Positions 1-64,000 of a DNA stretch of 64,000 nt are shown here, in pieces (positions within the stretch are counted from its first letter, which is position 1; every line of letters starts with the position of its first letter). The position numbers and the translations under genes were made by a program. The stretch is from Macrostomum lignano. Lineage: Eukaryota. The notes below the pieces were generated by a model. It saw only the letters and a program-made list of their open reading frames with translations, searched no databases and had not been told where the DNA came from. The stretch is taken from the NCBI GenBank assembly GCA_002269645.1, contig NIVC01001086.1, positions 25,030 through 89,029 of the forward strand, read 5' to 3'.

Positions 1-325
1 GAGAGTAGAGAGGAGGGAGAGGAGAGAGCAGGGAGAGGAGAGAGCAGGGAGAGGAGAGAGCAGGGAGAGGAGAGAGCAGGGAGAGGAGAGAGCAGGGAGA
101 GTAGAGAGCAGGGAGAGTAGAGAGCAGGGAGAGTAGAGAGCAGGGAGAGTAGAGAGCAAGGAAGAGGAGAGAGCAGGGAGAGTAGAGAGCAGGGAGAGTA
201 GAGAGCAGGGAGAGTAGAGAGCAGGGAGAGTAGAGAGCAGGGAGAGTAGAGAGCAGGGAGAGGAGAGAGCAGGGAGAGTAGAGAGCAGGGAGAGTAGAGA
301 GCAAGGAAGAGTAGAGAGGGGGAGA
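1..325. repeat. 16-bp purine-rich tandem repeat (AGAGCAGGGAGAG[T/G]AG)n
   Basis: About 20 near-identical 16-bp units read directly from the sequence; the array runs off the window start. Confidence 0.95.
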
Positions 326-715
326 GTAGAGAAGCTCAACTGAGCAGGCTGAAGTGAACGGCTCGCCATTAACAAGCAGCAGGCCGTGTACTTTAAGTTG
401 CGGGCCCATTTCACTCGTATAAATAGGCGCAAATTTCCCAGAGCCTGGTCTCAGAGAAACTTGAAGCAATTATTGCCAGATCGCAGTGAAGCGGTAAAGT
501 ATTTCAAAAGCAAACAACTTCTCACACAGTATTATTTGTACTTGTGTAAAAAAGTTAAGCTTATTCTCAAAGTTCGCTCACAGTAACGACAAGATTGCTT
601 TTCTAGGGCAGTAATAATTAAACGCAAGCAGAAAATTTTTCAAAGCGCCGCTCTGTTAAACTACTTAGAGTAGAAAGTGTTGTAACTTTCCGAACTAAAG
701 GTAGGAGAATTTCAG

Positions 716-10819
<10,104 letters not shown>

Positions 10820-11905
10820 TTTAAGTGAGGGTTAGAGTTTGTATAAGTTAGGAAGAACTCTGCTTATTTGAACTGATACTTCGAATTCCCAATCCGACCC
10901 TGCCTAGGGAGGTAAAGTTAAATTCTGCGCCGCGATAATAAAAATGTCTTGATAGAGCATTAAAACAAAATAAAAAACATTCGCAATTTCTTGATTATAT
11001 TGTTAAGTTTTCTGCTAAGACTCATATTTTTCATTAACTAGGTTTTTTCCTCTGCTTTTTCGATAGAACTAGAGTATTGTCGTAAATTTATGTGCGCTAG
11101 CCGCTGCTGCGTTTTACCGCCAGGCAAAAAAGTCCCAACACATGGTGGGCTATCACATAAACAGTTGATCCCTCTGAATGCTGTACACAAATCTGCGTGT
11201 GAAGTTCGAATAATTCCATAAAGTTCGACCGATTCGATGATACTGATGCGATCGACGGGATCACAGACTAATATAAACTGAATTGCTGCGAGGATTATTC
11301 TATTTCGTTTGCGTAAATGCAATCAAAGATCGCTGGAGTATCGGTATAGTGGTTAATACTTTTCGCAGGAACCCAACAATACTCGAATGGTCCTTGAATG
11401 CAATCTGAGTGGGTGTTTTCCAATGCAATTCTAGAATATTCCTAACCAGGGAGTTACATATGCAATATTCCTATTCCTATATGCAACAGTCCAACTAAAA
11501 CTGCTGTACTTTGCTTTCGATTTACATGTACCACTGCATATACAATCGATTTGGCAAAAAATGGCAAATAATATATAATATTTTTATGTAGTAGACAATA
11601 TATCAATATCTGATTTTAGTTTAATTGATCGACGTTTGCCAAATCAAAATATATAGCTATACATATCGCTGAAGTGAATTGAAAGAAATAAAAACAGTTT
11701 ATAGCTAATCCTTGGATCGAGTGAACTGTGCAAGCCCATTACAATCACCAAAACTTGTCTTCCAAAGCGTTGCACGAGTGTGCCACAGCTGGCGTGTCGC
11801 CTGGAGTTAGGTCGTACGGTTCCCCCATTGTGCTCATTGATTTTTCATGAAGCCCGGTATGGCGGAGTAGCTTAACTATATCCTTACAGATCTCTGCTCA
11901 ACGGA

Positions 11906-11978
11906 GCCTCCATAGCTCAGTGGCTAGAGCACTGGTCTTGTAAACCAGGAGTCGGGAGTTCGATCCTCCCTGGGGGCA
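11906..11978 (+). tRNA. trnT-TGT: tRNA-Thr(TGT)
   Basis: 73-nt cloverleaf: acceptor GCCTCCA/TGGGGGC, D arm GCTC/GAGC, anticodon arm CTGGT-CTTGTAA-ACCAG, T arm GGGAG-TTCGATC-CTCCC, and a T-run terminator just downstream. Confidence 0.96.
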
Positions 11979-12219
11979 GCCGCTTTTACCCTTTTTACTT
12001 TGTTTTAATTAAATTCCTACCACTCGACGTAATGAAGAAATTCAAGGATATTGAATGAACTGTAGGTACCTGCACTGCAATAACTTATTGACAAACTCTA
12101 TCGGCCGAAGGCAATTTGTAGTAGCATTTTATAATTCTAATGAATATTAATTTCAGTTTTAAACAACACAAAGTTATAATTTAAAAAAAGAAAAATAATT
12201 TAAATTTATAAAAAAATTC

Positions 12220-12274
12220 TGCCTCTGGGGAGGATCGAACTCCCGACCCCTGGTTTACTAGACCAGTGCTCTAG
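12220..12274 (-). pseudogene. 3' part of tRNA-Thr(AGT), split by the LTR retrotransposon
   Basis: The minus strand reads CTAG AGCA CTGGT-CTAGTAA-ACCAG GGGTC GGGAG-TTCGATC-CTCCC CAGAGGC A followed by a T7 terminator. It joins 20457-20474 to give a 73-nt tRNA. Confidence 0.93.
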
Positions 12275-12695
12275 TGTAACGGTTTGGAAATTCTGTAATT
12301 CAAATCTAGTTTATTAACATGGTGTATTTTAACTTTATTCAAATCCTTAGCTGTTTAGATTACGTGCGTAATTATTCTAGGGTTTTGATATTACGTATTT
12401 TGTTAATTTGGTTTCCGTTTCCAAGAAATGCGACTCATAATTTTAACATGTAAGTTCTAGTCTTTTTCTGTAAGCGTGTGGCAGCCTGGGACGTAGATCA
12501 ACCTAGCATGTACGTGAGATACAATAATTATAATCAGAGCCGATCACCAGTGTACGCATTCATACTAAGACAGTAAGATTTCTTATGCTCCGAGTATAGT
12601 AAATCGTCCAGGACTGACAGACGTATCTGCTGAACCATATACGTTGCTAATACTCTCTCTTCGCTAGTAATATTAAATATACCGGACTCGTTACA
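12275..12695 (+). repeat. 5' LTR
   Basis: 421 bp with TG...CA ends and a 7-bp terminal inverted repeat; direct repeat of 20032-20452. Confidence 0.97.
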
Positions 12696-12701
12696 TCAAT
12701 T

Positions 12702-12714
12702 TGGAGGTCCCACC
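12702..12714 (+). promoter_or_regulatory. Primer-binding site complementary to the tRNA-Gln 3' end
   Basis: TGGAGGTCCCACC, 6 nt after the 5' LTR, is the reverse complement of GGTGGGACCT-CCA, the metazoan tRNA-Gln 3' terminus as recalled from known sequences. Confidence 0.8.
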
Positions 12715-13330
12715 ACCGAACTCTTCATATCAGTCATCATCATCAGGCGTCCGTCAGCATTCAGGCTCCCATCCTCATCAGGCACTGCGACACGAGAATT
12801 TTGGCCGGGTACACAATAGCCATCTGCAACCGCAACCAGGTCCTACACTACAGTATTGCGGCGAGGCTGAGGCAGCACAATTTCGTTTCAACTTGTCTAA
12901 AACCGCGTGAGTCAGCTCTACATCTAGACCCAAGGCCAAGCGAAAACAGTCAATACGCTCGTAGCTACGGCGCGTCAAAACCCCAGCCGGTCAACTCAGC
13001 GTAAACAACACTCAACTGTTCTGAGGTCCGTATAAGCTGCCGACTGAACCGCGAGACCACCACCCCAGCGGCAGCCACCCCTAAAGGCCACAGCCAATCC
13101 GGTCCAAGCGGCAGTACGGCAGGACGGCAGTCTGTACATTGTACTCCACGGCCAATAACCTCCAAGAGTTTCATCACAGTTGTGAGTGTGGTTGCTTCAT
13201 TTTGGGCTGTTTAGCTGAGCTTACCTGGCTGTTCAAAGGTGTGTACGCGTGTAGGTTTTTTTTTTTCTTCCTTTCCTCTCTGTAATCTTAGTCTTCACTT
13301 TGCACTGGCACACCTCTTTTTTCTCTCAAT

Positions 13331-15667
13331 ATGTCTGTAGAGCAATCAGCCACTGGAACTCAAGGCGCACCTCTGGTGGGTGAACCCATAAAGCTGCCTG
13401 AGACTGAGAAGGCTCAAAATGAAGCCGAGTTAAACCAAATTGCTACTGAGAGTAGCGTGGGTGCTATTTTAGGAAGTCTTGACAGAACGCTGGGCAACTT
13501 GGATGCTAAGCTTGACTATGCGAGAGTGCCTGAGGCAAAGCTGAAAGCCCCACCTTGCTACCACCCTAAAATCAGATTTGAGCTCTGGGAGACACAACTC
13601 CGGGCCTATTTAAGCGTTAACAGAGTTCAGCGGGAGCACTGTGGCGGTGTTCTTTTCTCTCTACTATCGCCAGAAGTCCAAGAGTTTTACTACAATAGCA
13701 AACTACAGGATCTAGCTTTTCCAGCAGCATTAGAAGCTCTCCGCGAGCGGTACACGGACTCTAGCAGTGCCGATAAATTTTACATTGAGCTGACAGTTGC
13801 CCACCAAGCTGATGGCGAAGGAATTCAAGAATTCTGTGACCGTCTTGTAGCCCTAGCCACCGCATCCAAAATTTCTGCTCCACACAGCGATCCATTGGTT
13901 CGGTCACGTTTTTGTTATGGAGTTCTAGACAAAAATCTAGCTGAGAAACTAATTACAATGACCCAGGAGTCACCCAAAGCAACCCTTCAAGACCTCCTGA
14001 AGAAAGCCAAAAGTTTTCTAGACATTCAGAAGCTGCTGAAACCGACTGAGACAAGCAAGATCCGGCAGTTAGAAGTAGACGAGATAAGCCGACTCAAAAA
14101 CAGGATCCAAGAACTTGAGACAGAAGCCAAGCAGAGGGGCAAGTTCGAACACGAATTTAATAGCCAGCCTACTGGGGGATTTAGACCACAGGCTTTGCAC
14201 ACTGCCACTGATAAACCACCGAGGTACAATGCGCCTATCACGGGCAGGCACGCAGGCAAGCGGCACTGCTTCAGGTGCGGTTCAGCTGATCACCTGGTAG
14301 CAGAGTGCCCTGGCTCAGGTGCACCTGAAAACGGTAAATTTTCATGGCGCCACCCGAGGCAGCCCACACAGAAAGGCTCAGCTAAAGTGGAAAAAGAGCT
14401 GGGTAGAATTTCCTACTGGTCAAATGCCTACGGATTCATCCAGTCTCTGCCTCTGGGAGATTCTGTTTTCGTACACTTCTCGCAGCTCAGCAGCGAGTTA
14501 AAGGATCTTGTCCCCGCCCATCAGATTGTCGGAGCGCCCGTAGAGTTTATCCGGCTAGCCGACAAGGGCAAGAAAAACGACCGTGCTGTTGATGTTGTGT
14601 GTAGTAACCAGGATGTCCGGTGCAGCCAAACCGTGTCTAGGGCAGAATCCTCCAGCTCCGGGTACTACCTGCAGGCCACTGTGGGAGACATTAAGCTGAT
14701 TGGGTGTCTAGATAGTGGTTCAAATGCGTCCATCATCAGCCCAGAAATTCGGGACAAACTGTTAGCAGCCGATCCTATCAATAATCGCTTCACGGCCGCA
14801 ACTACAGTGCAGTCAGCTTCGGGATTCAATGGTGCCTCCAGCCGAATCCTTGGCAAGTTAGTTTGCGAGGTTCAAGTAGCGAATGAGACAAAGCCGCACG
14901 TTTTCCTAGTCATAGAACACTCGATCTCCGACACTCTCTTTGGGATCGACTTCATGCGGAATTTCCAGATTAATTTATTGGTGGCAGAGGGTCGAGCGAC
15001 GGCTGGAGGTGAGCTTATTCCTGTCATCGAAGGGGACAGTAGCATCTTCCAAGTCAAGAGAGTGCTGGCGGCTTGCAATGTCGAACTCCCGCCCAGGTCG
15101 GAGACTCTAATCCCTGGGAGGGTGATAGACAGTCAGCCTAACACCTGCGGCTCCGTGGGTGGCAAGATTTTTGCGAACGACTCGAGCCTCTTAATGGCAC
15201 ACTCGGTAGACCAAGTAAACAGTTCCAATCACATCTTGCTGCGGGTCTTAAACACCAGTGAAGAACCAGTATCACTCAGAAGAGAAGATGAAATAGGATC
15301 CTTCCAGCAGTTGGGGCCAAACGAGACAATCAGTAAAACTTCAATTTCTGAAAAAGACTTTAAAATCGAAAACACTGATCAGCTCCTTAGAAAACTCAAT
15401 CAGCTGCCTAGTCCAGATGAAGGTACAGCGAAGTGGCTATCAAACCAGTTTCGCCTAACGGAGTCCAAACTCAGCGAGGAACAGTTGGGAACTACACTGA
15501 AAATGCTTAACTATTTCTTAAGTCAAATCTCTCGTAGTGAGCACGATATCTCGAGAACCCAATTGCATGAACTAGCTATCGAACTAAAGACCCTAGCTGT
15601 AGGCCGATCACGCAGCCATCACGCCGCACCACCCCGGCTCAAAAAGATTTCCTTGACAAATATATAG
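13331..15667 (+). CDS. gag: Gypsy Gag - CCHC knuckle - cold-shock domain - aspartic protease - dUTPase-like linker
   Basis: Capsid-like helices (FELWETQL..., Q..GE.IQEFCDRL), CX2CX4HX4C knuckle CFRCGSADHLVAEC (14267-14308), CSD-like GRISYWSNAYGFI...VFVHFSQL (14393-14599), and protease LDSGSNASII (DSG at 14711). Confidence 0.93.
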   Translation: MSVEQSATGTQGAPLVGEPIKLPETEKAQNEAELNQIATESSVGAILGSLDRTLGNLDAKLDYARVPEAKLKAPPCYHPKIRFELWETQLRAYLSVNRVQREHCGGVLFSLLSPEVQEFYYNSKLQDLAFPAALEALRERYTDSSSADKFYIELTVAHQADGEGIQEFCDRLVALATASKISAPHSDPLVRSRFCYGVLDKNLAEKLITMTQESPKATLQDLLKKAKSFLDIQKLLKPTETSKIRQLEVDEISRLKNRIQELETEAKQRGKFEHEFNSQPTGGFRPQALHTATDKPPRYNAPITGRHAGKRHCFRCGSADHLVAECPGSGAPENGKFSWRHPRQPTQKGSAKVEKELGRISYWSNAYGFIQSLPLGDSVFVHFSQLSSELKDLVPAHQIVGAPVEFIRLADKGKKNDRAVDVVCSNQDVRCSQTVSRAESSSSGYYLQATVGDIKLIGCLDSGSNASIISPEIRDKLLAADPINNRFTAATTVQSASGFNGASSRILGKLVCEVQVANETKPHVFLVIEHSISDTLFGIDFMRNFQINLLVAEGRATAGGELIPVIEGDSSIFQVKRVLAACNVELPPRSETLIPGRVIDSQPNTCGSVGGKIFANDSSLLMAHSVDQVNSSNHILLRVLNTSEEPVSLRREDEIGSFQQLGPNETISKTSISEKDFKIENTDQLLRKLNQLPSPDEGTAKWLSNQFRLTESKLSEEQLGTTLKMLNYFLSQISRSEHDISRTQLHELAIELKTLAVGRSRSHHAAPPRLKKISLTNI

Positions 15668-18600
15668 AACAGCTAGTGGAGCAGGGCATAGTAGAAGAGT
15701 GTGATTCCGAGTGGGCCTCACCAATTGTCTTAGTCAAAAAGAAGGACCAGTCTTACAGAATGTGTGTTGACTACAGAGCGGTCAACAAGCTAATAAAGCC
15801 GTGTAGCTTTCCGCTCCCATTAATGGATGAAACGTTTGATAGCCTTGCCGACTCTACCATCTTTTCAACACTAGATTTAACAAGTGCATACTGGCAGGTA
15901 GGAATTAGAGAGCAAGACCGAGACATTACGGCTTTTTCTTGCCCCCAGGGCACATTCCGTTGGCGAGTTGTGCCATACGGTATCAAAACGGCACCATCTA
16001 ACTTTGCTAAGCTGATGCACCGTGTGCTCAAACCCTTGCTGATGAGAGTTAGCCTCGTCTATCTTGACGACGTCATTATCAAAGCTCGAACTAGTAGCGA
16101 AATGATAACAAACCTAGCGCTGGTGTTTTGGCAACTACAAAAGGCAAACCTAAAAATTAAGCCAGCTAAATGCGAGCTTTTCAGGGAAAAACTAAAGTTT
16201 TTAGGATTTGTAGTATCGGCGGATGGAATCGAGACGGACCCCAGCAAAACAGAGGCCGTCCAGAGTTGGTGTAGGCCAAAGACAGGGAAACAACTCTTGT
16301 CATTCTTAAATTTTGCCAACTATTACCGTAAATTTGTGCCAAAATTCTCGATCATAGCAGCTCCACTGTACGCTATCGCTAACTCCGATAGGTTTCACTG
16401 GGAAGAAAAGCACGAAAAAGCTTTCAAACAGTTAAAGGACAGTCTCTGCAATCCTCCAACTCTGGCGTACCCGGATATGCGTCCAGAAGCCGGCCCCTTC
16501 GTGCTAGACTGTGACAGCTCTGGCCTGGGGGTGGGAGGAGTCCTGTCCCAAGTTGGCAAAGCTGGTAAAGAGCATGTGATAGCATTCGCTTCGAAGAAGT
16601 TCAACAATGCACAAAGAAATTATTGTGCAACAATGCGCGAGCTGCTCGGTTTGATTATCATGCTAGAGCAGTTCCGCACTTACCTCTTAGACAGGCCTTT
16701 CGTCGTCCGAACTGACGCCGTGGCGCTTAAATGGCTTCATTCCAAAAAACACGCTACGGGAATGCTAGCCCAGTGGCTTGTGATCCTAGAGCCTTACAAC
16801 TTTAGCGTTGAGCAGACGCCGCTGGAACGCTTGGCAGACTTTGACTTCTCCGTGGAACATAGGCCTGGGGAGAGCCACATTAATGCCGACATTCTCAGTC
16901 GCAATCCCAAATTCCGTCCGGACCATTTCGACTGCCCATCTTGCTCTCGTATTCCAGAGTTTCAGGCCAGGTTCGGATGCCAAAGTAGCGCCGTTAGAGC
17001 CGTTAAAATAGGCTGTGCTAAATTAGAAAAGCACGAGGCTTCGACTCAAACCGAAGGTACACACTTTTTAGATCAACCAACCATGTGTGAACCCACTAGG
17101 AATGATGACCACGGCAATGAGAGCCGGCTTGATAGTTGTCACTCAGTTAGCCAAGCGATCCAGACTGATCCATCAGGCACAAACCATAAAGAAACCTCTG
17201 AAGATAGCCAAATTCAAGTGACAAAACCTAAGGTTCAGGTGGCTAAAATTGCAACTAATTCTAACAATGACCAAAGTGCGAAGAGTGACAGAACGAGCGG
17301 TAGTCATTCCTTCCACATTGGAACCAGCCTAGCGAATCAAGCCGCTGATGATGCAAGCGAATTAAGCCTACCACAGAGTGAGGCTGATGAGAGAGTAGAT
17401 GTGGATTGGGTGACGCTGGCACAAGAGTCAAACGTAGATCTGCTGAGAATCAAGCAATCCGTAGCTGGCTCCGAACCGAAACTTAGCAAACAGGATATTC
17501 AAGATTGCAGTCGAGAAATTAAAACTCTCTGGGCTCTGTATAACGAACTGTCAGTTGAAAATGGCTTGCTCTACCGCACAAAGCCAGCGAGGAAGGGCAA
17601 ACCGAGTGTTAAGCAGTTGATAATTCCCTCGTCTGCAAATTTAGATGAACTAGTAATCAAGTACCATAGAGCGTGCAACCATTCAGGAGCCAATAAAACC
17701 ACGGCGGCATTGAAGGCACGTTTCTTGATCTTTGATCTGGAAACTTACGTAAGAGGTATCGTTGCCGAATGCGAAACTTGCGCCAGAGTTAAGAAAGGTA
17801 CAAAGAAGATTAGAGCCCCCCTGCAGCCTACCTTGGCAGGGTATCCCAATCAGGTGGTACACGTTGACCATTGTGGACCTTTTCCTGAATCTAATGGTAT
17901 GCGGTATCTTCTGGTGCTGATTGATCGTTTCACCAGCTTCGTCGAGATTGTCCCGGTGCCTGATGTCTCAGCAGGAACTACGGCGCTAGCCATCCTCACT
18001 GAATGGGTGGTAAGGTATGGGACGATGGAACAGATTGTCTCAGATAACGGCACTGCATTCATTAACGCTACGGTTGCCGAGTTGACTCGAATACTCGAAA
18101 TCGACATGGTTAGAATCACAGCGAGAAGACCACAGGCCAATGGCAAGGCCGAACGAGCTATCCAAACGATCAAAACCAAAGTTCGGGCAGTGTGTGCTGA
18201 TCGTAGAATAGGGTGGCCTTTGGCTGCTAAGCTTGTGGGGTTGTCGATCCGGACGACCGAATCCGAGTCTACCGGCTTCACGCCAGCAAAGTTGTTCTTC
18301 GGGAGAGAACTCGACATCCCCTTGGACCTCCAGTACAACCCACCACCAAGAGAATACTATGATCCGGAATCTTACGCACACACCCTGCACAAAGCCCTGG
18401 TCGAAACATCGGCTACGGCTCGCGCTTTGCGGGGAAAGGCCCAGAGAAGACAAAAGCGCTACTATGACAGAGCCGTTTTTAAACCTAACTTTGAAGTAGG
18501 TGAGCTGGTCTGGGTTCGAAACCCGGATCACAGAGGCCTTGACCCAGCAGTTTGGTTGGGACCATACCGCGTAGTTCAGCAAATATCCGAGCGCAACTAT

Positions 18601-19455
18601 CGGCTCCTGCCCGAATTTATTAGAGAAAATCCATTCATTCGAACTCCTAACCCGAGCCACAACATTTATAATGTAGACAGAATCAAAAAATGCATACGCA
18701 AGCCGAACTATCAAGACACCATTGACCGTTTCGGTCTAAAAATAACTGCACGGTTGCCGGAATCTCGTGTGGGAAATTGTGACGAGGACTCGCCAGCCTC
18801 GGATTCCAGCTCGGACTCCGACATGGAAGAGCGTGGATTACCTTACTTCCCAGTTGCAGGGCTGGGATCGAACCAGGTGCAGTCCAGTGAGAACCAGGTG
18901 CAGTCCAGTGAGAACCAGGTGCAGTCCAGTGAGAACCAGGTGCAGTCCGGCGAGAACCAGGTGCAGTCCAGTGAGAAACGGTTGCAGCCCGGTGAGACTT
19001 CGGTGTGTACAGGTGGAACCCAAGGACAACCGGTTGAGGACCTTGGTCAGCCAGTTTTGGACCTGTTGCAACCCAGAACAGAGTCTGGAGATTTTGTGCA
19101 GGAGCCAGATTTTTTAAGTGAAAAACACACTCAACACCGTGTGCCTGAAGTAGGTGGTAATAGTAGCACGAATCGACTCGAACAAGTCGAGGATGGCCAG
19201 GTTCCTTCAATCGGTGCGGAGGTAGAGATAGTGGGAGATAGAACGCGTGAGTTGCCTGGAACCGCCAGCCAAGGACAGAGGACGGAGCCAGCTGGCCAGC
19301 GTGAAACAGTGGAACCAGACCCATCGTTATCAGACAGAGTCAGTACTCGGGGCAGCATTTACACCACTCGAAGTGGCAGGGCGGTTCGGCCGCCAACCAG
19401 ATTTTTGCAGGTGCTTGCCGGGTTTTGCCACCGCTCCAATTCCAACAGTCTTTGA
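15589..19455 (+). CDS. pol: Gypsy Pol: reverse transcriptase, RNase H, integrase (HHCC, DDE, GPY) with a low-complexity tail
   Basis: WASPIVLVKKKD...RMCVDYR, PYGIKTAP, YLDD; RNase H LDCDSSG...RELL...TDAVAL; integrase H..CNH..CETC, VHVDHCGP...SDNG...NGKAER; WLGPYRV. The frame sits at -1 relative to gag from ~15589. Confidence 0.95.
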   Translation, partial: DPSCRPITQPSRRTTPAQKDFLDKYIEQLVEQGIVEECDSEWASPIVLVKKKDQSYRMCVDYRAVNKLIKPCSFPLPLMDETFDSLADSTIFSTLDLTSAYWQVGIREQDRDITAFSCPQGTFRWRVVPYGIKTAPSNFAKLMHRVLKPLLMRVSLVYLDDVIIKARTSSEMITNLALVFWQLQKANLKIKPAKCELFREKLKFLGFVVSADGIETDPSKTEAVQSWCRPKTGKQLLSFLNFANYYRKFVPKFSIIAAPLYAIANSDRFHWEEKHEKAFKQLKDSLCNPPTLAYPDMRPEAGPFVLDCDSSGLGVGGVLSQVGKAGKEHVIAFASKKFNNAQRNYCATMRELLGLIIMLEQFRTYLLDRPFVVRTDAVALKWLHSKKHATGMLAQWLVILEPYNFSVEQTPLERLADFDFSVEHRPGESHINADILSRNPKFRPDHFDCPSCSRIPEFQARFGCQSSAVRAVKIGCAKLEKHEASTQTEGTHFLDQPTMCEPTRNDDHGNESRLDSCHSVSQAIQTDPSGTNHKETSEDSQIQVTKPKVQVAKIATNSNNDQSAKSDRTSGSHSFHIGTSLANQAADDASELSLPQSEADERVDVDWVTLAQESNVDLLRIKQSVAGSEPKLSKQDIQDCSREIKTLWALYNELSVENGLLYRTKPARKGKPSVKQLIIPSSANLDELVIKYHRACNHSGANKTTAALKARFLIFDLETYVRGIVAECETCARVKKGTKKIRAPLQPTLAGYPNQVVHVDHCGPFPESNGMRYLLVLIDRFTSFVEIVPVPDVSAGTTALAILTEWVVRYGTMEQIVSDNGTAFINATVAELTRILEIDMVRITARRPQANGKAERAIQTIKTKVRAVCADRRIGWPLAAKLVGLSIRTTESESTGFTPAKLFFGRELDIPLDLQYNPPPREYYDPESYAHTLHKALVETSATARALRGKAQRRQKRYYDRAVFKPNFEVGELVWVRNPDHRGLDPAVWLGPYRVVQQISERNYRLLPEFIRENPFIRTPNPSHNIYNVDRIKKCIRKPNYQDTIDRFGLKITARLPESRVGNCDEDSPASDSSSDSDMEERGLPYFPVAGLGSNQVQSSENQVQSSENQVQSSENQVQSGENQVQSSEKRLQPGETSVCTGGTQGQPVEDLGQPVLDLLQPRTESGDFVQEPDFLSEKHTQHRVPEVGGNSSTNRLEQVEDGQVPSIGAEVEIVGDRTRELPGTASQGQRTEPAGQRETVEPDPSLSDRVSTRGSIYTTRSGRAVRPPTRFLQVLAGFCHRSNSNSL
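18870..18974 (+). repeat. 21-bp coding tandem repeat (NQVQSSE x5) in the integrase C-terminal tail
   Basis: GAACCAGGTGCAGTCCAGTGA repeated five times in frame. Confidence 0.95.
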
Positions 19456-20017
19456 TTTCCTTCTCTTTCCCTCCATTCGTTGTGTTGTCTCGCTTTGTTC
19501 TCTTCTTCCTTTTCTGTTCTTTGTTTTCCGTGCCAGTGCCAAGTTAGCCCTGAGTCTGCCGGTTGCGTTGCCGCCGGTGGGTTGTGTGTGTGTGGGGCGG
19601 CGTCCCGTCCGTGTGTTGGCTGGGTGAGCTCTGCTGCGCAGTTCGAATTGAAGTTCGTGCATTCCGATCCGTGGTGACGTTATTTTCGGTTCTGTGATTT
19701 GCTTTTGTCACTTAGCTCTCGGTTTCAGTTGTAATTATTAATTGTTATTTTACGTCCTTGCTTATAAAGTCTCAGTGATGCAATATTTTAATCCGTGCTA
19801 GCTACAGAATGTTACTTAAGGTCTTTTAAATCCCATGCAATATGCTCAATGACTTCTCAACATTCGTATACTTTCGGTGACGTCTACTTTGAATATTTCG
19901 TTCACTCCGTTCGTGTTCCCATTTTTGTGTCATTCAATTTCTGTTCGATGTGTTCGGTTAATAACGCTAATCATGTTAATAATGTTTCATGTAGTTTACT
20001 GCCAATAGGCTCGTTTT

Positions 20018-20031
20018 GGAAGGGAGGCGAG
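20018..20031 (+). promoter_or_regulatory. Polypurine tract
   Basis: GGAAGGGAGGCGAG abutting the 3' LTR. Confidence 0.85.
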
Positions 20032-20452
20032 TGTAACGGTTTGGAAATTCTGTAATTCAAATCTAGTTTATTAACATGGTGTATTTTAACTTTATTCAAA
20101 TCCTTAGCTGTTTAGATTACGTGCGTAATTATTCTAGGGTTTTGATATTACGTATTTTGTTAATTTGGTTTCCGTTTCCAAGAAATGCGACTCATAATTT
20201 TAACATGTAAGTTCTAGTCTTTTTCTGTAAGCGTGTGGCAGCCTGGGACGTAGATCAACCTAGCATGTACGTGAGATACAATAATTATAATCAGAGCCGA
20301 TCACCAGTGTACGCATTCATACTAAGACAGTAAGATTTCTTATGCTCCGAGTATAGTAAATCGTCCAGGACTGACAGACGTATCTGCTGAACCATATACG
20401 TTGCTAATACTCTCTCTTCGCTAGTAATATTAAATATACCGGACTCGTTACA
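20032..20452 (+). repeat. 3' LTR
   Basis: Direct repeat of 12275-12695, preceded by the PPT. Confidence 0.97.
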
Positions 20453-20474
20453 CTAGCCACTGAGCTACATAGGC
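20453..20474 (-). pseudogene. 5' part (acceptor 5' strand, A box) of the split tRNA-Thr(AGT)
   Basis: The minus strand reads GCCTATGTAGCTCAGTGGCTAG immediately outside the 3' LTR. Confidence 0.92.
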
Positions 20475-20789
20475 GGCCGCCTATGGGCCTGCGATTGGCT
20501 AGTAATGTTCCTTGTGCAGATTACGGGGTTTGAAATACGCAACGGCTTGTTCTTTCACTGTTGCATTCTTTGTGTGCAAAATAGTCGAAAATTGCACATT
20601 CGTTTCGACTTTTCAGTCTTCTGACCGTCTTCTGTGCAAGCAATCTATCGAATCTTAACAGACGGGATCCTGCTTGCTATTTGCTCGCTGTGTAAGCATC
20701 GAAACCAACTCCAGCCATGTGGCATGTCTCTTTGAATAGCTGGACACTAGTGTTAAAGAGGCGGTTCAAGGCTCAATGATCAAAGCGAG

Positions 20790-22150
20790 GGGTTCTATGA
20801 GAAGCGGGGCATTCCATGAGAATCGGGGGGTTCCGTGAGAAGCGGGGGTTCCTTGAGAAGGGGGGGTTCCATGAGAAGCGGTTGGTTCCATGAGAAGTGG
20901 TTGGTTCCATGAGAAGGGAAGGTTCCTTGAGAAGCGGGGTTTCCATGTGAAACGGGGGGTTCCATGAGAAGCGGGGGTTCCATGAGAAGCGGTTGGTTCC
21001 ATGAGAAGTGGTTGGTTCCATGAGAAGCGGTTGGTTCCATAAGAAGTGTTTGGTTCCATGAGAAGGGGAGGTTCCGTGAGAAGCGGGGGTTCCATGTGAA
21101 ACGGGGGGTTCCATGAGAAGCGGTTGGTTCCATGAGAAGCGGTTGGTTCCATGAGAAGTGGTTGGTTCCATGAGAAGCGGTTGGTTCCATGAGAAGTGGT
21201 TGGTTCCATGAGAAGGGGAGGTTCCGTGAGAAGCGGGGGTTCCATGTGAAACGGGGGGTTCCATGAGAAGCGGTTGGTTCCATGAGAAGTGGTTGGTTCC
21301 ATGAGAAGGGGAGGTTCCGTGAGAAGCGGGGGTTCCATGTGAAACGGGGGGTTCCATGAGAAGTGGTTGGTTCCATGAGAAGTGGTTGGTTCCATGAGAA
21401 GTGGTTGGTTCCATGAGAAGCGGTTGGTTCCATGAGAAGCGGTTGGTTCCATGAGAAGTGGTTGGTTCCATGAGAAGCGGTTGGTTCCATGAGAAGTGGT
21501 TGGTTCCATGAGAAGTGGTTGGTTCCATGAGAAGTGGTTGGTTCCATGAGAAGGGGAGGTTCCGTGAGAAGCGGGGATTCCATGTGAAACGGGGGGTTCC
21601 ATGAGAAGCGGTTGGTTCCATGAGAAGTGGTTGGTTCCATGAGAAGCGGTTGGTTCCATGAGAAGTGGTTGGTTCCATGAGAAGTGGTTGGTTCCATGAG
21701 AAGGGGAGGTTCCTTGAGAAGCGGGGTTTCCATGTGAAACGGTGGGGTTTCTTGAAAAGCGGTTGGTTTCATGAAAAGCGGGGGTTCCTTGAGACCGGGG
21801 TTCCATGAGAAGCGGTTGGTTCCATGAGAAGTGGTTGGTTCTATGAGAAGGGGAGGTTCCGTGAGAAGCGGGGTTTCCACGTGAAACGGGGGGTTCCATG
21901 AGAAGCGGGGGTTCCATGAGAAGCGGTTGGTTCCATGAGAAGTGGTTGGTTCTATGAGAAGGGGAGGTTCCGTGAGAAGCGGGGGTTCCTTGAGAAGCGG
22001 GGTTTCCATGTGAAACGGTGGGGTTTCTTGAAAAGCGGTTGGTTCCATGAAAAGCGGGGGTTCCTTGAGAAACGAGGGTTCCATCCCATGAGAAGCCGGG
22101 GGGTTTCATGAGAAGTGGGGGTTCCTTGAGAAACAGGGGTTCCTTGAAAA
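20790..22150. repeat. Compound 18-19-bp minisatellite (GGTTCCATGAGAAG[C/T]GGTT and variants)
   Basis: Dozens of units with recurring higher-order blocks. Confidence 0.93.
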
Positions 22151-22974
22151 GCGATGGGGCCTTTGAAGCGGTGGTTGGGTCATAATAGTGTCATGTATAA
22201 GAAATAATTGTATTCGAACTATTTAACTGATTTTATTTTGCTCAGGTCTGCTAATTCAATTGTCAATATTTTCACAACAGGCCCCTGCAATGCCTGCCTA
22301 AACATTAACCCTACTATGTACCTAGCCAAACCAATATTGTACCACCACCTGCAGCTTTGGGGTATTGCTGCAAAAATTCTAGAATAGCACAGGAGTCGTG
22401 CAATTTAGGTACAAACACATCCTCCTTTGACGCTTGACTTTCTGTTCACGCAATGTTGCTAAACGCCATTTTTATTGTCAAGTGTTTTTGTTCAAAGTTG
22501 TTCAACGCAGTTACAAAGCATGCTCGAGATGACACAATATTCTAGGCGATCATTCATCCATAGCTAAGTTTGAGCTCCGGGGAAATTGAATTGCTCTATG
22601 CATGAGGCTTAGCAATCAAGCAAAATATTCAAAGTACAAAGTGAAAGCTGGCGTACAATATGGTTTTCATTGTTTAATAGGTCACGTTACTGGAAGCTGA
22701 GCCAATGTGTCAGACACTGCACTGAGGCGCAACTACTAAATGGCAAAAATACAAATCGAGTGTACGAGCTACCAATTAAAACCAGATAAAAAATTGTGAA
22801 AGAAATACGAGCAGTAATTGTAATTAATTAAATTTCGGTTATTCATTTTGCCTTTTGTCTGGGGTCTGGGGTTATCAGTTCTCTCGGTCGGCGCGTGGCG
22901 TTCGTTCGCGACCTGGCCTTGAGACGCGCCCTGTGACGCTAACTGGATATTTTGTTATTGTTGGCGTTCTCATC

Positions 22975-23455
22975 TGAGGAATGGGGAGGATGGGACTGAT
23001 GGTCTCTCACCTGAGGGCTGGGGATGATGGGACTGGTGTTCTCTCACCTGAGGACTGGCGAGGCTGGGACTGGTGTTCTCTCACCTGAGGACTGGCGAGG
23101 ATGGGACTGATGGTCTCTCACCTGAGGACTGGCGAGGATGGGACTGATGGTCTCTCACCTGAGGACTGGCGAGGATGGGACTGATGGTCTCTCACCTGAG
23201 GACTGGCGAGGATGGGACTGATGGTCCCTCACCTGAGGACTGGCGAGGATGGGACTGATGGTCTCTCACCTGAAGACTGGGGAGGCTGGGACTGGTGTTC
23301 TCTCACCTGAGGACTGGCGAGGATGGGACTGATAGTCTCTCACCTGAGGACTGGGGAGGATGGGACTGATAGTCTCTCACCTGAGGACTGGGGAGGATGG
23401 GACTGATGGTCTCTCACCCGAGGACTGGCGAGGATGAGACTGATGGTCTCTCACT
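22975..23455. repeat. 37-bp tandem repeat, ~12-13 units (ATGGGACTGATGGTCTCTCACCTGAGGACTGGCGAGG)
   Basis: Head-to-tail units with no spacers. Confidence 0.95.
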
Positions 23456-23690
23456 TGGGCATTATGAATCAAGATCCGAATATACTCTTGACAAAAAAGT
23501 TTGAAAGGCAAGACACACGACACCCGTGCACGCTCGTACGATACCTAAAATTGAAGCACAAGCAAGCTGAAAACAAACCCTTAGTTACTAACAAGCCCCG
23601 TGAATCGTGTACCCTTCTGATGCAAAGCCAGTTCTCAAAATGCACTCAGCGGAGGTTTGGGAGTGAAAATTGGGTCGTCAATTCACTGGA

Positions 23691-26600
23691 TTACAGCTGA
23701 GTTTCCCGGTTGTACAGTACCGCACATGTCGGCCCACCGTCTTCGGCGACTCCGTCACCTGGGCGCTTTGCCCGACGTCGCCCTGGCGGTCGCTGTTGCA
23801 TCACTTTCGAACCTGGCATCGGTACTGGCAGCAGCGGCGACGTAGGCCGCGGCGGAGGGGGCGGCGACTCCGCTGCCTGGGCGGAGATCATTCCGGCGTC
23901 ACTGTTGGTGCCATCGAACCGGTTGCCGTAGGCACATCCAGTGTGGCCCAAGCTGCCTGCTGGTAGCGGCTGAGGAGGCGCTGCAGTGGGCGACATCAGC
24001 GGCATAGTTGACGCGTCGGGAAGCGGTGAGGCGGCAAGTGGCGGTGACTGAAGCTCTGTCCAGGGGTTCCCTGCTGAGCTGTTCTCAAAGTCGCGCCTCT
24101 GCCGCCGCCACTGGTGCGACTCTTGCAGCCGGGGCTGCTGATAGACATTCGGGTTTCTGCTGTGGTCAAAGTGGTTACCGAGCTTTCGGCTGCTGGCCAA
24201 CAGGGCGAGCCGAGCCGGGTCGTTGGTTGCCCGCTCGGGGCTGTCGTGTGGGTCGCAGTGGTTCCCAGGAGCTGCCTCGGATCTGCCTCGGAGTTGCGAC
24301 CTCTTCTGAGGCTGCTCCATTTTTAGTTCGATGGTGACGCCCCCGGCTAGGCGGCTCATCTTCCTCAATGCCGAGCGCATGTAGTAGGAAACTACTATGA
24401 GTAATATCTCGGCGAATTCGCACAGGGTGACCATAGAAACACCGATCCATAGTCCTGTGGGTTGTGTTCAGACAGGCTATGCTAATACTCGTCGAAAATT
24501 GGCTTTCCTGCAAAGTTACCCCAGACTCACCCATGATGCCACCGAGATCGGAAAACAAATTGACCAGCTCGTAGCTTCTCTCTTCAAACAGCTGTCGCAC
24601 CGTGAGCGTCTTTGGATAAACCCTGAGCTGCAGGAAGCTCTGACGAACAATGTCGTGCACGCGTTTGCACAGGGTGTCATTGTGGAACACGTTCAGCTTG
24701 GGATTCAGCTCGTCCTCCAGGCACTGGTGCAGATCGACGTTGTGAAGTGCGATTGAGTGATTGAGAGCGTGGTTTTGGCCCTGTTGTGAGTAAAAAAGGA
24801 TCAAACAATGGACTGTCAAATGAATAGAAACTTTTATTTTTTCCAGAGATTTTAAAATTCAATCGCGAATACCTTAAGAAGCTTTTTTAACACGTCCAGC
24901 CTGCCCTGAATCATCCTGGCGATGCGGGCCAGCCGAATCCTGGCTCCGCGAATGTCGAAGCCGAGGTCCGGCCAGCGGCTCTGGAACACTGAGAAGTCGT
25001 ACGTAGTGTAGTTGCAGATGTTCAGGCACACCGACTGCTGCCGGCCGGACTTCAGCTTGGGTAGGGCGCATTTCATCCGCCCGACTCGCTGACGAATGCT
25101 TGGAAATGTGTTCAGAAGTCTATCCGAGAGTTTCCTCAGCAGATCTCTATTCTTCTCCGAGGCATTTGTGTACCTTTCTGATCGGATCACTCCTCTCTCC
25201 ACCATTGCGTAGTTGTGCTCCTGCTGATCTTTCTCGAGGAACTGCATCACCTCGTCAAGCAGTTTGAGCATCTTCTTTGGCTCCTGAGCCCCGAGGATGT
25301 CATTGCAGTAGTTTCTTTCCGGCTTGTCGCCCAGCTTGACCTTCAGCACGCCCTCTATGGTGCAGTGACAGTCGGTTCGAACACCGCTCATATGCTCGAA
25401 GGTTGTGCAGTCGGCCAGCTGATTCTCGTACGCCTGTGTCTTGCTGCAGGAAGGCAAGTTGAATGGGATGCTTTTGTGGCCTATACGAGCGTAAAGTGCT
25501 AATTTGGGATAGCAAGCAAGTATACAGACAGATAGAGACCATGGCAGATGGGAGTCTGTACAGACAGTGACGTGAAACAGACGGATTACATGGCTAGAGA
25601 CTCTGCTCTGTATTCTTATTAAAAAGAAATCAATATCGTGCGACGAAGAGTACTTGAGCATATAAAACATTGGAGCCTGGCAGTTTGTCACACGTGAGTC
25701 ATTTATTACGTAACACGGAACTCTCAAATCACCTGTCACCAAAGCGTCTGTACCTGCATTGCAATCCAATAGGCAAATTTCATCTCACGAGCCTGGGGGA
25801 GGGGTAAGATGGCGAAACGAAAAGCAAAAAGTTGGCAAAGCACTCCTCGCCGGTCCTCCCAGTCCCCATGAATAAGAAATGCCACCCTGAGACCGAAAAC
25901 CAGGGAATAAGGACGGAAGAAACAGGGACGACTCTGCAAAGTTCTCCCAGTCGATTTCTCCTGCCTTGATACGCGATTTTTACTAACACTGCAGAAGAAG
26001 AAAAGATGCAAACTTGAGTCTAAAGGCGGTCCCTCGGGACGGACTTGGCGAGTCAATTTGGCGCAAACAAGCTTAACCATGACGAACCCGATGCAGCGGC
26101 CTGGTGAGCTGCACCTTCTTCTTTATGCCCAAAGCAAAAAACTACATGAGCACCCAATCTGGGCAGGGAAGAGCGATGAATTCAGGGCAGGGAAGGTGAG
26201 AAAATTGATTGAAATTTGCTGCGATGCCGCTGCAGTTGAAAGAGGATCGAGTAGGACTGGTTGTCCCACCGCCTGGGGTTAGTTCTTGTGATACAATCAG
26301 AATCGGGGCAAAGAAACTCGAAGATGATTACGTTTGCCTGGCGGTTGTCGCAGCTGTCTCAGCTGTTTTTCAGCTCCTCACCCCTTCTCTACTCTTCTGC
26401 GTATTTTTTGAGTTGTTTTCTTAACATCCGTTGCTCCTCTTTCGCCTCTCAAATACTTTAGCCCAAGAGGCGGGTTTTGCTTGATCAGCCGCTCCTACGA
26501 CGTAATTAACTGAGATTGGACCCAGTGCCTGAATAGGAGGATCGATGTGGCGTTTCAGATGCAGAGAGACGACCGTTTAAATGTGTGGGAAGCCAATGCC

Positions 26601-29600
26601 TGTTGAAGTTCGGCCTGTAAAAATGCGACGGCTCCACATTGCTTTAAGGAGCCGTAAAGGGTGAGCTTTGGAGCCAGTAGTGACTATCCAGCCATACGCT
26701 CGTATTGATTTAAACTTTGATTGGGTTTTTGTTCTCGGTAATTTTGTCTAAAACAAATAAAACACTACAAGGTTACGGAAAAATGTTGGAAATGTTTCAT
26801 TAACATGAATTTTTAACATCGGATTACATAGCATGATATCTCAGCTGTTTCACTCACTTGAGCACGTGATCAAAGGCGTTGAACTTGTCTCGCGGTTCGC
26901 ATCGCTTTGTCGGAGTGTTTGCCAGACTGGTCTGCACCTGGTTCAGCGCCAGAACGGTCTGCATCCCGCTGGGAGAATTGATGCCGTACTCGCTCGGGTA
27001 GGGTATCGTGTCCTGAAATATGTTGAAAAGTATACCAGGTTGTGCTGAGAGTATACCAGAAGTTTCTGAGAGGCGTTGAGTCAGTCAATGTAGGAGCAAA
27101 CTTTGTTCGATTGGGTGAACGTCGATTTGTCCTGAACTGTCATAGGAACTGTCATAGGGTGTTACGGTCATTGCACCTGCAATTTGTAACTGTTGAGTGA
27201 CTGAAACTTTACAATGCTGGCCAACGTAAAATTTGCTCCTATGCAGCGGGATCCCCAATAGTGGACGCTGATCCCCGGACGCTGATCTCCAGAATTAAAA
27301 ATCCCCCAAGTGCAACCAGCCGCAAAAAAAGAGATTACGCCCGGGAACTTAAAAGACAAAATTTCGAACTTCACAACCAGTTTATAGCCTGGAATGAAAT
27401 CATCCTTGGCTCCGATTCAATTTAAAAACGGGATTGCCCCAAATCCGTAAAAATCGCCCAGGGAAATCGCGGAGAGTGATGCTTTCTCATTTTCCTGTCG
27501 AACTCCTGGCCAACGCGGCCTGCAGCTCGCTACACACGGGGAAGATAATTTCCCACCGCAGTTCGCCTCCTCTGAAATCCTCATCAACTCTCCGCACTGG
27601 CCGGTGTAATTGCGAACTGACCCCCCTCCCGCCCGATTTCGTCAGCCCCAGGGTTGCGTGAACCGCCCGCCTGCCTGCCGGGGGAACTTTCCGGCCAAGC
27701 TGCCAATTAGGATAAATTTATTAAAGCTTCCCTGCCGAAGGCAACTGCTGGCTCACAATCCATCAATTGGCGCATCTGCCTTGTGTCGGCTATTTGCTGC
27801 CAAGCCCGAGAGAGAGACAGGTGAGACGCCAGTCCGCCATCCCGGCACGCAACGGACAGGTTTCTACTGGGTGCGTTGGAATTTCTGTTAACTAGCTGGT
27901 TAATCGTAGCTGCGGCAATCACGCCATTAGTTTCGGCTTGTTTGCGCAATCATACCATATAAGTTTATTCAGCCAACCTGCAGCATTGCGCTGACCGTAA
28001 GCCGAGGAACAACCCTATCTACCGAGTGACAACCCAATCTGTCGAAGGACAACTGGATCTGTCTAATGATTACCTGTGCGAGCATTAAATACCAGGTAGC
28101 TTTGAGCAGCTGTCAAAGAATAGCAGCAACTACAAAAACAACAAGATACAACTCGCGCCAGGAACGAGTGGCCACAGAGAGGGGGAGGTGTCAGAATGCT
28201 CGCCTTTGGGCCGCACTCCTAAAAAAGTCAGCTCCCCAGTCAGAGTCAGAACGGGGGCTCGCGCCTCCCTCAGAAGCAGCTCGAGGTAGCGCTTCGTTTG
28301 CCTTTGGCCTCGTCTCCGTGGGCCCTGCGCCGTCCACAATAGTAGGTCGTGTAACGGCTCGCGACAGGGACTCTCCGACCGCATGACGTGGCCAGCCAGC
28401 CTGAGTCAGAGGGCTACGTTAGACGGGCTCTACCCTAGCGTGGCCTCCAGCTGCATCTCCAGAGCATCCGTCAGGGTCCAGGTCCCAGCATTGTAGAGCA
28501 GAACAACCTCGACGACTGCCCCAAGCAGCTGAGACCTGGTTCTGTCATCCAGAGCCTCAGATCGCAGCACCGAGTGCACCTACAAGCTAGCGTAAGGCAG
28601 CCCAGGATCGAAATCGCTCAAATCGAGCATATTTGAATTGTTTTCAGATTTATGAGCTAGCAAAAAGGTGCTTGATTCCCTATGCAAGTCTATGCTGTCG
28701 AGTACACAAAAAACTCAGTCTGCAGTTGCCCGCACTCCGCACTCGGTCCCCAAAGCCAAACCCTAGAAAACTTGGATTTCTCAATAATCCACCGGCTCAA
28801 TAGATAAATGAAGCTATTGGCCGCTAAGTTTAAACAAATACAGTTTTTCGACATCATTTTTTAGACAAGATTTGTGTGGCCCAAGGGACCAACAGCAAGT
28901 GTCGGAGAGAAGCCACGGGCTTAACAGATGCGGCCGTCATAAATCATTCAGGAGCCACTTCTAACAATCAATCCAGCCAAAGTGTGGAGTGCTTCACTTG
29001 ATAATATCGCCCAGGAATAGCTCTATCTTCCCGCTCGTGCTAAAGCAAGTTTGGAAACAGTATAGAGCCTAGCGATTGAAAATTTATGGATCCCCATTAA
29101 AAATCAACTCGCTCCTCTGCACCCGACAGTTGCTAATCCTTGATCTGTCGGTGGACAAACCCGGTAGGGGGATTTTCCGTCTGACAGAGAAGAATTAGTG
29201 GGAGGAGCTTCGGAGAAAAATCGCTCATAAGCTGTCTGGCACGCGGGAGCTGACGGATTACACAGTTTGCTCAGCGGGCGATCAGCTCGCCCCGCCCTCC
29301 CAGGCCGAGACGGGGCGCTCAGAGGCGGAGCGGGACACCCCACTGACAGGAAGGTAAACAATGTTGAACCACTTGTCCTATTTCTCAATTTTTACTGCAA
29401 AAAGTTACCCGAGCAAACCCAGAAGCTGAGGAACACCTGGGGAATTATAGAAGCCTGAACTAGATTTTCGCATCGTGCGATCCCAGTTGGTGCACGTTCC
29501 ATCCTGATGCAAAGCTGATGGACAAACCAAGTGGCCTGTGGTAGCTGCACCTCTCAGACTATGGTTTATTCTGGATTCCCTTTGATTGGGATCCTCAATG

Positions 29601-32600
29601 CAACATGTGGACGACATCTGAATCAGACAGAACGTCCGGCTCTATACTTCACTGGAATAAGTCTGGGAATAATACCATTAGAGTTTTCTGATGGCATCTG
29701 GGCAGCCGTTTCTGGCGCCTGTCTATTTCGCGTACTTTTCAGCAATAATTTATGCAGAAATATGTTGAGACAGATTCGGAAGCAACAATCACGTGATGGC
29801 CTGGAAGCGTCTGGCGATTGCTGACACCCCAAGATCCCATCGGATGAACTAAATCAGATTGCAGTGACATGTTGCACCTCAGCAACACCTCAGACCTCCC
29901 TTGTGCACTTTTCAGAGCTATCTTACCCATGGAATGATGCTCCAGTACCCACAGCCACATTATAAAGATCGAACGTATACGAGCGTACTGTCCCTAAAAT
30001 TCAGCCACATAAGTTTTTCTCTGTGGTAAGTTTTTAGAAACTGTAAAGCCCTAGCATGTCACTGGTTTGTTTTTAAATTTCAACCCGGGAACTATTGGGC
30101 GTCAAGGATCTGTTCTATACCCTGTTTAATGCAGCGGGGAAGTCTTACCGAACAGAAAAGTGACTGCTCGCTGTTCCGTTGGCATCGTTTTAAGCAGGCT
30201 ACTCTACAGTCGCTGAGGTGAGAGAGTCAGGTAGGCCCCTTATAGTGACCCAGTGCTCAGTCAGCTGCCATTTTACTGCATATCCCCCGCTCTCTCCCGG
30301 TTAAAACTCAAGGCGCTGACAGCCCCAATTCGTGAGGAACTCTTAAGAGGTCGATAGTGGACGACTTATTTTCAAGATGCATCCCTTCCACACTGGCCAA
30401 CAGCAGTGACCTCGAGATTTTTTACGATAAATGAATTTGAACGGTGATAGCAAATCCCCTGGCCTTCTCGTAGTAATTTTCCGTAATGAGGATTTCGGAA
30501 GAAATTTCCTCCTCTTCAATATAATGATACCGGTAAGAGCCGAATTGCCGGTCCCTCGGGGCAGCAGCCGCACCCGGCTGGTGTACTTGCTTCCTTTTTG
30601 GCTTTGCATCGTTCCGCTGCTGCAATACCGATTCCTTCGATGCCAAATAGGCGGTGCAATCTATAGGAATTGCTTCTGGGTCGGGTTTGATTTCCCGTAC
30701 TTTGCAAAAGCCGCCGATGCCCTCGGCCCGCTAGGCTGCTCCTCTTGCATTCCGTGACCATTAGCTTTGGGATAATGAAAGCTAGCACTCACCCTCTCCT
30801 ACACCCTGCTGCATTCCCCTCACACAACGGGAGGCAAACATGCTTAAAACCAAGAGCAACCGAGCCGCTCGGGCTTCAAAGAGGCCTCCTCCGACCGTCA
30901 GTGCAAGACAAACAGAGCAGAAGCGGAGCTGGACTTGAGGCAAAGAAGTGGCCCCCCGGGAGAACTTGCGAAAGGCATCACTGCAAACAGACGCAGCACA
31001 CTTGACTTTGAGTGTCATGCGAGGCAACTACAGAAGACCACTGACCTGAAAATTTGCAAGGAAGTCGCACGAATACTAAGACTGCGGCGCGGTGTTTGAC
31101 GTCCTTTAATGAGAAAACCTGGCACAAATTCTTTCTCAAATTCAGGTATAAATACCAGTCATTCAGACACAAGTAAATCGATAGTTGAAAGCCTAAAATT
31201 TCCTAATTTTTGAGTTTTATCAATATGTTTGATAAAACTCAAAGTAAAAAACTATACTTTGATAGAAAATTTGAGTAGCGGAAAATACGTCCTCTCCAAT
31301 CCAAGCAATTTCCTGCATCTCCTAGAAATGCAGGAAGCTTCCTAATGAGTTGCCCCCCTGCTATGCGATGATGTTTCCTGCCGAGCACGTACTCAGTGCC
31401 TGAAAAACTAATAGTCAAATTTTAATTTCAACTTATTCTAGTCATTAGTAAAAGCAGTTGCGGGCTTAGCTATCTCTTCTATCAGGGAGACTTCTAAAAG
31501 ATAAGCGAAAAAAATAAGTGAAACAGTGCGACATCACAGTACCGCTGTCACTAAAGCCGCCTGCCATTCACATCAATGACAGCAGCTTTAAAGTGTAAAG
31601 CGGCGGAAGCGGCAGCTGAGCCACACGAACTCTCAGCTCTGCATAGCAGCAACCCATCAACTGCAGCTGGGCAAAGCAGTGCACTTCTCCGTCTCCACTA
31701 AGTCAAATGCGCAGAAGTGGCCCCAAAATGAGAGTTGGCCGCATTGAGACCGCCGAGACCTGATCTCCCCTGTCAGCCTTAACAACTTCGCTCCGCCTAA
31801 CTAGACGGATGGCCAGCCTGTGCTCTTGTCCGAAAATGCAAATTGATGTTCGCGCGCCCGCTGTGAGAATTTCTGGCCGCGGGCCCGGAGATAATCGGCC
31901 GAATTGCCAATGCCAGTAATGGGTGTTTTCCTCTCCCTTGAGCTAATTGCCTCATTGACTCCAACAGATTCGCAATCAGTTCGCTCAGCAGCGGCTGATA
32001 CCAGCAAAGTGTCAAGAATTCCCTCTCACAGTTGAGCAAGTGAAACACATTTTTTTAACTCACCTCCTGGTGCACAACGACTCTTAGACCGCCAGTCTCG
32101 AGGCCCGTAGTGACCGTGTCACTGTAGAAATCATTATTCTGGATGATGTCCACACTTGGGCTGTATAGAACCAGCACTAGGCCCTTTTCCACACCGCTTG
32201 ATTTCATATATCTGTTGCTGGCCTTGAAGGAGAAGCAATTGCCATAGTCTCTGTGGTAGAATACTGTGAAGTTCTCCTCGGAGCAGGGTTCCTGGTTGTA
32301 CTGGCAGTACACCAGCATGTCCAGGATCCGTGCGCTCACTTGGGTCATGTTAAATATCGGCCAGGTGTGCACGGCGTGCTCGAAACCTGAGTAGGCCAAC
32401 TTCATCGCCCTCACGCGACTGTCCTCAGGCTTGTCTTCGTTTCTTGCAAAGCTGTAGCCGAGAATGAAGTTCAAAGCGAAATAGTTTTTTATCATTTTGT
32501 TTCCGCTGTAAAGCTGCTGGGACGACATTGTGAAGAACTTCTTCATGAGAGGATCGCAGAATGTCACATCTGGGAATGAAAATCGATTAGTGAGCAAGCG

Positions 32601-32927
32601 TGTTGTGCTGGACACGGGGTAGTCACGGAACAGGCTGATCTGCTTGTACGTGTGCATGGTGAGGCCGGTCAATGCGCCGAGCACCACCAGGCACCACAGC
32701 ATCCGTAACCATGGTATTTGCTGAGAAAAGAAGCGACCGAGTCCGTGAGCCGAAGTCTTGTGCGCGAATGTGTGCACATTGGCGTAGAGCAGCCGCCGGC
32801 GGTACCGGCTTTGGTAGGCGGCCTGCTGTTTCTCGTTCACGTCCACAGACTCTTGGGCTAACGCAGCCTCCAGACTCGAGTGGCCTGTCGAAGAACCAAT
32901 GCCTTTCTTGAACTGGCCGTCCTCCAT
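23691..32927 (-). CDS. DEG/ENaC (ASIC/FaNaC-like) amiloride-sensitive sodium channel subunit; 5 coding exons, ~867 aa
   Basis: Exons 32927-32064 (TSAHG motif, TM1, FPDVTFC, YGNCFSF, GLRVVVH), 27012-26858 (DTIPYPSEYG...), 25443-24873 (DCHC...CLNICNYTTY..SRWP), 24780-24531 (LRVYPKTL...YELVNLFSDLGGIM) and 24454-23691 (GLWIGVSMVTLCEF TM2 plus a long tail). GT-AG introns with phases 0/2/0/1 are consistent. Confidence 0.92.
28255..28585 (-). mobile_element. Decayed RTE-clade LINE 3' fragment in intron 1 of the channel gene
   Basis: The minus strand encodes AVVEVVLLYNAGTWTLT and RLAGHVMR...EPLHDLLLW...GPRRRGQ..KRY, typical of the RTE ORF C-terminus, with a stop and deletion between them. Confidence 0.75.
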
Positions 32928-35879
32928 CTCACCGATGGCTGGTCTGCGTAATGCTGAATTTATTTTAGGTTTCTGTTGCTTCTTATTGAAGCTGCAAGTA
33001 AATGCGGCTCAGGGCCATTCCGGTGAAAGAACACAGTTTTTGAGGTCAGCAGTGCCTAAAAAAGGTTTCTGGGTGAGTTTTCTATCTGTCAATGAGGTTT
33101 TAAGCAAGACTTGGAGTGCGTCTGAGCAGAGAACCGAGCGGGCACAACCGTCTGCAAGTTTCCCACGCGAGTGTCTTAATGCGCTTTTCCGCTTAAAGCA
33201 ACTCTCCCAAAGCAGTGGGCGATTCTCATTGGCCGCAACGCTTGCAGACGGATCGGTGGTCTGATTCGGTCGGCCAGTGGAAGCGATTGCAGGTGTTGGC
33301 TGCATCCTTGAAAGAAAGTTGCTTTTTGGCCGGAATCTCTAAGAGACGCTCTGTTTTATTCCGTTAACAGACCAGCCGACACCGCCACGGCCCTGTCTGA
33401 TCGACAGTTTCATCCCACTAGGAAGGATGAACCTCTCCAAACACAAGATCACGGACAAGACAGACAGAGCTGTGGCTGATTCACCGGGATTGTCTGTGAT
33501 GCAGGGCGGCCGGAGGGGACAAACAGAAATCGATGCCACTCGTATGTCCGCACGCTTGCCGATGTCAGCTGGGAGCGGCGACATGGCCAGAGCTTTTTCT
33601 GTGTTTTTCCTGCCCTGAGCTCGAGCAATCAATTTATTCCTTCATCTTTGCACCCGCCTCCCCCGAACTATAGAAAGTTGTTTCAGCTTCCAGCCGTAGG
33701 ATGGAGCTGACGATTTTCATATAGACGCTGCAGACGAGGAACGAACAATTTCTTTGGCGTAGTTTTCAGCTTCCAAAGCGAAATTTCAGGAAGCTTAAAA
33801 TGCGTGATAAGCCCCTGCACTTTAAACTCGTTCTATGGGTTCTTGTGCCTGCCTGTCTGAATAAACTGTTTCAAATTAATCAGCACTCTGCGTCCTCTTA
33901 TTGATCGAAATTCGACCGAGTAGGTTTGCTCGGGGAGACATCCTCGGGGTTAGAGCGGATGATTGAGACTGTCCTCACTATTAAGGTAGGGAATTCTGCA
34001 TTAATCGTATTGGTAGCATATAGCATTCAATGCCAAGCAGTATCGCTTTCAATCGCGTGTCTCGTAAGTGATTACTAGTATATTGTTTTCCTGTATTATT
34101 TGTCACACAGGTAGCCTTTGTGTTTTACAATCTACAGTGTAGGAAATCTATAAAAAATCTTTCGGTTTTCCCAGGTTTCTAAAGTTCGTAACCTTGAATT
34201 TTAACGTTACCGGAGAGTTTTTTAATGTCCACGCTAATTACGTTCAGCAACAGAGTCGGGAGTGTGTGATATTCGAAGAGTTTGCAGCTTCAACTATCCT
34301 CAGAGCGTCTGGACTTTTAAGCATCTTGGAAGGGCTAACCTATGCCGAACCAGGCAGAGGAAGTAATGCTAATCAATAAGGCGAACATTGCTGATTAGCT
34401 GCTCTTGAGCTATTAGGAATATCTTCATGCTTGGATGGCCAAACGTATGTTTTCCATCCCTCCAACTCCTAATTGATGGGGACAATCAAAAGGCTGGTAA
34501 AAAATCGACAGGTCGAAGCAATCTGATTTGCCTGGACTTGAGACTGGAAATTTCTCTCTGGTACTCGCTCACGGCCTGGCTCCCAGAACATCGAGTGCAG
34601 TGGTAAAAACTGGCATGGGATTTACAAAATTCGCTAAAGTTCAAGATGACTAAATGCAATATCGACTTTCCTCCAATTCCTAGTGCACACAGTCTTTATC
34701 GATGCAGCAGCTATGATGGCAACTTGTAACTGCTTTTTGGCTAACTACAACCGAAAAGATATATCACGATAAGCGGGAAATGCGAGCTGTAATTTTGGCG
34801 TTTTTGCAACCGGTACTAAATGTGCCATCCCCTCCATACTAAATGTCTAAATATTTACTAGATGCCATAGCACAGGCCAGCGTAAACACAAGCACTCAGG
34901 GATGTGAGCCAAGATTAATTCCGGACGAACACGACTGTCTCTGTCTTTTGCACCGCTCCATTTTCTGTGCCAATTAGAAGGAAAATTGACTGGACAAATT
35001 AAATCAAGGCCCTTCGGTGGCGGACGGAGGCTGCAGCTGTGCAGGATACAAATCCCCTTGGCGGTCTCAATTTGACCTCGGAAGAGACATTTTAGACAAA
35101 TGTTGGGCACTAAAACAAATTGGATTAGTGCTGGTCTGGCCGGATGGAACCAATCTGAATGTCTCAAGGATATGCAGTGAGAGCATTGATGTGTTATTTT
35201 GGCTGCATGCTTTCAGTCTCTTATTGGTTGATTTATTTATTTTCCTTTTTAACTTTAAATTAAAAAAAGTTATATTACTATGTAAATAGTTGATGAATAA
35301 AACTTTGAGCTGCATGGAGTACAACAATTCATAGTGTGGCTACTAATGCTGAATTTTGCATTCCGAATGCCAGCAGCTATTCTCTCTCCTTCTCGCTCCC
35401 CTCTCTTACCCTGCCTCCGTGCACATTAGGCATGCAAAAGTGGGCTGAGAAGCATCGGCAACTAAGCAACCCTAGTAGACTGCCACCGCCCCAATGAGCA
35501 CTCTGAGGCTTGAGTCAACCTACCCCCAAACGGAGTCAACGAGGTTTGGTCGGTTAATTGAGGGCCATTTTTAGGGGCAGTCAGCCGGCAGAGACTCAGG
35601 CGCACAATGGTTGGGCTGTACAATAAGCCTTCCCCCGTTATTCTCTATGCACTTGCTTCTCCACTCTTCTCTTCTTTTGTTGCCATGCCAACCAGATGCG
35701 TCTTCCAACCTCCCAATTGGCGCGCTTTTTTCAATCTCTCTCTCTCTTTTTAGTTTTAATAGCTGTACAAGAGCCATATTCTCTTTTAAAAGAAATTCAT
35801 CTTTGAACTGAGTGTCTAACTGCAATTTCTGTCAGCTGAAATAGTTCGCTCACTCCAGGAGAGCACAGACTGAGCAGCC

Positions 35880-38078
35880 ATGCAGCGCGAAGCAACAGGC
35901 GTTCTATTCAGCTACTTCAACAAGAGGTAAGCGATGCTGTTTGGCAGATATGCCGCGTGTTCGGCATGTTCGTTTATCACAGGCTCTGATCGGTCGGGAA
36001 CTGTTACTATAAACCGTGCAGTCAGGTCAGAACCAGTCGAAAGCACTAGAAAAATAACCTTAAAAATCGGCGTTTTCGCCGGGGTAGAAAAAACATTTCC
36101 GCCAGCGAAGTCTCCCAGGCTTGCGCGGCCGCCTACAAAGTTGGCCTATAAAGAGCAACTAGGGGGTTGATTCATATTTTCCTTTAAATGATCCACTTGA
36201 CCTTTTTCCAATTCTAGCCTGCTTGTTGGCTCTGGATTATAGCCTCGCAGGGGGAATAGCAGGGAGCAGTGGTCAGCGAAAGTGGGTCCGCTAAACCCAA
36301 ACTTTGATCAGGCAAAACCTGCCGACCAAAGACATGCTCCAGTAACCCCTGCTCGGCACTGCAGGTGAGTGTCGCAACCAGAATTCGGTACTTTAAATGG
36401 GAATGGTGGTCACGATTAAGAAAAAACATCTAACGATTGATCCGACCTAGCGAATCTACGAATGACATATGACAGTTTAGCGGAACATTTTTGTTCTGTT
36501 TCGATAATAGACCTTCAATGGAACTCTTGGCATGATAACTAGCCCGGTCCCCTTTCCAGCCAGTACCATGAGCGTTGCGTGCCAGCTCAGTCAACTCAGG
36601 CGGCGGCCGCGGCGGCTGAGAAGCCGCTGACCAGCGCCGAGCTGCGAAAAATGGACGCCGTCGGTCAGGACAAAGTCTGGCGGCAGTACGTGGAGAACGA
36701 GAGCCGGCACAACAAGCAGTGGTGAGAGTCCGTTTTAGGTGGCATTCACGCATCCTTGATTACCACAGCCTACATCATCCATATCACTATGATTTGCGAT
36801 TCCGCAAGGCTTTGTACAGCCTTGACTCTGAGCTTTGGTTTTACCTGAAGTTAGTTGGCCTAATATCAAGTCTTGGACGCACGTAGAGGTGTCCGAAAAT
36901 CCAATCACCCAGGTCACTCAACCATAGACGAGTATTGTGACCCAAGGGCGCAGCCAGGATTTTTTATTTTATTGGAGAGGCCAATTTAGTTGTCGGGGAA
37001 CTGCAAAAATTGGAAATAGAAATGCAAAACCTGCTTTAAAAGGCGCCAAATCAGCGGGTTTCCATACTTTTTTACCCCCCCCCCCTCTTGGCTACATGTA
37101 CGTCTCTGTTCCAAGCACACATGGAATCGAACTTTGGCCCACAAGATCGTGATAACCTACCCTTATTTCAAATCTAACCATCCATCAATTATTTTGTTCG
37201 AATTTCAGGGAGCAAAACTGGGGCTTCATGGCGGAGTTCGATCAAAAGGTAAGAAATCTCAAAGCATCTCAGATTCTCAATAGTTCAATGTTTTAGTTGC
37301 GAGAGTGAGGTTCTAGGAATTCACTTCTCTGAGCACGGAGTCCTGAGCAGTTTAGTCTCTAAGCATGGGGTCCTGAGCACGTAGTCTCTGAGCATGGGAT
37401 CTTGAGCATTTTAGTCTCTGAGCATGGGATCCTGAGCAGTTTAGTCCCTGAGCATGAAATCCTGAGCATTTTAGTCTCTGAGCACGGAGTCCTGAGCAGT
37501 TTAGTCTCTGAGCATGGGGTCCTGAGCACTTTAGTCTCTGAGCATGGGATCCTGAGCATTTTAGTCTCTAAGCATGGGATCCTGAGCAGTTTAGTCCCTG
37601 AGCATGGAATCCTGAGCATTTTAGTCTCTGAGCATGGGGTCCTGAGCATTTTAGTCTCTGAGCATGGGATCCTGAGCAGTTTAGTCCCTGAGCATGGAAT
37701 CCTGAGCATTTTGGTCTCTGAGCATGGGGTCCTGAGCATGTTAAATATAAAAGAATACATGTTGTGACTTTGGATGATATAAAAGTCAATATAAGTTGAG
37801 CGAGTCAATGGAATTTTTAAAAAGCTATTGTAAAAGGATAAAATTAGCACAATCAGACTTCGAATCCCATTAAACTCAACCCGCAGGGTAACAAGAAGGA
37901 GCGCAAGGTGCTTGCAGAGGAGTCCACCGTTTTCTCAACCAGCTTCCCGAACACGGACGCCGGGAACTACGGGCACCGGGTGAACACGGCCACTGGCCAG
38001 CGGTTGATGGAAATGCAGAGAAAATTTGACGCCGCCAACAAGAGGTCCAAGCCGGACAAGGATATTGTGTGCTACTGA
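35880..38078 (+). CDS. C2orf50: C2orf50-like (ciliary microtubule inner protein family) protein
   Basis: Exons 36560-36721 (DAVGQDKVWRQYVENE), 37209-37248 (WEQNWGFMAEFDQK) and 37887-38078 (GNKKERK..VFSTSFPNT..GHRVNT..GQRL) match the recalled C2orf50 pattern QD.LWR..E.E....W.QNW.F...YDP.GNKKE. Upstream exons 35880-35926 and 36251-36364 fit by phase but are less certain. Confidence 0.8.
37325..37740. repeat. 30-bp intronic minisatellite (~14 units, GAGCATGGGATCCTGAGCATTTTAGTCTCT)
   Basis: Direct reading; shows an internal 15-bp sub-periodicity. Confidence 0.93.
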
Positions 38079-38384
38079 TGAGCTGTCCAGAGCCCTAAAC
38101 AATTGAGCCTGTTTTTTTGTAAAATCGAACGATTTTTTTATCGCGAATATACTGTAACATATTATTTTTAACTGCATTATTATTTGAAACATATCGTCTC
38201 ATGGCCGAAGAGGCTTCGTGACCGAAAGTTTCAAACTGGTTTATGATTGTTTTTTTATTATTTTCGTCGCCAAACGTATATACTAACTGATCACGTGAAA
38301 TTTTTTTAGTGAGCAAGAAGAGATTGGGGGGGGTGAGTGTGCAAAGCAATGGATGGGTCAGCCTTCTACGAGACCTAAAAGAGG

Positions 38385-39098
38385 GGTCTATGAGAATTTC
38401 CCGCAGGAAGTTTTCCCACCGTGGTTTTCCCGTGAGAGTTTTTCCCGCCGAGGTTTTCCCGCCGGATTTTTCCTGTCGGAATTTCAAGTTAAATCCAATC
38501 GGATTTGAAATATAGTCTAGTCTAGTTCTAATCTAGTCTGTTTTTAATCTAGTCTAGTTTATGTCTAGTCTAGTCTAGTCTAGGCTATTTCTAATCTAGT
38601 CCAGCATTGTCTATAGACTGGATTTGACATGAGATTCCGACTGTAAAAACCCCGCGGGAAAATCTCGGCGGGAAAACCTCGGCCGGAAAACCTCGGCGGG
38701 AAAATCTCGGCGGGAAAACCTCGGCGGGAAAACCTCGGCGGGAAAAGCTCCGCGGGAAAACCTCGGCGGGAAAACCTCGGCGGGAAAACCTCGGCGGGAA
38801 AACCTCGGCCGGAAAACCTCGGCGGGAAAACCTCGGCGGGAAAACCTCGGCGGGAAAACCTCGGCGGGAAAACCTCGGCGGGAAAATCTCGGCGGGAAAA
38901 CCTCGGCGGGAAAACCTCCGCGGGAAAATCTCGGCGTGAAAACCTCGGCGGGAAAAGCTCCGCGGGAAAACCTCGGCGGGAAAAGCTCCGCGGGAAAACC
39001 TCGGCGGGAAAATCTCGGCGGGAAAACCTCGGCGGGAAAACCTCGCTGCGGGAAAACCTCGCTACGGGAAAACTTCCTGCGGGAAAATCTCGCGCTCA
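38385..39098. mobile_element. Foldback/Mutator-like non-autonomous element with modular inverted arms and a 10-bp TSD
   Basis: The left arm (GAGAATTTCCCGCAGGAAGTTTTCCC..., few 14-bp units) is the reverse complement of the right arm (>25 GCGGGAAAACCTCG units ...GGGAAAACTTCCTGCGGGAAAATCTC). Inner arm segments also pair around a (TCTAG)n core. CTAAAAGAGG occurs at 38375-38384 and 39099-39108. Confidence 0.72.
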
Positions 39099-39526
39099 CT
39101 AAAAGAGGATGTAAATTCAAGATCTAGAATGGAGCTCGGACCAAAGTGACGGCAACCAATAACTTGGCAGACCAGGTGACTAAAACCGCCGTACATCTCA
39201 TTCAGGCCCCGTTCTTGTGTTCCCAGGATTTATCGTCAAAAAAGTACACGCGTACAGCATTGGCGCGCTTGTTATGTTGCTCAGGAGTCAGCGGAATGGG
39301 CAGAGCTGCCTCAGGGATGGTTGTGGGATCGGGACGATGTCGCTGAAGGTGTTGCGCTAAGGTGCCCCACAGCCCTCCTGCGAATGTTTATTTTTAGGGT
39401 CATCCAAAACGAAATAAATCATAAATTCATACTTAAAATTTCTTCTGAAAAGTCAACTATATACGAGATTCCATATATTTTTGCGCCTTTTCGATACAGC
39501 CTACCACAAGTAGCATAATGGGAAAG

Positions 39527-39850
39527 GGGGCCGTAGCCCAGCGGTAGCGCAGCTGCTCTGGTGTGCCAGCGACCCAGGCTCGATTCCAAGTGCAGTCACA
39601 TTAATTTTGGGGCTGAATTGGAATCTCGGCTTGGCTCTGCTCGTGCAATTAACGGCCTTGAGAGCCAACCTCCCGAGGCGCAGTAAAGTGTACATGCCTA
39701 ACGATAATATAAAGTTAGGGCCGCTGTACACTCCTGTGTGTGTGTGCCTGCGTACGTATCCGCGCGCTTGTATGCCTGCTCAGGGGAGTCGGTGGAATGG
39801 GCAGTAATGCCTCTCGCCGGTTGTGTGCCAATGTCGCTTAAAATGCGCAG
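39527..39850 (+). mobile_element. tRNA-derived SINE, copy B (most complete head)
   Basis: GGGGCCGTAGCCCAGCGGTAG (A-box-like) ... GGCTCGATTCC (B-box-like); the body is colinear with copy A. Confidence 0.78.
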
Positions 39851-39999
39851 TATGGAACAGGGGCAGTAATGGTATCTGGCCCCTCCACATTTTAAATGCA
39901 AAATGTAGGCTTTTTGCTTATTTCTTACTCTTATTTCTGGTTTTTGCTGCTTTTCATGAATGCATTTTGCTGCAGGACGACGAAACATATCGCGCCTAC

Positions 40000-40081
40000 G
40001 GCGCGAAAATGAGTGCCTGCGGCGCCAAAATGAGTGCCTGTGGCGCCAAAATGAGTGCCTGTGGCACAAAAAATGAGTGCT
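40000..40081. repeat. 21-bp tandem repeat x4 (GGCGCCAAAATGAGTGCCTG[C/T])
   Basis: Units start at 40000, 40021, 40042 and 40063. Confidence 0.85.
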
Positions 40082-41401
40082 GACAATACTGATTCTGAAA
40101 ATAATCGGTACATGATAATGTGCATTTCCGATATAAAAAATAATAAAATCTAAGTCGACGCGGGGGGCGTGCGCCCTGTGCGCCCCCCCCCCTAAATCCG
40201 CCACTAAACCTGCCCCCCCACCCCCACTTTTTAAAACGTTCCTCCGCCTATGATGAAAAGAACTATTTTGTAAAAGAAATCCAGCCAACACAGTACTTTT
40301 ATTAAATACAATTTTCCGGAAAGCACAGATCCACCAAACGTGTGTCACATGGAGCCAATAGACTAATCCTTGTCAGGTTGTCACGCTCCGATGCAGATTT
40401 TAAGCAAGACTGTCAGGCTGCCGCAAAGCAACTATACTAGTAAGGTAGGCTTTATATTAATGTTGCCGTGGCTAGCTTACAGATTGTACTTTATTAATCC
40501 ATTATGTCAATTTTGATCCTTATTCAAATGCAGACGGACGGAAGCTCGGCATCCAGCGACGTGTGTTTTATAAAGTGAAATTTTGCTTTCCATAATTCGC
40601 GCTGGATCAGCTTGACTTCCCAAAACTTCAGAAGCTTTAATGGTCGATACGTAAAATTAAAAAATCTCAAGTTCATAATTTACCGAAGCTTCAATCGAAC
40701 CGTGAAGAATTCTGAAATTTTAAGTCCGAGCTTTAAACTTCCGAAACTTCACTGAATCCAAGGACTACTAGACTATAACCTTCCAGTGGTCCTTGACTGT
40801 GTCATCAAGATGCCGAAACTTCACAGTTCGTAAGCATCAAACTCAAAGCGTGATATTGCAATACATTGGAAAAATTTCCACTTCCCAAAATTCTAAATCT
40901 AAACACTTGGCACTATAGGCAAATCTCATCTCAATTAGGTCCTTTTATTCGAGTCTTTAATTTGTGACACGACCTAGCTATTTGTCTCTTTCACAATTAA
41001 AGACTCTGTGTGATATACTCGTACCTAAGGTACTCTTTGCAATCAGTAGAAGGATTTGAACTGGCTCTGTTACTGCCACGTCCATGAAATGAAAATACAC
41101 ATCCTACATGCATATATGGAGACATCATGCATTACTACAGAATTGGACAGAAAAACGAACGATCGGCTCCCTGATGCCCTCAAATAGGGGGTCACAATTT
41201 AGTTTAAAACCCTTATTGCGCAGGACTGTAAGTACAGTGCTAAATATATATATCTCCAAAATGATGTACAGTCCTAAAGAATGCCACCGGGAGCATTTCT
41301 GAAGATAAAAGTCGACGGCATTTAAGAGTCGGGCGCCAGGCAGTTCCATAAAGCATCGCGCGAGTTTGTTTTAATACTATTGAACGGATTATAACGTCAG
41401 A

Positions 41402-41701
41402 ATGAAGCGAGAAACGATTGCCTTGACTAGAATATTCGGACTTCTTCTGTTCTCAGTGGCCGCCTTGTCTGCCCCAGCGCAGCTCAGCGAGGACCTGCAG
41501 GCGTATAACACAGAGGAGCCGGCAATGGACAGTCTGGACCAGGAGGACGACCTGTCAGAAGCCCCATTGGACGAAGACAATGAGCCACCGGCAGGCCAGG
41601 AAGAGGCCGACGACAGCGAAGAGAATAATTCGGAGAAGTATAGAGGGTACAGCTTCAGGAAGAACCGACTGGCACGCTTCAAGGGCTACTCGCCTTCCTG
41701 A
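41402..41701 (+). CDS. Orphan secreted precursor: signal peptide, acidic pro-region, cationic/aromatic C-terminal peptide (99 aa)
   Basis: Single ORF with GC-rich codon usage in AT-rich flanks. Hydrophobic IFGLLLFSVAALSA, then 21 D/E with no K/R, then KYRGYSFRKNRLARFKGYSPS. AATAAA at ~41960. Confidence 0.65.
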   Translation: MKRETIALTRIFGLLLFSVAALSAPAQLSEDLQAYNTEEPAMDSLDQEDDLSEAPLDEDNEPPAGQEEADDSEENNSEKYRGYSFRKNRLARFKGYSPS

Positions 41702-43073
41702 GCAGGGACATCCTTACAAAGGTTGAAACTTTGACATTTTATTACTTTGGCGTACAAAAATGGTGTGTCACGAATGCAGAACAACCGAATAAGTTAAAAT
41801 GCCCGGTTCTATGAATATTATACTGTTGCTATATTAACGTACTTTTCAAAACTCAACCAGCAACTACAATTTCTGCACATGCTCAGTAGTAGTATGTACC
41901 TGCCTAGTGAAGAAGCACATACGGGCTAATTCTAAGAGTATGATTAATGCTTACTGATCAATAAAACAAATTTACTTTATTTTGTCAAGCTAATTAATAT
42001 CATAGATATAATATACTATTCTATATACAACCAAAACGCTCATAAGGAGCAGTTATTCGTTAAACTTCGATTCGAATTCCAATATGATATTAAATGTACT
42101 TTTAAACGAATAACCATAAGGAAAATTTTTGCATCATCAAACACCTATGTACATTATTTTCTCTCCGCTGTATAACATGTACAATTTGTACATCAGTTGT
42201 GCCATCGGCATCAATCCGTCATGCCCTGCCGGCGCAGTGCGATTTTTTGCTCAAATTGAAGACGGCTTGGTCCTCTCTGCAAAGCAAAAGAAAATGGCAC
42301 TGTTTCCAGATAGTTGTGAAACTTGTGTCTAGTGAACTGCTTCCTTGCCTTTGCCTTCGTGCGCACTGTACGTACAATTTGCAACAGAATATAGTAACAA
42401 TTTAGCTTTAGCCTACCCCACAGGCCCACAGTACAACAACACATACATAGCTCGCAACTTCGGCAATACTGAAGCCCACGAAGCCGCTTGTTTTGCATTT
42501 GCTCTGTCTTGCGCTGGTCCGTGGATCCGGTTGAAATTGAAATGCAAAAACCGCATAGATTCAGGGCTTTGGGCTGGGCACCTCGAGTCCAGGCTCCAGT
42601 GCAAGTGCAACGTACCAGATAGTTGGAAAGTGGAATTGGAACTAAACTGCATGTCCAATGGCGTTTTGGGGGGGTCGGGGGTTGGAAAGTCTCGGCTCCT
42701 GCAATGTACAGTGACAATGTACATTAGCCGAGTAAAAAATTGGAAGCTGTTTGTCCCTTTCTCTCCCCCGCCAGTGCCGCCGGGGCCCAAATCCAAACAT
42801 TAACCAACCCCACAGTAAATTTAAAGCGTTCGTTCACCTTGCCCAGTGAAGAGGGTTTGTTTTCCCGCGCCGCTCATTGAACTGGGGGAGGGGGTGGTGT
42901 TACCCAAGTTGGGTACCCCATTCCCCCTGTATAAAACTATTTGCCAAAAAGCTTCCTTTCGTATGCAAGCCGGTCCTCTGCTCTCTTCTGTGTAAATTCT
43001 TTTCTGGCGTTATTAAAAACGATTTAATTTGCACTAAGGTCGCTTTTAATAGTGAACTCAACAATATTACACT

Positions 43074-43791
43074 ATGGCTGTACAAAGGTTTGCAATCTTG
43101 ATTGCACTGATGGCCTGCTTTTGCTTTTATGGTGAGAAAACTGACTTATTCGTTTGAAAAGTCTAAATCTGAAGAGCCCCATGCAAATCCCCATAGTCAA
43201 TTTTTTGGTTTTTGGCTAGGCTAATTATTAAGGCGATCCTTAAATTATTGGAATTGTAATTTTATTAATATTTTCCAGCTAGCGGCCTGAGGTGCTACAT
43301 CTGCAATAGCCTGAACGACAAAGCATGTGATGGCGATAGTCTGGATAAGAAATTCCTCATCAACTGCAGTCTGGGCCGCAACGACGGCAGCGGGCCCAGC
43401 GCATTCAAGCCGGTGCCAAACGCCAAAGTCTGCTGGAAGCAGAGGCAAGACGGTAAGGCCGTGTCCGTGTCGTACACAGAAAAATACAAAATACATTGTG
43501 TGTACGACGTGTGTATTGCTAACACTTGCTTTTTGATTTTTATATAATTGATACTTTTTCTTCAACTTTCCAGTGGAAGGCCGGATCATTGTGGATCGAA
43601 TGTGCGGCCAAGAGTTGGAGAGCGGCAACGTCAACACCTGCTACGACCGGGTTGGCACCAAGAAGGTCAAGGTGCGCTACTGCGTCTGCGACAAAGACGA
43701 GTGCAACGGTTCGGGCTCGGTCGGCGGCTCTTCGATCGGAGTTGCGCTGGCTCTGCTTGCAGCCTTCCTGGCCGCGCCTTGGGGCCTCTGA
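43074..43791 (+). CDS. Ly6/uPAR (quiver/sleepless-like) three-finger GPI-anchored protein; 3 exons, ~150 aa
   Basis: Exons 43074-43131 (signal MAVQRFAILIALMACFCFY), 43279-43452 (LRCYICNS...C...C...CWKQ) and 43574-43791 (RMCG...CY...YCVCDKDECN plus a hydrophobic GPI tail). Phase 1/1 introns; TATAAAA at 42930. Confidence 0.88.
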
Positions 43792-45064
43792 GCATGAGCT
43801 GCTGCGCTAGCATTGAAGGTTTCAACTTGATTCTTGAAGCAATTCAAGTCTCCAGTAGTAGTGCACATCAATTCTTAACTACGTTTACGAATTGCAATCT
43901 TAGTTTATTGCCTTATTTATATTGTGCTACTATTATAGTTTATTACTATACAATTTATACCTTATAGCAATAGCAAGGCTTCTGTTTCATTTTCCAAAAT
44001 TGTCACATTTGCATCATTTAGCGTGAGAATACATACTAGTGTAATACACAGCTTGATCCTTCTAGTTAAGTTATAAAGCTTTGGCGAATTCTCATCTCAT
44101 ACCCTCCCTAGCCCGCGCTGTGCACATCTAGAGCAAAGTACATTTCCTTATCGCCCACTTGTGTGTACATTAAGGAAACAACCACCCCATTCGCACCCAA
44201 AGATAATCAATAAGTACACAACCTTTATCTTAGCTTAGCAATTCATAACTCCATTCAACTAATTATAGTTAAAAAATATTGAATATAAAAATCTTAGCAC
44301 TCATTAAGCAGGCCATAAATTGAAAATAAATGTTCCGTTTTTAACCATTTTAAGTGAATTTGTTCGCTTGCAGAGCAGTGTCTGCATTTAACAGCTTTTG
44401 AAAAATGAAATTGAAAAAATAAATTTAATTATCGAAATCAACCTCAATGAAACTGAGAGACAATTCGAACTAATGTTTTCTTATATCCCTGCTATAAAAT
44501 CTTCGGTCATTGGCATTGTGTTTGTTTATTGTACTTGTACAGATAACATATAAACTGAATTGAGTCATCATTGAAAAAAAACTATATCAGAAGTTTGTAA
44601 AATCAAACCAATAGACTAATGCAGTGCAAGCAGATTATAACATGTATATAATTAGCCAGTACAGGCAATGCAGATTAATTCACAGCAATTATGCCTAATC
44701 GATAAATTATATTGAATCAACAATACTTAGGAATACCTTATCTGCAACCCGATATACAATATGTTTGTTAATAAAGCTTAGTTCTGTGTGTGCTTGGTCC
44801 AGTCACTAATCAACAGCAATAGGTTTTTACTGTTCATACTGTAAGACCATCCATTGCTCTATAATGAAGCCCCTTGTTTTGAATTTTTTGGGTTACTAGT
44901 AGTTGTTAAAGCAAAAAAATCTAGTTTCTAAAACAAATTTTGCTTAAAGAGTGTCCACGATTTGATAATCTGAATTTCCAGTCTTCATACAGATAGACTT
45001 TTTAAAAACGATATGAAAAATAGAGTAGAGGTATATAAACATATACAAGGCATTTGAAAGTAAA

Positions 45065-45346
45065 ATGTATCCCCCTTTTGCCCCGGGCGAGTGTCTATGT
45101 GACGCATGTTTTCATTTATTTCCCTAGGTGAATAAATCATTTATTTCCCGCTGCCCCGCGGGCTGATAAATTCGAGACAACAACCATAGACAACGAACGG
45201 GGGATACATATCATATTCCCCACTCATTTAGCTGTCTAGGGCCAAAAGCACTCGGTGTCTCGATCATTGACCTCGGCTTCGCCTCGGTCAATAAACGAGA
45301 CACCTCTTGCTTTTGCCCGCTAGACAACAAAATAAATGGGGAATAT
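45065..45346. mobile_element. Two adjacent palindromic non-autonomous elements (45065-45209 and 45213-45346)
   Basis: The first has ATGTATCCCCC...GGGGGATACAT ends. The second is a long imperfect hairpin ATATTCCCCA...TGACC-TCGGCTTCGCCTC-GGTCA...TGGGGAATAT. Confidence 0.65.
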
Positions 45347-45968
45347 ATACCATTTATTCATAGGAAGACTTCTAAGTGAATTATTGATTCGCAGCCACTT
45401 GGCAAGTTTGTTATTTTGAAGCTTCACTATGAGATAAATAAATCCTATTTATCACGGAAGAGACATTCAGGCAAATGGCTGCGCACATTGCACAAAATTT
45501 AAAATAGCCGCTCTTAAGAAATGAAGAAATCAAACTTTAAATAATTAGCTATATATACTCCTTTGAGAACAAGGGAAAATATCACTTCTACAAAAAAGAT
45601 GTATAAAACATACTGGCCCTGATACTGCAGGATTAACATGTTTGGAGTCATTGGGAAAGTCTCTTGGATCATGCACAGGCATAAAACGTGGTTCATCATT
45701 TTCTGTTGACAATCTGAACTACGGCCACTTATACCTGGACAATGCTTAATTTAGCAGTTTACTTCACTATGTGATTCATATTTCACCTGGTTACTGAAGG
45801 GACTGCCATCTACTGACGGTACACGTATTGATTACTTGCTCAAAAGTTAACACACCGCTAGATCGAATAATTATTAAAGACGCCAACTCAGTCAACATGA
45901 GAAGATTTTAAAAATTGTTCTGTGCCATTCTCCCGCGTATCCACCACCAGTGAGCTGATGACGAGAGT

Positions 45969-48900
45969 CTAACTGGTCTGGAGGCTGGCGGCGGCCTGGG
46001 CAGAAAGTTGCATCAGGCACCTGGACAGGTACTCAATGGGATCGCTGGGTCGCTTGTTGGCCACCTCCGTCAGGGCTGTCGTCAGGATGTCGTCTGGAGT
46101 GCCGGCACAATTTGCGATCAATAATGATTTTGGGTGTTTGCAGGGTGCGTATGGCGTCGGGTTTTGGTATATATGAATATTAATACCAGCATAAGAAAAC
46201 ATGTATTTATTTTGATAGCTAGAGCATCTCGGCTAGCATGGACATCCTCAGAACAAAGTTTATTTAAAAATTTTCTCACCATTGCTGACGTTAAACTTCA
46301 TAAACTTCAATTGTTAAGCGAGCTACGCTATCGGTATAAGGCTTTCAAGTCAAGGATTTTAAAATACAGTCAAATTAATTAGTTTTTGCCTACAAATGTC
46401 CCTACGAGCTATGCATTTGGTTCGATTGTGCAGGTTGAAGTTCTTGTATAGCTAGCTCTGATATACGACGTACATGTGCAGTATAAGACAAAATGCAAAT
46501 AGGACTCACTGAGTCGCCGTAGGTAGTCGGCATCGGTTGCGGTGGCGGCTTCACCGTCCGCAAGCTTGGCCGTGCCTACTGACTGGTCAGCAGTCAGCCG
46601 GGCCAGCTTGTCCTTTGCCGACGCGGATCCTGGCGGGATGCGGTACAGCTGGACCGGGTGGTAGCGCAGCAGGATGGCCATGTACTTGGCCGACGGCACC
46701 AGCAGCATGAAGGGCTCAGTCTCGAACAGATAATTGAACACCTGCTGGCCGTCCGCTACCCGATAGGCCTGTAAAATATTTTTGTGCAGCTGAAGGCTAG
46801 GCTGAACGCGAATCATTTGGCAATACAACTTTTACCATGTCTATACGATGAGGGCCAACCCCCAAGGCACCCAGAGTGTACAGGCCTGACGATTAGAAAG
46901 TCTGGGTCGCTGTACACCCTGAGTGTGTACGAGTGCGTGCCTGTGTACAGTACTGGCGCGCTTGTGTGCGCTCAGGTAAGCGGAATGGGCAGTAGAATTG
47001 CCTCACCGCTGCTTGTAGGACGATGTCGCCGAAGGCTTTGCGCAAGGGTGCCCGCAATCCTCCAGCGAATATTTATTTATTTTAATGTAGAGCAGACTTA
47101 CGGTTGAGGTTTCTTAATGTAAATCATTTCAATAGCATATTATTACGATTGGCTTTCCAAATCGATAACCCGGATCCAAATTCGATTGCTTCAGCGAAAA
47201 AAACTCAGCGTACCTGCACAGTTTTTGGTGGGTCAACAAACTCGTCCAGGCCGGAATTGTCCCCGGATGTGATTTTGATCCTGCGAGCTGGCTTGTACAG
47301 CTTGCCCACCAGCAGCTCGCTGTCCGGACTCAGCACCATCTCATACAGGATGATGGATTGGTCCGGCTTCAGATCTTTGACAAGCAGGCCCGTTTCAATG
47401 TTGAAGATCTTCAACCGATAGGTGACGCAGTGCATACCATCGGGCAGAAGATAGAGCACCCCGGCGTCGAATGTTCGACTAAGCGACAGAGTTCTGTAGC
47501 TGGACGCATCGACCACCATGAGGCGTCCCGGCCAGGCCATGCAGTTGCGCCGGAAGGCCTCGCGGTAAGTGTTCACTGAGCCGCTCATGAGCTGCAGCAC
47601 CAGCTGTCCCGGCCTGCCAGGTCGCATATGAAGCAGCCGCGGCCTGCAGGTGTGCGAGCTCTCGATGACGACGCTGATGGACAAGTCGACGTCCAGCTCG
47701 TGGAGCAGCGACTCCGCCGAAATGTCCTCACCCAGGTAGGACTCGAGTTCGCGCAGGATCGCACCGTTCGACATGTGAAAAGCAATTGAAGCGCGGCAGC
47801 GGGCTGTCAGTGTTTCGATGAACTGCTGAAGTATTGGCAAGTACTGATGAACCTTTTCTTTGCCGCTATTCACCAGGTACTGACACACCTGCCTGGCCTC
47901 TGCGAAAACCTGCGCAATAAAATACTTGCGAATGTAATCATGGAACTTAAAAAACGATGGTTCGGACTACCTTGTAGTTTCACAGAACTTTTACACCTAT
48001 TTGTAGCAGTTTGCCACTGATCTAAAGTTGGATCGAAGCTCTTAAACAGGGGCACCTAAGACCATATACGGACGCCCCTAAATTTGCTGCATTGCAAAAA
48101 AATGCACTTTTCTCTCTTACCTGCAATGCGACCTCGCGCCGCGCCTGGCCAACAAACTCATCTCCAACAGTTGGTACAGGCCACGTTTTAATCCGCTGGA
48201 CCTTCCGACCTGGCAGATCCAGGCAGAGTAGATAGTCCGACAGGTCAGGTGACTCGGTTGACCGTCCGTCAAGCACGTCAGAAAGGCGGGGTGCCTGCAA
48301 ATTGCCGGGGCCTCGAACCAGAAGGTGCATTCGCGGTCCGTCTATTGCGGCGCTGACCGAAGGCGGTGTGGCCGGTAGCCAAGGCTGGTCACAGCCGTGC
48401 ATGAAGTAGCCGACAGGGAAGGGGCGCACAGCAGGATGCGAGACAATGGCAAGGTGCAAGTCAGGATTCCCTAACAGATCCCTCAGGGTGCGCATTGAGC
48501 GACTGCGATCCTTTTCAGGTGGCAACTGCAGCGACTCCGGCACCTCAAAGCTGACGGGCGCCGTCGGTTGGGAAGCCAGGCGCATGACAAAAAGAAGATA
48601 GCGCGGAAGCAGTCGCAAAAACAGGCCGTGCTGCTGCAGATCCGGGAAGTTGCACAGCTGGTTGAGCTTAGAGTTCCAGGCCTCCTTAAATCGCGACATT
48701 GCGGCTAAAACTTCGGCATCATATCCATCAACTTTGCCGTCCGGAAGAGGCTCGCGGAGCTTGGCATCTCTAGCGCCTGTGCCACCAAGGTCGGTGCAGT
48801 ACATAACGCCTCCTTGAAGCCGCTTGTCGAAGTAGCCACTCCACAATGCCTGCTCGCGTGGGTCGAAAACAAAATCTGCTCGCCTCTCCTCTTTCTTTGT

Positions 48901-51900
48901 CACGAAATTGCTTTCGAATTCGGACAGCTGGCCGGCCAGCTTGTTGAGGTTGAAAACCTTCAGCTGGACAGTAGACGCGTTGGCGCCGGCCTCTGGCATT
49001 GTGTTAATCACTAGATAGTCCGTGCCGTATGGCTGTCCCAGCATGATGTAGTCCGAAACGCCTCGCAAAGCCAGCAGAAAGCTGCCATCCTTGGCAGACC
49101 AGACGTTAAACGTAAAGTAGGCCTTGGCCTTCACCAGCAGCAGCGAGCCATCGTCGCTAATGTGCACCGGGCAATTCAGCACCGTGTGAATCTCTGCGTT
49201 TGTATCCAGTTCGTAAGACTTGTCCAGCACGCGATGATAAGCGACTGGAACCGTCTGTGGAAAATTATAATTTTATATGTTTTCAAATTTGTAAATACGC
49301 TTCTCAGTTAGCAATTAAACTCACCCGCGCAGCCTCCGGATACCACAAGAATCCAACACAGTCACCGAGCGGCTCCGACAGCATGACAACAGCAACAGAA
49401 GCCGTCCTCGATAGGCTAGTCATGAACGGCTTGTTGACGGCCGCCTCCAACTCCAGCTCGTGTCGAGCTCGACGCTCAACCTTGGGATCCAGATCAAATA
49501 GGTAGAAAGTGAACAGCGCACCTCCTGGACTCAAGGTCACCAAGAAGAGGCACTCTCCATCGTCAAAGAAACTGGTGTTCTCGCTGGTCAGCTCGTGGGC
49601 CGCCAGACCTTGCCCGGAGCAATCTAGTTCGGTTTCTTCGAATGTGTCCAGGTCCACCACCCTTGGCGTCAGTGGTTCGTCCGAAGTTTCTTCGCCCTCC
49701 GAGATGCGGTGGCCTATGTAGAACAGGCACCGATCATTGATGAGGCTTTGCCCCAGCTGCATCGGCCAGGAGCGGAACAGGAAGTGGCGAAGCGGCTCCG
49801 ATTTTAGCAAGCAATACGTGATTGGCATGGTGGCGTAGAAAGTCTTTGCAAAGATCATGTGCCCCTCGGTGGCTTCCAAGCAGCCGCTGCCCGACTTGGC
49901 GAAGTACTGCAGCGGCAGCGAATCAGGCAGGCTAGGCATGAGAACCTTCCAGGCACCGGTGCGCATGTTTGCCCGCAACAGCTGGAACTGCCCGGGCGCT
50001 ACCTCCTCGACTGTGCAGAAGCAGCCGCTTGTGGGCAGAACAGCCACGAATCGAATGTGCGATGCTGCAGGCCGCTCGGAAATCACAGTCTTTAGCTCGG
50101 ACCCCTCATGGTCGTACCAAGTGACGGTGTTGTTTTGCAGAGACACTGCGTATATCTTGCCATCTTCACACAGGTTGCCAATGGACAGGCGTACCTTCAG
50201 AATGAATTAAGTTGACAAGTTACATAGCCAGCGAGGTTTTCCCTCAAATGATATCTACGTGCGCCTTAAGATAGTGACGGCCTGACTTACCTGCACAGTG
50301 CAGTGCGTGTATCCACTACCAGTGTCCAGGCAATTATTAACAGGCAGTAGCAGGGGACTGTCCTTCTTGCACGCCTCAAGCAGGTCGCTAATGCGTCTGG
50401 ATCTGGCAGCGAATGGCTGCAAGCGGCCGCAGAGGTCCACAGGCAAACTCAGCGGACTGTGGCTCAGGCTGTACGCTGAGATGCGCAACGCGTTGTAGAT
50501 CCGAGTGAGGTCGAGCTCATTCTGTTCACTGCCGCGCTCCTTCTTCTTGAGGTCGAAAAACAGATGCAAGTCCATTAGCAGCTGATGGCGCCGGCTGGAG
50601 GCCAACTTGGACTGCAGATGATCCAGGTTAAAGGCAACGTGCTCGAGAAAGTCCACAACTCGGCCACTTCTGATGAAGTGCCTCGGTAGCTGGTTGATGC
50701 GGCGCAGGTTGTAGTACGGCTTGTCACTCTCGACTCGAAGAACAAACGGCTGCGCTGGGACCTGCCTATCTGCGGCCATTGGCACGGGTAGGCCCTGTAG
50801 TAAAGGAAATAGTTCGTCTTTACTAATTCTGTCTCACTATAAATAAACACAAAAATATTTTTGAGAATGTTTCCTACTCTGGTGATACTACGAGTAGTAC
50901 TTTCGTACGGGCGTATTCTAAGTTATTTCTAGTCTAGTTATAGCTAAAATAAAGCTTTTGCATTACAAGTGAAACAAAGTTTAACATCGAAAAAGCTGAA
51001 AATTAACGTGGATTGACACAGCGCTCACATCTCGCTCCAATTTGGCCTTGACCCTTTCCGGACATTCAAACGGCTTCTCCCGACCGGCGGCCCACTCTCC
51101 AAAAAAGTAGTCGGCCATTCGCGAATGAATAATCCTGTTGTGCTCTGGATCGCTGAGGTAGAGCTTTTGAGCCACCTCCCAGAATTGTCTGTGGTACCAG
51201 AATAGCACAGTGACACCGTCGGCTTCGCGCTCAACCAGGTAGTCGTCGATCTGTTGTCGAATGCGGGTCCAAGCCAACGGTGGCACGCGAATGAACGGCG
51301 GCAAGTGGTGCGTGAACACCTCTCGCAGGACGTCGTCATCTAGCGACAGGAGGTCCTCAATCTCTGCCTCGCTCAGACCGGTTCGGGATGCTGTCACGTA
51401 GGATAGCGCGTTTCGTACAAGCACCTCGCCGTAACGAGTGCCAAGTTGGCTAAGCAACAGCCGAATCGCTCCTTCAACAGTCGGTTCCAGCATTATTTTG
51501 TCTAGCGGGGTGTACGAACTCCATCGTCGCGCCTGACGGAACACCAGGCCAATGTAGATAGGCAAAGAGCAGCTTGCAAATGCCGTTCGAAGCGCGTCCC
51601 ACTGAGGCTCCGTAAGACGGCGCTTTGACTTTTCCAGCCGCGCCCTGGTGATTTCCTCGCACAATGCTGGCTCCAGCGGTGGAACATCCATTACTCGGTC
51701 CGGCAGCAGCTGAAGAAAATTCTCCCTAATACCGTGCAGAGTTGGCAGGCAGCTTAGTAGCATCTTGCAGCCTGGAGGCAGCTCGGACCTGAGCCAAGTG
51801 AGCTGGTAGGCGTAGTCGGAAGCATCAAGTTGATCGAGGGAGTCCAGCACAATGATAACACGGCGCGATTTTCCCAGCTGTTGCAGAAAATCGTAAAACG

Positions 51901-54139
51901 TGCTGACCAGCTCTTGGAAGCTGTCCATTCCTGCAACTTGCTGTGCCTCTGTAGAGCCAAGGAACACTGCTAACTGCTGACACAATTGCTTCACAGTCTG
52001 ACGAATGCTGCTTGTGGAGGGACTGGTTCCCAAGAAGCGCAGCAATAGTAGAGCCGACGGCTGGTTATCCGGCGGTAGCCAAGAGCGAGAACTCTTGGCA
52101 GCCTTGGCCATGATGGAGGTCTTGCCGCAGCCGGAGCTGCCGCACAGCAGCAGCGGCTGCCTGGAGTCGCCCGTTATGTAGTCGCGCAGCTGGTCAAGAA
52201 ACTCCTTCCTGCCCTGAAAGTTGGTCACGTAGCGAACGCAGTGATGCGCGTGCTGCAAAACCTCGGCGTACAACGGGTCCGCTTGCAGCTCCGACCTGCG
52301 CTGTCTGAATGTGTCTACGAGACGCCGGACCTGCGGGTGGGTTTTGGTAGGCTTTCATTGTTTATGGGATTAGAATGCCACAAGTTTATATTACTGGATA
52401 AGTAGATCAAACCCTCTTCTAACCGTTGAATCGTCAGCATATTTTCTCGGAATCCCCTATGGGAGCTATAGAGATCGAGATAGAGATAGAGAAATAGAGA
52501 TCGGTAGAGAAATTTGATTCAGCAACTAATCAAAGCCAAGTGTTTTACAGTCAGTACGATTTTGACTCATAACCATACACAAGCAAGGAATCGACTCATA
52601 CCTGCATCTCAAAGTCCTTAACTACGCTGTCCAGGTAATCAGCATGAACCTCGGGGCTGATACCTTTTGGAGGCTGCCATGTCAAAGAGTATTCCGTGAC
52701 GCCTTTAGGCAGCAGGTCCCGCAGACGCGATCGCAGTCCGTCCAACGCCTCAGCTGCCTCGGGATCGGCGAATCTTTGCGCCGCTTTGTCGCCCTCGTCG
52801 AGACGCTGCTGAATGTCAGTTATGTCGCGGAAGATGGCAAAGGCAAATGGCTTCAGCTCAGGATGGGCGTCCAGCACGCCCATTTGAATCTCTTGGTGCG
52901 TAATTGACGTACAGAACCGGATAGCCCTGGCCGACGTCATTGAGCCTTTTGCAACCGCCGCATTTGCAGCGACCTCCAGCGCCTTCTGCAGCGCGGGACC
53001 ATCGTGCGGCCAATCGGTCTGTTCGGCCTCGGACTCCAGTGGGCGCAGATTGTACACCGGCGGCCGGCCGTTCTCATCGCGCAAGTACCATCGATGCAGC
53101 AGGGCCAAGTCATCCGGCCTGTCGGACATGGCAGCCTCGAGTATGCCGGCCTCCTCCTCGGTGAGCCGGTTGGGCGCCTCTTTTCCGCCGTAGCGATGGC
53201 TCAGGATTGTCTATGGGGATCCCGGGGGTGTATTTTGCATCTGTTGCGCTAGTGCTAGCGCTAATCTAGACCATAGCTATTCCTTAAATTGGTCGCTCGG
53301 CCATTAGAGGGCAAAAAATCGAAAATAAAAACTGTTGCGTTCGCAGTTAGGAAAATCATGAAATATCTGAGTGGACGGCAGGTACGAGCTATTAGACGTT
53401 TAAATTCGAACTCAACTTCGAGTACAAAGGCTGCATGGTTCGCACTTAGGAATTTCAGATGTATTGATACAACCTCGAAAATATGGAGCTATGCTAATCC
53501 TCACCATAAAATGCGGCCCACTAGAGAGGCGCTGACAGTTGAGAATCTCGTTGAAGCACATCTCCGAGGCCTTGTGATCGGAGGACGCCGCGTCCTGGAT
53601 GCCCCAGCGCATGTCCACGATCTGAAAGAATCCGTGGTCAAATTATTCTGCTTTGACTGTTTCAATAGGGAAAAAATAAATTCTTATGATTTCAATTACG
53701 CTTTTACCTGGAATTCTAGGCCATACTGATCACGGTAGAACTCCTTCATCTTGGAGTAAACAGTCTTCATCAGCGCGTTCCGTTCAACCGCCATGTCTGA
53801 AGAAAAGTTAAGAATGCGCTTTGGTCTTGGGTGCTCAACAGCTTCTGAATTCTGCCTGTGTAGATACATGATTACCCTCTCTACTCTGCCATTGTAGATT
53901 TAATCACCTGAGAAAGTAGAGCTAATGAAAATTCTAATCGATTTTGTGTCCTTCTTTGGCAGCTCATCCAAGTTGCCGCACAGCAAGCGCCGATAGAGAT
54001 TCTCCCTGCTCTGCTCCTCGCTGATGAACATGGGCGCCATGACCGCCGCGGCTTTAAATCGGCGAGCCGGATTGCCATTAGGAGAACGCAGTTGAGGCGC
54101 CTTGGGGTTCGTTTTTGGAGGTCTCGCTAACCGCTTCAT
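45969..54139 (-). CDS. NWD1/NWD2-type NACHT (STAND) NTPase with a DUF4062-like N-terminus, a divergent beta-propeller region and a C-terminal Dpy-30 motif; 11 exons, ~1978 aa
   Basis: Exons 54139-53908 (RIFISSTFS), 53796-53708 (DM..ERN.LM), 53621-53505 (DMRWGI...GPHF), 53210-52602, 52330-51029 (Walker A GSSGCGKT, Walker B IIVLDSLDQL, YHRQFWEVA), 50794-50291 (YNLRRINQLP), 50194-49325, 49254-48121, 47909-47214, 46768-46510 and 46093-45969. All GT-AG with consistent phases; 5937 nt in total. Confidence 0.9.
46852..47092 (+). mobile_element. SINE copy C (5'-truncated) in intron 9 of the NACHT gene
   Basis: GGGCCAACCCCCAAGGCAC...GTGTACAGGCCTGACGAT...GCGCGCTTGTG..GCTCAGG..GAATGGGCAG...AGGGTGCCCGCA, ending in a (TATT)n tail; homologous to copies A and B. 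Confidence 0.7.
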
Positions 54140-57100
54140 AATAGGTTTGGCAGTAAATAATTGTTATAATTATATCAACGATTAGGTGATGATTTCTCAG
54201 GCACGAATGTAACAAAATTATTGAAGAAAAAGAAAGTTTTCAAATAAGTTTCCACATGATTTGCGGAATTTGTCATCTTTTAAGTAAAAAAGTAGAACTT
54301 CTCTTGGCTGCAAATATTTCTACATTAAAGATAAATTTTCAACTTAATTCAATAAATATAAATAAAACCTAATGTACAGAAAAATGCTATTTAGAAAATA
54401 ACCTAGGTCCAAAGTTAAGCAAAGTCTAGTAGGAGTAATACTGAGTCTTATCTTGTCTGAAATGATTTTTAATGTGCTATCTTGGTTAGGAAATATTTCA
54501 ATAATTCATAAAAAATTACCTAAATGTATCGAAAAGAAAAAAACAGAAAAAAATTTGTAATTTTATAGTGACAATGCAATTTTTAGTATCTATACAAAAA
54601 TGCATTTATCGATTGTCTTTTAATTTCTTTCTTTTTCACTTACACAATTATTCAAAGCAGTGAAAAATTCTAATGTAAAGAAAATTGCAGACTAAATTCA
54701 ATAAAATTATTTCTCTCTAAGCCATTAAACCTATTGTGGAGATGGGAATGGAAATGGAGATGCTTGATTCATTTTAAAATACGGCATAAATGCATATCGC
54801 GTGATATAGGTCTCGAACTATCGAATTAAAAAACTCGAATAGAAGCGAAATCAAGTTTGCTTCTAAAGGTAGACGCTTAGTTTGTATTCAGAATAATTTT
54901 AGTGTAATCCTTAAATAGGTTTATATTTTTAACTTAATTTTACAACGAGCAGAACAATAATATTTTGCTGCCAGGTGCAAACTGTTAAGGTTATTTTTGC
55001 TTTAATTGATAGAAAGAATTTCCGACATACGAAATAAAAACTGTCTGAACTTAAATGTCCATATACTGATTTCTATGGATATAGAATCACGTACTTTATT
55101 CAAATGCTTTTCTTACCAAATTAATTATATAATTCCTTACGATTTTTCAGGACTGTTGCTCACAGTGATGGGTTTCGACCTTCCGGCCCCCTTGTGGGGA
55201 AGCCTTCGCGGGCCTCAGGTCTCAGAAATAAATCAATTAGACACCATGCGCCCAAAACGGCACTTTCACGCATGTTTCACGCGACACGCATGGACATACA
55301 TGCGCTACGCGTGTTCCTGCAATTCACGTCACGGGAACATGCCAGTTCACGTGTGCTTGTGGTAAAAGGTATGCACGTGATTTCATGGACAAATCACGCG
55401 TTTTCACATTAGAGAATCAGAAATTTGTCAACTATGCTACTTCTTTTTATGCTACTTAAAGTAGCATAGATAAGCAGCAGCAAGGGATCGCATCCTAAAT
55501 CAAGTATAATGAATATCTTTCTTAAACTGTTAAACTTCTAATAGAAATAATGCATCTCTTACTATACCATAAATATTTTGCAGCCAATCGTTTCTCTCGC
55601 CGCTCAATTAACATTGAATAAAAAATGAAGATATAAAAATCAAGTAAACTCATTTGAAGCCACATTGAATCAAGAACTGTGTGCTTTCGAGAGAATACAC
55701 TATAGAAGGAATGCGACTAAAATTTAGTCACAAGTAATTGTTTAACTACAATTTATGATTTAAAAAGCAACAAAAACCATTTTTTTGAGATAAAGCGATG
55801 CAATCTGCATCCACATAAACTTCTGACGCAGCTTACTTCCATCTTTGTTAAAGTATTTATAAAGCAAAGCGGTGTAATCAAAACGCGGAAGATTTTTTAA
55901 ATGTTTAGCGCCTGGACTCTTGTCGAACGTGCATTGCATGGGCTATAGTTGAAAAGACAGGCGACGAATAAAATAGTCAGTCATCGTGGTGCCACCCAAT
56001 GATGTAAGCACTAATAGTCTATCACGTGGCGTATCAATATATATCGATTGCCTATCACCTTACTAACTGCGCTCCATAACTACTACTACCACTGTAATTT
56101 TGATTATTTTAATAACCAGATTATGTCTGCAGAAGAACCCAATAGAACAAAAGTTAGGCCTATATATTTTTTGTTCTTGGTATTTTCGTCACCCTTTGTA
56201 TGCCAGTATGCTATTAAATTTACTTTTAATTGGGCTTATAGCTAGATATTATGAATGCAATCAGTTCCTGTTTTATGTATACATTAGCTAAGTGCATTTA
56301 TTTTTTGCTATATAAAATGCAAAGGATTTGCTACTTAACTCCTAACTCTCAGATGAAAATTTACAAAAACAAGACAGAGGACAATTATTAAGATTTCTTA
56401 TTTGTTTTATTATTACAATATTGCATTCCTTTTATTTATATATTTGGCACTTAATTTATTATTAATATTACCTTTATTACCAAAAAACTGTATATTATAT
56501 TGAATTCCTAAAGAACTCCCTTTCGCTCTACACTTGTTCCTTTGTCTTATCCTACCTAACTACCTTTTATGTTTTAATACTGTTTAAATTCCATATTCCA
56601 AAAACTCAAATTATAGCTATTTTGGATTCTACTTGACTTAATAGACTATATAGTAGGCCTAGCAATAGTTAAGTCAACAAGGTGTCTTTGGCCCAGAAAA
56701 ATTCTGGCATGAAAATGGGTGAAGAAAAATTTTAGCATATAATTTCCATCTGTACACATAGGAAAAATATATATAAAAAATTGAGCATTCTGGTTTATTC
56801 TATTAGGTATTAGGTCATATAGCAAAATGTTTACACACACTTTGTCATAAGCATTTTTTGTATAGACATAAAGAATTAACACAAGCTTACTAATGCTGAT
56901 GCCCAAAGTCAAGTCATTAGCAAACTGGCAGCAAAGTATTTAATGAATTTTAAAGAAGTTATTCACTGCTAAGCTTGGACACTAGCAAGAGGCAAAGGAA
57001 AATTGTTTTTTTAGTTATAAAATATAGCTATATATTTTTATATACTAACCATAGAGCCATAAACCCCCTGCTTCTTCCTTAATACTCTATAGTATAATAA

Positions 57101-57214
57101 AAAATCTCCTTAATAAAAATATAACCTTTATACCTATCTCTTTTCATATATTGGTATTATGACAAACAGGTCTATAAATTTACTGAAACATGGAATAGAG
57201 TCATAGACCAAAAC

Positions 57215-57465
57215 AGGCCTAAGGGCTTATAGTGTGATTGACACCCATGAGGGGCAAGCCCCAAGGCACAGAGAATATATAGTGTCTGACAATGAGAAAG
57301 TCAGAGCAGATGTATACCTCTGTGTGACCATTGCCTATGTATATATCCATGTGCCTGTGTATGCTCAGAAGTAAGTAGAATGGGCATAATTGCCTCCCCA
57401 CTGGTTATAGGTTTATAAAAGCATTGCACCAGGGTGCCCATAGCCCTTCTACAGATAACTAAACT
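57215..57465 (+). mobile_element. SINE copy D, hypermutated (C>T/G>A)
   Basis: CCCCAAGGCACAG...CTGACAAT.AGAAAGTC...TATCCATGTGCCTGTGTATGCTCAG...GAATGGGCA..ATTGCCTC...CCAGGGTGCCCATAGCCC aligns with copies A and C but has lost all CpGs. Confidence 0.72.
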
Positions 57466-58999
57466 AATTAATGGCATTTCATTGAACATGGTCAATATGT
57501 AAATATAGTAGCTAGTTGATCTATCTTTTTCTTTTGGAAAGATTTAGTCTTCTTTTTTAATTATTTTATTTTGTATTCTTCAACTTCTAGTGCTTGATAG
57601 CTTTGTCTAGGGTTCTCTTCTGAACCCTACAAACTTCTTAGGATATCTTTTTACTTTCAGTGTTAGTTTATTTTGTCCATTTAGGTAAATGCATAGACCA
57701 ATGACAAGCCTTTATTTGTCTGAATTTCTTACCTTGTTTAGCATTTTGTAGTCTAAGTAGAATCTATTCCATAATAAGTTTATTAACCTACTCCCTCTCT
57801 AGCTATATCAATCAGAGCATTGCTATTGGCTGGCCTATTGCTACTTATGCTTTTCTTTTGTTAACAGTTTTGGCTAGTTGCGGCTGCTATGGAAGACAAA
57901 CGCTGTTAGTTAAGTGTGATGGCACAACAACTGTGATGAACAATCATCTGAGACAGCATGTGACTTACTTTTTAAAAACCAAGCAGTACATAGAAAAGCT
58001 AGAACCATGAGTTTGTTAATTTCTTATATTTAAAAATATTTGGTTTCAAGTCAGCTATGTTAAATATTCAAATCAAATCCATTTGAAATTTCATATTTGT
58101 ACCATCCCTAGACTAACCACTAAGCTACAACCTACCACAAAGTGAGATCTTACTTATAAAACAGCTGACTGGATAATTTATATAATTTTAAATTAATTAA
58201 ATTCCAATGTGAAACCAATGATATTAGTACCAATTCATTTTCTAAACTATTCCATTTTTGGAAATTATGTATATTGTTATATTTCATTGACTTCAATTTG
58301 GCCTACCAAATTTATAATGCTATTTAAATATTTTATATTACTGCAATATAGAGCTTTGCTTTTCTTTTTTAAGAACTTTTGGTTAAATCTACCCACAATG
58401 ATATTGTAGCTATAGTTAAAAGTCATTTTTATGTTTGGTGTTATGTTTAAGTAATGTTATGTTATGTTATGTTTAGTTATGTTTAGGTAAATATGTTTGC
58501 ATTATAAAATAATGGCATTTATTAGCAAAGCCAAGGACATAATTGTATCTGTTGTATTTTACATTTGCTTGCACAAGGTTGTAGGCCTAATCAAAACTTA
58601 GTTATCCAGTTGCTATTTTTTGTATCAAAAATTCAAATGAAACCTAAGCTTGTTATTAAGGGCCAATGGCACAGTGGTCATTACATTATTAAGTTTGTTC
58701 TATGGAGTCAAGTTTAATTCCACATTTTGACTTAATTAATTTAAGACAAAAGTATATGATCTGTGGTTCAGCAGTCATGGTTAATTGAGTTTAACTATAA
58801 TTTTGTTTTAGTGGCATAATGACATTAGTTTCAGAATAGATTTAAGCTAAATGAACAAAATAACTTAAGCTTCCAAAGCTATTGATACCAGCTCTTTGCA
58901 CCTTCATTTTTTCAAACCACCTTAGCTTGGTTCGCTAATCCTGTTGTATAGTAGTAACTTGTCATTCTCCAATTTATTGTAATATTTTTAACTGGAAAC

Positions 59000-59706
59000 A
59001 CTCCACCAATTGGTATTCTGCATTTTTTTAATTTCAGCATAACTGGGCGACTTTTAATGGAATCTGATCAAGACTCAATTGATACTGTCCCGAGTCATGA
59101 TGCCCTCTCTGTAAAGACTCCTGTCAGTACCCTTTCGCAAGCGCCGCAATTAAGCCTGAGTCAGCGAATTCTGACGCCGTCATTGGCTACTGTAGGGTTG
59201 CCAAACGATGCCACATGAGTTCAATGGGCACTCATCTCAGAACGCAGACTGGAGTGAAGATTTTATTACATACTCGACTCCTAAGCGAGATGTTGCCGCT
59301 CTTTACTATTATTAGCAGTTACGGTCTGGAACATCCGACAAAAAGTTAAATCAGCTGTTACGAATGGAATCATTCTTCAATTTACGATCGTTCTTTAAAG
59401 TCGAACAGTATTCACAACTTCCGCGAACCATCAACGGCTATCATTAAAACTGCCAAGACTATGCGCCCCACCATTACACGACCAACATCACAATGTCCAC
59501 ATCTGGAGCGAATGTACATGCAGCTGTGTACTGTGACGAACAAATGCCCCACGTTTAAGTATCTCCTGGTCCATCCTACGGAGGCAAACTACAGGACTAT
59601 TGATTTAAACGACATCACTTATCGATGCTCGTTTATGCCAGCTTCTTCTGCGACCCCGTATTTACTTCATGTGTGCCCTCTTATTGAGTTTGATGAAGTT
59701 AGTTAA
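59000..59706 (+). pseudogene. Possible decayed DNA-transposase remnant (EnSpm/CACTA-like C-terminal motif)
   Basis: Frameshifted NGIILQ / YDRSLKSNS near 59360-59420 resembles the NG..F.S..Y.R..K.NS motif of animal EnSpm transposases. Many stops; weak evidence. Confidence 0.3.
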
Positions 59707-60459
59707 CCATTTTATTTTTTGCTTGCACAGTTCATTGATAACCGTTTGCTTACGTAGTGCACATTCGTAGTCTCATTATGCACGTTATGATTATCAAAAA
59801 TTTAAGTCGCGTTATTACTTATGTTCGAAATACTACTCTTTCTCTCTTACACACTTTAATGTTTCAGTTTTATTAGATTTGCCTTTCTAATATTGTTTCT
59901 TTGGTTTCTCACATTTGCATTATGATCCATGTATCACGTGTATGTATAATCGAGCGTGTTGCATTATATATATTTTTATATATTGCATGTTTCTCGTGTG
60001 ATACATTTTGCTTATGAGCAAAACACTGCTTATTTTAATACACAAAGATCGAGCTTTGTTTGTAAAAAAGATTCCCTACAATATTTACAAATTAGGCATT
60101 TATTTACTAAGTTAGTATTTAAACCAGTACTACTGCTCCGTTTTTGTCAGTTTTGTTCATTTTAGTTCTATTTCTTCTACCTTGACTTCCAGCTTCCTGG
60201 TTTTCAATTGGGTGTTGTGGAATTCTAGTTTTAAGAAGTACTTTTATGCGAATAGGGAGTAAATTAAGAGGGCGTATGCATTGGAAGTACTGCATAGAAA
60301 AATTCGCAATGCATTTCAATCTCGGTATGTGAAGCTACGTATGAAAGTAACTAGAAGTAGCTGTTTTGTTCAAAGCCTGTGTGCACCTGTGTACATGCAT
60401 TGAATACTCATGTAGATTCGTATATAAATTATATGGAACGCGAATAATGCACGCATGCA

Positions 60460-60620
60460 TACAACATGTTCACGCGAGAGAACTTCACGGGGAGACGCGT
60501 TTTCCCGTCGTGTGTGCACGCATGTCTTCCCATGCGACATGGAGGCACGCGGCGTGTGCCTGCATGTCGCATGGGAAGACACTCGTGGCCATGCCGGGAT
60601 TCCCGCGTGAATCATATGGG
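60460..60620. repeat. Long imperfect palindrome with a perfect 19-bp inner stem
   Basis: TGTCTTCCCATGCGACATG (60523-60541) pairs with CATGTCGCATGGGAAGACA (60563-60581). The outer TTCACGCG/CGCGTGAA also pair. Confidence 0.8.
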
Positions 60621-61837
60621 AAGGGTGCATAGTGGAGTCCTGGCCCCCACTCCTGTCAGATGGTCAGCCCCATGGTAGCTTGATCGTGAGGCGAGCAGTC
60701 TAGGTCCTATAGCTAAGAGAGGGACAGCGAGAGACGAGCAGGGAGAATTTTGAAGGTAGAAATTAGTTAATCCGCAAATTAGCTAACTCGCTGCCACCAG
60801 CCCGTACGTCCTGGCTCACCACACCGGGACTTTCGAAATCGGGCTTCCGACTAGAGGGGGTTTTGCACTTACCTGCCAACTAGTGTCTTTTTGCTGTCAA
60901 TCTCGAAGTCATAGCCGATGTTAAGGGACACTGCTGGGACTCGATCGCATTGGCCATGCAGGTACAGAGGGGACTTGTGCAGAGGATTCTTGCAGTGGCG
61001 AGACTATGGGGTAGCTACATGTACTATTACATTGCTAAATACGAAGAATTGTACTTTTGGCCTTCAACGCGCCAACTAGCCTCTCATAGCGCTGATGATA
61101 GACTAACTCGAACTTCAGAGACCGCATGATTCATTACCCGAGCCGCTTGGCGAACCTAGAGTGCACAAAGTACATCTCTGGCGCCGATTCTGCACTACTG
61201 GCAATTTTTCTCCCTGATTTGATAGATTGATCGACTGAGAACTGCCTTGCCATTGGTCCACTGTGACCGGCGCCTACTAGCTTAGCTACTCATCTGAGCC
61301 ATCGGCAAACAAAGAAATAAAACCGATAAAAATAACTGTTCGATTTAACCTCCTTAGATCACTTCACACTTCAGATTGAATTGGAGTTTCAGACTACTTA
61401 ACAGTATTATTGAATGATCTCTGCCTCAAAAACAGCACTACTGAACAAAAAGAGCAAAAGTGTGCGCCTAATTCAACTACTGAAACAGGGGACAGATAAG
61501 GGATCACCCAATCAAGCAAGTCCAGGTAGCCTCTCACCCAACCAATCAGAAACTCAAAAGCCGGAGACCAGGAAATCCACAGTGACCGAATCGGCTTGAT
61601 GTTTCGCAGCTGTAGACTCGGGATGATGCTGACACAATCTTCGCTGATAGCTAGCTTTGATAGCTATCTTAACTTTGATGTTCGCTGCAGATGACCGGGG
61701 ACTCGTCCTTGATGATGAGGGGGGAAGTCGCAATCCGGGGATCAAGAAACGACGGTCGGGCTCCGGGAACCAGAAATGTCGGGAAGGTTCCTCCGCGGGA
61801 GAGCCGGTTGAGGTTCAAGCGGGCCAAAAACACCGGT

Positions 61838-61967
61838 TTAAATAGCCGCCAACTGGACCATAGTTTGTTATAATGGAACACGTCGATTCTGATTGGCTGA
61901 GCCGTTTTGTTAAAATGAGCGCCAAATTTTCTGATTGGCTAAGCTTGTTGCTACCCAGAATCACGTG
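61838..61967 (-). promoter_or_regulatory. Putative leftward Pol II promoter: two CCAAT boxes, an E-box and a TATA-like element
   Basis: CTGATTGGCT at 61889 and 61931, TCACGTGA at 61961, TATTTAAA on the minus strand at 61838-61845, followed by a GC-rich leader. No downstream CDS was identified. Confidence 0.35.
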
Positions 61968-63171
61968 ACCAGGAGAGCCTATCAGTTCCCACAGGGTCGT
62001 AAAAAGATGACAGGTGCGGTCATAAATCAATCAAAATCGCAACAAAATGATTTATGACTTTTTGCGTAGGATTGACAGAAATTAATGAAAAAATATACAT
62101 TAGAAAGCTCTTATTAAATAGAAAGTGAAGATAATGAAGAGAAATCACTAATCGCTAATCCCAAGGCACTTTTAGGGGTAAAACGCATAGCTGTCAAAGC
62201 TGTCACACGCTTGAGTGAACACGAACAATAGGCTCTGACCTCATAAATCTTGATGGCCTGTCAAAATGATGAGAAAAAAGCTCTCTCCTTCGCATCCTCT
62301 CAGACCATCTGGCGCCCGCCTCAACACTGTGTGAGGCGCAGGTGGCTGTCAGACCAGCTTCGAAAGCGATGATTTATGACCCAAAAAGCTGCGCCTATGT
62401 TATTATGACTACTAGTATGACCAGACATTATAGATTCTATGAAAATTCGCAGAAAAAGAATAAAAATGCCCTTAGCCTGCTGTCAGTAGGCTAGTAAGTT
62501 TAGAGCTCATGTGCTAGCGCGGGATTTGGAAAAAAGTGCGTCCTCATCAACAGCAAAAAATTGTCCAGCACTTTTACTGCATGCATACACTCATACATCT
62601 AAGGTACATCCTTGTTAATTACTTTAATACTGTTGCATGTCCAGGCAGTATGTTCATGCTTTTTCATGTTATTACACGTACATGTGATTAAAAAGTTGTA
62701 TACAATTGACCAAGCAATTCGCCAATTATTATTGTTTTACAGTTTACCTTTTGGTTAGCAAAAATTTCTTTAATGGACATGGAATAATAAGTTAATTACA
62801 GTGTGGAGAGAGGTAGTTTAGTTTTCCTTTATAAATGCACCTTGTCTATATTTAATATGAGTTACTTCATTTGAAACTGTAATACATGTCTTGTCAAATT
62901 AATGTCAAACATTGTGAAGACATGTCAAACATGTCTTCACATGTAGATGAAGCTTTTTAGGCACGCATCCTGGCCCTTAGACCGATATATGTTAAGGGAA
63001 ACAACAGAAAATTATCATTGCGTCTTCATCGAATTTATTAGAATGAATAGATAAGCGTATATGTACATTGTGCATGCCGTTTTGCAAAACAAATTATTGC
63101 ATTTTACTAATGCGTGAAATCTAAATTAACCCGTCGACCCGCATGCACTAGCAGCTATTCTAGACCAAACA

Positions 63172-63492
63172 ACAGGTACATGTACGCGCGTATTACGCGC
63201 ATAAAACGCGCGTTTTCGTTCGCGTTTTACGCGCATTTTTTATTAATTCTGTACGCGCGTAAGCGAACGCACGAAATACGTGCCTTTGGTAACACAGAAA
63301 ATACGCAGTAATAACGCAATGCTGCAGACGGGTACAGGAACAGGACTAACATACATGTATTATAGGTTTCGCGGATTCGTTTATGCTTTGAGCAAAGTAT
63401 CGCGTCTAAAACGCACTAAATATGCTCGTATAATAACGCGATATGTGTTTGACATTACGCTCTAAATATGCGCGTTTTACGCGCGTACCTGT
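63172..63492. mobile_element. CpG-rich MITE-like element with ACGCGCGT-based terminal and subterminal inverted repeats
   Basis: The left end ACAGGTAC..GTACGCGCGTATTACGCGCAT matches the reverse complement of the right end ATGCGCGTTTTACGCGCGTACCTGT. Confidence 0.55.
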
Positions 63493-63852
63493 TGCTTGGG
63501 GAGGCTCAAGACCCATTGTTGCTCTGTAGAAATGCTGCTGATAACTAACTGTGCATACGTGCGAGCTGCTGTAGAGGCCCCCACCGAACCTCACAATTAA
63601 ATAGCTAGTAGATATCATAGTGCGAGGACAGCAGAGCTTTCTCTGCCTCTATATTTATATGCGCGTTTTACGCGCGTACCTGTTGCTTGGGGAGGCTCAA
63701 GACCCATTATTGCTCTGTAGAAATGCTGCTGATAACTAACTGTGCATACGTGCGAGCTGCTGTAGAGGCCCCCCACCCGAACCTCACAATTAAATAGCTA
63801 GTAGATATCATAGTGCGAGGACAGCAGAGCTTTCTCTGCCTCTATATTTATA
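63466..63852. repeat. Tandem duplication of ~191 bp (two near-identical copies)
   Basis: Copies start at 63466 and 63657 (ATATGCGCGTTTTACGCGCGTACCTGTTGC...CTCTATATTTATA). Confidence 0.92.
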
Positions 63853-64000
63853 CATACCTTCGAATTGTTCTTGTAAGACTTGTGCCAATCTATTTTGACT
63901 GGCTACGGGACAGCAATTAGCATTCACAATGTAACTGCTTAGTCTCTTTTGCATCACAGATAGATAGAGTTTATATAGCTAAGAAACTGTTTATTCCGCC

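Follow-up and report, generated by a model that had tools for sequence, protein, structure and literature searches.

CpG dinucleotides have been almost completely lost from a block of non-coding DNA in the genome of Macrostomum lignano, and this loss is local, directional and strand-symmetric, depends on position and not on repetition, recurs at other places in the same genome and is associated with the 5' ends of genes. The block lies in a window of 64,000 nucleotides (contig NIVC01001086.1, positions 25,030 to 89,029; assembly GCA_002269645.1), from whose first letter positions are counted below. We propose that this CpG desert may be a small island upstream of a gene in which cytosines were densely methylated in the germline and were then lost through deamination of 5mC, an explanation that, judged from the sequence, we consider probable on balance. 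Methylation as the cause, its action in the germline and non-CG methylation as the source of the CpA component are what we infer from the mutation footprint.

Extent and composition of the CpG desert

Delimited from CG to CG, the desert spans 2860 bp and contains four CG dinucleotides (Table 1), where 66.6 are expected from base composition and 57 at the CpG o/e of 0.86 that is typical of the window (Poisson P = 6e-20); the minimum CG count among 2000 shuffles was 41. An earlier note on this DNA had reported only three CGs between 56280 and 58920 (56524, 57881 and 57901), GC dinucleotides that were still common and an abrupt return of CG after ~59040. Counting confirms all of this: GpC is not depleted (104 occurrences), and CG density is ~24 per 500 bp from 59048 and ~20 per 500 bp to the left of 56070. 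The desert is real, but its left edge lies ~90 bp further left than that note had placed it. Its edges are sharp, within ~100 bp, and CGs have disappeared from all NCG contexts inside it, with the two strands in balance (TG 181 vs CA 173). The CpG o/e of the two AT-rich flanks is 1.06 and 0.99, respectively, and that of 98 AT-rich control windows is 0.98. Across 251 complex 500-bp windows CpG o/e is bimodal, the main peak lying at 0.8-1.0 and a second, distinct one at 0-0.2 (10 of the 251), and the other long CG-free stretches within the window are microsatellites only.

In four dinucleotides the desert deviates by ~2-3 SD from the remainder of the window. When a k-mer classifier without CG-containing words was trained on the M. 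lignano deserts, it placed the left half of the block at the top among non-repeat windows and separated the right half poorly from the AT-rich flanks. In six frames no Pfam match to a coding remnant was found in the desert, and a search for TIR, TSD and internal repeats found none. Apart from a SINE-like copy, nothing in the desert is homologous to other parts of the window or to the M. lignano loci, and its identification as a discrete transposon was rejected on these grounds. The desert was likewise rejected as ncRNA, NUMT, contaminant or vector, as the Rfam search returned no family (a sub-threshold mir-964 match only, E = 0.47), and searches against phages and plasmids were without a match. 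The NACHT ORF of the window has no relative above 41% identity, its gag ORF had no counterpart on record and an ASC exon search found nothing, whereas the gypsy pol led to Macrostomum.

Table 1. Coordinates of the desert and associated features; positions are those of the window unless an accession is given.
Feature	Position	Strand	Remarks
CpG desert	56188..59047	.	non-coding, 30.6% GC, 4 CG, CpG o/e 0.06, GpC o/e 1.56
CG sites in desert	56524, 57881, 57901, 58933
Left flank (comparator)	54150..56187	.	32.8% GC, non-coding, CpG o/e 1.06
Splice-acceptor-like tract	59023..59037	+	TTTTTTTAATTTCAG; right edge of desert, CG density back 11 nt later
ATG-initiated ORF	59057..59218	+	53 aa, without known domain; 19 nt past acceptor
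SINE-like copy D	57229..57448	+	body only, without head; 0 CG, GC 0.45; inside desert
SINE-like copy A	5217..5544	+	comparison copy, 15 CG, normal-CpG context
SINE-like copy B	39530..39860	+	16 CG; pol III A box TAGCCCAGCGG at 39534-39544, B box GGCTCGATTCC at 39577-39587
SINE-like copy C	46846..47062	+	body only, 15 CG; best BLAST match to D, 70% over 173 bp
SINE-like partial copy E	39250..39377	+	9 CG
TAGGCCTA palindrome	56155..56162	.	left edge of desert
TAGGCCTA palindrome	56654..56661	.
TAGGCCTA palindrome	58582..58589	.
Half-sites GGCCTA	57216, 57832, 58300
Example M. lignano deserts	NIVC01001866.1:71631-73224; NIVC01000713.1:268506-271127

Recurrence and position beside gene 5' ends

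Nine further deserts were found in 275 kb of M. lignano DNA, with a dinucleotide signature almost identical to that of the window block and a uniform GC content of ~30%; the size class is 0.8-2.9 kb. The nine occupy 4.4% of the sampled DNA and a desert lies directly upstream of the 5' end in 4 of 14 host genes (P = 4e-4), both being figures from a biased sample whose loci were all chosen around gypsy insertions. Recurrence and adjacency to gene 5' ends had both escaped the earlier note.

At the right edge of the window desert, the ORF that follows the splice-acceptor-like tract is a putative first coding exon of the gene downstream. A desert in another M. lignano locus (L001) is bounded likewise, by TAATTAATTTCAG right before the annotated 5' end, and other annotated 5' ends in M. 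lignano are also preceded by AG acceptors. The DNA 3' of 59057 shows normal CpG, with 8-14 CGs per 250 bp. Being without coding signal and upstream of the ATG, the block does not coincide with a gene body. In the M. lignano genes that bear deserts, gene-body o/e is lower (0.39-0.69), with CG-free internal stretches, for which reason an outron or intron reading is kept: the desert may be promoter DNA, or it may be a transcribed outron or 5' intron. Low CpG was also seen in a decayed LINE reverse-transcriptase fragment of M. lignano (locus L003, 1300-2700), where o/e is 0.21 and CA/TG is 1.31.

A SINE copy as internal record of mutation

Copy D, which lies inside the desert, is a true member of a family of short, dispersed SINE-like elements with 12 copies in 339 kb. 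It had been recognized through a 35-mer aligned with copy A, and the alignment is exactly as described: of the 11 differences 10 are C>T or G>A, while all six CpGs are lost, as TG, TA, CA, TG, TG and TA. The match is not due to chance, as it extends over ~220 bp and copy D is recovered by nhmmer at E = 7.8e-26 with an HMM built from copies A, B and C only. Copy B has a 5' head with internal pol III A and B boxes, as in tRNA-derived SINEs, and the head is missing in copies C, D, E and F; a search of copy B for a tRNA-like head gave no Rfam tRNA match at E <= 1, and the only tRNA that ARAGORN identified in the window is a tRNA-Thr at 11906. All 11 other copies are in normal-CpG DNA, contain 6-16 CGs and have CpG o/e of 0.64-0.93 and GC contents of 0.54-0.60, which refutes a separate AT-rich subfamily as the origin of copy D. 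Because these 11 copies elsewhere are unmutated and only the desert copy is stripped, the process must be position-dependent. Further decayed SINE copies were looked for inside the other deserts and none was found.

Substitutions were scored against the 12-copy consensus, at 201 sites of copy D and at 654 pooled sites of five older copies. Copy D has 32 C>T, 7 T>C and 17 transversions, while the five older copies together have 47, 40 and 83, respectively. By transversions (8.5% vs 12.7%) and T>C (3.5% vs 6.1%) copy D is younger than the five comparison copies, yet it carries about twice their C>T load (15.9% vs 7.2%), and it keeps 0 of 15 consensus CpGs, whereas they keep 22 of 47 (p = 5e-4). 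The claim of a local, directional C>T process is therefore upheld with age controlled. Context-specific rates are raised in copy D at CpG (14/30 vs 18/96; 2.5x, p = 0.004) and at CpA (9/30 vs 10/102; 3.1x, p = 0.014), the latter excess amounting to nine events in one copy and to p = 0.08 with a stricter 6-copy consensus. The corresponding ratio is 1.9x at CpC (not significant) and 0.4x at CpT, so that the excess extends to CpA, as claimed earlier, and not to CpT. Strands are equally affected (15 C>T vs 17 G>A), and the 5' neighbours of the mutated cytosines (TC 4, CC 5, AC 7 and GC 10) show no TpC, CpC or WRC preference.

Two alternatives bear directly on this record. The first is a methylation-independent regional C>T bias, in which AT-rich open or single-stranded DNA deaminates faster and drifts further in the same direction, reinforcing itself near gene starts. 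It would account for a C>T excess in copy D that reaches beyond CpG to CpA and nominally CpC, and for deserts that are uniformly AT-rich and sit beside gene 5' ends. The similarly AT-rich left flank and the AT-rich control windows, however, have normal CpG, GpC is undepleted and CpT is not raised. Deamination linked to transcription should also be strand-asymmetric, which neither the TG and CA counts of the desert nor the substitutions of copy D are, and without 5mC it is difficult to see how CpG could be lost so specifically and almost entirely. We therefore regard a regional bias of this kind as unlikely.

The second is that the block is simply older than its surroundings, or dates from a time of heavy methylation, with the CpG-normal DNA around it consisting of younger insertions. 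Such an origin fits the sharp boundaries, which are as expected at junctions of DNA of unlike age, and the failure to detect any transposon homology in the block apart from the SINE. Age alone is nevertheless rejected by copy D, since 47% of the CpGs survive in five copies that are older than it; the past-era version would need all surrounding CpG-normal non-coding DNA to be younger still, and age does not predict an association with gene 5' ends. We see only a slim chance that the desert is a relic of either type.

Residual composition and an enriched palindrome

The dinucleotide signature of the desert appeared exotic (GA/TC 0.72, for example), but comparison with AT-rich M. lignano control DNA attributed it mostly to CpG loss and arithmetic compensation. 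What remains after this control is an excess of CC/GG, GpC and TpA and a shortfall of CA/TG. TpA is 0.98 where simple CpG decay of control DNA predicts 0.81, and CA/TG is 1.17-1.18 in deserts, 1.06 in control DNA and 1.39 in the simulated decay; higher TpA together with lower CpA/TpG than simple decay predicts fits an onward flux from TG/CA to TA. Deamination leaves unexplained the excess of CC/GG (1.28-1.30 vs 1.06 predicted), of GpC (1.56-1.59 vs 1.39 predicted) and of TAGGCC/GGCCTA, which occurs at 2.6-3.8 per kb in deserts vs 0.71 per kb in the AT-rich control (4-5 fold). T>C changes at TpC (GATC>GGCC) are not supported as the source of the GGCC excess by copy D, in which only 1 of 15 such sites changed. 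The palindrome TAGGCCTA is ~6-10 fold enriched in deserts; the literature on it yielded primers and unrelated bacterial sites only.

These enriched sites could be taken to mean that deserts are promoters or other regulatory regions which need the absence of CpG, so as to escape CpG-binding factors for instance, and the presence of TAGGCCTA-type sites, both being kept by selection. Their location directly upstream of genes is in keeping with this, as tissue-specific expression in M. lignano can be achieved with no more than 2 kb of upstream DNA (PMC5730564). Selection against every CpG over 1-3 kb, including the 15 of a passenger SINE, is implausible, however, and the SINE displays a mutational direction (C>T far above T>C) and not the loss of particular sites. 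Constraint of this sort accordingly has, in our estimate, as poor a prospect as a relic.

Focal cytosine methylation as the proposed cause

Under the explanation that we favour, DNMT1 and DNMT3 would densely methylate the cytosines of certain segments in the germline, with hardly any methylation in the genome outside them. As 5mC deaminates spontaneously, mCpG would turn into TpG/CpA and mCpA into TpA. Inside a segment the change from cytosine to thymine would be far more rapid than in other DNA and would affect the two strands alike, with an effect that is strongest at CpG and probably extends to CpA. Any insertion into such a segment, a SINE included, would lose all of its CpGs, while copies elsewhere would keep theirs. 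M. lignano retains both DNMT1 and DNMT3 and its overall 5mC is low (PMC9246332, PMC11292947, PMC10658182), which implies that any existing methylation must be focal.

The desert shows the CpG deficit with intact GpC that is expected of a methylated domain, the conversion of CpG to TpG/CpA on both strands that is expected of 5mC decay, as in the CpG cytosines of copy D, and the bimodal CpG o/e that is expected of mosaic methylation. DNMT3 enzymes prefer CG and CA above CC and CT. The order of C>T contexts in copy D (CG and CA above CC and CT) matches this preference and is counted for methylation. The earlier note knew of no animal equivalent, but as far as CpG is concerned this is an error, since animals are well known to lose CpGs from methylated domains through decay of 5mC.

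Mosaic invertebrate genomes (Ciona, sea urchin, honeybee and Nematostella) resemble the present case in CpG-specific depletion, intact GpC and bimodal o/e; their depletion is put down to germline 5mC deamination, and DNMT1 and DNMT3 are kept, as in M. lignano. The methylated compartment of invertebrates is the gene body, with o/e typically 0.3-0.6. The M. lignano deserts, in contrast, are 0.8-2.9 kb of non-coding upstream DNA with o/e of 0-0.06, where methylation would be deduced from mutation, in a genome that is reported to be low in methylation. The location of invertebrate methylation elsewhere, on gene bodies and not on upstream non-coding DNA, was counted against methylation, together with the normal CpG of the DNA 3' of 59057. 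Vertebrates offer a further likeness, as the CpGs of Alu SINEs are lost several-fold faster than other sites, mainly as TpG/CpA, which is also observed here, and as germline-methylated promoters become CpG-poor. In vertebrates, however, depletion extends over the whole genome apart from exceptional unmethylated islands, and here the pattern is reversed, with CpG-free promoter-side islands in a CpG-normal genome.

Comparison with hypermutation of repeats

The block had originally been labelled RIP-like, and it has several features in common with genome defences that introduce mutations into repeats, whether in the manner of RIP or with a deaminase. RIP blocks and AT-isochores of fungi (Neurospora and Leptosphaeria) are likewise sharp-edged and AT-rich, with transposon relics, directional C>T including CpA>TpA and raised TpA/ApT; in the desert TpA/ApT is 1.07, above the usual threshold of 0.89, and RIP in some Aspergilli is reported to prefer CpG plus CpA. 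Fungal RIP is also diagnosed by (CpA+TpG)/(ApC+GpT) below 1.03 and a composite index above 0, for it depletes CpA/TpG, and the block departs from both with values of 1.28 and -0.21, respectively. Moreover, fungal RIP is triggered by duplication and strikes all copies, whereas only one of the 12 copies is mutated here, so that the trigger is location and not repetition; repetitive sequence was not detected in most of the block, and deserts associate with genes. The enzymes of fungal RIP are RID and DIM-2, and to our knowledge RID-type enzymes occur in fungi only. The RIP-like label is thus not retained.

In basidiomycetes (Microbotryum and Cryptococcus), transposons undergo methylation-linked CpG/TCG hypermutation. 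The likeness lies in CpG targeting, in confinement to particular regions and in the link to DNA methyltransferases in those fungi; the difference is that hypermutation there is centred on transposons and centromeres and is TCG-specific in Microbotryum, while all NCG are lost here and the regions lie beside genes. AID/APOBEC footprints also consist of clustered C>T or G>A in a retroelement copy, but they are strand-coordinated and prefer TpC, CpC or WRC. Copy D shows neither trait, and the mutations extend into the surrounding 2.6 kb of non-repeat DNA. The strand balance of both copy D and the desert makes a single-strand deaminase unlikely, and a defence of the RIP or deaminase type appears very improbable overall. 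Foreign DNA, contamination or an assembly chimera, which the deviating composition might suggest, is barely credible and left no sign, given that a SINE of a Macrostomum family is present in the block, that blocks of the same signature are found at nine other M. lignano places, in host contigs next to host genes, and that phage or plasmid matches and coding remnants are absent.

Significance for Macrostomum lignano

Bisulfite data for M. lignano are reportedly contained in the study of Wasik in 2015. CpG and methylation go unmentioned in two genome papers, one of them PMC5730564. If the deserts are methylated, they would provide a sequence-only map of methylation sites in M. lignano, at a location that is atypical of invertebrates (non-coding DNA lying 5' of genes, not gene bodies) and that would bear on the evolution of promoter methylation. 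Should they be unmethylated, one would be left with an unexplained mutation bias that is regional and specific to CpG and CpA.

A bolder version, to which we give only a modest chance, is that the sparse methylation of Macrostomum may be concentrated in 1-3 kb islands upstream of a subset of genes, densely covering CG and CA and possibly targeted to or marked by TAGGCCTA, where it would erase every CpG and inactivate the transposons that land there. Such islands would be vertebrate CpG islands in reverse: an invertebrate would methylate the promoter side of genes, and mobile elements would meet a mutational sink that is triggered by position and not by repeats. The deserts coincide with the 1-2.5 kb upstream promoter regions of M. 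lignano transgenesis, and their odd composition and TAGGCCTA motif may matter for the design of transgene constructs. The deserts also show that the fate of a transposon copy, whether or not it is destroyed by mutation, can depend on nothing but where it lies.

Extent of the CpG desert

The CpG-poor block of the window spans 2860 bp with 30.6% GC and contains only four CGs (56524, 57881, 57901 and 58933), while 66.6 are expected from its base composition and about 57 at the window's usual observed/expected ratio (o/e) of 0.86 (Poisson P = 6e-20); the lowest count among 2000 shuffles of the block was 41. The desert that the earlier note placed at 56280-58920 is thus borne out, with essentially those coordinates. 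There is no shortage of GpC (104 sites, o/e 1.56), and over the whole block the strands are balanced (181 TG, 173 CA). CGs number about 20-24 per 500 bp on either side, the shift takes no more than about 100 bp at either edge, and the only other long CG-free runs in the window are microsatellites. Because the left flank (54150-56187) is similarly AT-rich (32.8% GC) and keeps a CpG o/e of 1.06, GC content alone is insufficient to produce the desert. The block is non-coding: a six-frame search returned no Pfam match, no Rfam family was matched, and neither terminal or internal repeats nor similarity to phages or plasmids was found. Its neighbours are the 5' end of a NACHT gene on one side and, on the other, a splice-acceptor-like tract, which is followed by an ORF with no known domain and CpG-normal DNA 3' of that ORF.

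Coordinates of features in the window and in the sampled M. lignano loci (the nine deserts by contig; gene 5' ends and other features by locus, L001 to L007, each with its own coordinates)
Feature	Sequence	Position	Strand	Details
CpG-poor block	window	56188-59047
SINE copy D	window	57229-57448
Splice-acceptor-like tract	window	ends 59037		TTTTTTTAATTTCAG
ORF	window	starts 59057	+	ATG-initiated, 19 nt past acceptor tract
TAGGCCTA	window	56155-56162, 56654-56661, 58582-58589
TAGGCCTA half-sites	window	57216, 57832, 58300
tRNA-Thr(TGT) gene	window	11906-11978	+	sole Rfam or ARAGORN match in window
Ty3/gypsy element	window	13331-19455	+	apparently intact; gag-protease ORF 778 aa with cold-shock domain, RT-RNaseH-integrase ORF 1259 aa
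Exon with amiloride-sensitive sodium channel (ASC/DEG-ENaC) domain	window	32055-32927	-	Pfam E = 8e-31
NACHT/NWD1-like STAND NTPase gene	window	47205-54139	-	multi-exon, large exons
Tandem arrays	window	1284-3308, 5584-7642, 20783-22153, 22968-23454, 37326-37743, 38646-39092, 8824-9286
Near-perfect palindrome	window	60517-60587		71 nt, 87% self-complementary
Tandem duplication	window	63466-63659, 63657-63852		196 bp, 98% identical
Desert	NIVC01001866.1	71631-73224
Desert	NIVC01001499.1	374196-375187
Three deserts	NIVC01002123.1	87906-88743, 91558-92455, 92867-94217
Two deserts	NIVC01000452.1	32386-33792, 37222-38077
Desert	NIVC01000180.1	131477-133098
Desert	NIVC01000713.1	268506-271127
Gene 5' end	L001	7194	-	desert 7063-8656
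Gene 5' end	L005	24817	+	desert 22207-24866
Gene 5' end	L006	3116	-	desert 3135-3990
Gene 5' end	L007	5861	-	desert 5857-7478
TAGGCCTA or half-sites	L001	8132-8141, 8674-8683
TAGGCCTA or half-sites	L004	4890-4960
TAGGCCTA or half-sites	L005	22207-23104
Non-LTR reverse-transcriptase fragment	L003	1300-2700	-	RVT_1 E = 1.5e-8, in-frame stops
Tandem repeat, CG-free	L007	2691-3690		compression ratio 0.12, GC 0.53

The window is animal DNA, attributable to a Macrostomum-type flatworm; it has 46% GC, and the M. lignano genome ~46%. The closest relatives of its gypsy pol are M. lignano elements (57-61% identity), whose gag carries the same unusual cold-shock domain. The best database relatives of the NACHT/NWD1-like gene are only 41% identical, with no Macrostomum orthologue returned, and the ASC/DEG-ENaC exon had no match in a large protein database. 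Long tandem arrays are unusually abundant and comprise 2 kb of (ACAG)n, 2 kb of (TCCATCCATC)n and satellites of 19, 37, 30, 14 and 48 bp; the (TCCATCCATC)n array starts about 40 bp past the end of SINE copy A, copies E and B come after the 14-bp satellite array, and (ACAG)n also adjoins the desert of L001. The CpG-normal right flank of the block holds a 71-nt palindrome. The end of the window (62501-64000), which includes a tandem duplication, stands at the other extreme from the desert in CpG (o/e 1.4-1.5) and CC/GG (0.62-0.64), with GA/TC at 0.65-0.70.

Substitutions in a SINE within the desert

The repeat copy within the block, copy D, was recovered (E = 7.8e-26) by an HMM whose only source copies were A, B and C, elsewhere in the window, and BLAST lengthens its match with three other copies to about 170 bp. 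The name SINE is reasonable because pol III A and B boxes are present in copy B at a spacing of 43 nt; the head of copy B was not recognised as a tRNA by Rfam. The family is present in M. lignano contigs too, and 12 copies were compared, namely copy D, five others from the window and six from M. lignano loci. The 35-nt alignment of copies D and A reported earlier is exact: C>T or G>A accounts for 10 of the 11 differences, and six CpGs have become TG, TA, CA, TG, TG and TA.

The 11 copies in normal-CpG DNA have 6-16 CGs each (o/e 0.64-0.93, GC 0.54-0.60), whereas copy D has none, a GC of 0.45 and a flanking o/e of 0.07; its membership of an AT-rich subfamily is therefore rejected. Scored against a leave-one-out consensus, the 201 sites of copy D yield 32 changes of the C>T/G>A type, 7 of the T>C/A>G type and 17 transversions; in the comparator, five old copies pooled, the respective counts are 47, 40 and 83 in 654 sites. 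Copy D is younger than the old copies, judged by its transversions, at 8.5% vs 12.7%, and by its T>C substitutions, at 3.5% vs 6.1%, yet its C>T changes are twice as frequent (15.9% vs 7.2%), so that age alone is rejected as the cause of its state. The C>T:T>C ratio differs accordingly (p = 0.003), and none of 15 consensus CpGs is kept in copy D, whereas the old copies retain 22 of their 47 (p = 5e-4).

The excess depends on context. C>T changes are 2.5-fold more frequent at CpG (14/30 in copy D vs 18/96 in the old copies; p = 0.004) and 3.1-fold at CpA (9/30 vs 10/102; p = 0.014), while the ratios at CpC (6/29 vs 9/81; 1.9-fold) and CpT (1/20 vs 8/71; 0.4-fold) are not significant; 15 C>T and 17 G>A changes make copy D strand-symmetric. 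Since a six-copy analysis with a stricter consensus again supported CpG (p = 7e-4) and gave only p = 0.08 for CpA, the CpG part of the proposed CpG and CpA/TpG deamination stands, and the CpA component is probable, not certain.

Deserts in other M. lignano loci and at gene 5' ends

Eleven loci of assembly GCA_002269645.1, totalling 275 kb, were reached via cluster members of M. lignano gypsy proteins. They contain nine further strict deserts (each at least 800 bp, 28-37% GC, o/e 0.00-0.06) that total 12.2 kb, or 4.4% of a sample that is small and not random, all 11 loci having been picked around gypsy insertions. CpG o/e has two modes across complex 500-bp windows, a small one of which stands apart at 0-0.2. 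A decayed reverse-transcriptase fragment in L003 (o/e 0.21, CA/TG 1.31), with a GC of 0.40-0.50 above that of the strict deserts, shows the same kind of CpG decay in a second transposon relic. The CG-free stretch upstream of a WD40/RING gene in L007 is not a genuine desert but a tandem repeat; simple repeats can pass for deserts.

The loci take in the annotated 5' ends of 14 host genes, and in four of these genes, encoding a receptor kinase, a PQ-loop protein, a kinase and a cold-shock-domain protein, a complex desert lies directly upstream and begins at the annotated 5' end; the expectation from randomly placed positions in these loci is 0.026 per gene (P = 4e-4), in what is a small, non-random set of gypsy-centred loci. 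A fifth low-CpG upstream region (L007 2690) was left out of the count as a tandem repeat. By analogy, the window block may be the 5' flanking region of a + strand gene starting at ~59057. The L001 desert ends at TAATTAATTTCAG and the window block at TAATTTCAG, and in desert-bearing genes the gene-body o/e is lower (0.39-0.69) and some stretches inside the gene lack CG. Annotated 5' ends other than ATGs lie directly after AG acceptors, which is consistent with the spliced-leader trans-splicing described for M. lignano (PMC5730564) and suggests that the genes are trans-spliced and that their outrons or promoter regions are free of CpG. The deserts may be either promoters or transcribed outrons and 5' introns.

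Dinucleotide signature and an associated palindrome

In symmetrised dinucleotide odds the M. lignano deserts, taken together, are nearly identical to the window block (CG 0.02/0.02, GC 1.59/1.56, TA 0.98/0.99, CA 1.18/1.17, CC 1.30/1.28, GA 0.77/0.72 and AG 1.11/1.14, respectively). In 98 AT-rich non-desert control windows they are CG 0.98, TA 0.89, CA 1.06 and CC 0.97, and simulated conversion of all control CGs to TG or CA predicts TA 0.81, CA 1.39 and CC 1.06. Compared with that prediction the deserts are lower in CA/TG and higher in TA, which is what onward TG/CA>TA flux would give and agrees with the CpA>TpA signal of the SINE. An excess of CC/GG and GpC is left over.

The palindrome TAGGCCTA occurs 1.15 times per kb in the M. 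lignano deserts, 0.73 in the window block and 0.12 in AT-rich controls, and its halves TAGGCC/GGCCTA 3.78 (P = 6e-19), 2.57 (P = 0.004) and 0.71 times; together they are enriched 4-10 fold and spread over most deserts. GGCC is the sole all-G/C 4-bp palindrome remaining in deserts, and GATC is depleted (0.37 vs 0.67). T>C change at TpC as a source of GGCC is not supported by the SINE. A literature search on TAGGCCTA found no report of the motif.

Possible mechanism

The footprint is position-dependent and strand-symmetric, spares GpC and is heavier at CpG and CpA than at CpC and CpT, and reports on Macrostomum describe DNMT1 and DNMT3 as retained and 5mC as no more than low overall (PMC9246332, PMC11292947, PMC10658182). 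On these grounds we propose, with a modest degree of confidence, that the block is best explained as a small island in which cytosines are densely methylated in the germline and from which 5mC deamination would strip CpG. We infer that an o/e of 0.02-0.06 would be attainable in fully methylated neutral DNA, where, on a rough reckoning, the equilibrium would be the quotient of about 1.2 and the relative rate of CpG transitions.

A regional deamination bias independent of methylation is unlikely, mainly because AT-rich controls are CpG-normal. That the block is a mere relic, whether of age or of an earlier era, is improbable given the youth of copy D by transversions, and selection on promoter composition seems equally improbable, as it would implausibly have stripped a passenger SINE of every CpG. 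Foreign or chimeric DNA is scarcely credible with a resident SINE in the block and deserts recurring in other M. lignano loci. The RIP-like reading of the earlier note is rejected: 11 of 12 repeat copies are untouched, the blocks associate with genes, and two RIP indices, (CpA+TpG)/(ApC+GpT) at 1.28 and a composite index of -0.21, speak against repeat-induced point mutation. An APOBEC-type deaminase, also suggested there, is unlikely because the changes are strand-symmetric with no TpC, CpC or WRC preference.

The genome papers on M. lignano and on M. cliftonense/M. hystrix make no mention of CpG or methylation. Whole-genome bisulfite data for M. lignano are reportedly to be found in Wasik et al. 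2015, and the authors of those data may already know how methylation is distributed. The chemistry of the proposed methylation island would be the familiar one of methylation-driven CpG decay in animals; the desert differs from the invertebrate mosaics described in lying in non-coding DNA 5' of genes, whereas theirs are gene bodies, and in the completeness of its CpG loss, its probable CpA component and the associated palindrome.
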